Shown: positions 1 to 64,000 of the stretch, piece by piece
How positions within the stretch are numbered: the first letter of the stretch is position 1
Layout: every line of letters begins with the position of its first letter
Assembly: GCA_036759025.1 (NCBI GenBank)
Contig: DAIOVL010000018.1
Span: 2,494-66,493, forward strand
Source of the DNA: Bacteroidales bacterium
GTDB lineage: Bacteria > Bacteroidota > Bacteroidia > Bacteroidales > VadinHA17
DNA: 64,000 bases
Reading direction: 5' to 3'
Program-made: the position numbers and the translations under genes
Notes under the pieces: generated by a model
The model's database searches: none
Told to the model about the DNA's origin: nothing
Seen by the model: the letters and a program-made list of their open reading frames with translations, nothing else

Positions 1-196
1 GTGTCAGAGTTATTATTCCCTGAATATATACGCCCGTGTCGACCTGTGTTTTTCCGCTCCCGTACATATCCCGCAGTTGCTGTATGGTCATATATTCGAT
101 CACGGGCTCGGGCGGGGCTATCGGCTCCCTGTCACATGAGCCTGCAATCACCAGTGCACTTATCAGAACGACCTGTATGTAATATTTTATCTTCAT
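1..196 (-). CDS. Lipoprotein, N-terminal part only (gene runs off the left edge); probable paralog of the 211..1566 lipoprotein
   Basis: My minus-strand translation from the ATG at 194-196 gives MKIKYYIQVVLISALVIAGSCDREPIAPPEPVIEYMTIQQLRDMYGSGKTQVDTGVYIQGIITLT with no stop. It has a signal peptide and lipobox Cys. The 'QQLRDMY...VYIQGIITL' pattern matches 'VEQVKALY...AIRGIVTAS' in the neighbouring gene. The track's + ORF 1..198 looks like a shadow of this gene. Confidence 0.5.
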   Translation of the reverse strand, partial: MKIKYYIQVVLISALVIAGSCDREPIAPPEPVIEYMTIQQLRDMYGSGKTQVDTGVYIQGIITLT

Positions 197-210
197 GAGT
201 TGCTTTTCCT

Positions 211-1566
211 TTATTTGGCTGTTGTGACTGTTATATTGTCAATTCTGTAGCTTGTGCTCTCGGTATCGCTTCCGGTATATCTGAAGGCGATGACACACGT
301 TTTGCCGGCTTCAACAGGAAGACTGATGTTTCCGGAGGAAATGAATGTATGATCGGGATCACCCTGTATGGCCAGAGTACAGCTAACAGGAACCCATGTT
401 GCCGTAAGCAGGTTGCGTCCGGTATAATTTGTTGAATAAAAAACTTCGAAGGGCTTGCTGCCTGTTGCATGTTCCCAGTAGGCTTTGGCCGTTTCAAACG
501 AGAGGACCTTCTGTGTTGAAATTGTAACCGGCCTTGTTATAAGCCATGTTACCATCGAGGGGAGGTTTGAATTATACCCTGTGGCCTGGGCATATGTGTT
601 CCCGGAGTAATATTTTGCCTGCCAGTTCCTGTCACCTTCCTGGGCAATATTCTGCCATCCGCTTATCAGCACTTCAGTATTATTAGCGAAGGATGAAAAA
701 TCCTGAGTGATGGTTTCAACGGGAGTGCCAAGATCGGGAACCCCCGGCATACACCTTTCATTAGTTAGTTTTACTTCCGAAAAATCCCTTATGATAAACT
801 GGTAGTCGGAACTGAACCTTGTAATGATGCCGGTCATTGTGCCGTTTGTTTCAGGAATGATATTTCCGGCGAAGGAAGCATAACCGGATGTTCTGACTAT
901 GATCTTGCTGTTACTGCAGTCGGTCAGATCGCGGTTCAACGACTGAGGAGGATCTGATTCTATGTCCGCATAGGTCTGGTTCACCGCATTTCCTGCAAAC
1001 TGAACGTCTTTGAGGGTGACCAGTTTGCCCAGGAACGCAAGGCTCTTTGCCTGGGCAATGGTGATGGTGTCGGGCCGTGTCGGATTGTTTACAGAGGTCT
1101 TCAATACCTGCCTGTCCATGTTCATCCCCGAAACCCTGATGTCTCCGTCTTCTTCGTGATAGGGCGTACTGCCCACCTGCCAGAAATCGCCGTAATCACC
1201 TATATAGCAGCCTTTAAGGTTCACTATTACCGAGTCGCCGATGTACAGGCCGCTTGTGGAATCAAATATCAGTCTTATGCCTCCCGAAGCATCCTGGACA
1301 AAAGCTTCCTTGTACAGGTTGCCGTCTTTTTTGTCACTTGCCGTTACAATGCCCCTGATTGCCCATTCTTCAGTTATCGCGACAGGTTGCCTTAAACTGT
1401 AATTGAGTGCCAGCTGGTCAGCATAAAGAGCCTTTACCTGCTCAACAGAGACAATGTTGTCCGGACTGAACAACACTACCGGCGGATCATCTTCGTTATT
1501 GAAATCACAACCGGAAAGCATTGCTGTCAGTAAAAATAACAGGGAAATATTTTTCAACATTTTCAT
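211..1566 (-). CDS. Surface lipoprotein with two OB-fold-like lobes (DUF5689-like by recollection) and a C-terminal beta-sandwich (choice-of-anchor-J-like); non-SusD partner of the upstream TonB-dependent receptor
   Basis: Lipobox LSGC. Lobe 1 is IRGIVTASDKKDGNLYKEAFVQDASGGIRLIFD...GDSVIVNLKG...FWQVG. Lobe 2 is LVTLKDVQF...DLTDCSNSKIIVRTSGYASFAGNIIPETNGTMTGIITRFSSDYQFIIRD. It lies 71 nt downstream of the receptor on the same strand. Confidence 0.75.
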   Translation of the reverse strand: MKMLKNISLLFLLTAMLSGCDFNNEDDPPVVLFSPDNIVSVEQVKALYADQLALNYSLRQPVAITEEWAIRGIVTASDKKDGNLYKEAFVQDASGGIRLIFDSTSGLYIGDSVIVNLKGCYIGDYGDFWQVGSTPYHEEDGDIRVSGMNMDRQVLKTSVNNPTRPDTITIAQAKSLAFLGKLVTLKDVQFAGNAVNQTYADIESDPPQSLNRDLTDCSNSKIIVRTSGYASFAGNIIPETNGTMTGIITRFSSDYQFIIRDFSEVKLTNERCMPGVPDLGTPVETITQDFSSFANNTEVLISGWQNIAQEGDRNWQAKYYSGNTYAQATGYNSNLPSMVTWLITRPVTISTQKVLSFETAKAYWEHATGSKPFEVFYSTNYTGRNLLTATWVPVSCTLAIQGDPDHTFISSGNISLPVEAGKTCVIAFRYTGSDTESTSYRIDNITVTTAK

Positions 1567-1637
1567 TTATAGCTTTTTATTTTGTTCGTTTTTATAAGTA
1601 TTCTACAGATATTTAACCCACCCTTTTAAACTTTAAA

Positions 1638-4358
1638 CTACATCCTCACACTGAAATTAAGGAAGTAATTGAACCCGTTATAATAATACACCTTCGGATC
1701 GAAAAGATCAGGTCTGTCTGGATCGTACCTGTATTGCTCGAAACCTCCCGTGCCAAAGCTTTTATTGTTTAAAATATTACTGATGTTGGCGCTTAGGCTG
1801 ATAAAGGTGTCTTTAATTCTCCATGATTTACCCAGGAAAATATCGAGAAGATATCCCGGTGCCTGTTTTTTCTGGATATCCCAGTACTGAAAATAGCCGG
1901 TTTCAGCATCTTTGGTGCGTGTCACAGGGTTGAAATCGAGGTATATGTTATCATAGTAGCTTCCCGTTATGCTTGCCCACCAGTATCTCGACGAGTTGTA
2001 TTCGAGGCCCAGGGAAAAGGCAGTCTGAGGTGTTCCGCTTTGTCTGAAATATTTTATCCACACCTCTTCAATACGAAGAACCTCATTGTTATTGTCCTGG
2101 GTAATGGTGATATTCGGGTTATTAACCCACAGGTACTGTCCCAGGGCTGCAGCAGTGTTCAGGGTAAGGCCTGTCGTCAGAGTTACTTCCGCACCTATCT
2201 CCAGACCGTAATTTTCCTTGTCGATGTTCGTCATCGCGTAGTTGACAAGTGTCATAAGGTCGTCGTGGTAAAAAGTGGTTACCTCTGTCTGTTTCATGAA
2301 TTTCGTATAATAGCCGGTGATCCGTCCGGTTATCCACGGAGCCCGGAGGACGTAGCTGGCATCTGCCGAAATAATAGTTTCCTCCTGAAGGTTGGGCGTG
2401 GCGGTGTTCCTCGTCCTGGGTGAAAGGAAGGAATTGCGGAACAATGGAGGGTTGGTTGCTATCAGTGTATTCAGCGTGATAAGGTGTCTTCCCGTGATCC
2501 TGTAATCACCTCCTGCCTTGACACCCCAGGTCATATAATCAAGCACTTCCGATTTACCAAGCGAATTATCGGGAAACAGTCCTTTCCTCATCAGGCCTTC
2601 TCTCCACATTGACGTGTACCTGACGTTTCCACTCAGGTAAACTGAGTAACGGTTGTGGCTGTACCTGCCTGTTCCCCAAAGTGTCCCGCCTCTCTGAAAA
2701 ACATAATAGTTGTTGCCGATAATGTCACCTTCAACTGCAAGGTTGTCAGGGTTCTCAAGGTCATTCTGAAGGGCATCCCGGTTTGCCGGCTGATCGCTTT
2801 CGGCGAACTTGTCAATATCGAGCCAGAATTCACCGCCCAGGAGATCTTTTACAGTGTTGAAGTTATGCCCTCTGAAGATGTCGGCAAGTATACCACCGGT
2901 TACATTTAATCTTTCATTCAAATCCCAGGATGCCCTTGTGTTGAGCTGGAACTGAGAGATGTCGTTACGGCGGTCCTCGACAATATATTTGGATCTCAAC
3001 CCTGTAACATTATTTCCGGGGATCCCTTCAGCATCTTCCATGTAGAAAAGGTTTTTGCGGTTGGCAAAATAGAAACCGTCCCAGTCGATATGGCTTACAG
3101 AGGGGTCATTGACCCAGGCTGTGGCTATTCTGAGTGAATCTTCCTGATCGGTATAGTATGAAGGAAGCTTCCGGTAATAGTCGGGGCGGGGGTCGAGGGG
3201 ATCGTACCAGTTAAGTGCCGAGTAGCCGCTTTTTCCGAACCAGTAGCCAACGGTAGTCTGAACGTCCACTTTTTCACCCGGATTCCAGATATGTGCAAGT
3301 GTGAGCAGAGGTTTGTTATTGCTGCGAACCCTTGAGTTACGAACCTCTCCGTTCTGATAACCCCAGTAAGGGTTGTAGAAATTGTCATTCATCAGGTCGT
3401 AGATCTCCTGTGTGGTCCCGCCTGCTACGCCTCTTTCATATATGGCATTCAGGGCCGTGAAGTTAAGACTGTGACGGGGATTTAGTTTCTTCTCCACCGA
3501 AAGGAAAAATGAGTTTGCATCGTAGAAAGTCCCTTCTTCGTAGCCTCTTTCGCTCCAGCGTTTTGAATAGCTTCCGGTGATGGCCCAGTTGTTATCCATC
3601 AATCCGGTGGAATAAGTGAGCATAAGCCTGTTGCCGTATGTCCGGTTTGAAAGTGAATACACGGCTTTTATACCTGTCCTGTATTCCGAGGCTCTTGTAT
3701 TTATTCGTGTTGCACCACCTACGGGTTCAAAAAGGAAGCCTATCGGCTCTGGTCCTGAGGTGACCATGGCGCTTCTCATGACATCGTTAAGGCCTCCCCA
3801 GTTGGACCAGTAAGGAGATCCAGACTCTATATCGTTCATTACGAAGCCGTTGAGACTGACGTTACTGTAGTTTGCATCATAACCTCTTACCCTGAACATA
3901 ACCGGTCCGAAAGTATAGGCTGCGTTGCTGAGGAAAACATCAGCGCCGGCACTAAGGATACCCTGTACCGATTGTGTTTCAAATCCGTCATCTTCAATAC
4001 CTTCACTGATATTTAAAGTGAAGAGATCCTGCCTTGATAATGCCGATGATCTCAGACCCGTCGTTCCGGCATCAGTTACTTCATCTGTTTTCACAACAAC
4101 TTCAATTACAGCCTGATCAAAATCGGTGTTATTGATGTATAGTATATGTTCCCCTTCGGGAAGCGATAGCGAAAATGTACCATCACTTGTTGTGATCCCG
4201 ACCACTCTTCCCGAGGCATTTGTTATTTCCGTGCCCGGAAGTCCCGTCTGTTTTTCGGTATCAATCACTTTTCCTATTACCGTACCCTGCTGGGAATATC
4301 CTGCTACAGAGAATATTGCCAGGGATAAAAATAAGATAATCAGTTTGTTGTATTTCAT
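1638..4358 (-). CDS. TonB-dependent outer-membrane receptor with an N-terminal carboxypeptidase-regulatory-like domain
   Basis: 906 aa with a signal peptide. GTVIGKVIDTEKQTGLPGTEITN...DGTFSLSLPEGEHILYIN is a CarbopepD_reg-like fold. A plug region follows (VRGYDANYSNVSLNGFVMND), then a long beta-barrel with alternating hydrophobic residues. Confidence 0.9.
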   Translation of the reverse strand: MKYNKLIILFLSLAIFSVAGYSQQGTVIGKVIDTEKQTGLPGTEITNASGRVVGITTSDGTFSLSLPEGEHILYINNTDFDQAVIEVVVKTDEVTDAGTTGLRSSALSRQDLFTLNISEGIEDDGFETQSVQGILSAGADVFLSNAAYTFGPVMFRVRGYDANYSNVSLNGFVMNDIESGSPYWSNWGGLNDVMRSAMVTSGPEPIGFLFEPVGGATRINTRASEYRTGIKAVYSLSNRTYGNRLMLTYSTGLMDNNWAITGSYSKRWSERGYEEGTFYDANSFFLSVEKKLNPRHSLNFTALNAIYERGVAGGTTQEIYDLMNDNFYNPYWGYQNGEVRNSRVRSNNKPLLTLAHIWNPGEKVDVQTTVGYWFGKSGYSALNWYDPLDPRPDYYRKLPSYYTDQEDSLRIATAWVNDPSVSHIDWDGFYFANRKNLFYMEDAEGIPGNNVTGLRSKYIVEDRRNDISQFQLNTRASWDLNERLNVTGGILADIFRGHNFNTVKDLLGGEFWLDIDKFAESDQPANRDALQNDLENPDNLAVEGDIIGNNYYVFQRGGTLWGTGRYSHNRYSVYLSGNVRYTSMWREGLMRKGLFPDNSLGKSEVLDYMTWGVKAGGDYRITGRHLITLNTLIATNPPLFRNSFLSPRTRNTATPNLQEETIISADASYVLRAPWITGRITGYYTKFMKQTEVTTFYHDDLMTLVNYAMTNIDKENYGLEIGAEVTLTTGLTLNTAAALGQYLWVNNPNITITQDNNNEVLRIEEVWIKYFRQSGTPQTAFSLGLEYNSSRYWWASITGSYYDNIYLDFNPVTRTKDAETGYFQYWDIQKKQAPGYLLDIFLGKSWRIKDTFISLSANISNILNNKSFGTGGFEQYRYDPDRPDLFDPKVYYYNGFNYFLNFSVRM

Positions 4359-4475
4359 GAGCGGTGATAAAATTTCGCTGTAAATATACTACAAATCCTG
4401 TTTCCTCAGACTCATGGCATCATATTTGGTCGCAATGCTTTATATATTAACTTTACAGCTTTCAAAACGGACTGG

Positions 4476-5510
4476 ATGAAGAAAATGCTGGTTATTGTGG
4501 TGATGGTCTTCCTGTCAGGACAGGCTAATTCACAGACTTACAGGGCTGGACTGATAGCTTTTTATAACCTCGAAAACCTTTTCGACACTATTAATAATGA
4601 TAATGTTCTTGATGAAGAATTTACACCAGATGGACTAAACCGTTGGACAGGTGTCAAGTATCTGAAGAAGCTAGGCAATATGGCTGAGGCCATCTCACGA
4701 ATAGGAGAAGATGATGGCTGGAAGGGAGGACCGGCGATACTGGGTGTCTCCGAAATTGAGAACCGGGGTGTGCTTGAGGATCTGATCCGCCATCCATTGC
4801 TCAGGGAAGCAGGTTATCAGATTGTTCATTATGACTCGCCTGACAGGAGGGGTGTTGATGTGGCGTTACTGTATCGTACTGCTTTTTTCAGGGTCACTGC
4901 TTCCGGCAGCAACGAGCTCAGAATATTCAACGAAAGTGGTGAGAGAGTTTTTACCCGCGACCAGCTAGTGGTTTCAGGGATTTTTGATGGGGAACCGATG
5001 CATTTCATAGTTAATCACTGGCCTTCACGCAGCGGAGGTGAACTGCTTACAAAGCCCAGGCGTAACGAAGCGGCAATGCTTACCCGTCATCTCGTCGACA
5101 GCCTTCTGGCAATTGATAAAGAAGCAAAGGTCTTTGTTATGGGAGACCTCAATGATGATCCGACCGACGAAAGCCTTCGTAAATATCTCCGGGCTGTTGG
5201 AAATCCTGAAAAAATGAATGAGGATGAAATGTTCAATTGCATGTATCCGCTTTTCAGAAAAGGGGTGGGATCATTGTATTACAGGGACGGTGTAAATCTT
5301 TTTGACCAGATTGTCATCACTCAGGCGCTCACAGGGAAAGATTATTCATCATATAAATTCTACCAGGCAAGGGTATTCAACAGTCAGTTTCTGGTTCAGA
5401 AAGACGGACAGTACAAAGGTTACCCTCTCCGGACGATGGTAGGCACAGTTTTTCAGGGCGGCTACAGCGATCATTTTCCTGTTTACGTGCTGATTGTCAG
5501 GGGACAGTAA
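4476..5510 (+). CDS. Secreted endonuclease/exonuclease/phosphatase (EEP) family enzyme, ExeM/NucH-like catalytic core
   Basis: Signal peptide MKKMLVIVVMVFLSGQANSQ. EEP motifs present: FYNLENLFD, GVSEIEN, FIVNHWPSRSGG, MGDLNDDP, YSDHFPVYV. Confidence 0.85.
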   Translation: MKKMLVIVVMVFLSGQANSQTYRAGLIAFYNLENLFDTINNDNVLDEEFTPDGLNRWTGVKYLKKLGNMAEAISRIGEDDGWKGGPAILGVSEIENRGVLEDLIRHPLLREAGYQIVHYDSPDRRGVDVALLYRTAFFRVTASGSNELRIFNESGERVFTRDQLVVSGIFDGEPMHFIVNHWPSRSGGELLTKPRRNEAAMLTRHLVDSLLAIDKEAKVFVMGDLNDDPTDESLRKYLRAVGNPEKMNEDEMFNCMYPLFRKGVGSLYYRDGVNLFDQIVITQALTGKDYSSYKFYQARVFNSQFLVQKDGQYKGYPLRTMVGTVFQGGYSDHFPVYVLIVRGQ

Positions 5511-5522
5511 AAGTGAAGGTGA

Positions 5523-6419
5523 TCACTCCGCTGCAACAAGCTTTATTCCCACCGGCCGGTGATCGGAAATATAGTATGAGTATTCCGGATAACATGGTGC
5601 TGCCTTGTAAACCATCGTGGTGTCTAGATTGAAGAAGAGTTCATCGGTTATAAGAATATGGTCTATATGGCTTGGCCATGAGGGGTAGGACCACCACAGC
5701 TGACTCCCCGAAGCAATTTCCATATCGGCAAAACGGTAGTTTTCAGGATCGTTAATAAAATTGAGGAAAGGATTTTCATCAGCCCCGGTGCCGGTAATTT
5801 CGTCGTTGAGATCTCCAAGTATGATCACTGCATCATCGGCCCTGTCGTTATCGATGTAATCTTTCAGCAAAAGAGAAGCCATCCTCCTGCTTGTCTCATT
5901 TTCAAATCCTCCGCAGCATTTAAGATGGTTGTTGATGAGAATAAGGTCTAAGCCTGTATTTTTATGCATTATACTGATCTCAAAGGGGGGCCTCGGGAAA
6001 TATTCGGAACCACTGAAGAGAAGCCTTGCCGAGCCCTGGGAAACTGATATCTCAGAGGTTTTCCAGATATAGGCAAGGTTCCAGTCGGAATTGTTAATAA
6101 GGTAGAAAAGGCCTGAATAACCTGGCATGAGGCTAATAAGCTGATTGAAGGAAGCTTCTGATGCCACCTCCTGAAGTGCATATATGTCGGCGTCGATGGT
6201 ATTCAGAAGAGAGGCGACGGCTATTGCTGAAGAATATCCGTTCAGAGGGAATGTTTCAATGTTGAATGTTACAATATCAAGACTTGAACCTGAGCCCGGG
6301 TAAGGGATGCAGGGAACGAAGATATCTGATTCTCCCGGAGAGGGAGGCTCAGGTACCTGCCGGCATGCGGCTGCAGTCAGTAAGAACAGTATATATATTA
6401 TTATACGTAGATCCTTCAT
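5523..6419 (-). CDS. EEP-family lipoprotein (second putative nuclease/phosphodiesterase)
   Basis: EEP motifs present: VTFNIETFP, DIYALQEV, INNHLKCCGG, LGDLNDE, ISDHRPVGI. The track start at 6431 is TTG. I prefer the ATG at 6419, which gives MKDLRIIIYILFLLTAAAC, a signal peptide with lipobox. Confidence 0.8.
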   Translation of the reverse strand: MKDLRIIIYILFLLTAAACRQVPEPPSPGESDIFVPCIPYPGSGSSLDIVTFNIETFPLNGYSSAIAVASLLNTIDADIYALQEVASEASFNQLISLMPGYSGLFYLINNSDWNLAYIWKTSEISVSQGSARLLFSGSEYFPRPPFEISIMHKNTGLDLILINNHLKCCGGFENETSRRMASLLLKDYIDNDRADDAVIILGDLNDEITGTGADENPFLNFINDPENYRFADMEIASGSQLWWSYPSWPSHIDHILITDELFFNLDTTMVYKAAPCYPEYSYYISDHRPVGIKLVAAE

Positions 6420-6438
6420 GTATTGTTTCAAAAATTAA

Positions 6439-6481
6439 CCGCAAAGGTCGCAAAGTTATTGTGTCTTTGCGCACTTTGCGG
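6439..6481 (-). terminator. Long interrupted hairpin followed by a T-run on the minus strand; terminator or attenuator between the T9SS cargo gene and the EEP lipoprotein gene
   Basis: CCGCAAAG-GT-CGCAAAG / loop TTATTGTGT / CTTTGCG-CA-CTTTGCGG gives 7+8 bp stems with a 2x2 internal loop. On the minus strand it is followed by TTAATTTTTG. Confidence 0.55.
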
Positions 6482-6519
6482 TCAATATTTTTAAGAAGTT
6501 AAATTGTCTGAAGCAGGTT

Positions 6520-8649
6520 TTACTGTTTAACAAACCTTCTGACCAGGGTCCCTTCTGTTGTATTTATCTTCAGGATGTAGGTTCCGCGTGTCAGTCCCGA
6601 AACAGGAATACCGACAACTTCATCGCTGGAGGTGTTGATGGTTTTGATCACCTTGCCTGCTATGTCGAGCACTTCCACCGACCTGAGTCCGGGAACATTG
6701 CTAAGGTTAAGCAGCGAGGAAGCCGGAACCGGGTAGACCTTTATGTCATCTCTCTGAAGGGCATTTTCTATACCTGTAACCACTGAAAGATCGTTCAGAG
6801 TACGGCTTGCTATCTCAACAGTTGTGTTGTATCTCATTGCAAGTCCTGTAACATCATAGTTGCCCATGGGTATTATTGAGCCCACTATATCGCTTTCGGG
6901 GGCTTCAAAGGTGAAGAATTTGATAGTGTTCACACCATCAGTAAGGTCGTAGGTCTTTTCGGAACCGAATGTTGCTGATCCGTCTGCAATGGGAAAGTTG
7001 ACATTTACCAGCTTGACAAGTCTTGCTTCATATGGGTCGAAGCTGGCAGTAATTTCTGCTATTGTAACGGATGTAACAACAGGAGTGTTGCCGCTGGAAG
7101 CCACGGAAACAGTTGTTTTTGTGGGAACGATCTGATTCATTCCGTTATAGTATCCTAATTTACCTTCCAGGTTCTGGATGTTGTCACCAACAGCAAGAGG
7201 GGTTGTCAGTATTGCAGAAGCATCGTCGATCAGTAATCCTGCTCCCGAATCCTGGATATATTTCTGGTTCCTGTTGGCTGACGACCTGAGGAAGGTGACG
7301 GTTACTTCGGAGCTGATCTTGACGATATCGTTGATAATACATCTGTTCTTCAGGTCGGTGAGGCTTGTAGCCACGGCAATCAGCGTGAAATCTCCGCTTA
7401 CAGAATTAACGGCTGCATTGGAGGCATCAGAGATCCTGATCTGGTACTGGGTTCCGTACAGCGCATCTCCCGGAATGATAAAATTCAATAACCCTGAGGC
7501 TGCCGGCATGGTTTCAACGAGTGTTTCCCATTTATATGTACGGTCAGAATCCACCACCCAGGCTTCTATTTTAACATTATCCACGTTTGCCGAAGTCCAG
7601 GTGATATCCACGTTCTGTCCTGCATAGTATGTCTCACCGCCGGCAGGAGCTGTTAGTGTAATTGTTGCTGCGGAAGCGGATACTGTGGTGAATGTGATAT
7701 TTGAACCGGTGGTTTCGTTCCCGCTTAGGTCTTCAACGGCTCCCACAGCCAGGTAATAAAGCTGGGAGTTATCCAGTGAAGCCGAAGGCGTGATGGTTAT
7801 TACCTTTTTTGAGTCATCAATTGTAGCGGAGAAAGGAACGTTATCGCCTGAAGCATCGGTCTTTTTAAATGTAACCAGACTTGCAAGATCGCTGTTCTCC
7901 AGTGCATTTCCGTCGGTTTTTCTTATGGCTTCATTGTAGGTAACAGTAGGAATTACACCTATGGCAACGTCGGTTGCTTCGTTTTCCGGATCAAAATCAG
8001 GGATTGGTGCCTGGGAATCTTCAATAATGAAAAGGTTGTCTATCCTGTTATTCCCTGAACTTGATGTTGCTCCTGTAACGGTAAGTTTCAGATAAACAGT
8101 AGCAGCATTGTTTATAGCTTCTATTGATGTAAGGTCAACAGTCTCAACTGACCATGTTGAAGTCTTATTGGCTGCATTAGTGGCGCATGCAGTATAAGAA
8201 ATATTATCAGTACTCCATTCCCAGGAATGGGTGTCAAATCCAGTGGAAGTACCTCTCGTAGCAAGCAATACTTTAATTTTACTTAATGCCAGAGTCGAAA
8301 ATTTAATAACAAGGCTTTTCCCGTTAGCCGTGTTATTGGCAAGAGCCAAGGCCATTCCGGATGCAGGTGTAGGTCTTGGATCATTCAGAGTAGTACCACT
8401 GAAGGCAGTTAGTTCCGGGCTTGTAGGAACTGATATCCATGAAGATGAACCATTAGTTCCATCAAGGTAGATGAACGAGTTGGATGTTGAACTGCCATAA
8501 TCTGCCTGGATTACACTTGCTGTGGGCACTTCGCTTGTAGGTGCCAGTAAGCCATCAAATGACCACGAAGCTATAATTGTCTGTGCTGAAACATTGGAAA
8601 AAAAACCAGCCAGAACTATAAAAACTAAACTGAGTAGAGTTTTTTTCAT
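6520..8649 (-). CDS. T9SS-secreted multidomain surface protein: N-terminal domain, bacterial Ig-like domain, two-lobed OB-like module, type-A T9SS C-terminal sorting domain
   Basis: Signal peptide ...SNVSAQ. Ig-like segment DFDPENEATDVAIGVIPTVTYNEAI...ITITPSASLDNSQLYYLAVGAVEDLSGNE. OB-like module KYIQDSGAGLLIDD...VGDNIQNLEGKLGYYNGMNQIVP plus ARLVKLVNVNF...YDLTDGVNTIKFFT...IIPMGNYDVTGLAMRYNTTVEIASR. The C-terminus IKVYPVPASSLLNLSN...GTYILKINTTEGTLVRRFVKQ is typical of a T9SS CTD. Confidence 0.8.
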   Translation of the reverse strand: MKKTLLSLVFIVLAGFFSNVSAQTIIASWSFDGLLAPTSEVPTASVIQADYGSSTSNSFIYLDGTNGSSSWISVPTSPELTAFSGTTLNDPRPTPASGMALALANNTANGKSLVIKFSTLALSKIKVLLATRGTSTGFDTHSWEWSTDNISYTACATNAANKTSTWSVETVDLTSIEAINNAATVYLKLTVTGATSSSGNNRIDNLFIIEDSQAPIPDFDPENEATDVAIGVIPTVTYNEAIRKTDGNALENSDLASLVTFKKTDASGDNVPFSATIDDSKKVITITPSASLDNSQLYYLAVGAVEDLSGNETTGSNITFTTVSASAATITLTAPAGGETYYAGQNVDITWTSANVDNVKIEAWVVDSDRTYKWETLVETMPAASGLLNFIIPGDALYGTQYQIRISDASNAAVNSVSGDFTLIAVATSLTDLKNRCIINDIVKISSEVTVTFLRSSANRNQKYIQDSGAGLLIDDASAILTTPLAVGDNIQNLEGKLGYYNGMNQIVPTKTTVSVASSGNTPVVTSVTIAEITASFDPYEARLVKLVNVNFPIADGSATFGSEKTYDLTDGVNTIKFFTFEAPESDIVGSIIPMGNYDVTGLAMRYNTTVEIASRTLNDLSVVTGIENALQRDDIKVYPVPASSLLNLSNVPGLRSVEVLDIAGKVIKTINTSSDEVVGIPVSGLTRGTYILKINTTEGTLVRRFVKQ

Positions 8650-8771
8650 ATCGTATATGTTTTGGTTTAACGAAAATTAGCCTTACAAGTTCAGAAAATC
8701 CGGTCAGAATGACAAATATTGAAGCCATAATTAATTAACAAAATGTCATTGCCCATAATGATCAAAAATCC

Positions 8772-8779
8772 TACCTTTG
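8772..8779 (+). promoter_or_regulatory. Bacteroidota -7 promoter box (TAnnTTTG) for dcp
   Basis: TACCTTTG is an exact match, 45 nt upstream of the GTG start at 8825. Confidence 0.45.
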
Positions 8780-8824
8780 CATTCCCTGATATGACAACCT
8801 AAGTAAAAACTAAAATAACAAGTC

Positions 8825-10927
8825 GTGAAAAACATTTTTAAATTATTCATTATTATTGCTTTAGCTGCAATGACACTATCATCATGCAATAAAGGGCCCG
8901 CGATCGACAAGACGAATCCCTTTGCCACCGAATTCGATACTCCGTTCGGAGTTCCTCCCTTCGAAAAAATCCATGCCAGCCACTATATGCCGGCCTTCGA
9001 AGCAGGTATGGAACAGGGAAGAAGGGACATAAAAAAAATACTGTCCAACCGTGAGAAACCCGATTTCGAAAATACCATCGAAGCACTCGACCGCAGCGGG
9101 GAAATGCTTCAAAGGGTCTCTTCAGTCTTCTTCGGACAGGCAAGTGCAAACACAAGCGACTCGCTTCAGCAGATCGAAGTCGAGATATCACCCAGGCTTA
9201 CAGAATACGGTGATGAGATAAGACTTAACCCGGAACTTTTTGCCAGGATAAAATCAGTGTGGGAAAACCAGGCTGATTTCAATCTTAATGATGAACAGAA
9301 ATATATCCTCGATAACCTCTACAAAGAACTTGTAAGGAACGGAGCCAACCTGGATCCGGAAGACCAGGAGAAGCTGAAGAAGATAAACCAGAGACTCTCT
9401 CTCCTGACAGTAAAGTACGACCAGAACGTATTGCAGGAAACCAACGACTATAAACTTATCGTCGGAAAGGATGATCTTAAAGGTCTGCCCGAAACCGTAA
9501 TCACAGCTGCCGCCGATGCCGCCAAGGCAGCAGGACAGGAAGGCAAATGGCTGTTTTCAACACAGCGGCCAAGTATGTATCCTTTCATCACTTACTCTCC
9601 CGACAGGGATCTGAGGCGCACTCTATACAATGCTTACACCATGCGCGGAAACAATGGCAATGAATACGATAATAACGTGATTCTCGCAGAAATTGTAAAA
9701 CTCCGTGCCGAAAGAGCTGAACTGCTCGGTTATAAAACCCATGCCCATCTGGTTCTGGAGCCGAGAATGGCCAAAACCCCCGCAAACGTATTCAATCTTC
9801 TAAACGGCCTTTTCGAAAAAGCCAATGCTGTGGCACGTAAGGAAGTTGCAGAGATGCAGGCCATCATCAACCGTGAGGGAGGAAACTTCAAACTTGAACC
9901 TTCAGACTGGTGGTACTACGCCGAAAAACTCAGAAAGCAGAAATATAATCTGGACGACACCGAGCTGAGACCTTATTTCAAATTCGAGAACGTGAGGGAA
10001 GGAGTCTTTGCATGTGCTACAAAACTATGGGGAATTACATTCACGCCCATCGCCAACTGCCCGCTTCCACACCCCGAAGCCTCCGCTTTTGAGGTAAAGG
10101 AATCCGACGACACACATATTGGTGTCCTGTATACCGACTATTTCCCGCGTGCAAGCAAAAGGCAGGGAGCATGGTGCGGAACCTACAGAAGCCACAGGAT
10201 AGTAGATGGGAAGAGCATCAGACCGGTAGTCACGACGGTGGGTAACTTCACCAGGCCCACAGGCGACACTCCTTCATTGCTAAGCCTCGACGAGGTGGCA
10301 ACCATCTTCCACGAATTCGGTCATGCCCTAGATAATCTCTTCAACAGAAATTCCTATAACAGAACCTATGTAGCCTGGGATTTCGTTGAACTTCCTTCAC
10401 AGATAATGGAGCACTGGGCTCTGGAACCAGAAATGCTCAGTATCTATGCAAAACATTATCAGACAGGTGAGGTTATCCCTGAACACCTGGTCGACAAGAT
10501 AATAAACAGCGGATACTTTAACCAGGGTTTCGCCAACACCGAGGTTTATGCAGCTTCATTGCTCGACATGGCTTTTCATACACTCGAAGCACCAGCTGAG
10601 ATCGATATCCAGGATTTCGAAAAGGAGTTTACTGATAAATTAGGTCTTATCCCTGAAATTGTGCCGAGGTACAGGAGCACATATTTCACGCATATTACAG
10701 GTGGATACGATGCCGGATACTATGCATATACATGGGCTTCGGTTCTCGATAACGATGCTTTCGAGGCTTTTAAGGAGAAAGGTATATTCGACAGGGCAAC
10801 AGCTGAATCCTTCCGCCGTAATATTCTGGAGAAGAACGGGATCATGGAGCCTATGCAGATGTACGTCAATTTCCGTGGCCGCGAACCTGTTATAGAACCT
10901 TTGCTTAAAAATAAGGGATTGCTGTAA
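8825..10927 (+). CDS. dcp: M3-family peptidyl-dipeptidase Dcp (lipoprotein form)
   Basis: 700 aa. Zinc motif IFHEFGHALD. M3 C-terminal signature YRSTYFTHITGGYDAGYYAYTWA. Apparent GTG start gives the signal/lipobox MKNIFKLFIIIALAAMTLSSC. Confidence 0.9.
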   Translation: MKNIFKLFIIIALAAMTLSSCNKGPAIDKTNPFATEFDTPFGVPPFEKIHASHYMPAFEAGMEQGRRDIKKILSNREKPDFENTIEALDRSGEMLQRVSSVFFGQASANTSDSLQQIEVEISPRLTEYGDEIRLNPELFARIKSVWENQADFNLNDEQKYILDNLYKELVRNGANLDPEDQEKLKKINQRLSLLTVKYDQNVLQETNDYKLIVGKDDLKGLPETVITAAADAAKAAGQEGKWLFSTQRPSMYPFITYSPDRDLRRTLYNAYTMRGNNGNEYDNNVILAEIVKLRAERAELLGYKTHAHLVLEPRMAKTPANVFNLLNGLFEKANAVARKEVAEMQAIINREGGNFKLEPSDWWYYAEKLRKQKYNLDDTELRPYFKFENVREGVFACATKLWGITFTPIANCPLPHPEASAFEVKESDDTHIGVLYTDYFPRASKRQGAWCGTYRSHRIVDGKSIRPVVTTVGNFTRPTGDTPSLLSLDEVATIFHEFGHALDNLFNRNSYNRTYVAWDFVELPSQIMEHWALEPEMLSIYAKHYQTGEVIPEHLVDKIINSGYFNQGFANTEVYAASLLDMAFHTLEAPAEIDIQDFEKEFTDKLGLIPEIVPRYRSTYFTHITGGYDAGYYAYTWASVLDNDAFEAFKEKGIFDRATAESFRRNILEKNGIMEPMQMYVNFRGREPVIEPLLKNKGLL

Positions 10928-10930
10928 AAA

Positions 10931-12169
10931 TTACATAAAAGCACCCTCTGCCTCTTCAAGCGAAATACCGAGAGCTTGAAGGGCAACCTTGTTAAGCAGG
11001 TCCTTTTTGCCTGTGATGTGAAGTGTAAACTGTCTATGAGTCATCACTTCTCCGGGTTTCAGTGCTGCGGCAGGAGAGGAACTCTCAAGCTCGTAGAAGG
11101 GTCCCATCTGTGAACCGTCTTCCAGGGGACCGTCGTTGTATGAGTTGAGCGCATCGCCGGAATATGGTTCTTCCTGTAACTCCCATGCAGAGTTTACATA
11201 ATCCTTGACTCCTTCAGGCAATCTGCATATCAGAAGTGTCAGGATATTGTTTGCAGAGTCGTAGCTTCCCATAATTCCTGTGGCCCTCAGCGGCGGGATC
11301 CCGATCTTGCCCCGGCTCTTTCCGTCGGCCCTGAAAAATATGTGGCTATCGGTGACCTTCAGCCTGTCGCCGGCAATACTGCCGAAGTAACTATCGTTTA
11401 CCGGAGGTCCCATGATTCGCGCATCACCCTGATTATAGGGTATTACAACCACCACTGATGGTGAAGGAATAAACATTCCCAGCATCCATACCGAAAGAAG
11501 CCCCCCATCCCTTGTCCACGCACTTTCTCCGGTGTTTATCAGCCTGTTGACCGAACGGTATGCCACACTGCTGAGACCCGTCAGGTCAAGCCCTGTCTCG
11601 CTGATAATGCCATTCCTGGTCAGTAGTGTCACCTCTCTTTCAATCCTGAAGGTCAGACGGGTGCCACTGTAGTTTTCTGTTTCGGTTTCGTGAGAAAACA
11701 AAGCCGAAGTGTCGGTTCTCGCTGATACTTCAAATGGTTTGGTGTCGAGAAAATCAGGAGTCTGCCAGTTATCATAGATGAATTCTTCTCCTTTTTTGAA
11801 GAATATTGAAAACTGTCCTCCTTCCGGTCCGAGCCATAACCTTTCCTCCCCTCCAAATGCGTTGATATGAGGCTGAATCTCTCCGGAAGCAATGAGCCTG
11901 TGGTTTATCCACCCGTAGCTGAAGCCCGCATCCCCCTCCGCAGTACTTGTCATCACCCGTCCCTGCCATGAGGGAACAAGTGTAACAGCTGAATTACCCC
12001 GTTTCAGTTCGATGATCGCGACATGTTCGCTGAGAAAATCGCGATCGTATCCGTAAGAACCTGATTTGTTATTCGTCATGGATTCATGTTTTTGATTTTC
12101 CTTTTTGCCGCTTCCTGTGCATGAGATCAGGGAGACGAACAATATCAGCAACAAAGGTGTTGTTTTCAT
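10931..12169 (-). CDS. Conserved hypothetical lipoprotein, function unknown
   Basis: Lipobox LISC. The 412-aa ORF has no competing frame and I recognise no catalytic motif. My recollection that it belongs to a DUF family (DUF6786-like) is unverified. Confidence 0.7.
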   Translation of the reverse strand: MKTTPLLLILFVSLISCTGSGKKENQKHESMTNNKSGSYGYDRDFLSEHVAIIELKRGNSAVTLVPSWQGRVMTSTAEGDAGFSYGWINHRLIASGEIQPHINAFGGEERLWLGPEGGQFSIFFKKGEEFIYDNWQTPDFLDTKPFEVSARTDTSALFSHETETENYSGTRLTFRIEREVTLLTRNGIISETGLDLTGLSSVAYRSVNRLINTGESAWTRDGGLLSVWMLGMFIPSPSVVVVIPYNQGDARIMGPPVNDSYFGSIAGDRLKVTDSHIFFRADGKSRGKIGIPPLRATGIMGSYDSANNILTLLICRLPEGVKDYVNSAWELQEEPYSGDALNSYNDGPLEDGSQMGPFYELESSSPAAALKPGEVMTHRQFTLHITGKKDLLNKVALQALGISLEEAEGAFM

Positions 12170-12175
12170 CTTCTG

Positions 12176-13261
12176 CTACAATTGGTTATGAACAGTATTT
12201 TGCTTTGCCTTTCTGCCACGGATCAGGTAGCTGTACCTTCTCCACCCGGGTATTGCTGTAAGTGAAGTGAACCTGACCATTGCTCTCAGTGGCCTGAAAT
12301 ACATTACATAATGCATTATCAGGTACACAAGATATGCAGCTGCGATCATCAGTCCGATGTTTAGCAGCTCTGATAATCCTTTCCACCACCATACTGATGG
12401 TGCAAGACCTGTAAGTCCGATTATGGTCTTAGCAAGCCATCCGTATGCTGCCGATGCCAGGAAGATCATGCCTGTTGCCATGCCATGGGCAGTCTCAACA
12501 GCCTGCTTCGGACAAAGGTTCATACATCTCATACAGCTTTCACAGGTCATTTTCCAGTATGGGCGGCCCCTGACCATGGTGATCGATTCCGTAGGACATT
12601 CTTCTATACAAATACCACAGTTATTGCAATTATCGTTCGCAACAAAGGTCTTGGCAAGGAAGAATCGGCCGACAATGTAGTATGCCACGGCAACAGGTGA
12701 TAAAACCATGTCGACCGGCAGACTGTACAGTCCGCGGTAAATTTTCTTTCCTGACAGGATATCTGAGGCAAACTTCTTCACTTTCGGTTCCCAATGGGCG
12801 ATGATGGATTCTATAACTCTTGTTTTCAATCCAGGGTGGACAGATATCCAGTTCGACGGAAGATCGACCGGACGAAATCCGATACACCTGTATCCTTTAA
12901 GCCTGAGCATCAGTGCAGGGACGATGAGTGCCAGGCCTGAAATCCCGGGTGTGAATAATTTATACATTTTCATCCCTGCCCTGGTGTTCGCCAGGAAAAT
13001 TTCCCTTCCAGCACCACGTGGAAATCCTGCAATGAATTTCAGCATTATCGGTGCTGCGTTGAATCCGTGAGTGGGGTAAATAAAACCTGTCAGAGATCTT
13101 TCATCCGGTGCCGGCATGCTTATATTCTTCAATCTGTCGATTTGCCGGACTACTGTATTAAAGCCCCTTCTTTCAGCCTCTTCTGCTATCCAGTATGCTG
13201 TGAGACGGGCGTTGCCTGTGCCCGAGATATAATAAAGATACAAAGAGTCAGAATTTTTCAC
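12176..13261 (-). CDS. Membrane-anchored flavodoxin-like / 2x[4Fe-4S] ferredoxin protein (EFR1-like)
   Basis: Flavodoxin-like N-terminus LYYISGTGNARLTA. Two cluster motifs, CNNCGICIEECP and CESCMRCMNLCP. The C-terminus is hydrophobic with predicted TM helices. GTG start. Confidence 0.75.
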   Translation of the reverse strand: MKNSDSLYLYYISGTGNARLTAYWIAEEAERRGFNTVVRQIDRLKNISMPAPDERSLTGFIYPTHGFNAAPIMLKFIAGFPRGAGREIFLANTRAGMKMYKLFTPGISGLALIVPALMLRLKGYRCIGFRPVDLPSNWISVHPGLKTRVIESIIAHWEPKVKKFASDILSGKKIYRGLYSLPVDMVLSPVAVAYYIVGRFFLAKTFVANDNCNNCGICIEECPTESITMVRGRPYWKMTCESCMRCMNLCPKQAVETAHGMATGMIFLASAAYGWLAKTIIGLTGLAPSVWWWKGLSELLNIGLMIAAAYLVYLIMHYVMYFRPLRAMVRFTSLTAIPGWRRYSYLIRGRKAKQNTVHNQL

Positions 13262-13416
13262 CTTAATTATAATAAACAGATATGCCGGGAATGATGATCA
13301 TGATACTAAGATATTCATATTAGTCGTAAAATATACAATACCGTTATATTATGTCTCTGAGTGGATTAATTGTTTGCACTTTTTTTTCTGTTAACCCCAA
13401 ACCATTATAATCATAT

Positions 13417-13424
13417 TATTTTTG
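13417..13424 (+). promoter_or_regulatory. -7 promoter box for rlmN
   Basis: TATTTTTG is an exact TAnnTTTG, 16 nt upstream of the ATG at 13441. Confidence 0.45.
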
Positions 13425-13440
13425 TATCTCTGCACACGTA

Positions 13441-14472
13441 ATGGGAAAGATGAAACTTACAGGCATGAGCGCTGACGAGATCTCCGGTCTTATCGAGCCG
13501 GGCGGATTCACCCGCAGTCATGCCGTCAGAATATCCAACTCAATCTACAAGAAAGGTATCAGCGATCTTTCATTTTTTCCGGGAGTCCCCAGACACCTGA
13601 AGGAATATCTTCATGAGCGTTCAGAGTCAGGTATTTATGAACCTTTATCATCTTCAGCCTCTGCTGACAGCAGCATAAAATTCGTGTTCTCAAACAGCCG
13701 TAAGATGAAGTTTGAGACAGTGTTCATTCCTGAGAAAAAAAGAATAACAGTTTGTGTTTCAACACAATCGGGATGCCGTATGGGCTGTTCCTTCTGTGCA
13801 ACAGGCAGATACGGCTTTCACGGAAACCTTGATGCAGGCGATATTGTGAATCAGGTTATCGTTTGTCAGCGTGTAAAACCAATAACCCATGTGGTCTTCA
13901 TGGGAATGGGTGAGCCTCTCGATAACACTGAAAATGTTCTTAAAGCATGCCAATTACTTACTGCTGAGTGGGGCATGGCCATAAGCCCGAGGAGTATAAC
14001 CGTTTCTACTGTAGGCATCATTCCCGGTCTGATCCGCTTTCTCGAAGGATCGTCATGCAACCTCGTTGTAAGCCTCTTTTCACCCTTCCCTGCAGAGAGG
14101 GCGAAGATGGTCCCTGCCGAAAAAAAATACCCTGTGCAGGAGATAATCAGAATAATGGCCGGCTTCCCTTTAGTAAAGAAAAGAAGGTTTAGTATCGCCT
14201 ATGTGATGCTAAAAGGGATAAACGATACAAAGAAACACCTGGAGGAGATAATGAAAATCCTCAGTGGTACGGGTATAAGGGTTAATCTTCTTCCATACCA
14301 CAAACTGCCCGGAGATGAATATGTATCTTCCGGTACAGGGGTCATGGACCTTTTCAGGCACGAACTGATGAAATCGGGCATCTCTGCATCTGTGAGGCGT
14401 TCGAGAGGAGCAGATATATCTGCTGCCTGCGGACTTCTTGCTTCAGGCCTGAGCCGGGAGGAAGTCATCTGA
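13441..14472 (+). CDS. rlmN: Radical-SAM 23S rRNA/tRNA adenine-C2 methyltransferase RlmN
   Basis: CRMGCSFCATG radical-SAM cluster motif, MGMGEPLDN, and a C-terminal catalytic Cys (DISAACG). Confidence 0.9.
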   Translation: MGKMKLTGMSADEISGLIEPGGFTRSHAVRISNSIYKKGISDLSFFPGVPRHLKEYLHERSESGIYEPLSSSASADSSIKFVFSNSRKMKFETVFIPEKKRITVCVSTQSGCRMGCSFCATGRYGFHGNLDAGDIVNQVIVCQRVKPITHVVFMGMGEPLDNTENVLKACQLLTAEWGMAISPRSITVSTVGIIPGLIRFLEGSSCNLVVSLFSPFPAERAKMVPAEKKYPVQEIIRIMAGFPLVKKRRFSIAYVMLKGINDTKKHLEEIMKILSGTGIRVNLLPYHKLPGDEYVSSGTGVMDLFRHELMKSGISASVRRSRGADISAACGLLASGLSREEVI

Positions 14473-14633
14473 GATAATTTTCAGGTAAAACTTTTTTTAA
14501 ACACGGAGGCTTTCTATATTTATCGTGAAAATTTGTCGGGACAAAGCTTCTGATAGTTTAACAACAGCAAATATTTAATTACTCCTGAAAGCTTTTTCTA
14601 CTCATGTAAAGTACCAGGTATAAAACATTTATT

Positions 14634-16298
14634 ATGAAAAGGATCCTTTTTATTCTCCCCGTTTTCTTCCTTTTTTTCACCGGATGCGATAAAAGTCCTA
14701 AGGAAGGAACAGAAAGTGTCCCTGCCATCATACCGGCTCCCCTGTCATTGACTCCGGGCAAAGGACACTTCAGATTTACTGACAGAACCATGATCATTAT
14801 TCCTGCCGCCGACGGTGAAGCCCGACTTGCTGCAAGTCTTCTTGCCACACTCTCCGGCAATCCGACAGGAATAGTCCCGGAAATTGTTGAAGGAGATAAA
14901 CCGAAACGGGGATCGGTATTCATGGCATACGACCGGCAGATAGCAAATGCTGAGGGATATGTCCTGGATATCACTTCAAAACATATAAAGATCACTGCCG
15001 GAACGGCAGCAGGCTTTTTCTATGCAGTCCAGTCGCTCAGACAGCTTATGCCTCCCGCAGTTGAGGAGGCGAGCATTGTGGACGGATTGGAAATTTCCGT
15101 ACCCGCCTGCCTGATAACTGATGAGCCTGCATTCGGCTACCGGGGGATGCACCTCGACGTCGGACGTCACATGTTTCCCGTGGCCGCCATTAAGAAGTAT
15201 ATCGACATGCTGGCATTACATAAAATGAATACCTTCCACTGGCATCTGACAGAGGACCAGGGCTGGAGGATAGAGATAAAAAAATATCCCGCGCTGACAG
15301 AGACAGGAGCATACAGGAATGAAACTGTCATCGGTCATGCCGGAAGGCCACCGCTTAAATATGACGGCACCCGTTACGGAGGTTTTTACACGCAGGAAGA
15401 AGTTAAAGAAGTAGTTGCCTATGCAAAGGAAAGGTTCATAACCGTCATTCCTGAGATTGAAATGCCCGGACATGCCCTGGCGGCTCTTGCATCATATCCG
15501 GAATTGTCATGCACGGGCGGACCTTTTGAGGTAGGTGAAAAATGGGGAGTGTATGAAGATATATTCTGTGCCGGCAGGGAGGAAACATTCACATTCCTTC
15601 AGGATGTGCTCTCAGAGGTGATATCATTATTTCCGGGAACCTACATTCATATCGGCGGCGATGAAGCACCAAAGGCAAGATGGGAAAAATGCCGTCTTTG
15701 TCAGAAGAGGATAAGGGATGAAGGCCTTGCAGATGAACATGAACTGCAGAGTTATTTTATTCAGCGAATAGAAAAGTTTCTGCTGGCTAACGGAAAAAGA
15801 CTCATCGGATGGGATGAAATACTCGAAGGAGGTCTTGCTCCTGAAGCTACGGTAATGTCGTGGAGAGGTATCAAAGGCGGGATAGCTGCAGCAAAAGAGA
15901 AGCATGATGTAATAATGACTCCCAACAGCCATGTTTATCTCGATTATTACCAGGCTGAACCTGCCGGAGAACCGCTTGCAATAGGCGGTTACCTGCCTCT
16001 GGAAAAAGTTTATTCATTCAACCCCCTGCCTGCTGAACTTACGCCCGAAGAGCAGAAACATATCCTGGGAGTACAGGGTAATGTCTGGACAGAATACATA
16101 GCCACTCCGGAGCACATGGAATATATGGCTTTCCCGAGGGCTTTTGCCATCGCCGAGACCGGATGGACGCCTGACAGGCTGAAGGACTTTGAGGATTTTC
16201 TCGCCCGCCTGGAAGTACAGAAGAAGCGGTATGATGTATTGAATTTAAATTATTTCAGGGGAGAATACAGGAACACCAGGGCTGCGGGCTCTAAGTGA
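14634..16298 (+). CDS. Beta-N-acetylhexosaminidase (GH20), lipoprotein
   Basis: Lipobox FFTGC. GH20 motifs GMHLDVGRH, FHWHLTEDQGWR, HIGGDEAPK and WRG. Confidence 0.9.
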   Translation: MKRILFILPVFFLFFTGCDKSPKEGTESVPAIIPAPLSLTPGKGHFRFTDRTMIIIPAADGEARLAASLLATLSGNPTGIVPEIVEGDKPKRGSVFMAYDRQIANAEGYVLDITSKHIKITAGTAAGFFYAVQSLRQLMPPAVEEASIVDGLEISVPACLITDEPAFGYRGMHLDVGRHMFPVAAIKKYIDMLALHKMNTFHWHLTEDQGWRIEIKKYPALTETGAYRNETVIGHAGRPPLKYDGTRYGGFYTQEEVKEVVAYAKERFITVIPEIEMPGHALAALASYPELSCTGGPFEVGEKWGVYEDIFCAGREETFTFLQDVLSEVISLFPGTYIHIGGDEAPKARWEKCRLCQKRIRDEGLADEHELQSYFIQRIEKFLLANGKRLIGWDEILEGGLAPEATVMSWRGIKGGIAAAKEKHDVIMTPNSHVYLDYYQAEPAGEPLAIGGYLPLEKVYSFNPLPAELTPEEQKHILGVQGNVWTEYIATPEHMEYMAFPRAFAIAETGWTPDRLKDFEDFLARLEVQKKRYDVLNLNYFRGEYRNTRAAGSK

Positions 16299-16304
16299 TC
16301 AGTA

Positions 16305-16829
16305 TTAAATACCGGTGTTAACAAGCTGGAAGAGATGTTCATCCAGCCAGCCGTCGGCAGTGCGTATCCATTCCTTCTTTATGCCTGCCCTGACAAATCC
16401 GAGCTTGGTGAAGAGATCTATGCTTTCACAGTTGTTTGAGAGAATATTGCACCATACCTGGTGGAGCTGGAGTGTGTTGAAACAATATTTTATCAGACAT
16501 TTCAGTGCCATGGTGGCATATCCTTTCTTCCTTTCCTTTTCATCGGCTATCAGAATGCCCAGGCCAGCTCTTTTGTGAAATGGATCAAAGTCAAATATAT
16601 CTATGGTGCCAATGGTTTTTTTCACGGAAGCAAGGTCGATCATCAGACGTAACTGTCCGGTCTCATAGATATTCTTATGTGAATTCCTGATATATCTTTT
16701 CAGCGTGTATTTTGAAAACGGAACCACTGTATTGCTAATGATCCAGTAGGAATCATTGTTTTCCCATTCATAAAGCAATTCGAGATCCTCCGGCTCAATA
16801 GCCCTCAGGTTGATTTTGTCACATTTCAT
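16305..16829 (-). CDS. GNAT-family N-acetyltransferase (RimJ/SpeG-like)
   Basis: 174 aa. LRAIEPEDLELLYEWEN..., acetyl-CoA-binding core RKKGYATMALKCLIKYCF, ...LGFVRAG. Confidence 0.85.
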   Translation of the reverse strand: MKCDKINLRAIEPEDLELLYEWENNDSYWIISNTVVPFSKYTLKRYIRNSHKNIYETGQLRLMIDLASVKKTIGTIDIFDFDPFHKRAGLGILIADEKERKKGYATMALKCLIKYCFNTLQLHQVWCNILSNNCESIDLFTKLGFVRAGIKKEWIRTADGWLDEHLFQLVNTGI

Positions 16830-16873
16830 AAAAAGGCAGATATGGTTTTATTAATAGAAACCGGAGTCAGCTT

Positions 16874-18802
16874 TTACCTTGACACTTTTTTAACAAAAAT
16901 GTCATCGGGATAACCTTTCCGTTTCAGTTCCTGCAGCAGGGCTTCAGCTTCTTCCCTCGAGGCGAACCTTCCCGTCGTATACCTGTAGAACCTGTCGTTT
17001 TCGTTGTACATGACCTTCATGTCGTCGATGTGCTTAAAGTAGCTGATATCTACAGGATTATATAGAGCCATTACCTGAACGGTATAATATAATATATCGG
17101 AGTCGATCACATCATCAAGATTGCTGACGACCATATCTTTTATCAGAATGCTGCTGTCGATTGCTTCAACAAATGGTATGTCTTCGAGGTTGATCTTTTC
17201 GTAAACAGCTATGAGCGAAGAGTCTCTTTCCAGAACTGCATCAAGGCTTATTATCATCTCCGTGCTCTCTTCTGCAAGAAGTGTGTCAGTTGTCTTTGTG
17301 AAATATCCTCCGGCCGACCAGATAACCTGCATCTTTCCTGGTGGTACGGTAACGGAGTAATATCCGGTAGAAATCACCGGAGTGGTTTTTCCGGCTGTCT
17401 CTCCGGTGTTCAGGTCAACAACTTTTACCTGGTAGTCAGATCCTTCAGTAAGAGGCGCATCGTTGAGTCCGAAGCTGCCGATGATCTCCCAAGTGTTGTT
17501 TACATCTGCTCCATCCAGACCCAGGTAAAAAATATCTCTTTTCTTGTAATCGGTCTTCATCGAATAGAAGGCATTTATCCCGTTATTCAACGGTTTAAAG
17601 AACCTGTCATCGTCGGTGGTGTTGATGGGGTATCCAAGGTTCACGGGTTTTCCCCAGCCTTCTGCCGTTTTCAGGGAGCGGAAATTATCATAGCCTCCCA
17701 TATTGTTATGTCCTTCGGAAGAAAAATACAGTATTGAGTCGTTGGCAGTAATGAATGGATTCTCTTCATTGTACGGAGTATTGACAACCGGGCCGAGATT
17801 AACGGCAGGTCCCCATTCGCCCTGTGCATCTTTTTCGGAAATGTAAATGTCCAGACCACCTTCCCCGTCGTCGCGGTTACTTGTAAAGAAGAGTTTTTTG
17901 CCGTCGGCCGATACAGATGCATGCGACTCGTAAAATTTTGTATTTATATTTTTGTTCAGCCTCGTAATGGGTGTCCACTGGTCGTTGACATATTTCGAAA
18001 CGTAAATGTTGCCGTCGAACATATCAGTTTTGTAGAGGTACAATTCTGTACCGTCATAATTCAGGGCGCAGGTTGAGCAATCCTCACCGGCATTAAGTTG
18101 TCCGGTTATCTCAACAGGGTTCTGCCATTTTCCCCTGATTCTTCTTGAAAAAAGGATAACATTGACAAGTCCCCTGCGTTCGGTGTAAACAATTGTGTTG
18201 CCGTCGAAGCTGACAGCGGGATTTTCGTTCATGGCTCCCAGTGTAAAACCTTCGCCGAGGAGCTTCCTGGTAAGGGCAACAGGGTTTTCGACCTGCATGA
18301 TGGCATTGTTGCAGGCTTCTATCTGCTGGTTGACGAAATCGAGATTCTGCATTCCCTTTTTACCTGTTTCGGCTGCCAGGTTCTGGAAGGTTTTGAATGT
18401 GCTGAGGGCTTTTTCATAGTCGTTGTTGATCATGTAAGCCCTTGCAAGGTAAAACCATGCGTCGAGAGGTGCTCTTTTTTCCCTGAAGGAGCCGGGTTTG
18501 GCATCGTAGGCAGCATTTTTCACAGCTTCCTCCAGATAGGGAATGGCTTTTTCTTTTTCGTCGGGGATGTTAAGATAACAGGTCCCGATCTTATAGCTCA
18601 GGTTTAGGTTTTCGGGATTCTCAAGTAATATATAAAGCTGATTGGCAAGCTCGTATTCTTCATAAAGATAGTATGACTCAGCCTGGGCAAAGATCTCTTT
18701 CATCTCCCTGGCCGACTGTCCCGAAGCACTCAGGGTTAAGATCATGAAGACTGCAATCTGAAGCAGCTGCCTGAAAATTTTCCCTCCGAAATTATTCATC
18801 AT
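16874..18802 (-). CDS. Periplasmic TPR + PD40 (TolB-like beta-propeller) protein with a C-terminal SPOR-like peptidoglycan-binding domain
   Basis: Signal peptide ...LSASGQS. TPR-like N-terminus (FYLARAYMINNDYEKALSTF). PD40 repeats (SADGKKLFFTSNRDDGEGGLDIYIS; NDSILYFSSEGHNNMGGYDNF). The C-terminus YYTVQVMALYNPV...YRYTTGRFASREEAEALLQELKRKGYPDDIFV fits the SPOR pattern. Confidence 0.8.
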   Translation of the reverse strand: MMNNFGGKIFRQLLQIAVFMILTLSASGQSAREMKEIFAQAESYYLYEEYELANQLYILLENPENLNLSYKIGTCYLNIPDEKEKAIPYLEEAVKNAAYDAKPGSFREKRAPLDAWFYLARAYMINNDYEKALSTFKTFQNLAAETGKKGMQNLDFVNQQIEACNNAIMQVENPVALTRKLLGEGFTLGAMNENPAVSFDGNTIVYTERRGLVNVILFSRRIRGKWQNPVEITGQLNAGEDCSTCALNYDGTELYLYKTDMFDGNIYVSKYVNDQWTPITRLNKNINTKFYESHASVSADGKKLFFTSNRDDGEGGLDIYISEKDAQGEWGPAVNLGPVVNTPYNEENPFITANDSILYFSSEGHNNMGGYDNFRSLKTAEGWGKPVNLGYPINTTDDDRFFKPLNNGINAFYSMKTDYKKRDIFYLGLDGADVNNTWEIIGSFGLNDAPLTEGSDYQVKVVDLNTGETAGKTTPVISTGYYSVTVPPGKMQVIWSAGGYFTKTTDTLLAEESTEMIISLDAVLERDSSLIAVYEKINLEDIPFVEAIDSSILIKDMVVSNLDDVIDSDILYYTVQVMALYNPVDISYFKHIDDMKVMYNENDRFYRYTTGRFASREEAEALLQELKRKGYPDDIFVKKVSR

Positions 18803-18856
18803 AACAAATGTAATAAATTGTATAAATCCACTAAGGGAGGAACTATATATTAATTA

Positions 18857-20947
18857 TTACTTTCCTGATTTGTCACGTCTTCTTTTTATCCAGAGGAAGA
18901 AGATGATTAGTAATCCTGCTCCGGCAATCAGCCATAAGTACCAGAACCTGCATCTTTTGCCGGTTTCGGTTACAGGTTGTTCGGTTACAGGTGCAGCATC
19001 TGGTTCTTGTTCCCGTGCAACAGTGTCCTGCTTAACAGGAAGGATCTCTGTAATATCCTTACGTTGGGGTACAGCTGTATAGGAAGGTTTTGCTGCACGA
19101 CGGGCCGCGATGTGCTTTTCAACTGCCACAACCGATGTCGTTACATTGCCATACCTGTCGGTTATAACAAATTTCACAGAATCGATATCATCGCGATTTT
19201 TCATTCCGTAGATGAAGGGCGTATTGTCAACAGGGAATTGTTCTTCGGCCAGCACAGAATCGCCTGCAATGTGCATTACCTTTAAAACGGAACGTGGTTC
19301 GGTGTTGATGGTGTAAAACGTTGAATCGCCTGAGACCTTCGTTTCACCAACTTCCAGGGCAGCAATGAAATCGGTTTTCGGGAGGAGGATGGGTGATAAA
19401 TCCCAGATATCGTTGCCGGCGTTCAGGGGCAGGTCTATCTCGCGGCTGTATCTTTCAATAAAGGGTGCCTCAATGACAAGTTCATTCTTCCCGTGAAGTG
19501 CGTCCAGTTTAAAATCGCCTGTAAGTGGATTGGTATAGGTAACTGACCCGTTCCCCGGGAAGGTGATACTTGAAGCGCTGATCCTAATACTGTCTTCCTC
19601 AGAAGCTTTCAGGTCCTCAACTTTTACATTACCCTTGACTGAAAAGGTGCGGGGGTTCCTGTCTGAGAATATTTCAAGATGGTATATGTCGGCAAGTCCG
19701 AACCCGTCGTCATCCATCATCGAATAATAAGCCTGGTATCCTTGGTTCACAGGGTAGAAGAAGAGGTCGTCGCCTGTGCTGTTGACAGGATAGCCGGCAT
19801 TTTCAGGTGCCGACCACTCTCCATTGTCCAGAAGCCGCGAGGAAAAGATATCATAACCTCCCATGTTGTGATGCCCCTCGGAACTGAAATAAAGTGTCCT
19901 GTCGTCTTCGCTCAGGAAAGGAGTGTCCTCGTTGTAAACAGTATTTATCACAGGTCCAAGGTTCACAGCCGGCCCCCAGGCATCGGCACTGTCTCTTTCC
20001 GACATATAGATGTCGAGGCCTCCAAGGGAACCTTTCCTGTTGGAAGTGAAATAGATCTTTTTGCCGTCATGTGAGATAGTGCCGTGTGACTCCCAGTATT
20101 TTGTGTTGATGTTGTCGTTTAGTCGTATAATGTTGCCCCAACGATCGTCACCGATCTTTTTTGTGACATATATGTTTCCGTCATAGTCGGCACCCCGCCT
20201 GTAAATATAAAGCTCTTTCCCGTCGGCAGAGAGCGATGTTGCAAAGTTACCTTCTTCCTGACCCAGCCCGAGATCAGGGATGATGTTCAAAGGTTCACTC
20301 CAGCTTCCGTTTACTTTTTTTGAATACATAACAGCCTGCTGGAATGGAGTACGTTTGTTATACACCATCGACATCTGGTCCGACGCAACCACAGGGTTCA
20401 GGTCGGGATACTGGTCGTTGATGAGACTGCCCAGGTTCTGCTTCCGGATATATACGGGCGTTTTCATCAGTTCGATTGCATTATGGCACGATTCGATCTG
20501 TAGCTTCACGACCTCCGGGTTGTATACTTTTGTGTCGAGGTTTTTGTTGAAAAGCTCGTATGTCTCAATTGCCTTTTCAAGCTGGTTGTTGATCCTGTAG
20601 GCATTGGCCAGGTAGTAGTAGGCATCAAAGGGAGCACCGCTCTCCCTGAATCTGCCCTCGCGGTAACGCATATTTATGTTCTCAACGGCTTCTTCAAGGA
20701 AAGGAACGGCCTTTTCATTTTCACCGGCAATGTTACTGTAGCACTGTCCTATCCTGAATTTAAGGTTTGAATTGCCTGGATACGACTTTATAAGCTGAAG
20801 GTAAAGCGGAAGGGCATCTTCATATTCCTCAAAGAGAACAAATCCTTCAGCTTCGAAGAACTTCTTCCTGTTTTCAATCCTTCCCTGGGGATACGCTACA
20901 TATGCCGCAAGAATCAGGAGCATTGCCAATAAAAGAAACCTCTTCAT
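18857..20947 (-). CDS. Periplasmic TPR + PD40 protein, paralog of 16874..18802, with a C-terminal single TM anchor
   Basis: Signal peptide. TPR (YYLANAYRINNQLEKAIETYE). PD40 repeats (SHDGKKIYFTSNRKGSLGGLDIYMS; DDRTLYFSSEGHHNMGGYDIF). Pro/Glu-rich linker, then WYLWLIAGAGLLIIFFLWIKRRRDKSGK. Confidence 0.8.
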   Translation of the reverse strand: MKRFLLLAMLLILAAYVAYPQGRIENRKKFFEAEGFVLFEEYEDALPLYLQLIKSYPGNSNLKFRIGQCYSNIAGENEKAVPFLEEAVENINMRYREGRFRESGAPFDAYYYLANAYRINNQLEKAIETYELFNKNLDTKVYNPEVVKLQIESCHNAIELMKTPVYIRKQNLGSLINDQYPDLNPVVASDQMSMVYNKRTPFQQAVMYSKKVNGSWSEPLNIIPDLGLGQEEGNFATSLSADGKELYIYRRGADYDGNIYVTKKIGDDRWGNIIRLNDNINTKYWESHGTISHDGKKIYFTSNRKGSLGGLDIYMSERDSADAWGPAVNLGPVINTVYNEDTPFLSEDDRTLYFSSEGHHNMGGYDIFSSRLLDNGEWSAPENAGYPVNSTGDDLFFYPVNQGYQAYYSMMDDDGFGLADIYHLEIFSDRNPRTFSVKGNVKVEDLKASEEDSIRISASSITFPGNGSVTYTNPLTGDFKLDALHGKNELVIEAPFIERYSREIDLPLNAGNDIWDLSPILLPKTDFIAALEVGETKVSGDSTFYTINTEPRSVLKVMHIAGDSVLAEEQFPVDNTPFIYGMKNRDDIDSVKFVITDRYGNVTTSVVAVEKHIAARRAAKPSYTAVPQRKDITEILPVKQDTVAREQEPDAAPVTEQPVTETGKRCRFWYLWLIAGAGLLIIFFLWIKRRRDKSGK

Positions 20948-21090
20948 CTTTATTTGTCAGGTATATATGTCAATCCAAGATCCTGTGACTGAAATAAAAT
21001 CCTATATATGACCGGCATTCCCCGGGGGAACAGGTTTTATCTTTTTCAGAATCTGATCTTAAGGGTACTAATATAGAAGAAATATTAATA

Positions 21091-21119
21091 AAAAGGGAAA
21101 AAAGAATCAACCCTTTTTA
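21091..21119. terminator. Candidate bidirectional hairpin downstream of the E2 gene
   Basis: AAAAAGGG / 13-nt loop / CCCTTTTT. My coordinates in this stretch are approximate (+/-1-2 nt). Confidence 0.35.
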
Positions 21120-21194
21120 ACTAAATGTCAACAAAAACATTATCTGTCCGTATCTGGCGGAATGAAAATCCGGTATCGTAAATATGGACTATTT

Positions 21195-22517
21195 TCAGAA
21201 ATTATCGGGGGAGTAGTTTTCCAGTATCTCCTTTATCCTGTTCAGGAATTTGCCCGCCAGTGCCCCGTCAATTACCCGGTGGTCGTAGCTCAGCGACAGG
21301 ATCATAATGTGGCGTATGGCTATCATGTCTCCGTCGGGAGTTTCAACCACTGCAGGCATCTTCCTTACAACGCCGGTACCAAGTATCGCAGCCTGTGGCT
21401 GGTTGATGATGGGTGTTCCCGACAGGTTGTTGTAGCTTCCGAAATTGGTAACTGTAAAGGTCCCTCCTGTGATCTCATCTGGTTTGAGCTTGTTTTTCCT
21501 TGCCCTGTCAGCAAGATCATTGACATTTTTTGCGATACCAGTCAGGCTTTTCTCGTTGGCGTTTTTTATAACAGGTACAATCAGGTTCCCGTCAGGAAGG
21601 GCTGTGGCCATCCCGATATTTATGTTCTTCTTGATAATGATGTTATTCCCGTCGACAGAAATGTTGAGCATCGGGAATTCATACAGGGCTCTTGCAGTAG
21701 CGTCGATGAAGACTGGCGTAAGTGTCAGCTTTTGTCCTTCAGCCGCAAGGAATTTATCCTTTACGGAGTTCCTCCAGTTCACCAGCCTGGTAACATCGGC
21801 ATCTATGAAGGAGGTTACATGAGGGGATATCTTCTTGGACTGAACCATATGGTCGGCAATCAGACGTCTTACCCTGTCCATTTCAACTACCACATCGCCG
21901 TTCTGAAGATTAATCTTTTCCCTTGCAGCAGAAGCAGGTCCTTCAGTATGTTCTTCTTCAGAGATCTTTCTTTCTTTCTCTTTAGCCTTTTCTGCCTCTT
22001 TCACCTTTTCCGACAGGAAGTTCATAACATCATCTCTGGTTATCCTTCCATCCATTCCGGTACCACTGATTTTGTCAAGGTCAGAATAAGCAATATTTTC
22101 ACGGGAAGCAATACTGCGTACCAGCGGGGACAGGAATTTACCCGAAGGGGTGCGGCTTTTCATCTCGCGCGAGGCCGTTTCCGCCTCCCTTATCTGATTC
22201 TTCTCTTCATTTATGGTCTCACGGACCCTCTCAACTTCCATGAGCACCTTTTTCTCCTCATCCGGATTGGCAAGGGCGTCATTTTCCATGACCGCAATTA
22301 TCTCTCCCACCTTTACCACAGATCCTTCCCTGGCAATGATGGATACTATCCTGCCGTCGGAAGGTGAAGGGACCTCAGAGTCGACCTTATCGGTGGCGAC
22401 GTCAACGAGCGGATCATCTTCAGAAACCATTGCTCCTTCAGCTACAAGCCATTTATTAATTGTTGCCTCTATAACTCCTTCTCCCATAGCCGGGAGCACT
22501 ATATTCATTGTTGCCAT
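21195..22517 (-). CDS. 2-oxoacid dehydrogenase E2 component (dihydrolipoamide acyltransferase)
   Basis: Lipoyl domain with VATDKVDSEVPSP, a charged KEKERK linker, a peripheral-subunit-binding region (SPLVRSIA), and the catalytic motif LSYDHRVIDGA. Confidence 0.9.
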   Translation of the reverse strand: MATMNIVLPAMGEGVIEATINKWLVAEGAMVSEDDPLVDVATDKVDSEVPSPSDGRIVSIIAREGSVVKVGEIIAVMENDALANPDEEKKVLMEVERVRETINEEKNQIREAETASREMKSRTPSGKFLSPLVRSIASRENIAYSDLDKISGTGMDGRITRDDVMNFLSEKVKEAEKAKEKERKISEEEHTEGPASAAREKINLQNGDVVVEMDRVRRLIADHMVQSKKISPHVTSFIDADVTRLVNWRNSVKDKFLAAEGQKLTLTPVFIDATARALYEFPMLNISVDGNNIIIKKNINIGMATALPDGNLIVPVIKNANEKSLTGIAKNVNDLADRARKNKLKPDEITGGTFTVTNFGSYNNLSGTPIINQPQAAILGTGVVRKMPAVVETPDGDMIAIRHIMILSLSYDHRVIDGALAGKFLNRIKEILENYSPDNF

Positions 22518-22692
22518 TTCTGTTGCTGAGCTTTTGTATTTTTATATATCCGGGACAAGTAAATCTGGTGACCCGTGAAATTGTTTTGTTAATAATTATT
22601 TGCCGACAGAATAACAAAAAACTTGCGTAATTGTTCCCGACAGACGGTTAATATATTTGCTTCGTTGCCATTTACGGGCTGCTGATATTGTT

Positions 22693-23913
22693 TTAATGCC
22701 GGCTTCCTAAAAGATATTCTTCTCCGGTTGGCGCAATCCTGATGTTTACCCTGCTTTCCGAAATTGTCTGCATGGAGTCAATTATCACTGAAGTGCTCAG
22801 GTTGCGGCCTGAATAAACCACTTCACGGATGCGGTTTTCCCTGATGATCTCTGATAGTTGCGAAAGATGTCCCAGGACTTCACACGTCTTGTCATCGGGG
22901 CTGATGCTTATCCTTCCTGCAATTTTATTCCGCCTGCCTTTCGAGGTCAGCAGGGAGACCAGGCTGCCAAATACCTCCGTATCTGAAACGACAACTGTCC
23001 TGATCTTAAAAGCCAGAGGACTCTTTGCGATCACTCTGGCCGGAAACGAAACTGTAAGTATGAAGAGTCTTTTCAGGAGCGCAAGGCCGGCACTGAAAAA
23101 TATTGCTGCATTTATTAAGAAAAGGAGACCGTCAGATATGCTGCCTGAAAAATGTTTCTTGACGAAAATTGCCATCGCGTGGTAGAAATGAACAACAGCT
23201 TTCAGGTGTTCTTTTCTTGTGCTCTCACCCTTAAAATGAATGATCTTAACTTCAGGATAATAGTAGTTTCTGTAGCCTGCTTTTTGTATCCTGTAGCTGT
23301 AGTCTATATCTTCTCCATACATAAAGAACTCTTCATCCAGCAGACCTGCTTTTTCCACAGCCTTCCTTCCAAGGAACATAAAAGCTCCCGGGATAATATC
23401 GACATTGCCTGTAGACCTGTCATCAAGATAGCCAAGATAGTACCTGTTGAAAATTGAGGAGCGAGGGAAGAGTTTCGAGAGTCCTGTCATCTTGAAGAAA
23501 GCAGTGGAAGGAGTGGGCAGGGCCCTCTTTGATTCAGGCAGGAACCTTCCCCTTCCGTTTATCATTCTCACTCCCGCTGCACCTGCATCCGGATGTTCTT
23601 CCATGAAAAGGATACACCGGGTCAGGCCTTCTTCTTCGATGATGGTGTCGGGATTAAGAAGGAGTATATACCGGCCGGATGCTATTCTGAGAGCCTGGTT
23701 GTTGGCCGACGAAAATCCCAGGTTCTTTTCGTTCACTATCAGCTTAACCCGCGGAAACATGGTTGCTACCATAGCTGCCGAACCGTCGGCAGAGTTATTG
23801 TCAACCACGAATATTTCGCAATCGGTATTTTCTGCTGCCCTGTAAACAGAGAGCAGACACTGTTCAAGAAAATCCCTGACATTATAACTGACAATGATTA
23901 CGGATAGATCCAT
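22693..23913 (-). CDS. Family-2 glycosyltransferase fused to a TM segment and a C-terminal Rossmann-like (CoA_binding_3-like) domain
   Basis: GT2 motifs LSVIIVSYNVRDFLEQCL, VVDNNSADGS, LLNPD. TM segment LLFLINAAIFFSAGLALL. C-terminus IRTVVVSDTEVFGSLVSLL...VLGHLSQLSEIIRENRIREVVYS. Confidence 0.85.
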   Translation of the reverse strand: MDLSVIIVSYNVRDFLEQCLLSVYRAAENTDCEIFVVDNNSADGSAAMVATMFPRVKLIVNEKNLGFSSANNQALRIASGRYILLLNPDTIIEEEGLTRCILFMEEHPDAGAAGVRMINGRGRFLPESKRALPTPSTAFFKMTGLSKLFPRSSIFNRYYLGYLDDRSTGNVDIIPGAFMFLGRKAVEKAGLLDEEFFMYGEDIDYSYRIQKAGYRNYYYPEVKIIHFKGESTRKEHLKAVVHFYHAMAIFVKKHFSGSISDGLLFLINAAIFFSAGLALLKRLFILTVSFPARVIAKSPLAFKIRTVVVSDTEVFGSLVSLLTSKGRRNKIAGRISISPDDKTCEVLGHLSQLSEIIRENRIREVVYSGRNLSTSVIIDSMQTISESRVNIRIAPTGEEYLLGSRH

Positions 23914-23919
23914 ATAATC

Positions 23920-25134
23920 TTATTTTCCGTTTATCTCGCCTTCCAGGACCGATGCTAGCCGGCGGATTCCCTCTTCAATGTCTGTTTTATCCGAGAATGA
24001 AAAGTTGAGACGCAATGTGTTGTGGCCTGAGTTGTTGCAGAAGAAGGAAGAGCCTGATACGAACGCAACATTATGTTCAACGGCCTTTTTGAATATCACC
24101 TCTGTGTCTATTCCATGAGGAAGTGTGACAAAAAGGAACAATCCACCCTGAGGCTCAGTCCATGTTACACCGGCCGGCATAAACCTGCGAAGGCAATCTG
24201 TCATGAATCTGCATCTTTCCCCGTAAAGGGAGATTGTGCTTTTCAGGTTTTTTTCAAGAAGTCCTTTTTCCATGTAGCAGGCAATGATCTTCTGAACGAA
24301 TGCTGAAGTGCAAAGATCGGCAGTCTGTTTCGCCATAGCCAGCTTTTCGAGTAAAACAGGATTGCCTATTACCCATCCGACCCTGAATCCCGGAGAAAGA
24401 ATCTTGGAGAAGGTGCACAGTGTCAGCACCCTTCCGGTTGTGTCGAGCTGGCACATCATCTTCTGTGTTTCGCCGCTGAACCTTATCTCGCGGTAAGGGC
24501 TGTCTTCCACGATCAGAAGATCATATTTCTCTGCGATTTCGATTATCCTCAGCCTTCTTGATTCCGGGACTGTCACTCCGGCAGGATTCTGAAAATCAGG
24601 GATTATATAAATAAACTTGAGTTTTTTCCCCAGGTCGCGGAGATGGATAATGGTCTCCTCAAGATGATCGGGCCGCATTCCTTCTTCATCGAGGGAAATG
24701 CCTTTCATCCTGGCGCCATAAACAGAGAAAGCATTCAGTCCGCCGAGATATGATGGCAGCCCGCAAAGGATATAATCGCCCGGATCGATGAATATTTTTG
24801 CAATGAGATCGAGAGCCTGCTGAGAGCCTGTGGTGATGATCAGATTCTCAATGTCAATGTTCAGTCCCTGCTGCCTGTGCCTTTCCACAAGAGCCTTCCT
24901 GAGCGAAAGATCGCCTTCGGTGGTCCCGTACTGAAGTGCATCGGCTCCATGAGTCTCAAGAACTTCCATGGTGATCTCCTTCAGGTCGTCGACAGGGAAG
25001 GTCTCGGGAGATGGCAGGCCTCCGGCAAACGAGATCATTTCAGGTTTCTGCAGAAGCTTAAGTATCTCGCGGATGGCCGATCGTTTCATATTCCTGGCCG
25101 CAGCGGAAAGGAATTTGTTTGCTGATCTTATCAT
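23920..25134 (-). CDS. PLP-dependent class I/II aminotransferase (2-aminoadipate/aromatic transaminase-like)
   Basis: PLP-lysine motif [14 protein letters not shown]. The N-terminus [14 protein letters not shown] is typical of this subfamily. It overlaps recR by 4 nt. Confidence 0.85.
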
Positions 25135-25745
25135 TGCTGGTAAGGATTACGGTTATTAATTGCTCTTCCCAATGTTATCTCATCGGTATATTCCAGTTCA
25201 TCGCCGATGGCAACACCCCTGGCAAGTGTTGTGATGGCAATATCATAGGAGGAAAGCCTTCTGTACAGATAATAATTGGTGGTATCGCCTTCCATCGTGG
25301 CACTTAATGCCAGAATCACCTCGCTGATCCCTCCCGACCTGACCCTGTCCTCCAGGGTGTCGATCTTCAGATCGGAAGGACCCACTCCGTCGACAGGCGA
25401 AATTATTCCTCCGAGTACATGATACAGGCCTTTAAACTGCCTTGTACTTTCTACGGCCATCACATCGGGGATGTTCTCCACCACGCAGATGAGAGTTCTG
25501 TCACGTTTTTCATCGCCGCAGAGACTGCAAATATCGGTGTCGGATATTGAGTTGCATATCTTACAGTATTTTATTTCGGAGTGAAGCCTGATAATGGTCT
25601 CCCCGAAGCGTTGTACCTCGGAAGGATTTCGCTTCAGCAGGTTCATCACAAGCCTGAAGGCACTTTTCCTTCCCACACCCGGCAAAGAAGCAAATTCATT
25701 CACCGCATTTTCGAGCAGCCGTGAAGGAAATTCTTTAGTAATCAT
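25131..25745 (-). CDS. recR: Recombination protein RecR
   Basis: HhH N-terminus ([12 protein letters not shown]), C4 zinc finger [16 protein letters not shown], and a Toprim segment ([15 protein letters not shown]). Confidence 0.95.
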
Positions 25746-25760
25746 AACAGATCATTTAGA

Positions 25761-25768
25761 CAAAAATA
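25761..25768 (-). promoter_or_regulatory. -7 promoter box for the recR-aminotransferase-GT2 transcription unit
   Basis: Plus-strand CAAAAATA equals minus-strand TATTTTTG, 15 nt upstream of the recR ATG. Confidence 0.45.
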
Positions 25769-25852
25769 ATCCAATTATTGCTTCTTTTACCCTTAAGAAG
25801 GATTTTTCGGGTTGCTTTCTTTTTGCTATCCTTGTAACTTTATTTTCAGGAT

Positions 25853-27310
25853 ATGCAGCCTAAACTTATACTTGGTATCTTCCTTATTTATACAGCTCTT
25901 CTTTTTGCGGTGACCTGGATAACTGCAAGAAGGGCCGACAGCCATGCATTTTATATCGGTAACCGCAAATCACCGTGGTTCGTGGTTGCTTACGGGATGA
26001 TAGGCGCTTCCCTTTCGGGTGTCACTTTTATGTCGGTGCCCGGTTGGGTGAGAGACACACAATTCAGCTATATGGTTGTCGTTTTCGGTTACCTTTTCGG
26101 CTATTTTGTCATTGCTCTCGTCCTTCTTCCGTTGTACTACAGACTTAAGCTGACGTCTATATATACATATCTTGAACAGAGGTTCGGCTTCTGGTCGTAC
26201 AAGACAGGTGCCGGATTTTTCATTCTTTCGAGGACACTGGGAGCCTCTCTTCGCATGTTCCTCGTAATTAACGTGCTCCAGGTTTTTGTCTTCGATGCCT
26301 GGAACATCCCTTTCTGGGTCAATGCCCTTATCTTTATAATACTGATAATCCTTTATACACTGAAAGGGGGGATCAGGACGATAGTCTGGACCGACACCCT
26401 GCAGACGACCTTCATGCTTCTGGCGGTAGTGATGTCGATTTTCTACATAAGCAGGGAACTTGGTGAAAATGCCAACAGTCTTTTTACACAGATTGCCGAC
26501 AGCAGGATCTCCAGGATGTTCATAACCGAATGGAACCATGAGCGCCACTTCCTGAAACAGTTCTTTTCAGGGATGTTCATTACGATAACCATGACCGGCC
26601 TCGACCAGGAAATGATGCAAAAGAATCTCAGCTGCCGGAACCTGAAGGAAGCTCAGAAAAATATGTTCACATTCAGCGGTATACTTGTGATTGTCAACCT
26701 CCTTTTCCTCGTCCTGGGTGCTTTTCTCACCATCTATTCAGTCAATAAAGGCATCAATGTTGCCATGTCGGATGATCTCTTCCCGTCGATAGCCCTGAAT
26801 TATCTGGGACCGGTAGCAGGATTGGTTTTTCTCGTTGGACTGATCTCTGCGGCCTTCCCGAGTGCTGACGGGGCACTTACTTCTCTTACGACATCGGTGA
26901 GCATTGATTTTCTGGGTTTGCAGAAAAAGAAGGAGCTTTCTGAAAAGAGATCCACAAGGATCAGGTACTCGGTACACCTGTCGGTTGCCCTGGTGTTTTT
27001 TGTCAGTATACTGATTTTCAGCATCATGAACGACAGGGCAGTGATAGACAAGCTTTTTACGATAGCCGGCTACACTTACGGGCCATTGCTGGGTTTATAC
27101 AGCTTCGGTCTTTTTACAAGGCGAAAGGTAAAGGATTCATTGACACCCTTGATTGCGGTACTGTCGCCGGTGATCTGTTTTTTCCTCAGCAGGTATTCCG
27201 TTCAGCTTTTCAACGGATACAAGTTTGGTTTTGAGCTTCTGCTGCTTAACGGTGCCATCACTTTTGCCGGGCTTCTGCTTTTCAGCAGACCGGGGAAGGA
27301 TAAGTTATAG
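25853..27310 (+). CDS. Sodium:solute symporter (SSF) family transporter
   Basis: 485 aa, multi-TM. SSF signature LKGGIRTIVWTDTLQT. Confidence 0.85.
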   Translation: MQPKLILGIFLIYTALLFAVTWITARRADSHAFYIGNRKSPWFVVAYGMIGASLSGVTFMSVPGWVRDTQFSYMVVVFGYLFGYFVIALVLLPLYYRLKLTSIYTYLEQRFGFWSYKTGAGFFILSRTLGASLRMFLVINVLQVFVFDAWNIPFWVNALIFIILIILYTLKGGIRTIVWTDTLQTTFMLLAVVMSIFYISRELGENANSLFTQIADSRISRMFITEWNHERHFLKQFFSGMFITITMTGLDQEMMQKNLSCRNLKEAQKNMFTFSGILVIVNLLFLVLGAFLTIYSVNKGINVAMSDDLFPSIALNYLGPVAGLVFLVGLISAAFPSADGALTSLTTSVSIDFLGLQKKKELSEKRSTRIRYSVHLSVALVFFVSILIFSIMNDRAVIDKLFTIAGYTYGPLLGLYSFGLFTRRKVKDSLTPLIAVLSPVICFFLSRYSVQLFNGYKFGFELLLLNGAITFAGLLLFSRPGKDKL

Positions 27311-27391
27311 GATCCCGGCGTCATCATCCTGGGGCATGCATCAAACCTGAAACCGTAAGCCCTTAAGGGGCGTAATAAGATTCACCAGGGA

Positions 27392-28183
27392 TCAGCTTCC
27401 GATGCGCTGTCTTCCAACGTTACGGGAAAAATCATCATTACCCTCTGTCTCTTCATCCCCGGGTTCCTCGACAGGTTCAGGTTTTATCTGAACCCTGATC
27501 TTTTTATAGGGTATGTTCCAGGTGAGAAAATAATTGATGGCGAAACTGAAAGAGCTTCCGCTTTCGCCGTAACCGGGGAAATAGATTGGGCTGACATGTT
27601 TATCGGCACCGGAGTAGATAAGCTTTCTTGCACTTACCATCCAGCCTATGCTGAAATTTTTGAACAGCTCAGCCCTGAAACCTCCTGAAGCTTCTATGAA
27701 ATGACCCCATGCGCTTTGCCTGGGAACAGACGATGTTGTTGAACCCCAGTAGTTTTCATAGCTGAAGGAGGCCGTTTCGTAAGAAAACCTGCTTATCCCG
27801 TATCGTAATCCGAGTCCGGCCCAGTATCTGCCCTCAGCCATTTCAGGCCTGAGAAGGTTGAAATCCATCCCTGCCTTCAGAAAAGATCCTTTTGCTGAGA
27901 AGCTGTAGTTGTACTGGGAGTAGTGATAATCGGTGAACCCGGCACCGGCATATATCGATCTTACCTCGTTGAGGTCGAAGGAACAGTAAGCCTCCAGGTT
28001 TAGTATGTTTTTGTCGGTCAGATAGATAGCCGGACCGGCAATTTCAACACCGGCCCTTATCTTAAGCTGAATATCCACACTGTCGGTGGCTGCCGTAGCT
28101 TCGGGAGCTTCCACAGCTTCCTGTGCCGACAGTGGAGCCAGCATCATGATGCTAATAATATATACGAATATTTTCTTCAGCAA
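27392..28183 (-). CDS. Putative outer-membrane beta-barrel protein (DUF6048-like by recollection) with an acidic C-terminal tail
   Basis: Signal peptide MLKKIFVYIISIMMLAPLSAQ, from an apparent TTG start. Alternating aromatic/hydrophobic strands (YWAGLGLRYGISRFSY, FSIGWMVSARKLIY). Tail EPVEEPGDEETEGNDD. Confidence 0.6.
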   Translation of the reverse strand: MLKKIFVYIISIMMLAPLSAQEAVEAPEATAATDSVDIQLKIRAGVEIAGPAIYLTDKNILNLEAYCSFDLNEVRSIYAGAGFTDYHYSQYNYSFSAKGSFLKAGMDFNLLRPEMAEGRYWAGLGLRYGISRFSYETASFSYENYWGSTTSSVPRQSAWGHFIEASGGFRAELFKNFSIGWMVSARKLIYSGADKHVSPIYFPGYGESGSSFSFAINYFLTWNIPYKKIRVQIKPEPVEEPGDEETEGNDDFSRNVGRQRIGS

Positions 28184-28625
28184 GGGTCGTAACGGTATTC
28201 TTTGTAACTGTTATTTTGTCGATGATATTTCCTGTAAACAGTGGATCTTCTATTGTATAGTAATAAGTATACCCGCATTCCTTCGATATCAGATGAGGGT
28301 AGGAATTGTAGGTGAAGGTTATTGTGTCGGTAACGCCGTTTATTTCGACCACGAAGCTGCATTCTGTTTCCGAAGCATCAAGAGGCAGAAGGGCCCGTTC
28401 AACTTTTTGCGACCTGTTGTATATCAGAGTTGTATCGTTTGCCCCGCCGTAAATGCTTAAACTGTCGGGACTTGCCATCAGCCCGGAAGTATCAGAGTAG
28501 AATGTTGATTTGACGAGAGCATTCGTCTCTTCAAAGCATGATCCGGGTGAACATGCCACGATACTGAAGATCATGACGACCGGTACCAGTATCATGGAAT
28601 GGATATGTGATTTCTTTCCCGACAT
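28152..28625 (-). CDS. Small Cys-containing lipoprotein (DUF6452-like by recollection)
   Basis: Lipobox IVAC. I prefer the ATG at 28625 (MSGKKSHIHSMILVPVVMIFSIVAC), because the track's TTG at 28646 lies inside a TAnnTTTG box. The 3' end overlaps the next gene by 32 nt. Confidence 0.6.
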   Translation of the reverse strand: MSGKKSHIHSMILVPVVMIFSIVACSPGSCFEETNALVKSTFYSDTSGLMASPDSLSIYGGANDTTLIYNRSQKVERALLPLDASETECSFVVEINGVTDTITFTYNSYPHLISKECGYTYYYTIEDPLFTGNIIDKITVTKNTVTTLAEENIRIYY

Positions 28626-28643
28626 AGCCTGATTATAACGCTT

Positions 28644-28651
28644 CAAAAGTA
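28644..28651 (-). promoter_or_regulatory. -7 promoter box for the lipoprotein/OM-barrel pair
   Basis: Plus-strand CAAAAGTA equals minus-strand TACTTTTG, 18 nt upstream of the ATG at 28625. Confidence 0.45.
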
Positions 28652-28731
28652 AGAAAAATATGTTACCGGTTTACCGTCACCTCAACACGAAGGCGGATGT
28701 GAAGTCAGAGACAGTAGCGGCTGTATGGGGA

Positions 28732-30576
28732 TCAGAACTTTGGTAATCCTTTCAGTATTTCCGTAATACCGTTCCTTATCCTGGAAAGAACTGTCAGATC
28801 CTTGTCGCCGCCGAAATATATTTCATTAATTATATCCCTGTAACGTTCGGTGAGGTAGTTTCTTCTCAGCTTGAGGGTCGGTGACAGTTCTCCCGTCTGG
28901 GGGCTCCATTCCTCTGTAACCAGCCGGAATCGTTTTATCTGTTCATGTTCGCCAAGTGATTTGTTCACTTCTTTCAGCTCCCTGCTGTACCTTTCGGTCA
29001 CTTCGGGCAGTTCTGTGAGATCGCTGTTGTCGCGGTACTGGATATTGCGTTCGGCGCACCAGCCGTGAAGGAAGGTGAAGTTGGGAGATATGAGGGCGCT
29101 GGCGAACTTTTCATTTTCGCCGATGACCATTGCCTGCTCGATGAATATTGATTCCTTAAGCTTGTTCTCAAGAACCTGGGGTGCGATGTATTTCCCGGCG
29201 GAAAGCTTGAACATCTCTTTTTTCCTGTCGGTTATCCTGAGCCATTTTTCTTCTTCAAAAACACCGATATCGCCGGTATGGAACCAGCCTTCGCTGTCGA
29301 TCACTTCGGCTGTAAGCTCGGGGGCCTTATAATAACCAATCATTACGTTGACTCCCCGGCAGAGTATCTCACCGTCGTCGGCAATCTTAACTTCGACATT
29401 TTCCAGCACCGGGCCCACTGTGCCGAATCTGATTTCAGGGATCCTGAATGGATTGACGGCAATTACAGGTGAGGTTTCTGTAAGTCCGTATCCCTGAATT
29501 ACAGGCATACCTGCAGCCCAGAATATTCTCTCGAGTCGCGACTGGAGGGCGGCACCGCCTGAAACCATAACCTGCAGTTCTCCTCCAAGCGCTTCCTGCC
29601 ACTTGCTGAATATCAGTTTCCTGGCCAGTCTCAGACGCAGCATGTAAAATGATGAGTTATTGTGAAGTCTGAACCTCAGACCAAGGCTCACGGCCCAGAA
29701 GAATATGGTCTTTTTCACCCATGAAAGGTCTTTTCCCTTTGCAAGAATGTTGTCGTATATTTTTTCGAGCAGACGTGGTACCGTGTTGAAGATATGTGGT
29801 TTCACTTCCTTTACGGCTTCCGACACCGTTCCCATGTTCTCTACATAGTACACGCTGATGCCCTTGTACTGGAAATGATAATTCATCATTCTTTCATACA
29901 CATGGCAGAGGGGAAGGAAGCTCATGGCCCTGTCGCCATAGCCAAGATGGTGAGCCGTGGAGGTTGAGATTGCGTTCGATACCAGGTTTTTATGTGTCAG
30001 CATGACGCCCTTTGAGTTCCCTGTCGTTCCGGAAGTGTATATGATCGTAACCATGTCTTCCGGTTTGATGCTTTCCCTTATGGATGTAACCACGGGTGCA
30101 TATTTCCCGGAGTTCTTCCTCCCTTCCTCTAGAACAGATGAGAATGGTCTGGCTCCTTCAACGGGGTCGAATGAGAAGATGTAATCTGTCAGCCCAAGTC
30201 TGTCGGCTGTGGATTTAACCTTGTTGAATATACCCTTGTTGCTGATTATAATCGCTTTCACCTCCGAGTGTTCAAGTATGTAGCTGTATTCTTCAGGGCT
30301 TATCGTAGGGTAAATGGGTACATGGATGATCCCGGCCTGGGCCAGTCCCATGTCAACAAAATTCCACTCAGGCTTGTTTCCGGTTATCGTGGCGATTTTG
30401 TCACCTCTTCCGAAACCCATAGCAAGGAGGCCGTAACTTACGGCATCAACATGTTCGCGGACCTCAGCCGTGGAGTATACTTTCCATACCTTGTCCTGCT
30501 TCCCCCCGTACATGTCGCTTCGCGGATATAAGGCGACATTGAGGTCGATAATATCAAAAGTCCGGGTAACTTCCAT
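28732..30576 (-). CDS. Long-chain acyl-CoA synthetase (AMP-forming, FadD-like)
   Basis: AMP-binding motif IIYTSGTTGNSKGVMLTH, plus GYGLTETSP and TGDIG...ITDRKKEMFKLSAGKYIAP. Confidence 0.85.
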   Translation of the reverse strand: MEVTRTFDIIDLNVALYPRSDMYGGKQDKVWKVYSTAEVREHVDAVSYGLLAMGFGRGDKIATITGNKPEWNFVDMGLAQAGIIHVPIYPTISPEEYSYILEHSEVKAIIISNKGIFNKVKSTADRLGLTDYIFSFDPVEGARPFSSVLEEGRKNSGKYAPVVTSIRESIKPEDMVTIIYTSGTTGNSKGVMLTHKNLVSNAISTSTAHHLGYGDRAMSFLPLCHVYERMMNYHFQYKGISVYYVENMGTVSEAVKEVKPHIFNTVPRLLEKIYDNILAKGKDLSWVKKTIFFWAVSLGLRFRLHNNSSFYMLRLRLARKLIFSKWQEALGGELQVMVSGGAALQSRLERIFWAAGMPVIQGYGLTETSPVIAVNPFRIPEIRFGTVGPVLENVEVKIADDGEILCRGVNVMIGYYKAPELTAEVIDSEGWFHTGDIGVFEEEKWLRITDRKKEMFKLSAGKYIAPQVLENKLKESIFIEQAMVIGENEKFASALISPNFTFLHGWCAERNIQYRDNSDLTELPEVTERYSRELKEVNKSLGEHEQIKRFRLVTEEWSPQTGELSPTLKLRRNYLTERYRDIINEIYFGGDKDLTVLSRIRNGITEILKGLPKF

Positions 30577-30679
30577 TTTTCAGAAAATTGATTTTTTGAT
30601 GCAATTCCGATATAGTATATTAACAGTATATATATTTCATTAACAGTGAATTATACGTGATCATAAAATAATCAAAAAA

Positions 30680-30709
30680 AGGTTATAGGACAGATTCTTA
30701 AAATAACCT
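30680..30709 (-). terminator. Candidate intrinsic terminator of alaS
   Basis: AGGTTAT / 16-nt loop / ATAACCT, followed on the minus strand by a T6 run. The stem is AT-rich and weak. Confidence 0.4.
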
Positions 30710-30764
30710 GATTCGAAAGGGGAAATGTCATTATGGATCACGATAATCTGAATGCAATTTAAGG

Positions 30765-33404
30765 TCAGTTATTCTTCAATCTGAGTATGTATTCTTTTGC
30801 CTTCCGAATGGCAGCCGGAATGCCACCGGGATTTTTGCCTCCGGCACTTGCGAGGAAAGGCTGACCGCCGCCGCCGCCGCTGATTTCCGGAGCAATTGCC
30901 TTAATTATCTCTACTGCATTTAGTTTCATGTTTTTAACAAGAATATCGCTGACCATCACGACGATATTTGCTTTGTCCCCGGATGCGGAACCTATTACCA
31001 TAACACTGTTGCCGGACGATTTTCTGGCTTCGAATGCGATGGTTTTCAACATTTCCGCCGAATCGACATCAATCAGTCCCGACATAAATTTTATGTTTCC
31101 CAGGTCCTCGGCATTTCTTTCCAGTTCTCTGAGTTCTGAGCGTGCAGTAAGAAGCTGGTATTTTTCGATTGTTTTTCTCAGGGAGCTGTTCTCCGCAATT
31201 AGTTTTTCAACACCCTCCCTTATGTTTCCGGGAGTCTTGAGCAGTGCAGCCACATCGTCGGAGGCAGCCAGTTTGTCGTTAATATATTCGTAAGCACGGA
31301 CCCCGGTGACTGCTTCTATCCTTCTTATCCCTGCAGCTATGGCTCCTTCCGAAACGATCTTTATCAGCCCTATGCCTGATGTCGATTCAATATGTGTTCC
31401 TCCGCACAATTCGACGGAGTCGCCGAAGCCTATCACCCTTACTGTTTCTCCGTACTTTTCACCGAAGAGGGCCATTGCTCCCATCTCTTTTGCCTTCTCC
31501 AGAGAGATGTTTTCGGTCACTTTTCTTGAAAGGTTCTGCATCACCAGCCTGTTTGCCGTCAACTCTACCAGTGAAAGCTCATCTCTGGATATCCTGTTAA
31601 AATGGCTGAAATCGAACCTCAGCCTTTCGGGTGTCACCAGTGATCCCTTTTGTTCAACGTGGCTTCCCAGGACCGACCTTAATGCATGATGCAGAAGATG
31701 GGTTGCAGTATGATTGGCTGCAGTCATCATCCTTTTTTCGCTATCTGCCACAGCCCTGAATTGGGCTTCGGGATTCACAGGAGCCTTTTCAGCGACATGG
31801 ATAATAAGGTCATTTTCTTTAACGGTATCGCTGATCATTATCTTTTCCTTTTCCGAGATAAGATATCCCGAATCACCTGTCTGGCCTCCCGATTCGGCAT
31901 AAAAAGGTGTCAGGTTCAGTACGATATGGCATACTTCTTTCCCTTTGACCTTTACGATCCGGTATTTACTTATCAGCACATCATCTTCCGTGTTTTCATA
32001 GCCTGTAAAGATCGTTCCTGGCGTTTCCCTCACTATTATCCAGTCGCCGGCGTCTATCACAGCTGTATCGCGTGATCTCTGTTTCTGTCCGGCCATTTCC
32101 TTTTCAAAGCCCTGCATGTCGAGTCTCATGCCATTTTCCTTGAGGATGAGCTGTGTAAGGTCGACAGGAAATCCGTAGGTGTCATAAAGCTCAAAAGCTA
32201 TTTTCCCGGGGAAGAGGTCATTGTTTTTTTCCTTCATCTCAGCAATTATCTTTCCTGTCATCCTGAGCCCTTTGCCAAGGGTTTTCAGGAATGAAGACTC
32301 CTCTTCATGTATTATCCTTGAGATATGGTCTTCTGAATTTGCCAGTTCGGGGTAATTCCCGCCCATGCTTTTCACCAGGGCAGGTACAAGCCTGTAGATG
32401 AAGGGTTCTTCAGCTCCCAGGTAATTGTAGCCATATCTGATAGCCCTCCTCAGGATTCTTCGGATCACATATCCGGCTTTGTTGTTGGAAGGGATCTGTC
32501 CGTCGGCTACCGAAAATGCCACAGCCCTCAGGTGGTCGGCAACAACGCGCATTGCAATATCCGTCTGGGGCGATTCGCCGTATTTCTTTCCGGTTATTGA
32601 TCCCAGTACACTAAAGAGAGATTGAAAAATATCGGTGTCGTAGTTCGATCTTTTACCCTGAACGATCATACAGAGCCTCTCGAATCCCATCCCTGTATCA
32701 ACATGTTTTGCAGGAAGTGTTTCCAGTGAGCCGTCAGCTTTCCTGTTGTACTGTATGAAAACCAGGTTCCATATTTCTATTACCAGGGGATGGCCGGTGT
32801 TAATGAGTTCATGTCCAGGGATCATGGCTCTTTCCTTTTCTTCCCTTATGTCGACATGTATTTCGGAACAGGGTCCGCAGGGACCGGTGTCGCCCATCTC
32901 CCAGAAATTGTCCTTCTTTGATCCTTCCAGTATCCTGTTTTTCTGAGTGCCGAAGCACTTCTCCCATTGCATGAATGCTTCATCGTCGCGGGGAACATTT
33001 TCTTCAGGACTGCCTTCGAAGATGGTCGTATACAGCCGGTCCTGAGGAATTCCAAGTTTTTCAGTCAGGAATTCCCAGGCCCATTCGACAGCTTCTTTCT
33101 TAAAATAGTCGCCGAATGACCAGTTCCCAAGCATCTCGAACATTGTATGATGATAGGTGTCGTGGCCCACTTCTTCAAGGTCGTTATGTTTGCCTGAGAC
33201 CCTCAGGCACTTTTGTGAATTAGCTGTTCTGAGGCTCTTTGGCTGCCTGTTACCCAGGAAGATATCCTTGAACTGGTTCATCCCGGCATTTGTGAACATA
33301 AGGGTTGGATCATTCTTTATCACCATGGGAGCAGATGCCACTATCTCATGTCCTTTCGAACGGAAAAATTCTAAAAATTGCTGCCTCAGTTCATTTGAAT
33401 TCAT
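30765..33404 (-). CDS. alaS: Alanine--tRNA ligase
   Basis: 879 aa. FTNAGMNQFK, editing-domain HTATHLLH, and a C-terminal DHHA1-type GGGGGQPFLASAGG. Confidence 0.97.
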   Translation of the reverse strand: MNSNELRQQFLEFFRSKGHEIVASAPMVIKNDPTLMFTNAGMNQFKDIFLGNRQPKSLRTANSQKCLRVSGKHNDLEEVGHDTYHHTMFEMLGNWSFGDYFKKEAVEWAWEFLTEKLGIPQDRLYTTIFEGSPEENVPRDDEAFMQWEKCFGTQKNRILEGSKKDNFWEMGDTGPCGPCSEIHVDIREEKERAMIPGHELINTGHPLVIEIWNLVFIQYNRKADGSLETLPAKHVDTGMGFERLCMIVQGKRSNYDTDIFQSLFSVLGSITGKKYGESPQTDIAMRVVADHLRAVAFSVADGQIPSNNKAGYVIRRILRRAIRYGYNYLGAEEPFIYRLVPALVKSMGGNYPELANSEDHISRIIHEEESSFLKTLGKGLRMTGKIIAEMKEKNNDLFPGKIAFELYDTYGFPVDLTQLILKENGMRLDMQGFEKEMAGQKQRSRDTAVIDAGDWIIVRETPGTIFTGYENTEDDVLISKYRIVKVKGKEVCHIVLNLTPFYAESGGQTGDSGYLISEKEKIMISDTVKENDLIIHVAEKAPVNPEAQFRAVADSEKRMMTAANHTATHLLHHALRSVLGSHVEQKGSLVTPERLRFDFSHFNRISRDELSLVELTANRLVMQNLSRKVTENISLEKAKEMGAMALFGEKYGETVRVIGFGDSVELCGGTHIESTSGIGLIKIVSEGAIAAGIRRIEAVTGVRAYEYINDKLAASDDVAALLKTPGNIREGVEKLIAENSSLRKTIEKYQLLTARSELRELERNAEDLGNIKFMSGLIDVDSAEMLKTIAFEARKSSGNSVMVIGSASGDKANIVVMVSDILVKNMKLNAVEIIKAIAPEISGGGGGQPFLASAGGKNPGGIPAAIRKAKEYILRLKNN

Positions 33405-33470
33405 CTGTAATTATCATTGAATTATGTTAATATCTCCTGAAATTGGCTTGTAAAATTAATTTATTTGATT

Positions 33471-33478
33471 TAGATTTG
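33471..33478 (+). promoter_or_regulatory. -7 promoter box for the first M23 peptidase gene
   Basis: TAGATTTG is an exact TAnnTTTG, 42 nt upstream of the ATG at 33521. Confidence 0.45.
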
Positions 33479-33520
33479 TCGGTTGCCTGAAATAAAAAGT
33501 TGAAAGATCAAGTCCGGATA

Positions 33521-34486
33521 ATGGGGAAACGGAAATACTTTCTTGACCTTAACGACCTGCAATACAAGCAGGTAAGGCCTCCTTTGCGCAAACGTGTCAT
33601 ACGGTTTTTATTCTGGTTTACAGCTTCCCTGGCGTTATCACTTCTCTATATTTCAATCTACACCTCATTCTCAGGCTCTCCGAAAGTACATCTGCTAAGC
33701 CGTCATCTCGACGACATTAAGCTTAAATATCTCCTCGCCAACAGGGAACTTGACAGTTCAATGGAAGCAATCAACAGCCTTAAGCAGTCTGATGAGATAA
33801 GGTACCGTCCCGTCCTTTCTCTCGACAGCATCCCGGGTATGATAAGAAATCCCGGTTTTGGTGGTGTCGACAGGTTCACGAACCTGGATGGTTATATTTA
33901 CTCTCCGCTCATTAAGTCGACAAGGATCAGGATTGAGGAGATGAAAAATATGACCAGTGTTCAGGATCATTCTTTCTCAAGCATTCTTGAAAGAGCTCAG
34001 GAATGGATGCATGAAATGGACCATCTGCCTGCAATATGCCCGGTTGATCCTTCTTTCAGACTCGGCGACGGTTTTAAATTCCGTGAGGTACACCCTGTTC
34101 TCGGAATCGGCAGGATGCACTATGGCCAGGATTTTTATGTTCCCTACGGAACGAATATCTATGCCACAGGCGACGGCAAGGTAGTTGAAGCAGGGTACAA
34201 CAGTTATGGCTTCGGGAACTACGTGGTGATAGATCATGGATACGGGCTTCAGTCAATTTACGGCCATCTCAGTAAGATTCACGTGTCGAAGGGCGACATG
34301 GTCAAAAGAGGCCGTCTGATAGGTCTTAGCGGCAGTTCGGGCACATCGTCGGGCCCCCACCTGCATTACCAGATTAACAAATACGGATCACCCGTTAATG
34401 CCATTAACTTCTTCAATAACGACATCACCCGCGAGGAATTTAATGAAATGATCCAGGCCTTCAGCTCGGGTTCAAGCTTCAGATAA
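33521..34486 (+). CDS. Membrane-anchored M23 (LytM-type) metallopeptidase
   Basis: TM segment FLFWFTASLALSLLYISIY, a coiled-coil region, HYGQD (HxxxD), and GPHLHYQI (HxH). I prefer the ATG at 33521 to the track's TTG at 33500. Confidence 0.85.
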   Translation: MGKRKYFLDLNDLQYKQVRPPLRKRVIRFLFWFTASLALSLLYISIYTSFSGSPKVHLLSRHLDDIKLKYLLANRELDSSMEAINSLKQSDEIRYRPVLSLDSIPGMIRNPGFGGVDRFTNLDGYIYSPLIKSTRIRIEEMKNMTSVQDHSFSSILERAQEWMHEMDHLPAICPVDPSFRLGDGFKFREVHPVLGIGRMHYGQDFYVPYGTNIYATGDGKVVEAGYNSYGFGNYVVIDHGYGLQSIYGHLSKIHVSKGDMVKRGRLIGLSGSSGTSSGPHLHYQINKYGSPVNAINFFNNDITREEFNEMIQAFSSGSSFR

Positions 34487-34519
34487 CCCCTGACCGGTTG
34501 CTTAAAAGGATCGTTTTCT

Positions 34520-34527
34520 TATCTTTG
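34520..34527 (+). promoter_or_regulatory. -7 promoter box for the second M23 peptidase gene (near-leaderless)
   Basis: TATCTTTG lies only 7 nt upstream of the ATG at 34535. Confidence 0.4.
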
Positions 34528-34534
34528 CTGCATC

Positions 34535-35506
34535 ATGCCAAAATCGAGATACAGATTTAATCCTGAGTCACTGAGCTTCGACAAGATACGGCTCGGCTAC
34601 AAATCTGTCCTGCTCAGGGGGCTTGCCTATTTTACAGGATCTTTGCTGGTGGCTGTGGCATACTACATTATTTATGCTTCATTCTTTGACTCACCAAAGG
34701 AAAAGGCCCTGCAAAGGGAAATATCCCAGCTTACCCTTCAGTATGATATAATTCAGAAGGAGATGGAAGACCTGGGAACAGTAATAGGACAGCTTGAACA
34801 AAAGGATGATAATCTTTACAGGGCGATATTCGAGGCAGAACCAATACCTTCGACACAAAGGGAAAGCGGCGTGGGAGGTATCAACAGGTACAGGGACCTG
34901 GAAGGCTATTCCAATTCGGATATTGTGATCGAAACGACAAAAAAACTCGACCGGATCAAAAAGAAAATTGTTGTTCAGTCGAAATCGTATGATGATCTCT
35001 TTGACCTGGCGCGTACAAAGGAGGATATGCTGGTTTCAATACCTGCCATCATGCCAATCTCCAACAGGGACCTTACCCGGACGGCATCAGGTTTCGGACT
35101 CAGGATACACCCTATCTATAAGATCATTAAATTCCACGCAGGAATGGACTTCACCGCCCCGACAGGTTCAGAGATTTATGCCACCGGCAACGGAACGGTA
35201 GAGGCAGTCAACACCGCGTCAAGAGGATTCGGAAAACACATTATCATCGACCACGGCTACGGATACAAGTCTCTGTATGCCCACCTCGACGGTTTCAATG
35301 TAAGAAGAGGTCAGAAGGTAGAGAGAGGCGAGGTGATAGGTTTTGTAGGAAATACAGGCACCTCAGTGGCTCCGCACCTGCATTACGAAGTCAGACTTAA
35401 CGGTAAAAGCATCGATCCTGTGAATTTTTATATGAATGACCTTAACGCCGAGGAATACGAGAGGATGATAGAGATAGTTTCGAAAACCGGCCAGTCTTTT
35501 GATTAG
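34535..35506 (+). CDS. Membrane-anchored M23 metallopeptidase, paralog of 33521..34486
   Basis: TM segment LAYFTGSLLVAVAYYIIYA, coiled coil, HAGMD, APHLHYEV. Confidence 0.85.
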   Translation: MPKSRYRFNPESLSFDKIRLGYKSVLLRGLAYFTGSLLVAVAYYIIYASFFDSPKEKALQREISQLTLQYDIIQKEMEDLGTVIGQLEQKDDNLYRAIFEAEPIPSTQRESGVGGINRYRDLEGYSNSDIVIETTKKLDRIKKKIVVQSKSYDDLFDLARTKEDMLVSIPAIMPISNRDLTRTASGFGLRIHPIYKIIKFHAGMDFTAPTGSEIYATGNGTVEAVNTASRGFGKHIIIDHGYGYKSLYAHLDGFNVRRGQKVERGEVIGFVGNTGTSVAPHLHYEVRLNGKSIDPVNFYMNDLNAEEYERMIEIVSKTGQSFD

Positions 35507-35521
35507 CCTTCCTGAACCTCC

Positions 35522-36595
35522 ATGAGAATTAAGCAACTTTTTTTAATACTTTACCTTACTGCCGGTATTGAGCCTGCTCTGAACGCAAACCTTCATGCGG
35601 CAGATACAATCCCGGCAAACCGTGAAATTGCCGTAACCCTTGTCGGCGATATCATGCTTGGAACATCATTTCCCTCTACCCGCTTTCTTCCTCCCGGTGA
35701 TGATCCCCTAAGACTTCTGGGAGACCTTGCCGACACTCTTGCCGCTTCGGATATTACATGTGGAAATCTTGAAGGATCATTCCTCGACGAAGGAGAACCT
35801 GCAAAAAAATGCCGCGACACGACTATATGCTATCTCTTCCGGATGCCAGAGCGTTATGCCGGAGCCCTGGCTGTCGCAGGATTTGATTTCCTGAGTCTGG
35901 CCAATAACCATTTCGGCGATTTCGGACCTCCCTCAAGAATAAGAACCATGGAGATACTGGATTCACTTGGTATCAGCTATGGTGGATTGCTTGAATATCC
36001 CTTATCATTTTCTTTACGTGATACCCTTCTGTATGGATTTTGCGCTTTTGCCCCTAATGCAGGCACTGTAAGTATTAATGATATTGAAGGTGCTGAAAAG
36101 ATAGTGAAAGGACTGGCAGATACCTGCGATATTGTGGTAGTTTCTTTTCATGGTGGTGCTGAAGGTGCTGATTATCAGCACGTCAAAGCCGGAGACGAAA
36201 TGTTTCATACCGAAAACAGGGGCGATGTGATTAAATTTTCCCACAGAATGATCGACGCCGGGGCAGACATTGTATACGGTCACGGGCCTCATGTGACAAG
36301 AGCTGTGGAAGTGTATAAGGAAAGGTTCATTGCCTACAGCCTTGGCAACTTCTGCACTTACGGCAGATTCAATCTGTCAGGACCAAACGGAATTGCCCCG
36401 GTAATAAGGATCAGCACTGACGTGAACGGAAAGTTCTTGTCGGGAAGGATAATACCCGTGTTCCAGTCTTACGGCGGCGGCGTGCGAAAAGATCCTGCCG
36501 GCAGGGTGATAAAAACCATAAGGGAACTGACTTCCTCAGATTTCCCCGATGCCGTTATCAATATTGATGACCTTGGAAAAATAACATATAAATAA
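35522..36595 (+). CDS. CapA-family (PGA_cap) metallophosphoesterase-fold protein, secreted
   Basis: Signal peptide. Motifs VGDIMLG, GNLEG, LANNHFGDFG, SFHGGAEG, YGHGPH. Confidence 0.8.
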   Translation: MRIKQLFLILYLTAGIEPALNANLHAADTIPANREIAVTLVGDIMLGTSFPSTRFLPPGDDPLRLLGDLADTLAASDITCGNLEGSFLDEGEPAKKCRDTTICYLFRMPERYAGALAVAGFDFLSLANNHFGDFGPPSRIRTMEILDSLGISYGGLLEYPLSFSLRDTLLYGFCAFAPNAGTVSINDIEGAEKIVKGLADTCDIVVVSFHGGAEGADYQHVKAGDEMFHTENRGDVIKFSHRMIDAGADIVYGHGPHVTRAVEVYKERFIAYSLGNFCTYGRFNLSGPNGIAPVIRISTDVNGKFLSGRIIPVFQSYGGGVRKDPAGRVIKTIRELTSSDFPDAVINIDDLGKITYK

Positions 36596-36599
36596 TGTC

Positions 36600-36935
36600 A
36601 TGCCATACAAGGAGAAGCCTGTAGAAAAACTCTATTATTCAATCGGAGAAGTATCCAGAATGCTGGGTGTAGCAGTATCTACCGTCAGGTTCTGGGAGAA
36701 TGAATTCGATATCCTGAAACCAATGAAGAACAGGAAGGGGAACAGGATGTTCACCCAGGGCGACGTTAAAAACCTTAAGATCATACATCAGCTGCTGAAG
36801 GTTGAAGGGATGACCATTCCCGGGGTGAAGAAAAGGCTGTCGGGCAAATGGGAAGAGACCGACTACAAATATGAGATAGGAGAGTCGCTTCAGAAGATAA
36901 GGGAAATGCTTACTGGGCTTCGTGATTCTATATGA
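36600..36935 (+). CDS. Small MerR-family transcriptional regulator
   Basis: HTH motif YYSIGEVSRMLGVAVSTVRFWENEFD...RKGNRMFTQGDV. There are no C-terminal metal-binding cysteines. Confidence 0.85.
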   Translation: MPYKEKPVEKLYYSIGEVSRMLGVAVSTVRFWENEFDILKPMKNRKGNRMFTQGDVKNLKIIHQLLKVEGMTIPGVKKRLSGKWEETDYKYEIGESLQKIREMLTGLRDSI

Positions 36936-36959
36936 CCTCAGTTTCTTAATTGTTACTTT

Positions 36960-38054
36960 ATGCAGCTAAAAGATCTTGCCTCATTTCTCGATACGGCTGT
37001 GCCGGTGTCATTCCAGGAGGGATATGACAATTCCGGCCTGCAGGTTGGCGATCCGATGAAGACTATCAGTTCAGGGCTTCTTAGTCTTGACGTTACGGAA
37101 CAGGTCCTCGATGAAGCCATTGGATCAGCATGTGATGTAATTATCTCTCATCACCCCGTGATCTTCAACCCCCTTAAACAGATCTCCGGGAAAAACTCCG
37201 TTGAACGGGTAATTATGAAGGCGATAAGGAACGATGTGGCTGTCTATTCTGCACATACAAACCTCGACATCGTCGAAAACGGAGTAAGCCGTAAGCTGGC
37301 CGGAAAGATCGGACTTAAAAATGTAAAAGTACTTACACCTCTTAAACACAGGCTTTTAAAGCTTGTCACTTTTATCCCGGCTGACCACCTCGACAGGGTG
37401 AGAGATGCTGTCTTTGCCGCAGGTGCCGGTTTTATTGGTGCTTACGACCGGTGCGGATTTACAGTTGAAGGTTCAGGAAGTTTCAGAGCCGGAGAAGGAA
37501 GCAGACCCTTTGCAGGCGAAAAGGGCAGGACTCATTTTGAGAAAGAGATCCGTTTTGAAACGATTCTGTTTTCCTATATGAAGCGGGGAGTTGTAAAAGC
37601 CCTCCTTGAATCTCATCCCTATGAAGAGGTAGCGTTTGACCTGTATCCTCTGGAAAATGAAAATCTGAACGCAGGACTGGGTTGTGTGGGGAATTTACCT
37701 GAACCTGTGGATGAAAAATCCTTTCTCACGATGCTGAAGGAAAATTTAGGTTCCGGAAGTATCAGGTACTCAAATCTTACTGGTAAGAAAATATCTAAAG
37801 TGGCCCTCTGTGGTGGCTCGGGAGGACAACTCACAGGTGATGCCATTGCATCGGGAGCCGACGCATTCGTTACAGCAGACTTAAAATATCATAGTTTTTT
37901 TGAAGCTGAAAACCGTATTCTGCTTGTTGATGCCGGACATTATGAGACTGAAAAATTTTCCACAGAATTACTTTACGATCTTATTACCAAAAAATTCCCT
38001 AAATTTGCACTCCGGTTTTCAGAGATAAATACCAATCCGATAAATTACTTTTAA
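36960..38054 (+). CDS. Nif3-like dinuclear-metal-centre protein (GTP cyclohydrolase 1 type 2 homolog)
   Basis: ISHHPVIFNPLK, SAHTNLD, an inserted PII-like domain, and a C-terminal DAGHYETE. Confidence 0.9.
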   Translation: MQLKDLASFLDTAVPVSFQEGYDNSGLQVGDPMKTISSGLLSLDVTEQVLDEAIGSACDVIISHHPVIFNPLKQISGKNSVERVIMKAIRNDVAVYSAHTNLDIVENGVSRKLAGKIGLKNVKVLTPLKHRLLKLVTFIPADHLDRVRDAVFAAGAGFIGAYDRCGFTVEGSGSFRAGEGSRPFAGEKGRTHFEKEIRFETILFSYMKRGVVKALLESHPYEEVAFDLYPLENENLNAGLGCVGNLPEPVDEKSFLTMLKENLGSGSIRYSNLTGKKISKVALCGGSGGQLTGDAIASGADAFVTADLKYHSFFEAENRILLVDAGHYETEKFSTELLYDLITKKFPKFALRFSEINTNPINYF

Positions 38055-38055
38055 T

Positions 38056-38820
38056 ATGGAAAAAAGCAAAACGCACGAAGCCGAGATCTCTGTTGAGGAA
38101 AGACTTCGCGCACTATACAGCCTTCAGCTGGTTGATTCAGAGATAGATAAGATCAAGACACTCAGAGGAGAACTGCCTCTTGAGGTTCAGGACCTGGAGG
38201 ATGACATTGCCGGACTGGAAACCAGGCTTGGCAATTTCAGGGAGGAGGTTCTCAACCTTGAAAAAAACGTCCAGAAGAAAAATCTTGAGATCTCGGAATC
38301 GGAAGCGCTGATAAAAAAATATGAAGAACAGCAGAAAAATGTAAGGAATAACAGGGAATTTGATTCACTTTCTAAGGAAATTGAATATCAGACTCTTGAA
38401 ATAGAACTCTACAATAAGAAGATCAGAGAGTTCTCTGCCCAGATAGAAGAAAAGAAACAGCTCATAACGGAGTCGGAAGCCTTGCTCGCCGACAGACAAT
38501 CTGACCTGGAGTCAAAAAAGGCAGAGCTGGAGGAAATAATCTCCGATACAAAGAAAGAGGAAGAGAACCTGTACAAGAAACTTGAAGAGGTTCAGGAGCT
38601 GATTGAGGAACGTCTTCTGACAGCATATAAAAGAATACGCTCCAACGCACGAAACGGTCTGGCAGTGGTTCCCGTACAACGTGATGCCTGCGGAGGATGC
38701 TTCAACCAGATCCCTCCCCAGAGACAGCTCGATATCAAATCGAGAAAGAAGATCATTGTTTGTGAATACTGCGGCCGTATTCTTGTTGACGACGAAATAG
38801 TAGGCGGTACCCGGATCTGA
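38056..38820 (+). CDS. Coiled-coil protein with a C4 zinc ribbon (COG1579/DUF164-type), the usual Nif3 partner
   Basis: Long heptad-rich region, then CGGCFNQIPPQ...CEYCGRILV. Its start lies 1 nt after the Nif3 stop. Confidence 0.85.
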   Translation: MEKSKTHEAEISVEERLRALYSLQLVDSEIDKIKTLRGELPLEVQDLEDDIAGLETRLGNFREEVLNLEKNVQKKNLEISESEALIKKYEEQQKNVRNNREFDSLSKEIEYQTLEIELYNKKIREFSAQIEEKKQLITESEALLADRQSDLESKKAELEEIISDTKKEEENLYKKLEEVQELIEERLLTAYKRIRSNARNGLAVVPVQRDACGGCFNQIPPQRQLDIKSRKKIIVCEYCGRILVDDEIVGGTRI

Positions 38821-38837
38821 ACCAGCGCCCCTGCAAC

Positions 38838-38862
38838 AAAAGGCCTGCCATGCAAGCCTTTT
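38838..38862 (+). terminator. Intrinsic terminator after the M23-CapA-MerR-Nif3-Zn-ribbon gene string
   Basis: AAAAGGCCTGC / CAT / GCAAGCCTTTT gives an 11-bp stem with one C.A mismatch, running into a T-rich tract (TTTTAATAT). Confidence 0.6.
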
Positions 38863-38875
38863 AATATCATTTGAT

Positions 38876-40873
38876 ATGGCCAGTTCTGATTTTAAAAGGC
38901 TCATTTCAGCCGGAATACCTTCCGACCTTCCTCCTGCCAGGCCTTATGACAGGTTTGTTAGTCATGCACCGCGAAGAAGGGATGTTCTTGATGAACCCGG
39001 AAAGAAACTGGCTCTCAGGAATGCCCTCAGATATTTTCCCCCGCAATTTCACCGCACCCTGGCTCCCGAATTCGCTCAGGAACTCAGAGATCACGGAAGG
39101 ATTTACATGTACCGTTTCCGTCCGCATTACGAAATGAAGGCGCGTAACATCAGAGAATATCCTTTCCGCTCGGAGAAGGCTGCTGCAATTATGCTCATGA
39201 TCATGAACAACCTCGATCCCGAGGTTGCTCAGCATCCCCATGAACTGATAACTTACGGAGGTAACGGAGCTGTCTTCCAGAACTGGGCTCAGTACCTTCT
39301 TACGATGAAGTACCTCTCGGAGATGACCGATGAACAAACCCTGGTTATGTACTCAGGTCATCCGATGGGTCTTTTCCCGTCACATCATGATGCCCCGAGG
39401 GCTGTGGTAACTAACGGGATGATGATCCCAAACTATTCTTCCCGGGACGAATATGAAAAGTATAATGCCCTGGGTGTGACCCAGTACGGACAGATGACAG
39501 CCGGCTCATACATGTACATCGGCCCGCAGGGTATCGTCCACGGAACCACGATAACCATACTCAATGCTTCAAGGATTGTCGGAGATAACAAAAACGAAAT
39601 GCTGTATGTTTCATCGGGCCTGGGGGGGATGTCGGGTGCCCAGCCAAAAGCTGCAAAGATAGCCGGAATAAGCTCGGTGACTGCAGAAGTGAACCCTAAG
39701 GCCATAGAGAAAAGGTATGCACAGGGATGGATCGATGAGGTTTATCCAGATATTGACAGCCTTGTGAGAAGGATCAGGGAGGTAAAAAGGAACAGGGAGA
39801 TTGTGTCACTGGGATACCTTGGCAACATCGTTGAGGTATGGGAGAGATTTGCATCTGAAAACATCCACATTGATCTCGGTTCAGACCAGACTTCCCTTCA
39901 TAATCCATGGGCAGGAGGATATTATCCTGCGGGACTGTCGTTTGAAGAAGCCGGGATAATGATGTCGGCAGATCCTGAAAATTTCAGGAAGCATGTACGG
40001 GAGTCACTTGTTCGTCAGGTTAATGCCATAAACATACACAACAAAAGGGGAACATATTTCTTCGATTACGGAAATGCATTTCTTCTTGAGGCATCACGTG
40101 CAGGCGCCGATATATTAAATTCTGACGGAGAGTTCAGGTATCCTTCATACGTTCAGGATATTATGGGGCCGCTCTGCTTCGATTACGGGTTCGGACCATT
40201 CCGCTGGGTTTGTTGTTCAAATGACAAAAGCGACCTGGAGACTACCGACAGGATAGCTCTTGAGACGCTCGAAAAACTCCGGAAAAAATCTCCCGACCGT
40301 ATCGGTCAGCAGATGGATGATAATATTCACTGGATAAGGGAAGCAGAGAAGAACAACCTGGTAGTGGGTTCGCAGGCACGCATTCTGTATGCCGATGCCG
40401 ATGGACGGAGAGAAATTGCTGATGCCTTCAACAGGGCAGTAGCCACAGGGGAGATAACTGCTCCGGTAGTAATAGGCAGAGATCATCATGATGTTTCGGG
40501 AACGGATTCTCCTTTCCGTGAAACATCAAACATTTATGACGGTTCTAAATTCACTGCCGATATGGCTGTTCATAACGTGATAGGAGATGCTTTCAGGGGG
40601 GCAACCTGGGTTTCTGTCCACAACGGTGGAGGAGTTGGCTGGGGTGAGGTCATTAACGGTGGCTTCGGCATGGTGCTCGATGGCAGTGACGACACTTCCC
40701 GCAAGCTCAGGATGATGCTTTACTGGGACGTAAATAACGGTATAGCCAGGAGAAGCTGGGCAAGAAATGAGGGAGCAATGTTCAGCCTGAAAAGGGAAAT
40801 GGAAAGGAATCCTGATCTCAGGGTAACCTTTCCTAATTGTGTTGATGAATCAATAATCGACAGCGCCCTCTGA
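38876..40873 (+). CDS. hutU: Urocanate hydratase (long Bacteroidota-type form)
   Basis: 665 aa. Urocanase-type blocks I recognise: ITYGGNGAVFQNW, GLGGMSGAQPKAAKIAG, GSDQTSLHNP, GRDHHDVSGTDSPFRETSN. Confidence 0.9.
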   Translation: MASSDFKRLISAGIPSDLPPARPYDRFVSHAPRRRDVLDEPGKKLALRNALRYFPPQFHRTLAPEFAQELRDHGRIYMYRFRPHYEMKARNIREYPFRSEKAAAIMLMIMNNLDPEVAQHPHELITYGGNGAVFQNWAQYLLTMKYLSEMTDEQTLVMYSGHPMGLFPSHHDAPRAVVTNGMMIPNYSSRDEYEKYNALGVTQYGQMTAGSYMYIGPQGIVHGTTITILNASRIVGDNKNEMLYVSSGLGGMSGAQPKAAKIAGISSVTAEVNPKAIEKRYAQGWIDEVYPDIDSLVRRIREVKRNREIVSLGYLGNIVEVWERFASENIHIDLGSDQTSLHNPWAGGYYPAGLSFEEAGIMMSADPENFRKHVRESLVRQVNAINIHNKRGTYFFDYGNAFLLEASRAGADILNSDGEFRYPSYVQDIMGPLCFDYGFGPFRWVCCSNDKSDLETTDRIALETLEKLRKKSPDRIGQQMDDNIHWIREAEKNNLVVGSQARILYADADGRREIADAFNRAVATGEITAPVVIGRDHHDVSGTDSPFRETSNIYDGSKFTADMAVHNVIGDAFRGATWVSVHNGGGVGWGEVINGGFGMVLDGSDDTSRKLRMMLYWDVNNGIARRSWARNEGAMFSLKREMERNPDLRVTFPNCVDESIIDSAL

Positions 40874-40887
40874 CAGGGCATTGGGTT

Positions 40888-40908
40888 TCTCCGGTGTTCA
40901 CCGGGAGG
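40888..40908. terminator. Weak bulged hairpin between convergent hutU and ispF
   Basis: CTCCGGT / GTTC / ACCG(G)GAG. No clear T-run on either strand. Confidence 0.3.
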
Positions 40909-40942
40909 AAGTATCATATTTAATTTTACGGAAGCGGGAATT

Positions 40943-41425
40943 TTACACTGTCCTTTGTATCAGCACTGATGCGATGGCCACAATTCCTTCGCCCCGGCCT
41001 GTGAATCCCATCTTCTCTGTGGTGGTGGCCTTAACCGAAATATTCCCGGGTATTGTCTCAAGGATAGAGGATATGACAGTCTTCATCTCATTAATATAAG
41101 GTGCTATCCTGGGTTCCTCAAGACAGACTGTGGAGTCGACGTTAACCACCCTGAATCCTTTCTCTCTGATTATTGCCAGAGTCCTGGTTAACAGTATCCT
41201 GCTGTCGATATTTTTGAATTCGGGGCTGGTATCTGGAAAATGATGACCGATATCACCCATTCCCGAAGCACCCAGAAGGGCATCACAAATTGCGTGGAGA
41301 AGCACATCCCCGTCGGAATGTGCCACACACCCTTTATCGGAGGCAATATGAACGCCTCCCAGATATAGTTTAAGGCCTTTTTCGAGGCGGTGAAAGTCGA
41401 TACCCTGTCCGATCCTGAGATCCAT
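40943..41425 (-). CDS. ispF: 2-C-methyl-D-erythritol 2,4-cyclodiphosphate synthase
   Basis: IGQGIDFHRL, AHSDGDVLLHAICDALLGA, ATTTEKMGFTGRGEGI. Confidence 0.95.
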   Translation of the reverse strand: MDLRIGQGIDFHRLEKGLKLYLGGVHIASDKGCVAHSDGDVLLHAICDALLGASGMGDIGHHFPDTSPEFKNIDSRILLTRTLAIIREKGFRVVNVDSTVCLEEPRIAPYINEMKTVISSILETIPGNISVKATTTEKMGFTGRGEGIVAIASVLIQRTV

Positions 41426-42573
41426 CAGCGCTTTGATGCATTCCTGAGGGCACTGCTGTCGAAAGACAATGAGAAGCGCAGGGTCCTTGCAAGTGGATGA
41501 TTAAGGGCAACAGGCATCAGATAGGAAAAATCGATTGTGAAACCGCTCATCCTGAATCCGGCACCGGCAGTGAAGAACTGCCTGTTTCCCTTATATGTGT
41601 TCTCATGGAAATATCCGGCCCTGAGGGCAAATATGTTGTTATACCAGTATTCGGCTCCGTATGAATAGGTTATCTCCCGCAGTTCTTCCAGAAATCCGTC
41701 GGGGGCATCGGCAAACGATTTGAATAGAGCTTCAGGCACCGAGATATTCTGCTCTTCGGTGATTGTTGAATCGGGTGAAGGAACGAGCAGCTTGTTAAGG
41801 TCGATGGTAAGGGTAATTCTGTTGAAGCGGTCGAAATCGAGAGAAAGTGATGATCCCAGCTTGAGGTTCATCGGAATGAAATCGGAGTATGATTCGGTGT
41901 AGCTCATTTTGGATCCGATGTTGGATATGTTGAATCCGAAAGCAAACAGGGAGTTTTTGTCTAGCAGTGTCAGATCTTTATGGTAATATCCTGAGATATC
42001 GGCAGCTATCGACAGTCCGGGTTTGGTATCTTCTCCCTGGGCAGGGTAGCCGTGTGTCAGGTTTGAATAAATGAACCTGAAGGCAACACCTCCTGAGAAA
42101 TTATCGGAGAAGAGCCTTGAGTAGCCCAGGTCAACTGCCCACTCGTTGGGATTCACTATAAGTTGTGTGGCACCTCCGTCGTCGGTGAACTCAATTTTTC
42201 CGTATGATGAATACATGAGACTTCCGCTCATCACCTGCTTGGTGTCGAACCTGTAGTATCCCGACAGGTAAGCAATATTTATGTCGGGGACCAGGTTCCT
42301 GAGCCAGGGTATGTAGGAAATACCGACTCCTCCTTTGCCGTCGATAAAGGCAAATTTCGCCGGGTTCCAATGCTGGCTGTAGATGTCGGGAGAAGTTGCA
42401 ACTCCTGCATCGCCCATAGCACCGGCCCTTGAGTCGGGAGCTATGGTGAGCCATGGAACAACGGTCTGGATGGGATTGTAATCGGGTTCATCATTCTGGC
42501 TGAATGTCTTTGTGCCTGCTGAAAGGGCCACCAGAAGAACTAACAGTGCAATCGTCCTCTTTTTCATTATCAT
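41425..42573 (-). CDS. porV: T9SS outer-membrane protein PorV (LptO)
   Basis: NPIQTVVPWLTIAPDSRAGAMGDAGVATSPDIYSQHWNPAKFAF is the PorV N-terminal signature as I recall it. The protein lies immediately downstream of porU. The track's TTG start at 42597 lies inside a -7 box, so I prefer the ATG at 42573 (MIMKKRTIALLVLLVAL...). Confidence 0.85.
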   Translation of the reverse strand: MIMKKRTIALLVLLVALSAGTKTFSQNDEPDYNPIQTVVPWLTIAPDSRAGAMGDAGVATSPDIYSQHWNPAKFAFIDGKGGVGISYIPWLRNLVPDINIAYLSGYYRFDTKQVMSGSLMYSSYGKIEFTDDGGATQLIVNPNEWAVDLGYSRLFSDNFSGGVAFRFIYSNLTHGYPAQGEDTKPGLSIAADISGYYHKDLTLLDKNSLFAFGFNISNIGSKMSYTESYSDFIPMNLKLGSSLSLDFDRFNRITLTIDLNKLLVPSPDSTITEEQNISVPEALFKSFADAPDGFLEELREITYSYGAEYWYNNIFALRAGYFHENTYKGNRQFFTAGAGFRMSGFTIDFSYLMPVALNHPLARTLRFSLSFDSSALRNASKR

Positions 42574-42594
42574 TCCTGTGATTCTATAAAGATA

Positions 42595-42602
42595 CAAATA
42601 TA
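42595..42602 (-). promoter_or_regulatory. -7 promoter box internal to the porU-porV spacer, giving porV its own promoter
   Basis: Plus-strand CAAATATA equals minus-strand TATATTTG, 21 nt upstream of the ATG at 42573. Confidence 0.45.
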
Positions 42603-42635
42603 AAACAAAATTTAACCTATGTTATTGTATTTTAG

Positions 42636-45600
42636 TCATAATATGATCATCCGTCCCGATGCTTCAGCTTTTTCTCCGTTACCGGTGCTTACCGATACCC
42701 TGTACAGGTAAATTCCCTTCTCAACCCTTGATCCTCTGCTGTTCTTTCCGTCCCATGTTACGGGGTAAAGCTGGTATCCTGATGCAAACCCTGTCGTTTC
42801 CAGTATTCTTACCAAACGTCCGGTCCCGTCAAATATTGCAATAGTGATCATCAGCATTTCGTCGGGCCGGTTGTGCCCGGCACTGATCTTTGTCGACTCT
42901 GTCGCAGGATTTGGATAATTGATGAGGTTTGTAAGGATGAAGCTGCCATCGGATTCGACCACGAAATGTATCAGCTCTTCCGAAGAGTTGTTGTAGTTAT
43001 CCCATGCCTTAAGTCTGAGGGAATGATTTCCTTTGGCAAGACCGTTAATATTATAGAGGATACTTCCTCTGGTGTAGCTGTCGAAATCACTCTCGAAATA
43101 GTTGTTCAGAACCATGAAGGAATTCTGATTATTGTCGAGAACTGCTGTAATATCGTGTCCGATACCCGATCCTGTGGTGTTTATTCCTCCAGGGTCTTCC
43201 AGAATTGCATAGAGTGACGGATCAGCCCCGGTGATGCCTCCGTTCCTGAAAAGGGTGTCGTTCATGAAAAGACGAATAGCCGGTCCGGTGCTGTCTGTCA
43301 CGATGGTATTGGCAAAGCCCCCTGCCACAATGTCGCTAAAGTACCCTCCTGATTCATTTTCAGGATCCCATGCATAATAGCTTATCCTGGCGTTACCGTA
43401 TTTATAGTCAATATCTCTCGGGACGATAAAAGAGAATCTGAAGCGGCCTTTTTCAGCAATAGTTTTTCCGTTGAAAATTATGTTGTTATGCAGGTTGAAC
43501 TTCATGGTTGTACCTCCGTCATTGGCCAGGGTTGTTACCTGCGAAGCTTTATCATAGACCGTTGTAACCAGCACCCCGTTAAAATCACCGGCTTCGATGC
43601 CCGCGTCATCCTCAATGTGCCCCGATATGGTTATTTTGGCCAGTGCTTTCAGACTGTCTATTCCTTCAGTAACAGCCACGCTGTTCACCGAATCGGTAAC
43701 GATGTTTCCGTTCCGTGGATATGCAAGCCGGACTGCGGGATCACCAAGTAGCGAAAAATTCCTTTTGTTGGGTCCGCTGCCCGAGTTGTTCTTGGCTATC
43801 CTGATGATATCTCCCATCCGGAGGGGCTCACCTCCGGCACCGGAATCGAAGGCAGCATCATAGATATTCCTGTTAAGGAAATAATTCGGAGCCGAATAGA
43901 CTATCCTGGTGGTCGACATAAGGGCTATAGCCCCTCCATCAGGATTCAGCAGTGCCATTTCTCCCGCTGAGGTCTTTCCTGTCATATCACCCGTGATGAT
44001 ATTCTTATCCATATCGTCGAATCTGCTGAACTCACAGGTGGCAGTGATAAAAAGCGGGAGTCTGGAACCATTTTTCCACCCGAGTATATCTTCGGTTCTC
44101 ATTACTCTTTCGTGTGCCAGGCCTGTCTCACTTCCATGTCCGACATAGTTAAAGATAAGACAGCCATCGTTTATCCGGTCATTGATGGCATTTCTTGCCT
44201 CAGGATAGGACTGTCCGTTTGCCGAGGTGACCTGGCGGAAAGCATCGAGATATATCTTGTCGATGTTGAACTGGGGAACGCTGTCCTGAAGCAGTGATGC
44301 AAGCCCTTCTGCATCAAGCATATGGGCGTTTCCATCTTCGTCATCAGCACTTATGCAAATAATATTTTTCCAGTTGCCCTTACTGCCGTAAAGCATGTAG
44401 TCCCTTATTTTTCTTACCAGAATACCTGCCTGCACAGTGTCCGCAACCGGCAGTCTTCCGATACCTATGTCCTCTGTCCCTTCAGCTTCTCCTTCTCCGT
44501 CTTCGAGAAGACCGAAAAAATCATCAGATGTAAAAGATGAAACGACAATGTTTGAGATCTTCGACTGGTATGTGGGTATGAAACATGGATTACGCGGAGG
44601 TGGCGTTCTGTTCTCGTATGAGCCGTCGCCAAATAGAAGCAGGTAGCGAAGGGGCTTATTCGTGCCTTTTTGCCTCAGGAACTTATACCTGATAAAATTT
44701 CTTATTGCCGAAATGTCGGGTATGCCTCCGGAAAATTCATTGTATATCTCCCGTGGGGTTATCACCAGGGAAAGAAGTCCGCTGTTGCTGAAATGTATGT
44801 CTGCAAGCTCTTCGGCATGCTGTCTGAACAGAGGGTGGGTTACAATGATCATATCCACGGCTTCTGAGCCGTGAAGATCCTGGTTCGGCAGCTCTCCGGA
44901 AAGGAAGAGAGGTGACAGGTGATCGGAACCAGTGAAGAAAACAAATTTCCTGAGGGTGTCGGTCTCAGCGCGGAAGCTTATGTTTCCGCCTGTTTTCTGG
45001 TACATCATGATTCCGGGAAGTTCAGGATTTGTAACATCCCATATTACCGGATCGTGAGAAGGGCTGCTGAAGCTGAATTCCGTTATCTGTCCAGAGGCAA
45101 CTGAACGGGAATCAGAATAGAATCTCGTTTGTCCCCTGTAAGCATTATCAATCCTGGCATGCAACTGAATAAAATCAAGCCAGCTTCTTGCTCCCGGTTC
45201 TCCGTTATTGAAAAATTTAAGTGAGAAGAGGGGTGATGATGAAAGAGGGTAAAAATAACCTGACGAATCTGTTATCTGTGCCCAGGTCCCCGTATAGTTT
45301 AGCATGTTCACGTTCTGAACCTGGATGCTCTTCTGAAGTGTGGTCCCTTCATAAAACCTGAAAAGAGATGTTACCGGGGAGCGTGCCAGCACCCTTATCC
45401 TGTATTTCATCTTTTCGCCATCAGCAAGATCTTCAAAACCGGGGTTTATCTCCACTCCGCTCAGCGATGATACCGGTTCATACCATTCCCTTCCCGATTT
45501 TATAAGGTTTTCATTGTTAATTTCCCTCACAAATAGGGCATCCGATTCTGATGACCAGTAAGATACTGATCCTGAAGGATATTCAATTGGATTTATTGTC

Positions 45601-46058
45601 AGGCTGACTCCCTTTCCGGATGTCAGAAAATAGAAAGCCGTATCAGAATAATCATGTTTTTTAAAGATATAGTTCTGTGTATATGGATCATACTTCCACC
45701 TGTCGGGGCCCTGTCCGAAGAAAAGAATATAATCGCCGGTGTTAAAAACGCCGTCATTTCCTGTTTCCTTATAAATTGCAATCTGACTCAGGTCATCGGG
45801 AGCGCTGCCGTCGTTATAAAAAGAAAGCTGCCCTTTATTACATGCAAATATCTCAGGATCGGAAGGGTCTTCAAGGCCTGTTTCCTGCAGTGTTGAATAG
45901 TCGATGCGATAAATGCCGTCACGCAGCACAGCCATCCGGAACCATTTGCCCCCCGACAGCATGGAAGATGCTGCTGCCGGCTCACCGTCGGTCTGTGCTT
46001 TCAGGCATAAAACAGACGAAAGAATAAGAAATGCCGATATCTGCAATAATCTTGACAT
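42636..46058 (-). CDS. porU: T9SS C-terminal-signal peptidase/sortase PorU (C25-like)
   Basis: About 1140 aa. N-terminus SMLSGGKWFRMAVLRDGIYRIDYSTLQETG. It has its own T9SS-type CTD (NYPNPATESTKISAGHN...GIYLYRVSVSTGNGEK). The ATG at 46058 (MSRLLQISAFLILSSVLCLKAQ) is preferred over the track's TTG at 46070. Confidence 0.85.
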   Translation of the reverse strand: MSRLLQISAFLILSSVLCLKAQTDGEPAAASSMLSGGKWFRMAVLRDGIYRIDYSTLQETGLEDPSDPEIFACNKGQLSFYNDGSAPDDLSQIAIYKETGNDGVFNTGDYILFFGQGPDRWKYDPYTQNYIFKKHDYSDTAFYFLTSGKGVSLTINPIEYPSGSVSYWSSESDALFVREINNENLIKSGREWYEPVSSLSGVEINPGFEDLADGEKMKYRIRVLARSPVTSLFRFYEGTTLQKSIQVQNVNMLNYTGTWAQITDSSGYFYPLSSSPLFSLKFFNNGEPGARSWLDFIQLHARIDNAYRGQTRFYSDSRSVASGQITEFSFSSPSHDPVIWDVTNPELPGIMMYQKTGGNISFRAETDTLRKFVFFTGSDHLSPLFLSGELPNQDLHGSEAVDMIIVTHPLFRQHAEELADIHFSNSGLLSLVITPREIYNEFSGGIPDISAIRNFIRYKFLRQKGTNKPLRYLLLFGDGSYENRTPPPRNPCFIPTYQSKISNIVVSSFTSDDFFGLLEDGEGEAEGTEDIGIGRLPVADTVQAGILVRKIRDYMLYGSKGNWKNIICISADDEDGNAHMLDAEGLASLLQDSVPQFNIDKIYLDAFRQVTSANGQSYPEARNAINDRINDGCLIFNYVGHGSETGLAHERVMRTEDILGWKNGSRLPLFITATCEFSRFDDMDKNIITGDMTGKTSAGEMALLNPDGGAIALMSTTRIVYSAPNYFLNRNIYDAAFDSGAGGEPLRMGDIIRIAKNNSGSGPNKRNFSLLGDPAVRLAYPRNGNIVTDSVNSVAVTEGIDSLKALAKITISGHIEDDAGIEAGDFNGVLVTTVYDKASQVTTLANDGGTTMKFNLHNNIIFNGKTIAEKGRFRFSFIVPRDIDYKYGNARISYYAWDPENESGGYFSDIVAGGFANTIVTDSTGPAIRLFMNDTLFRNGGITGADPSLYAILEDPGGINTTGSGIGHDITAVLDNNQNSFMVLNNYFESDFDSYTRGSILYNINGLAKGNHSLRLKAWDNYNNSSEELIHFVVESDGSFILTNLINYPNPATESTKISAGHNRPDEMLMITIAIFDGTGRLVRILETTGFASGYQLYPVTWDGKNSRGSRVEKGIYLYRVSVSTGNGEKAEASGRMIIL

Positions 46059-46067
46059 CTTTAGGGG

Positions 46068-46075
46068 CAAAGATA
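46068..46075 (-). promoter_or_regulatory. -7 promoter box for porU (near-leaderless)
   Basis: Plus-strand CAAAGATA equals minus-strand TATCTTTG, 9 nt upstream of the ATG at 46058. The track's TTG start codon is the TTG of this box. Confidence 0.45.
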
Positions 46076-46098
46076 AAAATGAGTTTCAGTTTATACGT

Positions 46099-46106
46099 TA
46101 AATTTG
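46099..46106 (+). promoter_or_regulatory. -7 promoter box for the divergent porP/sprF-family gene
   Basis: TAAATTTG lies 68 nt upstream of the ATG at 46175. Confidence 0.4.
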
Positions 46107-46174
46107 ATTCTTTGTGAAAGCGACCGGTTTTAAAAAATAATAACGGTGTAGCTGCGTTGATATTGCAGTGCTTT

Positions 46175-47131
46175 ATGATGGCAAGGTTTCTGACACAATT
46201 GGTTCCGGCGTTTATGCTTCTTTCCGTAGCTGTTTACGGCCAGGAGGGGTTTAACTATCAGCAGACCATGATAGCCAATCCTGCTCTGACAGGAAGTGCC
46301 GGTAACGGTATGTTGAGGATGTCGTACATGAATCATTATCCTGGCAATGGCTATAATCTGCACTCAGTGTTCGTTTCGTACGATGGTTTTTTTCCTGTCC
46401 TTCACGGTGGTGCCGGATTTTACGTTTCCGATGAATATCCGGGCGGCATCATTACCAATATAAGAGGAGGATTTTCTTATTCATATTTTCTGAGAGCCTC
46501 ACAGGACCTGTACATAAATGCCGGACTTTCAGCTTCCCTTTATCACAGGGGATATAATTTCAGCGGTACTGTTCTGCCCGACCAGATCGATCCTCTTCTG
46601 GGAGCTGTTTACCCGTCGTCAGAAGTCCTGGTGGCAGAAGGCCGCACCGTTTTCGATCTTGCTACCGGTTTCCTTTTTATATACAGGAATTTTTCAGGGG
46701 GTTTCTCTGTCAGACATCTTACCCGGCCCGATCCGTCAGACCAGGACGATCCCGGTGGTTCGCTCGGAAGAACATTTCTTGTTCATGCTTCGGCTGAAGT
46801 GAACACATCCGGAAAATTAAGATTTTTTCCTGTCATGACGGCTGAAAAAGGTAGCAATTTTTTCTTTGCAGGGGCCGGTGTTTCCGCAAGAAGGGAAAAT
46901 CTTTCAGTGAATGCACTTGTTCTTACAGGAGACGACAGGAACATTGACCTGCAAACCGGGTTTTCGTTCGCCGCGGGTAACATCAGGATGTTTTACAGTT
47001 ACAGGTTTAATATTTTTACCGGGGAGACGCTGATGCCTTTTTCTCTTCTTCATCATACAGGGCTGGTATTCAGTTTATACAATGTTGATAAAAGAAAACT
47101 AATCAAAACAATAAATTTCCCCGATTTGTAG
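46175..47131 (+). CDS. PorP/SprF-family T9SS outer-membrane protein
   Basis: FNYQQTMIANPALTGS, GGAGFYVSDEYPGGIITNIRGGFSYSY, GLSASLYHRGYNFSGTVLPDQIDP. I prefer the ATG at 46175 (MMARFLTQLVPAFMLLSVAVYGQ) to the track's TTG at 46157. Confidence 0.8.
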   Translation: MMARFLTQLVPAFMLLSVAVYGQEGFNYQQTMIANPALTGSAGNGMLRMSYMNHYPGNGYNLHSVFVSYDGFFPVLHGGAGFYVSDEYPGGIITNIRGGFSYSYFLRASQDLYINAGLSASLYHRGYNFSGTVLPDQIDPLLGAVYPSSEVLVAEGRTVFDLATGFLFIYRNFSGGFSVRHLTRPDPSDQDDPGGSLGRTFLVHASAEVNTSGKLRFFPVMTAEKGSNFFFAGAGVSARRENLSVNALVLTGDDRNIDLQTGFSFAAGNIRMFYSYRFNIFTGETLMPFSLLHHTGLVFSLYNVDKRKLIKTINFPDL

Positions 47132-47174
47132 TTATATTTGGTGATCAAATGGAGTTGGGATTTTTAAAATTTAT

Positions 47175-47182
47175 TATATTTG
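47175..47182 (+). promoter_or_regulatory. -7 promoter box for gldJ
   Basis: TATATTTG lies 31 nt upstream of the ATG at 47214. Confidence 0.45.
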
Positions 47183-47213
47183 AATATTCTAAAAGCTATA
47201 AATAATAGGAGTT

Positions 47214-48728
47214 ATGTGTAAATTCAGGATTTTAGCGGTGGTGTTTATAACTTCACTTCTTCTTGGATCATGCAGTCTTTTCAAGAAAGGTGATCAGAAT
47301 GTCTCTTCTACAACAGGATGGGCTTACAATGATCCCGACAACGGAGGATTTGAAGTTGCTGTGGGAGCTGAGCAGATGACCGGCCCGGGTCTGGTTCTGA
47401 TCGAAGGAGGCAGGTTTACCATGGGGCAGGTTGCACAGGATGTTCTTTTTGACTGGAACAACAAGCCGAGAACCGTTACGGTCTCCTCATTCTACATGGA
47501 TGAGACCGAGATCACCAATGTTGATTACCGTGAATATCTCTTCTGGCTGCGCCGTGTTTATGTGGATTATCCTGAAGTTTACAGAAGAGCACTCCCCGAT
47601 ACACTCGTATGGAGAAGCCCTATGGGTTTCAACGATCCCTATGTGCAGTACTATTTCCGTCACCCATCCTATAATAATTACCCCGTGGTGGGTGTCAGCT
47701 GGGTCAAGGCAAATGATTACTGCCTGTGGCGCAGCAACAGGGTGAACGAACAGCTGCTCATAGATGAAGGAGAACTTCTTCCCAATCCCAATCAGGTAAA
47801 CCAGGATAATTTTGATACCGAAGCCTACCTGGCAGGTCAGTATGAAGGAGTTACGAACAAGCTGAGGGAAAGTCTCAACCCCAACCAGACTGAAAGGAGG
47901 ACAAATTTCGAAGACGGGATACTTCTTCCAAATTACCGCCTTCCAACAGAAGCAGAATGGGAGTTTGCAGCTTATGCACTCAGGGGCACCACATTCGAGG
48001 AACGTATTTATGAAAGAAGAATATATCCGTGGGACGGCCACAATGTAAGAAATGCAGAGCCCAGGCACCGTGGTGAGATGATGGCAAACTTTGTAAGAGG
48101 CCGTGGCGACATGATGGGCGTGGCAGGAAGTCTGAACGACAACGCAAGTATTACCAGCGAAGTAAGATCATACTGGCCTAACGATTACGGACTTTATTGC
48201 ATGGCCGGAAATGTTAACGAATGGGTTCAGGATGTATACCGCCCTCTTACATTCGAGGATGTTGATGAGTTTAATCCTTTCAGGGGTAATGTCTTTACCG
48301 ACCTTCGGCGTGACGCCAACGGCAGGGTGGTGACAAAAAACAATCTCGGAAAGCTTTATGTGGATACAGTCAAGGCTGCCGACGTGTCAGACAGATACAA
48401 TTATCAGAAGGGAGATTACAGGAATTATCGTGATGGCGATCAGAAATCATCCATCCTGAATGCAGAATGGGCCACCGAAGATGACCCCGACAACCTGAAA
48501 GGCTCATCACGTATGTATTATCAGGGTAGTGGCGGAGAAAATACCAGCACAGCCGATTTTGTCACGCTGATAAACGATAAAGCCAGGGTGTACAAGGGAG
48601 GATCATGGAAAGACAGGGCCTACTGGCTCAATCCTTCAACAAGGAGATTCCTCGATCAGGAGGAATCAAGAGACGATTTAGGTTTCCGCTGTGCAATGAT
48701 AAGGGTTGGAAGTCCGGCAGGATTCTGA
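47214..48728 (+). CDS. gldJ: GldJ-like lipoprotein (FGE-sulfatase/SUMF1 fold; GldJ/GldK/PorK family)
   Basis: Lipobox LLGSC. SSTTGWAYNDPDNGGF...GPGLVLIEGGRFTMG, NYPVVGVSWVKANDYCLW, LPTEAEWEFAA, GGSWKDRAYWLNPSTRRF...LGFRCA. I call gldJ rather than gldK/porK because there is no gldLMN downstream and porUV and murF are adjacent, which is the arrangement I recall for Flavobacterium. Confidence 0.7.
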   Translation: MCKFRILAVVFITSLLLGSCSLFKKGDQNVSSTTGWAYNDPDNGGFEVAVGAEQMTGPGLVLIEGGRFTMGQVAQDVLFDWNNKPRTVTVSSFYMDETEITNVDYREYLFWLRRVYVDYPEVYRRALPDTLVWRSPMGFNDPYVQYYFRHPSYNNYPVVGVSWVKANDYCLWRSNRVNEQLLIDEGELLPNPNQVNQDNFDTEAYLAGQYEGVTNKLRESLNPNQTERRTNFEDGILLPNYRLPTEAEWEFAAYALRGTTFEERIYERRIYPWDGHNVRNAEPRHRGEMMANFVRGRGDMMGVAGSLNDNASITSEVRSYWPNDYGLYCMAGNVNEWVQDVYRPLTFEDVDEFNPFRGNVFTDLRRDANGRVVTKNNLGKLYVDTVKAADVSDRYNYQKGDYRNYRDGDQKSSILNAEWATEDDPDNLKGSSRMYYQGSGGENTSTADFVTLINDKARVYKGGSWKDRAYWLNPSTRRFLDQEESRDDLGFRCAMIRVGSPAGF

Positions 48729-48751
48729 CAGCGGACAAACGGGAAATATAC

Positions 48752-48873
48752 GGGGCTGTCTCAAAACCCTTTATTTACCCCCTGCCCCCTGAAGGGGGTT
48801 CTGAAAAAGATTGTAAAATTTCCCTGTCGGGAGATTCAGGGGTAAAAAAAGAAACGAGTTCTGAGACAGCCCC
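48752..48873 (+). repeat. About 122-nt nested inverted-repeat element between gldJ and murF; probable complex terminator, REP-like element or small structured RNA
   Basis: Outer arms GGGGCTGTCTCA (48752-63) and TGAGACAGCCCC (48862-73) are followed by TTTTATATA. Middle pairing is TTTACCCC (48774-81) with GGGGTAAA (48839-46). Inner hairpins are CCCCC-TGAA-GGGGG (48785-98) and CCCTG-N10-CAGGG (48822-41). Confidence 0.6.
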
Positions 48874-48919
48874 TTTTATATAATAAAGGTACTACAGTCA
48901 ATAATAAGAGTGTTCAGTC

Positions 48920-50212
48920 ATGAAAACGGAACTGCTATATAGTCTGTTCAGAGAATCAACAGGGATCTCCACCGATTCAAGAAATGTTAAAAAAGGCGAG
49001 ATATTCTTCGCTCTCTGGGGAGATAAATATAACGGAAACACCTTTGCAGCAGGTGCCCTGGCAAAGGGAGCCTCCTGGGCAGTGATCGACGATCCGGCAT
49101 TCGAAACAGAGAAGACCATTCTCGTCGATGATACCCTCTTCGAACTTCAGGCACTTGCCTCTCACTACCGGAAGGAAATGAAAGCCGAAGTCCTGGCAAT
49201 AACCGGAACAAACGGTAAAACGACTACTAAAGAGCTGATAGCAGCAATACTGGGCAAAAAATATAAGGTGCATTCCACACAGGGAAACCTTAATAACCAT
49301 ATCGGTGTCCCCCTTACCATCCTGTCAGCCCCCGAAGGAACGGAAATGATGGTCCTCGAAATGGGAGCAAACCATGTCGGTGAGGTACGAACACTCTGTC
49401 ATATCGCCAAACCAGATTTCGGAATAATAACGAACATCAGCCCTGCCCATATAGAAGGATTCGGCTCCTTCGAAGGCGTTGTGAGGGCAAAGACCGAACT
49501 GTATGAACATCTCCGCAAAATAAACGGAGTAGCCCTTTATAATGATAATGACAATTTACTTTCCGAAAAAATTTTTAAACTGGTAAACCGTGCCGTGCCA
49601 TTTTCAAATCCTTCTGGAATAAAACTCGAGTTAACCGCAATCCCTTCCGATTTAAACCTCAGGGTGAACGTGAAGTACAGGGAAACAACACGCACCATCA
49701 GCACAAGACTCTTCGGCGGGTATAACATTGAAAATCTGAGAGCTGCCATAGCCACCGGGCTCTTCTTCGGCGTCGACATGAATGATATTGCCGCAGAAGT
49801 GGAAAAATATGAGCCTGTGAACAACAGGTCGCAGGTTATGAAAACAAAGAAAAACACCGTGATCTGTGACTCATATAATGCCAATCCTTCAAGTATGAAA
49901 AAAGCCCTGGAATCATTTGCAGCACTTGAGGCTCAAAACAAGGTCTGTATCCTGGGCGACATGCTCGAGATGGGCGACAGGGGAGAAGAGGAACATACAC
50001 GCATACACAGGATACTGACGGATCATAACCTGCTTAATGTCATGCTTGTAGGTCCTGTCTTCACCAGAGTTTCAGCAGGCTTCAGGTTCAAGACCTTCCA
50101 TGATGTGAGCAGACTGAAAGAATATCTTAAGCTTAAGCCTCTGGAAGGTTGTCATATCCTTGTAAAAGGATCGAGAGGTATCATGCTTGAGCAGGTATAC
50201 GAGATGCTTTGA
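48920..50212 (+). CDS. murF: UDP-N-acetylmuramoyl-tripeptide--D-alanyl-D-alanine ligase
   Basis: ITGTNGKTTTKE, MGANHVGE, DSYNANPSSM. Confidence 0.92.
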   Translation: MKTELLYSLFRESTGISTDSRNVKKGEIFFALWGDKYNGNTFAAGALAKGASWAVIDDPAFETEKTILVDDTLFELQALASHYRKEMKAEVLAITGTNGKTTTKELIAAILGKKYKVHSTQGNLNNHIGVPLTILSAPEGTEMMVLEMGANHVGEVRTLCHIAKPDFGIITNISPAHIEGFGSFEGVVRAKTELYEHLRKINGVALYNDNDNLLSEKIFKLVNRAVPFSNPSGIKLELTAIPSDLNLRVNVKYRETTRTISTRLFGGYNIENLRAAIATGLFFGVDMNDIAAEVEKYEPVNNRSQVMKTKKNTVICDSYNANPSSMKKALESFAALEAQNKVCILGDMLEMGDRGEEEHTRIHRILTDHNLLNVMLVGPVFTRVSAGFRFKTFHDVSRLKEYLKLKPLEGCHILVKGSRGIMLEQVYEML

Positions 50213-50227
50213 AAAAAGCATTATGTT

Positions 50228-50254
50228 AAATGTCAGTTACTGAAACTGACATTT
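50228..50254. terminator. Perfect 11-bp hairpin between convergent murF and the metallophosphoesterase gene, overlapping the last codons of the latter
   Basis: AAATGTCAGTT / ACTGA / AACTGACATTT. The right arm encodes ...NVSFSN-stop of the minus-strand gene. Confidence 0.55.
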
Positions 50255-51384
50255 ATCAGAAGAACCTCAGGACGGCTTCCTGAACGGACCCTCGGTCCCC
50301 ATAATCCGAAACCTGACGAAACTATGAACTGGGAATTTCCTTTACGGAGATAACCGTAACTTACTTCGTACATTCTTTTGGTAATGAGATTAAGAGGCCA
50401 GAACTGTCCGTTATGGGTGTGCCCGGATAGCTGAAGGTCGACTCCCGCCTTCTCTGCTTCTTCAAGTTTAACGGGCTGGTGATCAAGAACGATCAGCGGC
50501 CGGCTGCGGTCCGCATTTTTCATTATTTCTTCCAGAGTAAGCCTTTCCGCTGAGTTATGCCACCTTGAATCCCTGTCAAGCCTTCCAAACAGCTGTATGC
50601 CTCCCGGAAGAACTTCCATCTCATCTTTCAGAACCCTTATTCCATGGCTTTCAATATATGGTATGGTACGTTCGGCTTTTCCAATGAATTCATGATTGCC
50701 GGTAATGGCAAATAATCCGTCGACACTCTCAGGAGGATCGAAATACTTAAGAAGATCGCCCCTCAGCACCGGTCCCATCTCACCATCAACAATGTCGCCA
50801 AGGAGAAAAACCGCCTCAGGCTTTAGCTCATGCATCATGGCAGAAAGCTTTCTTATGCTTCTTTTTCTGATTATACTGCCAAGGTGAATGTCAGAAACTG
50901 CCACTATCCTGAGATGGTCAACGCCATCTGTCTTTTTTCCGATTGTGACATTGTATTCCGTGACTTTCGGGCTCACGGCATTGATGAAACCTGCTGCAAT
51001 CAGAACTACCGACAATGCCGTTGTTCCAATAAAGGACCATCTCCTGATTTCCGGAAGGGCTTCGCGGCCGATGACACCTGTGAGTTTCAGGATAAGAACC
51101 GTAATGTCGGTGAACAACAGGAAAAGGAAAGCATAGAGCATGAATGCAAGCCAGAACCCGCCTGCAATATTAAGTATATCCGAAAAAACAGATGAATGAT
51201 TTGTTTCAAGGATCTTTCCAGTAACAAACATCGATGCAAGGAGGATGAAAGCAGTAAAATACAGTATCCTGTTTTCCCTTGCCCAGGATAAGGAATTATA
51301 CCCCTTGATGAAAATGTACAGATTACCAAGAAAATATACCGTAAAAACTATACTGAAAAATATAAGGAACTGATGGTTTTTCAT
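50233..51384 (-). CDS. Membrane-anchored calcineurin-like metallophosphoesterase (YkuE-like)
   Basis: The N-terminal ~140 aa are hydrophobic (multiple TM). Then VAVSDIHLGS, LLGDIVDG, ITGNHEF, LSGHTHNGQ. Confidence 0.85.
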   Translation of the reverse strand: MKNHQFLIFFSIVFTVYFLGNLYIFIKGYNSLSWARENRILYFTAFILLASMFVTGKILETNHSSVFSDILNIAGGFWLAFMLYAFLFLLFTDITVLILKLTGVIGREALPEIRRWSFIGTTALSVVLIAAGFINAVSPKVTEYNVTIGKKTDGVDHLRIVAVSDIHLGSIIRKRSIRKLSAMMHELKPEAVFLLGDIVDGEMGPVLRGDLLKYFDPPESVDGLFAITGNHEFIGKAERTIPYIESHGIRVLKDEMEVLPGGIQLFGRLDRDSRWHNSAERLTLEEIMKNADRSRPLIVLDHQPVKLEEAEKAGVDLQLSGHTHNGQFWPLNLITKRMYEVSYGYLRKGNSQFIVSSGFGLWGPRVRSGSRPEVLLINVSFSN

Positions 51385-51402
51385 ACGTGTACTAAATAAA
51401 AT

Positions 51403-52419
51403 TCAGAGACTGCTGTATTTTTTTCGTTTCATGATATAAAACTCAAAAACAATGCTCTTGTTCAAAATCAGCTCCGGAAATTTATACCCGCCCATTTCAC
51501 CGATCATTCTTCTTTTCTCCTGCAGCACCTTTATCTGTTTTCTTACTTCGTTATGAGCTTTCCAGACCGATCCGGCTGCTGAAGCCTGTCCCTTAAGGAG
51601 GAAGGACAAAGCTGCCACACCGTCAAGGAGCTTCCTGGTAAACACCGTTTTCCGTAATTTGTCATCCGGAAGATTTTTGTAGAGAAGATAGAGGCTGTTG
51701 CGGAAGTTCAGGAAAGTTTTAAATGGGGAACTGTAGGGGAGGGCTCCTCCTCCCACGTGAAATACTTTTGACTGTGGGACAAAAGAGATGCTGTATCCCA
51801 GACGGTGAAACCGCCAGCAGAGATCTATCTCTTCCATGTGTGCAAAGAAGTCGGCATCAAAGCCGCCTGCTTTATGCCATGCTTCAGCACGTAATGCCAT
51901 GCAGGCTCCTGATGACCAGAATATGTTTACGGGAGTATCATACTGACCCCTATCTGGTTCTGTGTTAGTGAAAATTCGTCCGCGGCAGAAGGGGTATCCG
52001 TATCTGTCGATGAAACCTCCCGCGGCTCCTGCATATTCAAAATGATCTTTTTCTTTCCAGGACAGTATCTTAGGCTGGCAGGAGGCAATGCCGGGATCAG
52101 AATCGAGAAAGCCGGTCAGGGGCTCCAGCCAGCCAGGAGTAACCTCGATATCGGAATTGAGAAGCACATAATATCTCGCATCTATTTGGCTGAGAGCAAG
52201 GTTGTAACCGCCAGCAAAACCGTGATTTTTGCCGAGTCTTAAAACCTTTACACTGCCTTTGAAGGATTCAAGATATTCACACGACCCGTCATCCGATCCG
52301 TTATCGGCAACATACACTTCAGTATCTGGTCCGGAGGAGTGTTCAATCACTTTCCCGAGGAACATTTCAAGGAATTCCTTCCCGTTCCAGTTCAATATTA
52401 CAACTGCAGTCTTAATCAT
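51403..52419 (-). CDS. Family-2 glycosyltransferase (rhamnosyltransferase-like)
   Basis: AVVILNWNGKEFL, VADNGSDDGS, LGKNHGFAGGYN, LLNSDIEV. Confidence 0.85.
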   Translation of the reverse strand: MIKTAVVILNWNGKEFLEMFLGKVIEHSSGPDTEVYVADNGSDDGSCEYLESFKGSVKVLRLGKNHGFAGGYNLALSQIDARYYVLLNSDIEVTPGWLEPLTGFLDSDPGIASCQPKILSWKEKDHFEYAGAAGGFIDRYGYPFCRGRIFTNTEPDRGQYDTPVNIFWSSGACMALRAEAWHKAGGFDADFFAHMEEIDLCWRFHRLGYSISFVPQSKVFHVGGGALPYSSPFKTFLNFRNSLYLLYKNLPDDKLRKTVFTRKLLDGVAALSFLLKGQASAAGSVWKAHNEVRKQIKVLQEKRRMIGEMGGYKFPELILNKSIVFEFYIMKRKKYSSL

Positions 52420-53296
52420 CCGGGGTCTCTCTCTTATGTTTCCAGCGGCGATGACTCCATACCCAGTATTCAGGCTTTTCCCTGATAATCTCTTCCAGCC
52501 TTCTTACGTGGGTTTCTGTAATCAGATGCTCCTGGATCCCCTTCGTATGTTCAAAGAGCAGCTCTGCTGAAAATGAATAATATCCCCTCCTGATTTTTTG
52601 TATGTTGATGAATATCAATGCCATGTCATATTTTGAGGCGATTTTTTCAGCTCCCAGGTATACCGGTGTGTCCTGGTTCAGAAATGATGTCCGGAATCTG
52701 ATGTCATTTTTCGGGGGCGTCTGGTCTGTGAGAAAAGAATACAGGGATAACAGGTTTTTATTGCGGTTTTGCAGAACGTCGCGGACAACATGCTGCATTG
52801 GTGTCAGTGTCATTCCGTACTGTGAGCGGCAGTCGATCATAAACTGATCGAAGCTCTTATTGCTCAGGGGCTTATAAATTGAAACGAAATTATATTCTGC
52901 CCACAGGGGGAGGCTTGTAAGCCATTCCCAGTTACAGTAGTGCCCGAGTACTGCAACAACATCACGGCCTTCGCCAAGGAGCTTCTTAAGCAAACCGGGA
53001 TTACTGAAAGAGATCCTTTTCATGATCTGCTTTTCCGACATATGAGTAAGCTTGAAGGTTTCAATAAACAGATCGCACAGGTGATGGTAGAATTTTTTTT
53101 CAACAGTGATAATTTCGTTCAGGGTCTTTTCGGGAAATGAGTTGGCAAGATTTGTTCTGACGACCTTTCGGCGGTACCCCGGGAAGTAATAGATCAGGGG
53201 GAAGATCAGATCGGAGAATAAGTAAAGCACTCTGAGAGGAAGGAGAGTAAAAATCCAGTTCAGACCATAAAAAATATAATAGCCTGTCTTGCCCAT
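52412..53296 (-). CDS. LpxL/HtrB-family lipid A (Kdo2-lipid IVA-type) late acyltransferase
   Basis: N-terminal TM segment, HX4E motif GHYCNWEW, and ~290-aa length typical of the family. Confidence 0.75.
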   Translation of the reverse strand: MGKTGYYIFYGLNWIFTLLPLRVLYLFSDLIFPLIYYFPGYRRKVVRTNLANSFPEKTLNEIITVEKKFYHHLCDLFIETFKLTHMSEKQIMKRISFSNPGLLKKLLGEGRDVVAVLGHYCNWEWLTSLPLWAEYNFVSIYKPLSNKSFDQFMIDCRSQYGMTLTPMQHVVRDVLQNRNKNLLSLYSFLTDQTPPKNDIRFRTSFLNQDTPVYLGAEKIASKYDMALIFINIQKIRRGYYSFSAELLFEHTKGIQEHLITETHVRRLEEIIREKPEYWVWSHRRWKHKRETPDD

Positions 53297-53298
53297 TT

Positions 53299-54093
53299 TC
53301 AGGACATAAATTTACTTACAATTTCCTGAAATTCGTTATAAACATTTTTGTTGGAGGCTATGATCTCACTTCCGTCCAGGTCTTTTTCCCGGCCTGAAAA
53401 ATCGCTTACCCTGCCTCCTGCTTCGCGCACCAGCACTATTCCCGCTGCCACATCCCATATTTTAAGGTCGTATTCGTAGAAGGCCTCAAAACGGCCGCAT
53501 GCAACATAGGCCATGTCTATTGATGCTGATCCCAGCCTTCTCATTCCGTGGGTGGTCCTGCAAAAAGCTGAAAGGCTTTTAATAAAACCTTCAAGCCTGC
53601 TGAAGTCGTTATAAGGGAAACCTGTTGCAATCAGGCTGTCGGACAATCTATTTGCTGATGATACTTTTATGGGTTTGTCGTTAAGCCAGGCTCCTCCATT
53701 CTTCCATGCCCTGAAAAGTTCTCCTCCGCCTGCATTGCATATTACGCCTGCCACAGGCTCGCCGTTATCTGTCAGGGCCACACTGATGGCATAAGGCTGC
53801 AATCCGTGAACAAAGTTCGTGGTCCCGTCAAGCGGATCAATTATCCAGCAATATCTTGCGCAGGTGCCTGATGATGTACCCTCTTCGGCGATAAATCCTG
53901 CTTCAGGAACAACAGGTCTCAGTTTTTCAACCAGCATCTCTTCAGACTTCTTGTCGACATAGGAAACAAAATCGTTCATGCCTTTCACTTCAGTCCGGCT
54001 AATATCGAAACCAAGGGCTTCCCTTTTGATGAAATCCTCAGTTTCCAGAACAGCCTTTGCTATTCCGTCGCAAACACTTCTCAGGTCGGTCAT
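53299..54093 (-). CDS. Inositol monophosphatase-family protein (SuhB-like)
   Basis: FIAEEG, WIIDPLDGTTNFVHG, WDVAAG. I prefer the ATG at 54093 (4 nt after the mtaB stop) to the track's TTG at 54117. Confidence 0.85.
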   Translation of the reverse strand: MTDLRSVCDGIAKAVLETEDFIKREALGFDISRTEVKGMNDFVSYVDKKSEEMLVEKLRPVVPEAGFIAEEGTSSGTCARYCWIIDPLDGTTNFVHGLQPYAISVALTDNGEPVAGVICNAGGGELFRAWKNGGAWLNDKPIKVSSANRLSDSLIATGFPYNDFSRLEGFIKSLSAFCRTTHGMRRLGSASIDMAYVACGRFEAFYEYDLKIWDVAAGIVLVREAGGRVSDFSGREKDLDGSEIIASNKNVYNEFQEIVSKFMS

Positions 54094-54097
54094 ATTG

Positions 54098-55408
54098 TTA
54101 GAATTCAATAATATCAATACTCATTATTTCATCTCCCACAGGTTCCTTAAGCCTGACTTCCTTAATTTTACCGGGAAGAGAGGGATTCCAGGGATGCTCC
54201 ACTCTTATGTAATTCCCGGTGTAACCACTTATCATTCCGTTAACCTTTTTTTTCTCGAATAGCACTTCGGCATTTTTTCCACTGTTCCTAAGGAGGAAGT
54301 CCTTATGCTTCCGGTGTGAAAGATCTATCAGTATTTTGCTTCTCTTTTCCTTTTCCTTATGACTGATTTTGCCGCTCATGGATGCAGCCCTGGTGCCGGG
54401 GCGCTCCGACCATGTGAAAACATGAAGATATGACAGGGGCATCTCCACAAGAAAGGAAAGGGTTTCACTGAAATCTTTTTCAGTCTCGCCGGGAAACCCG
54501 ACAATTACGTCGGCCCCGATACCGGCCATGGGTATCATCTCCCTTATTTTTATTACCCTGCCGGCAAAAAGCTCTCTTTTATATCGTCTTCCCATAAGAG
54601 CAAGGATCCTGTCGGAACCACTCTGAAGAGGGATATGAAAATGTGGAAGCAGCTTTCTGTTTTCCGTGCATAATTCAATAATTTCGTCGGTAAGCAGGTT
54701 GGGCTCAACGGATGAGATCCTGTATCTTTCTATACCTTCAACCTTAGTAAGCTCCTTTAGCAGGGTGGTGAAAGTTTCGCCCGTCGATTTTCCGAAATCA
54801 CCGATGTTTACTCCTGTAAGCACTATTTCCTTTATGCCTTTTGCTGCGATTTCTTTTGCTTCGCCGACCAGTGTACTGACAGGGGGATTCCTGCTGCCTC
54901 CCCTTGCCAGGGCGACGGTACAGTAAGAACATCTGTAATCACATCCGTCCTGCACCTTAAGGAAGGCCCTTGTTCTGTCGCCTGCTGAAAGTGAATTGAC
55001 GAATCCTGTCTTGTCTGACAGTTCGCATGAATGGATCTCGGGATGTTTTGTTTTTTCGTGATTTTCAATAAAACGGGCCACATCGAATTTTTCGGCTGTG
55101 CCGAGCACGAGGTCAACACCGGGAATTGCAGCAATTTCCAGGGGTCTCATCTGTGCGTAACAGCCAACAACTGCTATGAATGCACCGGGCGACTTACGGA
55201 TGAATTTAGTTATAGCCTGCCTGCATTTTCTGTCAGCCGCTTCCGTCACCGTACATGTATTTATAATATAGATGTCGGCTTTGGAGCTGGCAGGCACTCT
55301 TTCAAACCTGTCTTCCGGAAATGATCCTGATAAAGCAGAAGTCTCTGTGAAATTAAGCTTGCAGCCGAGAGTATAGAATACAATTTTCTTTTTTTCCCGG
55401 TCATTCAT
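54098..55408 (-). CDS. mtaB: tRNA t6A37 methylthiotransferase MtaB (radical SAM MTTase)
   Basis: N-terminal YTLGCKLNF, radical-SAM CDYRCSYCTV, and a C-terminal TRAM-like segment. Confidence 0.9.
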   Translation of the reverse strand: MNDREKKKIVFYTLGCKLNFTETSALSGSFPEDRFERVPASSKADIYIINTCTVTEAADRKCRQAITKFIRKSPGAFIAVVGCYAQMRPLEIAAIPGVDLVLGTAEKFDVARFIENHEKTKHPEIHSCELSDKTGFVNSLSAGDRTRAFLKVQDGCDYRCSYCTVALARGGSRNPPVSTLVGEAKEIAAKGIKEIVLTGVNIGDFGKSTGETFTTLLKELTKVEGIERYRISSVEPNLLTDEIIELCTENRKLLPHFHIPLQSGSDRILALMGRRYKRELFAGRVIKIREMIPMAGIGADVIVGFPGETEKDFSETLSFLVEMPLSYLHVFTWSERPGTRAASMSGKISHKEKEKRSKILIDLSHRKHKDFLLRNSGKNAEVLFEKKKVNGMISGYTGNYIRVEHPWNPSLPGKIKEVRLKEPVGDEIMSIDIIEF

Positions 55409-55425
55409 TACCGTATGCGGCAGTG

Positions 55426-56094
55426 TTATTTTTTCTGTGTTACCACGACATTACGGAATTCAATGGCTTTTCCTTCGCTCTGCAGGCAGATGTGTCCGGC
55501 CGCAGGATCTACCTGTGTGCCTTTGTTCTGAAGTATACCATTTATATATACCGTTATGCTGTTTGCGGTACATGTAACCTCCATTTTGTTCCATTCTCCC
55601 GCTTCTTTCTCCGATGATTCTGCCATTTTCTTTATCACCCGTACCGATTTGTCGGTTCTCTCAGCCATATCGGCACCGTTCATGGTAACAAAATCACCGG
55701 CACTGCCAGCTTTAAGCTGAACCTCAACACATTTGGGCCATATTGTGTCAGGTTTCTGGGCATTGATAAACACGCCGCTGTTGGTTGCTTCAAGGGGCCA
55801 TCTCCATTCAAGGGAAAGGACATAGTCGGAAAAGGCCTCTTTTGTTCTCATATAGCCGAATGGTTGTCCGGTGATATGGATGACTCCTTCTTTCACAAGG
55901 AAGACCCCGGAAGGATCAACAGACTGATCTCTCAGGAAAAAATCCCAGTTTTCCAGGTTCTTTCCGTTAAAAAGGTTCACCGTCACAGGTTCGCTGTCGA
56001 CAGATTTTTCGCTTTTTCCTGTATTTGACTTGCACGAAAGGGCTGCTGCTATAATGATAATTACAGCCAGGGATAAAATGGATCTTGTTTTCAT
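55426..56094 (-). CDS. DUF1080-type (3-keto-disaccharide hydrolase-like) lipoprotein
   Basis: Lipobox ALSC. NWDFF...FLVKEGVIHITG...GYMRTKEAFSDYVLSLEWRW...NSGVFI...EVQL...GDF...ICLQSEGKAIEFRNV. Confidence 0.75.
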   Translation of the reverse strand: MKTRSILSLAVIIIIAAALSCKSNTGKSEKSVDSEPVTVNLFNGKNLENWDFFLRDQSVDPSGVFLVKEGVIHITGQPFGYMRTKEAFSDYVLSLEWRWPLEATNSGVFINAQKPDTIWPKCVEVQLKAGSAGDFVTMNGADMAERTDKSVRVIKKMAESSEKEAGEWNKMEVTCTANSITVYINGILQNKGTQVDPAAGHICLQSEGKAIEFRNVVVTQKK

Positions 56095-56117
56095 GTGGAT
56101 ACAATTATAATATTATT

Positions 56118-56125
56118 CAAATTTA
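56118..56125 (-). promoter_or_regulatory. -7 promoter box for the DUF1080-mtaB-suhB-lpxL-GT2-phosphoesterase gene string
   Basis: Plus-strand CAAATTTA equals minus-strand TAAATTTG, 23 nt upstream of the ATG at 56094. Confidence 0.45.
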
Positions 56126-56222
56126 AGCAGTTTAATGAGTATTTCCGGGTTTTTCGGGAGAGCGTGTACGATTTTTTTATGCCTGTCTCTGAGTTTGTCT
56201 CATGTGGGTTCCGGTTCTGTCT

Positions 56223-57557
56223 CTATAAAAGTTTACTTGCCAGTTCGGCCAGGAAGCTTCTTTCCCCCTTTACCAGGTTCACATGTGCAAAGACATCCTG
56301 GTTCTTCATTTTGTCTGAGAGGTAGCTGAGTCCGTTTGATGCGGTGTCGAGGTAAGGTGAGTCTATCTGCTCTATGTCTCCTGTAAATATCATTTTTGTT
56401 CCTTCCCCTGCACGGGTTATAATAGTCTTTATCTCATGAGGTGTAAGATTCTGGGCTTCATCTACTATGAAAAAGATACTCGAAAGACTTCTTCCCCTGA
56501 TATAGGCCAACGGAGTGATAACCAGCTTTTCCTCTTTCATCATATCGTTTATCCTCATGAATTCAGGGCTCTGGTGACTGAATTTGTGTTTGATTACTGT
56601 CAGGTTATCGTAGAGCGGCTGCATGTAGGGGTCCATTTTTTCCTTTATGTCGCCCGGGAGAAATCCAAGATCCCGGTTTGCCAGCGGGACAATAGGTCTG
56701 GCAAGGAAGATCTGCTTGTACCTCTTATGTTGCGCAAGTGCGGCTGCCAGTGCAAGGAGTGTCTTACCGGTGCCTGCTTTGCCGGTGAGCGAGACAAGCT
56801 GAATTTCGGGATTTGTAAGTGCGTCGAGGGCGAATGTCTGCTCCGCGTTCCTGGGATCGATGCCGTAGGTGGTTTGCTTTATAACCCTGTTAAGCACCCG
56901 GTTAACCGGGTTGAAATGAGCCAGGGCACTGGCACCACTGTTCTTCATTATAAAAAACTGGTGACCTTTAAGATCTGCTTCAATCTTAAAATCGTCAGCT
57001 ATCACTCCGTCAGGGAACTCATACAATTTGTTGATAAGATCATGGTCGACGCCTTCCATTACTGTAATTCCCTTATAAAGGTCGTCGATGTTTGCAACCT
57101 TGTCATTTTCATAGTCCTGTGCCTTGATGCCCAGTGACTTGGCCTTCATCCTGAGGTTTATGTCCTTGGTAATCAATACAACAGCCTTGTCCTTGTTGGT
57201 GGTGCAGACATAATCTGCAATTGCCAGTATTCTGTGGTCGGCATTTCTTTCAGGGAATGAAGCATTTACTTTCTCGGAAAAATCCCTTCCTGTTTCAATA
57301 TGCAGATTGCCCAGGTTTTCTCCCAGAGGGATATTTGCTGTTAAAAGCATATCGCCTGAAAGCTTGTCGAGCTCCCTGGTGAATTCTCTTGCGTGAAAAT
57401 TGATAAGATCGTTTCCTCTTTTAAACTTGTCTAGCTCTTCAAGAACTACTATCGGGATAATTACATCATTCTCCTCGAAATTGTAAATACACTTGTAATC
57501 ATGAAGAAGAACATTAGTGTCAATAATGAAAAGCTTTTTGTTGTGCTTTTTTGCCAT
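56223..57557 (-). CDS. PIN-domain + PhoH-like ATPase (YlaK type)
   Basis: PIN N-terminus FIIDTNVLLHD, Walker A GKAGTGKT, Walker B FFIVDEAQN. Confidence 0.9.
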   Translation of the reverse strand: MAKKHNKKLFIIDTNVLLHDYKCIYNFEENDVIIPIVVLEELDKFKRGNDLINFHAREFTRELDKLSGDMLLTANIPLGENLGNLHIETGRDFSEKVNASFPERNADHRILAIADYVCTTNKDKAVVLITKDINLRMKAKSLGIKAQDYENDKVANIDDLYKGITVMEGVDHDLINKLYEFPDGVIADDFKIEADLKGHQFFIMKNSGASALAHFNPVNRVLNRVIKQTTYGIDPRNAEQTFALDALTNPEIQLVSLTGKAGTGKTLLALAAALAQHKRYKQIFLARPIVPLANRDLGFLPGDIKEKMDPYMQPLYDNLTVIKHKFSHQSPEFMRINDMMKEEKLVITPLAYIRGRSLSSIFFIVDEAQNLTPHEIKTIITRAGEGTKMIFTGDIEQIDSPYLDTASNGLSYLSDKMKNQDVFAHVNLVKGERSFLAELASKLL

Positions 57558-57720
57558 ATTTTATTTTGTTAATAATCAGTAATTTACACTAACAGGGAAA
57601 CGCTCTTTATCAGGAGGGTAAAATTAACTAAAAAATTGCCATAAATTGCCACCTGTTATTAAAGTTAGTTATTTTGTGGATAAATGAACCGGGCATATAT
57701 GCAGCTTAAATCTGATAATT

Positions 57721-59010
57721 ATGAAATACAGTGAGGCCATAGGATTTCTGTATGAGAGTCTTCCGGCTTATCATCGCATAGGGAAGGCTGCGTACAGGGA
57801 CAACCTGGATAACACCCTTGCTCTTGATGATTATTTCGGACATCCTCACTTTAAATACAGGACTATTCATATAGCTGGCACAAATGGTAAAGGATCTGTA
57901 TCACATCTTATTGCATCGGTACTTATGGAAGCCGGTTATTCAACCGGACTTTACACTTCACCGCATCTCAGGGATTTCAGGGAGAGGATACTCGTTAACG
58001 GGGAAATGATCTCAAAGAAGTCCGTAGCGGGTTTCGTAGAAAGGCACCGAAAGATAATTGATGAACTTAAGCCCTCATTCTTTGAAATGACTGCAGCAAT
58101 GGCTTTTCATTATTTTGCCGTTATGAAAACTGATGTCGCTGTTATTGAAACAGGGATGGGAGGCCGCCTCGATTCAACTAATATCATAACTCCCGTGCTT
58201 TCGGTAATAACCAATACGGGACATGATCACATGGAATTTCTGGGCCGTACCCTTCCGGAGATTGCGTCAGAAAAAGCCGGTATAATAAAACCTGGAATTC
58301 CCGTAGTGATAGGTGAAACACAATCAGAGACTGAAGGGGTATTTGTTGCCCGTGCCGCAGCGAACAACGCAGAGATAAGTTTCGCTGATAAGAACTTCAG
58401 TTGCACACCCGGCCCCACTCCGGGATATTCCGAAAACAGGAAATTTATTGTTAAAGATTTAACGGAAGGTCGCTGTTATGAAGGGGAGATACCCCTTGGC
58501 GGTGATTATCAGAAAAAAAACCTACAGACTCTGTTTCAGGCAATGGGGATGCTTCGCCGCGAATTTACCATAAGTGACCAGGCCCTGCTAAGAGGAATTG
58601 CCCGGGTAGTCAAGAACACGCGTCTCCTCGGCCGTTGGCAGATACTTTCACGTGATCCTCTGGTTATTTGTGACACAGGTCATAATCCCGAAGGGATAAA
58701 ATATGTAACGGATCAGCTGGCCAGGACGGAAGCAAAAGTCAGGCACATGGTAATAGGTTTTGTAAACGACAAGGACACTGATGCTGTACTGCCCCTTTTC
58801 CCACGTGACGCAAAATATTATTTTACCAGGGCCTCGATAGACAGGGCTATGGACGAGAAGGTGCTGATGGAAAGGGCGATGGAACATGGTCTTAAGGGAA
58901 GCTGCTGGCCCACAGTTGCAGAGGCTCTGGCTGCTGCCAGGGAGAATGCAGCCCCGTCGGACCTGATTTTCATCGGAGGCAGTACTTTCGTTGTTGCCGA
59001 AGTAATATAA
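57721..59010 (+). CDS. folC: Folylpolyglutamate synthase / dihydrofolate synthase
   Basis: IAGTNGKGS, SPHL, ETGMGGRLDSTN. Confidence 0.9.
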   Translation: MKYSEAIGFLYESLPAYHRIGKAAYRDNLDNTLALDDYFGHPHFKYRTIHIAGTNGKGSVSHLIASVLMEAGYSTGLYTSPHLRDFRERILVNGEMISKKSVAGFVERHRKIIDELKPSFFEMTAAMAFHYFAVMKTDVAVIETGMGGRLDSTNIITPVLSVITNTGHDHMEFLGRTLPEIASEKAGIIKPGIPVVIGETQSETEGVFVARAAANNAEISFADKNFSCTPGPTPGYSENRKFIVKDLTEGRCYEGEIPLGGDYQKKNLQTLFQAMGMLRREFTISDQALLRGIARVVKNTRLLGRWQILSRDPLVICDTGHNPEGIKYVTDQLARTEAKVRHMVIGFVNDKDTDAVLPLFPRDAKYYFTRASIDRAMDEKVLMERAMEHGLKGSCWPTVAEALAAARENAAPSDLIFIGGSTFVVAEVI

Positions 59011-59086
59011 ATAAAGTAATTTAACAGGCACGGGACAGACTCACCCGGGAAGCAGAAAAAAATTAATTCTTTACTATACCAGGGTT

Positions 59087-60901
59087 ATGAAAAGGACATT
59101 CGCAGTTATCATTTTATATGCTGTTACATTAATGCCGGTGGCAGCACAAAGTGGAAAGAAGATCACCATCATTCATACCAATGATCTCCATTCCAGGCTT
59201 GCCGGATATGCCCCGGAACTGGCCTATACACCACTTTCAGTCAATGACGATGCCACGGTGGGAGGTTTTTCCAGAATAGCATCAATAATTAACGGCGAAA
59301 AGAAAAAGGCTGCCGGTGTAAGCCTTGTCGTTGATGCAGGAGATTTTCTGATGGGTACATTGTTCCAGGCACTCGAGCCCTCAACGGGATTTCAGCTCCG
59401 GCTTATGAAGCGGATGGGATACGATGCCGTGTGCATTGGAAACCATGAATTCGATTTTGGTCCCGGTACTCTTGCAGAAATTATTAGTTCATCAAAAAAC
59501 GCAGGCGAAATACCTCCACTTCTTCTTGGTAATGCCGTTTTCAGTGAAGAAGATACTGCCGACGATCAGCTCATGGAATTGTTTGACAATGGAACAATAA
59601 GCCGCAGTTTTATTCTTGAAAGGGACGGAATTAAGGTTGGATTCTTCTCACTTCTGGGAAAGGTTGCAGATGAAAATGCTGCCTTTGCACCCCCTGTGAC
59701 ATTCTCAAAACAGGTGAAAACAGCCAGGAAGCTTGCAGCCGGGTTAAGGAAGCAGGGCTGCGACATAGTTATTTGTCTTTCCCATTCGGGGGTCTCAAAA
59801 GGGAAGAAAGGTGAATGGGAGGGAGAAGATGTGTCTCTTGCCCTTAAGGTAAAAGATATTGATGTCGTTATAAGCGGACATACGCACACCCGCCTCGATA
59901 AGCCGTTAATGATAAAAGGAACGACTGTCGTTCAGACAGGAGAATACGGGAAAAACGTAGGAGTTCTGACGCTCGGACTAAATGAGGGGACCGTCTCAGT
60001 GGATGGCTATAGTCTTATTCCTGTCGACGACAGGGTGGAAGGAGATGAGCCGGTGAACGATTTGATAATGGAGCAGAAGGAGCTTGTGACAGAAAAAATC
60101 CTTGCTCCGGCAGGGATGGACTACGACAGACCTCTGGCTGAAGCGTCGTATGTGCTTGAGTGCGATGAACAGGGAGATGTGGCAGACAGTAATCTGGGTC
60201 CCCTGGTTGCCGATGCCATTCACAGCTATGTCAACAATCATGTTGCAGGAGGAACAGACATATCGATGGTCGCTGTGGGTGTGATACGCGACAGGATTAT
60301 GCCTGGGCTGCAATCGGCTCCTGATATCTTCAGAATAATGTCGATGGGAAAAGGTGACGACGACATACCCGGATATCCGCTATCAAAGGTGTATGTTACA
60401 GGGCGTGAACTTAAAAGCATACTCGAGATACTTATGATGGCAGGCAGGTCAACCCCTTCAAATTATTGCTATTATTCGGGAATGAATGCTGAATATGACC
60501 CGGGTAAAGGGCTGCTCAGGAAGATACAGAAAATTACCATTCTGAAGAGTGACGGTACTCAAAAAGTTGTAGACTTCTCAAAAAAGAACAAAACTCTTTA
60601 TGCCATTACCGCAAATTCATATATGCTTGAGTTTGTGGGGATAATAAAGAAGATGAGCAAGGGACTGATAAATGTTGTGCCTAAAGACGCCGGTGGCAGT
60701 CCGGTGACTGACATGAAGAAAATGGTGATGGACTTCGACAGCAGCAAAGACGGCATCCAGGAAGGAAAGGAATGGCTTGCCATCGTGGAGTTATTGTCGG
60801 GCATGAATGATATTAACAATAACGCGATCCCTGATATTGATGAAAGATACAGGATGCCTGTAAGAAGTCTTGTAGATATATCAGCAGGCGACCCTGACTA
60901 A
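59087..60901 (+). CDS. Secreted bifunctional metallophosphatase / 5'-nucleotidase (UshA-like)
   Basis: Signal peptide. IIHTNDLHSRL, DAGDFLMGT, GNHEFDFG, CLSHSG, SGHTH. Confidence 0.85.
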   Translation: MKRTFAVIILYAVTLMPVAAQSGKKITIIHTNDLHSRLAGYAPELAYTPLSVNDDATVGGFSRIASIINGEKKKAAGVSLVVDAGDFLMGTLFQALEPSTGFQLRLMKRMGYDAVCIGNHEFDFGPGTLAEIISSSKNAGEIPPLLLGNAVFSEEDTADDQLMELFDNGTISRSFILERDGIKVGFFSLLGKVADENAAFAPPVTFSKQVKTARKLAAGLRKQGCDIVICLSHSGVSKGKKGEWEGEDVSLALKVKDIDVVISGHTHTRLDKPLMIKGTTVVQTGEYGKNVGVLTLGLNEGTVSVDGYSLIPVDDRVEGDEPVNDLIMEQKELVTEKILAPAGMDYDRPLAEASYVLECDEQGDVADSNLGPLVADAIHSYVNNHVAGGTDISMVAVGVIRDRIMPGLQSAPDIFRIMSMGKGDDDIPGYPLSKVYVTGRELKSILEILMMAGRSTPSNYCYYSGMNAEYDPGKGLLRKIQKITILKSDGTQKVVDFSKKNKTLYAITANSYMLEFVGIIKKMSKGLINVVPKDAGGSPVTDMKKMVMDFDSSKDGIQEGKEWLAIVELLSGMNDINNNAIPDIDERYRMPVRSLVDISAGDPD

Positions 60902-60906
60902 GGGGC

Positions 60907-62538
60907 TTACCATTTGCTGTAGGGATTGTCCACGATTATCCTTTCTTTCCTGTCGGCAACATTAAAACCAATCTTCCAGATCGTTCTGGTGACAAGCTCC
61001 ATTTTGTCAAAGTCGATTTTTTCAATTACGTCTCCGGGTGTGTGATAGTCGGTATGAAGTCCTGTGGTGAAGAACAGTACAGGGATGTCATTTTTTACAA
61101 AATTGTAATGGTCGCTCCTTGAGAACAGCTGAAGTGTGTGGTCTCTTCCGCTCAGAGAATAATCAAAATCAAGGATAGTCGACTCATCCTCCTCTTGTGC
61201 TATTCTGAGCAATTCGGCACTCTGATTGCCTGTGATCACGAATACCTCATGGGAGCCAGTCATGGGATTTTCTGCAGTAGTGTCAGCAACTCCTTTAAGC
61301 CTTCCGATCATGTCCATGTTCAGTGTGGCTACTGTTTTTCCGAGTGGGACAAGAGGGTTGTTTACGTAATGTTGAGAACCGTACAATCCAATTTCTTCTC
61401 CTGAAACCCAAAGAAACAGGAGTGATCGCTGAGGTTTCTTTTTCAGGCTGTTAAAGGCACTGGCAATGGACAGAAGGGCGGAACATCCGGAGGCATTATC
61501 GTCGGCGCCTGCATTAATTTTATCTCCGGCAGCTCCTATGTGGTCTGCATGAGCCATGAAGACGACATATTCATCCTTCAGGGCAGGATCACTTCCATCG
61601 ATGACAGCAGCTATATTGTTAAGGGTTATTTCTTTCTTCAGCAAGCTTTCTGTTATGGTAACCTGTTTTTCTTGTATGGTGAAGCTGGCAGGTTTGAGTG
61701 AAGAGTCTATTTCTTTTTGAAGTTGTTCGAGCGTCCTGCCGCTTCCTTTCAGCAGCTCATCCGCAACGCTTCTGTCTGCCAGCAGTATTTTGGGCAGATT
61801 AGGCATCTGGATCGTCCGGGGCTTTTCACCCTTGAGGTTATAGGATGAATTAAGTTGCCCCGATAAGCCCGGGTATTTCTGGTCGATGGAAGTGAATCCT
61901 GATTTTGGATCCATTACGATCATCACAGCTCCGGCCCCTGTGAAAAGAAGGGGTGTAAGTTTTGCCTGAACACTCATGAACGAAGACCAGTCGACCCCCT
62001 CGAAAAGATATTTTTTCCCGTCATCAGTTGTTGGAGCCCCCCACATTACCAGTAAGATCTTTCCCTTTGCATCAATACCGTCAAAGTCATTGTATCCGTA
62101 CCTGTCCTGCCGGAGCCCGTAACCTGCAAAAATGACTTCTCCGCTCACAGTGAAATCTGCAGGACCGGTAGGAAGTATCTGGTATAATGGTTTTCTGATT
62201 GTAACTGTTTCGCCATTGCTGCCGGTTATGCTTATCATTGTTTTTTCGGGATGCATAATGCTTTTTTCAATGACGTATGGCTGCAAAAAGCTGTTGCCTG
62301 ATGCAGGCTTAAGTCCCATCAGCCGAGCCTGCGTGATGATATACTGCTGGGCAATCTCAAGTCCGGATTCACCGTTCTCCCTTCCCCGCAGAAGGGGAGA
62401 TGCGAGAAAAGACATGTGACTTTCGAGATCACGTGCTGTTATATTTTGAATGCCGGAATCCTTCTTTTGGCTGATAGCAGAGCCTGTAAAAAAGGTTATG
62501 AGCAACAATGACAGAATAAGAAAATAATTGCTTTTCAT
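60907..62538 (-). CDS. M28-family aminopeptidase with a PA domain
   Basis: Signal peptide. HADHIG, DDNASGCSALLSIA, GEEIGLYGSQHY, HTDYHTPGD. Confidence 0.85.
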   Translation of the reverse strand: MKSNYFLILSLLLITFFTGSAISQKKDSGIQNITARDLESHMSFLASPLLRGRENGESGLEIAQQYIITQARLMGLKPASGNSFLQPYVIEKSIMHPEKTMISITGSNGETVTIRKPLYQILPTGPADFTVSGEVIFAGYGLRQDRYGYNDFDGIDAKGKILLVMWGAPTTDDGKKYLFEGVDWSSFMSVQAKLTPLLFTGAGAVMIVMDPKSGFTSIDQKYPGLSGQLNSSYNLKGEKPRTIQMPNLPKILLADRSVADELLKGSGRTLEQLQKEIDSSLKPASFTIQEKQVTITESLLKKEITLNNIAAVIDGSDPALKDEYVVFMAHADHIGAAGDKINAGADDNASGCSALLSIASAFNSLKKKPQRSLLFLWVSGEEIGLYGSQHYVNNPLVPLGKTVATLNMDMIGRLKGVADTTAENPMTGSHEVFVITGNQSAELLRIAQEEDESTILDFDYSLSGRDHTLQLFSRSDHYNFVKNDIPVLFFTTGLHTDYHTPGDVIEKIDFDKMELVTRTIWKIGFNVADRKERIIVDNPYSKW

Positions 62539-62635
62539 GGGAGTTACTTAAAAAATTCAGAGAATAAATTTAGAAAAGATTTCATCACAGGATTCCCCTT
62601 TACTGTTTAAAGTCTGTCTTTTCTGACTTTTTTAT

Positions 62636-62643
62636 TAAATTTG
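62636..62643 (+). promoter_or_regulatory. -7 promoter box for the TerC-family gene
   Basis: TAAATTTG lies 16 nt upstream of GTG 62660 / ATG 62663. Confidence 0.45.
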
Positions 62644-62662
62644 CCGCCTCATTTTAGCTGTG

Positions 62663-63586
62663 ATGGTTAATATTTATTTCTGGATAGGATTTCATATACT
62701 CATCTTTCTTATTCTTGCACTCGACCTCGGAGTATTCAGCAGAAAAGAACATAAAGTGCCTCTCAAAGAGGCTTTAATCTGGGTGAGTGCATGGGTTGTC
62801 CTGGCTATTTTATTTAACGTATTTGTATATTATGAGTTTGGAAAGACAAAAGCCCTTGAATTCCTTACCGGTTATGTGATCGAATATTCTCTTAGCGTTG
62901 ACAACATATTCGTATTCATCCTGATATTCACATATTTTGCCGTTCCTGAGAAATATCAGCACAAGATTTTGTTCTGGGGAATTCTGGGGGCTCTGATAAT
63001 GAGAGGTATATTTATTTTCGCCGGTGTCGCGCTGATAAACAGGTTCCACTGGATAATCCTGATATTCGGAGCTTTTCTGGTGATCACTGGTATCAGGATG
63101 CTCTTTCAGAGTGAAACTCATGTGGATCCTGAGAAGAATCCTGTGGTAAGATTTGCACGACGGTTTATGCCTGTTACAAAAGAGCTCCATGGAAGCAGGC
63201 TTTTTGTCAGGGAGGGTGGAAAATTATTTGCCACACCCCTGTTTCTCGTTCTGCTGGTAATAGAGTCATCAGATCTGATCTTTGCAGTCGACAGCATACC
63301 TGCCGTTCTTGCAATAAGCCACGACAGATTCATAGTATACACGTCCAACATTTTTGCAATTCTCGGCCTGCGCTCATTATATTTTGCCGTTAACGGTATA
63401 ATGGGATATTTCAGATACCTCAAGACAGGTCTGGCATTTGTACTGGCTTTTGTCGGATTCAAAATGCTGGCTTCATTTTTTCACTTCGAAATCCCGATTC
63501 TTCTTTCCCTCGGAGTCATTACAGGTATTCTTCTACTTTCGATTTTATTTTCGATAATCATCAGGAAGAATAAGGAATCCATCTAG
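62663..63586 (+). CDS. TerC-family integral membrane protein
   Basis: IEYSLSVDNIFVF and AVDSIPAV motifs, multi-TM. The start could be GTG 62660 or ATG 62663. Confidence 0.88.
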   Translation: MVNIYFWIGFHILIFLILALDLGVFSRKEHKVPLKEALIWVSAWVVLAILFNVFVYYEFGKTKALEFLTGYVIEYSLSVDNIFVFILIFTYFAVPEKYQHKILFWGILGALIMRGIFIFAGVALINRFHWIILIFGAFLVITGIRMLFQSETHVDPEKNPVVRFARRFMPVTKELHGSRLFVREGGKLFATPLFLVLLVIESSDLIFAVDSIPAVLAISHDRFIVYTSNIFAILGLRSLYFAVNGIMGYFRYLKTGLAFVLAFVGFKMLASFFHFEIPILLSLGVITGILLLSILFSIIIRKNKESI

Positions 63587-63673
63587 GTTGATCATATATT
63601 TAAGGGAAATTGTTAATTTTACTTTTTCTGATAAAAATTGTGATCGCTTTAGCCTGTCGTTAACATCGGTCTG

Positions 63674-64000
63674 ATGAATCTTAAACATCATAAACCTGGC
63701 ACACCGTGGACTTTAATAATGCTTTTCGTCATTGTTTCGGCACTGAGCGTTTCGGCAGGTCTGTTTTATTACAGATATCTGAAACGGGAATCCCTCGAAA
63801 ATACTGCGCAGGAACTATCAACTATTTCAGATCTTAAGGTAAGACAGATAGTCGACTGGAGAAGGGAAAGGATGGCCGACGGTAATTTCCTTCGTCAGAA
63901 TATTACTCTTACAAGGAGGTTCAGAGAGTTTCTGGATGAGCCTGACAACAAAAGGATCCAGGATGATCTGCTTGCGACAATGAAGTCGCTTGTAGAGTAC
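63674..64000 (+). CDS. N-terminal part of a membrane-anchored protein, possibly a sensor (PAS/histidine-kinase type); runs off the right edge
   Basis: My own translation from the ATG at 63674 gives MNLKHHKPGTPWTLIMLFVIVSALSVSAGLFYYRYLKRESLENTAQELSTISDLKVRQIVDWRRERMADGNFL..., 109 codons with no stop. It has one TM helix followed by a helical juxtamembrane region. The sensor assignment is an inference from N-termini of similar style. Confidence 0.4.
   Translation, partial: MNLKHHKPGTPWTLIMLFVIVSALSVSAGLFYYRYLKRESLENTAQELSTISDLKVRQIVDWRRERMADGNFLRQNITLTRRFREFLDEPDNKRIQDDLLATMKSLVEY

Follow-up and report, generated by a model that had tools for sequence, protein, structure and literature searches.

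Several bacterial systems for the degradation or uptake of extracellular DNA have been described. In Bacteroides thetaiotaomicron, the DNA-utilisation locus ddbABCDEF encodes three nucleases, the transporter DdbC (WP_008762511.1) and the DUF5689 protein DdbD (Sharan et al., PNAS 2025, PMC12478041). DdbA, DdbB and DdbF have DNase activity in vitro, and deletion of ddbABCDEF abolishes both DNA depletion and nucleobase production (PMC12478041). DdbD is placed on DdbC by AlphaFold3 as a predicted cap, and is similar to the HIN domain of p202, which binds DNA (PMC12478041). The locus includes the operon BT3560-3563, in which a TonB-dependent receptor is encoded together with BT3563, an extracellular DNase (PMC8851478). 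In Riemerella anatipestifer, natural transformation requires RA0C_RS04915 and RA0C_RS04920 (Huang et al. 2021, PMC8459023). They encode a carboxypeptidase-regulatory-like receptor followed by a lipoprotein with DUF5689 and DUF5017/choice-of-anchor-J domains. In contrast, ExeM, Xds and NucH are single polypeptides that combine lamin-tail (LTD), OB and EEP domains and have no dedicated transporter, and the activity of ExeM and Xds requires the YhcR-like OB region (PMC6085458, PMC6746945).

Here we describe a locus of an uncultured Bacteroidales-like bacterium that is probably a ddb-type DNA utilisation locus. The preliminary description of this DNA knew of no characterised system with such an architecture; systems of this kind were, however, published in 2021 (Riemerella) and 2025 (ddbABCDEF). 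In the light of both precedents, the locus is a T9SS-linked variant and not a new type of machine, its novelty being that one DUF5689 binder and one nuclease are predicted to be exported by the T9SS.

Organisation of the locus

The six open reading frames reported in the preliminary description are all present, at the left end of the 64,000-nucleotide stretch of DNA analysed (the window):

1-196, minus strand: truncated lipoprotein gene, first 65 codons of a 412-aa protein
211-1566, minus strand: 451-aa surface lipoprotein gene, DUF5689 and choice-of-anchor-J/DUF5017
1638-4358, minus strand: 906-aa TonB-dependent-transporter-like protein gene, by predicted fold
4359-4475, no strand: divergent intergenic region of 117 bp, separating receptor operon and PF19580 nuclease gene
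4476-5510, plus strand: EEP1, 344-aa nuclease gene, PF19580
5523-6419, minus strand: EEP2, 298-aa nuclease gene, PF03372
6520-8649, minus strand: 709-aa T9SS cargo gene, DUF5689 and Por_Secre_tail/TIGR04183

All of the motifs quoted there can also be read in the translations (FVQDASGGIRLIFD, GDSVIVNLKG, YIQDSGAGLLIDD, GDNIQNLEG, LVTLKDVQF, LVKLVNVNF, NHWPSRSGG, GDLNDDP and SDHFPV). Left of the window, the source contig carries the rest of the 412-aa lipoprotein gene (full gene at 11371-12609 of locus L001) and then an Endonuclease I gene with a T9SS C-terminal domain (12709-13737 of L001). With these, Pfam and NCBIfam give the locus three DUF5689 proteins, two EEP nucleases, one Endonuclease_1 and two T9SS C-terminal domains. 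The assignment of lipoboxes (LSGC, AGSC and AAAC) and of SPI-type signals is by visual inspection alone.

A gap of 71 bp separates the 451-aa gene from the receptor gene upstream of it, and the EEP1 and EEP2 genes are convergent with a gap of 12 bp; an alternative TTG start at 6431 would give EEP2 302 aa. Three transcription units may be proposed, one with the receptor, the 451-aa and 412-aa binders and Endonuclease I, one with the PF19580 nuclease alone, and one with the 709-aa protein and the EEP lipoprotein. The divergent region 4359-4475 is presumed to hold the promoters for both directions; a sigma-70 scan of it found no enrichment. A nucleoside:H+ symporter is encoded nearby, with a tRNA gene and repeats between it and the locus, and is not conserved near the related loci.

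The receptor

The 906-aa protein had been called a TonB-dependent receptor, a call that depends on the predicted fold, given that no Plug or barrel family is matched in Pfam (TonB_dep_Rec included) or NCBIfam. Its sole Pfam match is CarbopepD_reg_2 (E=2e-6, below the cut-off), and no sequence match was found in the PDB. [quoted passage not shown] The plug is poorly modelled, with pLDDT below 50 at residues 106-139 and 181-212. LFTLNISE is a candidate TonB box. The family is large (755 clusters at 50% identity, E<=1e-30), and end-to-end alignment with receptors from Aureibacter, Flammeovirga and a Chryseobacterium MAG gives 39-43% identity. The protein is the putative DdbC- or RA0C_RS04915-type anchor of the locus.

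The DUF5689 proteins

The two-lobed module noticed by eye in the 451-aa and 709-aa proteins is real and corresponds to Pfam DUF5689 (PF18942), which three of the locus's proteins contain. Aligned directly by BLASTP, the two are 25% identical across 188 columns (E=0.002), and the resemblance is more than chance, since both match DUF5689 above the gathering score (residues 37-265, E=2e-54, in the 451-aa protein; residues 461-620, E=1e-10, or E=3e-12 when the module is searched in isolation, in the 709-aa protein). The third is the full-length 412-aa protein (E=1e-30).

In the model of the 451-aa protein (pLDDT 81.6), DUF5689 forms two small beta-barrels, at about residues 68-145 and 154-269, followed by a C-terminal choice-of-anchor-J/DUF5017 jelly roll at 286-449 (choice_anch_J, NCBIfam, E=6e-19). 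By analogy with DdbD and RA0C_RS04920, this lipoprotein is predicted to be the DNA-binding lid of the transporter. The 412-aa lipoprotein, which also carries choice_anch_J (NCBIfam, E=2e-13) and the lipobox AGSC, occupies the place that DdbE has in its locus and is a putative second binder.

The 709-aa protein begins with an SPI signal and a domain at about 23-215, followed by Big_5 and Kre9_KNH Ig-like domains (219-423), the divergent DUF5689 module and a type-A T9SS sorting domain at 638-709 (Por_Secre_tail/TIGR04183, E=1e-10). From this composition it is predicted to be a surface-tethered DNA-binding accessory. A word-indexed search found only two close relatives, both with DUF5689 and Por_Secre_tail; accessory proteins with DUF5689 and the sorting domain also occur in the related loci L006, L034, L044, L046 and L047.

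The nucleases

EEP1 belongs to PF19580 (Exo_endo_phos_3, Pfam, E=7e-123), has an SPI-type signal peptide and shows the catalytic-type motifs NLENLFD, NHWPSRSGG, GDLNDDP and SDHFPV. It is 54% identical to its Aureibacter orthologue and 41% to that of Flammeovirga, and is predicted to be a periplasmic nuclease equivalent to DdbB. EEP2 matches PF03372 (Exo_endo_phos, Pfam, E=3e-10) and carries a lipoprotein-type signal (…LTAAAC); it is 33-35% identical to EEP lipoproteins of the Aureibacter and Flammeovirga loci, and its predicted role is that of a cell-surface or outer-membrane DNase in the DdbA position. The Endonuclease I gene follows the 412-aa gene and encodes Endonuclease_1 (E=9e-81) with Por_Secre_tail (Pfam).

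Conservation of the gene association

The preliminary description had made its proposal depend on the persistence of the gene association outside the source genome, and the association is indeed conserved far beyond it, in 80 related genomic loci and two isolates. A DUF5689 gene stands directly downstream of the receptor gene in 78 of the 80 loci (median gap 27 bp), and a PF19580 gene adjoins the receptor gene in 67. Of the 75 loci with room for it, 62 have this gene upstream in divergent orientation, no more than 1 kb away (median gap 158 bp). The related loci range over Bacteroidales, Flavobacteriales, Chitinophagales, Saprospiraceae and Sphingobacteriales. All six families recur in two cultured Cytophagales, namely in one row on Aureibacter tunicatorum pAT2, and as five genes, one of them a DUF5689-CoAJ-Endonuclease_1 fusion, on Flammeovirga kamogawensis p1. 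The EEP2-type gene is confined to the closest loci (L004-L008 and L017) and the two isolates.

Comparison with ddbABCDEF and proposed function

Like ddbABCDEF, the locus has about six genes and a PUL-like logic, in which the substrate is bound, cut, imported and cut a second time. In both, a TonB-dependent transporter is followed by a DUF5689 protein and another signal-peptide protein, and one SPI-type (periplasmic) nuclease is accompanied by two exported ones. The pattern of signals is also shared, with SPI only on the PF19580 enzyme, as in DdbB, and lipoproteins otherwise, as in DdbA, DdbE and DdbF, except that the lipoprotein signal is replaced by a T9SS C-terminal sorting domain in one binder and in one nuclease. 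The locus further differs in having three DUF5689 proteins where ddbABCDEF has one named, in the identity of one exported nuclease, Endonuclease I, and in its host, which is uncultured and not a gut isolate. The likeness to DdbC, DdbD and the Riemerella proteins is one of shared Pfam/NCBIfam families and annotation, not of alignment.

The DUF5689 modules on two lipoproteins and on the T9SS-anchored protein may capture extracellular DNA at the cell surface, where the Ig-like domains of the latter would hold its module away from the cell. To judge from family membership and signal sequences, the T9SS-exported Endonuclease I and the EEP lipoprotein would cut this DNA outside the cell. Fragments held on the 451-aa lid, a role taken from the DdbC-DdbD model, could then pass through the 906-aa transporter to be degraded further in the periplasm by the PF19580 nuclease, and the products would enter nucleotide salvage or catabolism. 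That a surface machine binds, cleaves and imports nucleic acid through a TonB-type receptor without SusD, as had been suggested, is supported by ddbABCDEF, by the Riemerella genes and by the conservation of the association.

The same machinery might serve transformation and not feeding, with long DNA imported for ComEC/DprA-dependent recombination as in Riemerella anatipestifer. RA0C_RS04915 and RA0C_RS04920 have the domain composition of the 906-aa and 451-aa proteins and are likewise adjoined by a ddbB-like nuclease gene; the 451-aa protein spans the full NCBIfam model named after the Riemerella lipoprotein (NF052645, E=1e-56), at 192 bits against a subfamily cut-off of 475. Riemerella tonB mutants no longer transform (PMC8383284). 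However, the Riemerella locus, whose demonstrated role is transformation, is minimal and has no reported set of secreted nucleases, whereas the two secreted or surface nucleases and the periplasmic one found here fit the breakdown of DNA better than its preservation. DNA-uptake assays are inconsistent in gut Bacteroidales with ddb loci, and no competence genes were seen in the annotated parts of the window. Transformation in place of feeding is thus unlikely, although the two roles are compatible and not mutually exclusive.

It is very improbable that the DUF5689 proteins are detached OB-fold binding parts of a split ExeM/NucH-type nuclease, acting in trans with the EEP enzymes. The locus does share with ExeM, Xds and NucH an EEP core and, as predicted, nucleic-acid-binding beta-barrels and DNA degradation at the cell envelope; a lamin-tail domain occurs in relatives, and Flammeovirga has DUF5689-LTD and DUF5689-Endonuclease_1 fusions. 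The proposed correspondence of the module to the OB barrels of ExeM, NucH and YhcR is only faintly supported: a sequence relationship to the ExeM/NucH OB region is no more than hinted at (E=0.015), and the OB-fold SSB/RPA chains that a PDB sequence search gave are all below threshold. Against it, the fold search, which was dominated by the C-terminal jelly roll, had no OB fold among its top 50 matches and no HIN fold, and the NCBIfam ExeM_NucH scores (14 to 28 bits) are far under the 300-bit cut-off, the match of EEP2 to the EEP core being weak (E=9e-5). Moreover, the invariant partner of DUF5689 is the receptor and not the PF03372 gene of the closest relatives and two isolates, the natural fusion is with Endonuclease I and not with an EEP domain, and AlphaFold3 puts DdbD on DdbC. 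In the locus, unlike in ExeM, Xds and NucH, binding modules occur on proteins of their own that are linked to a transporter; the best interpretation is that these binders serve the transporter as its lid or as accessory subunits and are not detached nuclease parts.

The EEP superfamily includes phosphatases and sphingomyelinases, and Endonuclease I enzymes can cut RNA. Least probable of all is a main role in remodelling eDNA of the matrix or biofilm, or on RNA or another phosphodiester polymer, with import secondary: BT3563 of the homologous operon does degrade matrix eDNA, leading to bile-dependent biofilm (PMC8851478), but the joint conservation of transporter, lid and periplasmic nuclease in almost all related loci points to uptake as the central function, and deletion of ddbABCDEF ended product formation from DNA and not from nucleosides.

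This gene set, probably a DNA utilisation locus, also resembles SusC/SusD PULs. In both, the outer-membrane TonB-dependent transporter begins with a carboxypeptidase-regulatory-like domain and has a surface lipoprotein lid encoded next to it, and binding proteins and enzymes at the surface are combined with finishing enzymes in the periplasm. The locus differs from such PULs in that the lid is a DUF5689 protein and not a SusD homologue, the enzymes are nucleases and not glycoside hydrolases, and the receptor barrel matches neither TonB_dep_Rec nor Plug in Pfam. T9SS-exported enzymes are known in PULs of non-gut Bacteroidota.

Results

Composition and extent of the locus

The locus at the left end of the window is best explained as a DNA-utilisation and uptake system of the type encoded by ddbABCDEF of Bacteroides thetaiotaomicron. 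The six open reading frames claimed for it in a preliminary description were all found at exactly the coordinates given there, and each of the motifs quoted can be read in the translations:

1-196, minus strand: truncated gene, first 65 residues encoded
211-1566, minus strand: 451-aa lipoprotein
1638-4358, minus strand: receptor, 906 aa
4476-5510, plus strand: PF19580 nuclease (EEP1), 344 aa
5523-6419, minus strand: PF03372 lipoprotein (EEP2, the EEP lipoprotein), 298 aa
6520-8649, minus strand: 709-aa protein with a T9SS C-terminal domain

Two contigs, one of 94 kb from a JGI metagenome and one from ENA, also carry the genes for the locus proteins. On them the truncated gene is complete; its product is a lipoprotein of 412 aa that combines DUF5689 (E=1e-30) with choice-of-anchor J. 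The next gene encodes an Endonuclease_1 protein (E=9e-81) that also bears a T9SS sorting domain; beyond it lie a tRNA gene and then 284-nt units repeated in tandem, and the gene for a nucleoside:H+ symporter follows these. Since these contigs extend the locus past the window, the complete set comprises seven genes in three transcription units:

Unit: 709-aa T9SS DUF5689 protein and EEP lipoprotein
Unit: PF19580 nuclease alone
Unit: receptor, 451-aa DUF5689 lipoprotein, 412-aa DUF5689 lipoprotein and Endonuclease I with T9SS domain

Scans for sigma-70 promoters and terminators gave no enrichment, such scans being uninformative for Bacteroidota. To the right of the locus the genes are unrelated and encode an M3 peptidase and DUF6786, radical SAM, GH20 and PD40/TPR proteins. 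Two flanking genes were considered as members and rejected: neither the nucleoside:H+ symporter nor the M3 peptidase is conserved near related loci, and the tRNA gene and repeats intervene before the former. A 5'-nucleotidase that had been noticed far to the right is genuine:

59087-60901: 5'-nucleotidase type protein, 604 aa, with Metallophos and 5_nucleotid_C domains

Some 50 kb separate it from the locus, and it sits among unrelated genes, with a Mur-ligase-like gene on one side and an M28 peptidase gene on the other; it is thus unlinked, as had been stated.

The flanks have features of their own. On the source contig left of the window edge (L001), positions 13780-14742 separate the Endonuclease I gene from the nucleoside symporter. 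They hold an 89-nt tRNA gene (13942-14030, Rfam 60.7 bits) flanked by 78-nt direct repeats and, after it (14175-14742), two near-identical tandem 284-nt units with internal inverted repeats. Immediately right of the M3 peptidase, at 10931-14472 of the window, a DUF6786 protein (E=3e-152) adjoins a 4Fe-4S ferredoxin-domain protein, and a radical SAM protein gene is divergent from them.

Nucleases and T9SS cargo

Signal-peptide types were judged by eye for the locus proteins. The PF19580 enzyme (Exo_endo_phos_3, E=7e-123) has an SPI-type signal, the PF03372 enzyme (E=3e-10) a lipobox and the Endonuclease_1 protein a T9SS C-terminal domain, and catalytic-type motifs are present in the translated nuclease sequences. 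The 709-aa protein carries an N-terminal signal peptide, Big_5 and Kre9_KNH domains and a type-A T9SS sorting domain. With TIGR04183 (Por_Secre_tail), whose cut-off is 23 bits, it scores 41.2 bits, in line with the T9SS assignment of the preliminary description; Endonuclease I on the source contig scores 31.3 bits with the same model. Residues ~23-215, the N-terminal domain of the 709-aa protein, matched neither Pfam nor NCBIfam, nor the choice-of-anchor-J HMM.

This domain ends in NNRIDNLFI, recalling the YRIDNITV at the C-terminus of the choice-of-anchor-J domains of the lipoproteins. In three of the closest loci (L004, L005 and L007), the protein in the position of the 709-aa protein has choice-of-anchor-J and T9SS domains without DUF5689.

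The receptor

The designation of the 906-aa protein as a TonB-dependent receptor stands by predicted fold and fails by the Plug and TonB_dep_Rec models. There was no match to Plug (PF07715) or TonB_dep_Rec in Pfam, even at E<=10, none to these in NCBIfam, and a search of PDB sequences was also empty. With the plug and barrel models negative, it is structure prediction alone that saves the transporter call. An AlphaFold2 model built on 47 relatives (mean pLDDT 71.7) predicts the barrel well and residues ~106-212 poorly, the plug region being of low confidence. When this model was compared with the PDB by Foldseek, the top 50 matches were all TonB-dependent transporters (E 5e-19 to 3e-14; TM-scores of 0.5-0.67, normalised to target), including PqqU, Fiu, FhuA, FecA, BtuB and OprC. 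The fold fits a 22-strand beta-barrel with an N-terminal plug, the latter modelled at low confidence, and the prediction shows the receptor to have a TonB-dependent-transporter fold. The plug-like motif FRVRGYDANYSNVSLNGFVMND would suit such a transporter and was recognised by eye only, as was a candidate TonB box, LFTLNISE (residues ~112-119), which falls within the disordered linker that follows the N-terminal domain; VFTVTAED of a Chryseobacterium MAG homologue aligns with it.

More than 3,800 relatives of the receptor were found in a word-indexed search, and none of the 120 listed has a Pfam barrel or plug domain; by exhaustive search the family forms 755 clusters at 50% identity (E<=1e-30). 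Neither Plug and TonB_dep_Rec in Pfam nor the models of NCBIfam detect this large transporter-like family.

The DUF5689 module

The two-lobed module that had been discerned by eye in the 451-aa and 709-aa proteins is real, and is Pfam DUF5689 (PF18942), matched by the whole proteins at E=2e-54 and 1e-10, respectively. Bit scores are 185.1 for the 451-aa, 107.6 for the 412-aa and 42.3 for the 709-aa protein, with a gathering threshold of 28.6 bits, and the isolated modules, searched again, matched DUF5689 at 4e-55, 1.5e-31 and 2.8e-12. Direct BLASTP of the 451-aa against the 709-aa protein gave E=0.002 over 188 columns, and the module of the latter has two close relatives only in the word-indexed search. 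With NF052645, the Riemerella-named M949_1556 family lipoprotein model, the 451-aa protein scores 192.4 bits (model positions 60-456 of 457) and the 412-aa protein 96.7 bits; as both are below its cut-off of 475 bits, they are relatives and not members of that narrow subfamily.

In the AlphaFold2 model of the 451-aa protein (pLDDT 81.6), small beta-barrels at ~68-145 and ~154-269 are followed by a C-terminal jelly roll at 286-449. The second barrel consists of three strands, a short helix and two strands, an order that an OB fold would be expected to show. A fold search with the whole model for OB/HIN similarity returned mainly matches to the jelly roll (gingipain adhesin, MAM, Eph and CBM folds), with no OB fold in the top 50. 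When 62 diverse DUF5689 modules were made into a profile, it gave nothing significant among PDB sequences, SSB/RPA OB folds appearing at E 0.16-0.84 only. The OB-likeness of DUF5689 therefore derives from the predicted order of secondary structure and from sub-threshold sequence hints, which hint that the lobes may be OB-like. The two lobes of the 451-aa protein align in register (profile-profile, hhalign E=3e-4, probability 38%), lending weak support to an origin by tandem duplication.

Conservation of the neighbourhood

Relatives of the receptor were scanned in one genome per species; at least 591 were confirmed and the best 80 loci were used, which are the receptor's best matches (35-70% identity) and not a random sample of the family. 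These loci, searched with iterative HMMs that were seeded with the proteins of the window, are from genomes other than B. thetaiotaomicron and Riemerella and span Bacteroidales, Flavobacteriales, Chitinophagales, Saprospiraceae, Sphingobacteriales and other groups. In 78 of the 80, the gene immediately downstream of the receptor, in the same orientation, encodes a DUF5689 protein (median gap 27 bp; 71 bp for the 451-aa lipoprotein gene of the window), and in the other two the contig ends at the position expected for this gene. Of the 75 loci that extend far enough upstream of the receptor, 62 have a divergent PF19580-type gene there at a distance of no more than 1 kb (median gap 158 bp). The gene association, whose conservation the preliminary description had proposed to check, thus holds on both sides of the receptor, and the core triad of receptor, DUF5689 and PF19580 is conserved. 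Endonuclease_1 is present in 12/80 loci. The extended set of the window, with the T9SS protein and EEP lipoprotein upstream and two DUF5689 genes and Endonuclease I downstream, is restricted among the best 80 to the closest relatives (L003-L008 and L017), and DUF5689 combined with a T9SS C-terminal domain is found repeatedly in accessory proteins (L006, L034, L044, L046 and L047).

Tandem DUF5689 modules occur in many of the lid proteins (DUF5689 proteins predicted to cap the transporter) among the 80 loci, 17 ORFs having two and 5 having three; examples with multiple modules are in L013 (4401-6446), L022, L016 and L044, and include P0208/P0221/P0227 (783 aa). The number of binding modules per lid differs widely among lineages.

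Two cultured Cytophagales carry the window's families on annotated secondary replicons. Aureibacter tunicatorum has, in a single row on pAT2, genes for two DUF5689 proteins, one combining the module with DUF5017 and one containing it twice, together with those for Endonuclease_1 and for enzymes of PF19580 (54% identical) and PF03372 (35% identical). Replicon p1 of Flammeovirga kamogawensis (L084) has PF03372 and PF19580 enzymes, a receptor (40% identical, annotated 'TonB-dependent receptor') and, downstream of it at 13787-16912, a 1041-aa lid with DUF5689, two DUF6359 and a lamin-tail domain (LTD), which suggests that DUF5689 lids can have DUF6359 and LTD as additional accessory modules. Positions 17025-18888 (NZ_CP076130, KM029_RS26970, annotated 'endonuclease') encode a single lipoprotein in which DUF5689 and a choice-of-anchor-J-like region are fused to Endonuclease_1. 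Its DUF5689 and choice-of-anchor-J-like part is 27% identical to residues 11-451 of the window's 451-aa protein, and its Endonuclease_1 part is 46% identical to Endonuclease I of the locus. The binder module is thereby linked in function to a DNase. All components except the PF19580 enzyme have a lipobox in both isolates.

Discussion

The ddbABCDEF locus of B. thetaiotaomicron was described by Sharan et al. (PNAS 2025, PMC12478041). DdbA, DdbB and DdbF are three nucleases active on DNA in vitro, DdbC is a TonB-dependent transporter, DdbD a DUF5689 protein and DdbE an SPII protein; DdbB has an SPI signal, and DdbA, DdbE and DdbF have SPII signals (PMC12478041). Upon deletion of the locus there was no DNA depletion, and no uracil or xanthine arose from DNA (PMC12478041). 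AlphaFold3 places DdbD on DdbC, ddb-like loci anchored by DdbC homologues were reported across Bacteroidota, and the authors related DdbC and DdbD to RA0C_RS04915 and RA0C_RS04920 of Riemerella (PMC12478041). In B. thetaiotaomicron VPI-5482, BT3560-3563 encode a hypothetical protein alongside a TonB-dependent receptor, and two nucleases, BT3562 and BT3563, of which the latter is an extracellular DNase (PMC8851478).

Compared at the level of protein families, the window's DUF5689 gene is directly beside the transporter gene, as DdbD (WP_048698952.1) is beside DdbC (WP_008762511.1), and the secreted and periplasmic nuclease set of ddb (SPII DdbA and DdbF, SPI DdbB) is paralleled by the predicted signals in the locus. 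In contrast to a SusC/SusD polysaccharide utilisation locus, no SusD-like domain was found in any locus protein by Pfam and NCBIfam searches, and the neighbour of the receptor is DUF5689 instead of a SusD-family lipoprotein. The earlier proposal that the locus binds, cleaves and imports nucleic acid was essentially right, as the published systems share its families; the statement that no characterised system has this architecture was mistaken, given ddbABCDEF (2025) and the Riemerella genes (2021). The kind of system is already known, and the locus does not amount to a new one; what is new here, relative to ddb, is the T9SS-exported DUF5689 binder and Endonuclease I, together with the presence of three DUF5689 proteins.

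In a ddb-type system, the DUF5689 modules, which we infer to bind DNA, would capture it at the surface, and extracellular cleavage would follow if the nucleases act as the published ddb proteins do. Fragments would then be imported in a TonB-dependent manner beneath the DUF5689 lid, according to the model in the literature, and degraded by the PF19580 enzyme in its putative location, the periplasm. By analogy with ddb, the locus may be required for DNA depletion. Its physiological purpose and the localisation of each protein are likewise inferred. A speculative and rather improbable elaboration for T9SS-bearing Bacteroidota is a ddb-type long-reach arm, in which a T9SS-anchored divergent DUF5689 on Ig-like spacers would catch DNA away from the cell and deliver it to the transporter's lipoprotein lids, while the paired T9SS Endonuclease I trims it; import could then serve both feeding and transformation in uncultured environmental Bacteroidales.

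Transformation, as an alternative or additional function of the locus, is a live alternative. Huang et al. (2021) found RA0C_RS04915 and RA0C_RS04920 essential for natural transformation of Riemerella, and RA0C_RS04920, annotated as choice-of-anchor J, consists of DUF5689 and DUF5017 (PMC8459023), a domain composition exactly that of the window's 451-aa protein (compared at the level of domains). A main role in remodelling of matrix DNA or in use of RNA is less likely, because the transporter is conserved. That DUF5689 proteins and EEP enzymes form a split ExeM/NucH nuclease is a weak proposal: the OB region is necessary for the activity of ExeM and Xds, and DUF5689 fused to a lamin-tail domain exists, but ExeM_NucH scores across the locus are all 14-28 bits, far under the 300-bit cut-off of NF033681, and it is the receptor that constantly accompanies DUF5689, not the PF03372 EEP gene. 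The EEP lipoprotein reaches 21.5 bits over the EEP core only, the DUF5689 module of the 709-aa protein reaches 14.2 bits (positions 29-109), and no locus protein joins an OB-type region and an EEP core in one chain above this cut-off. A Streptosporangium LTD protein from a plasmid collection was rejected as an ExeM/NucH reference, having EEP, PKD and LTD and no OB region.

With DNA utilisation and uptake as the preferred reading, TonB-dependent transporters with a DUF5689 lid and nucleases are not confined to gut Bacteroides and Riemerella, and the core triad recurs in many orders of Bacteroidota. In environmental lineages the system is combined with T9SS-exported binders and nucleases, and binder-nuclease fusions also occur. 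Two points bear on annotation: the Pfam TonB models miss the receptor family, and DUF5689 can be read as a probable nucleic-acid-binding lid. Aureibacter tunicatorum (NBRC 107587) and Flammeovirga kamogawensis (YS10) are cultured, annotated carriers in which the mechanism can be studied.

The receptor/DUF5689/PF19580 triad was also observed on MAG contigs labelled Chlorobiota and Candidatus Competibacteraceae (L018 and L061), which could reflect mis-binning or a spread of the locus outside Bacteroidota.
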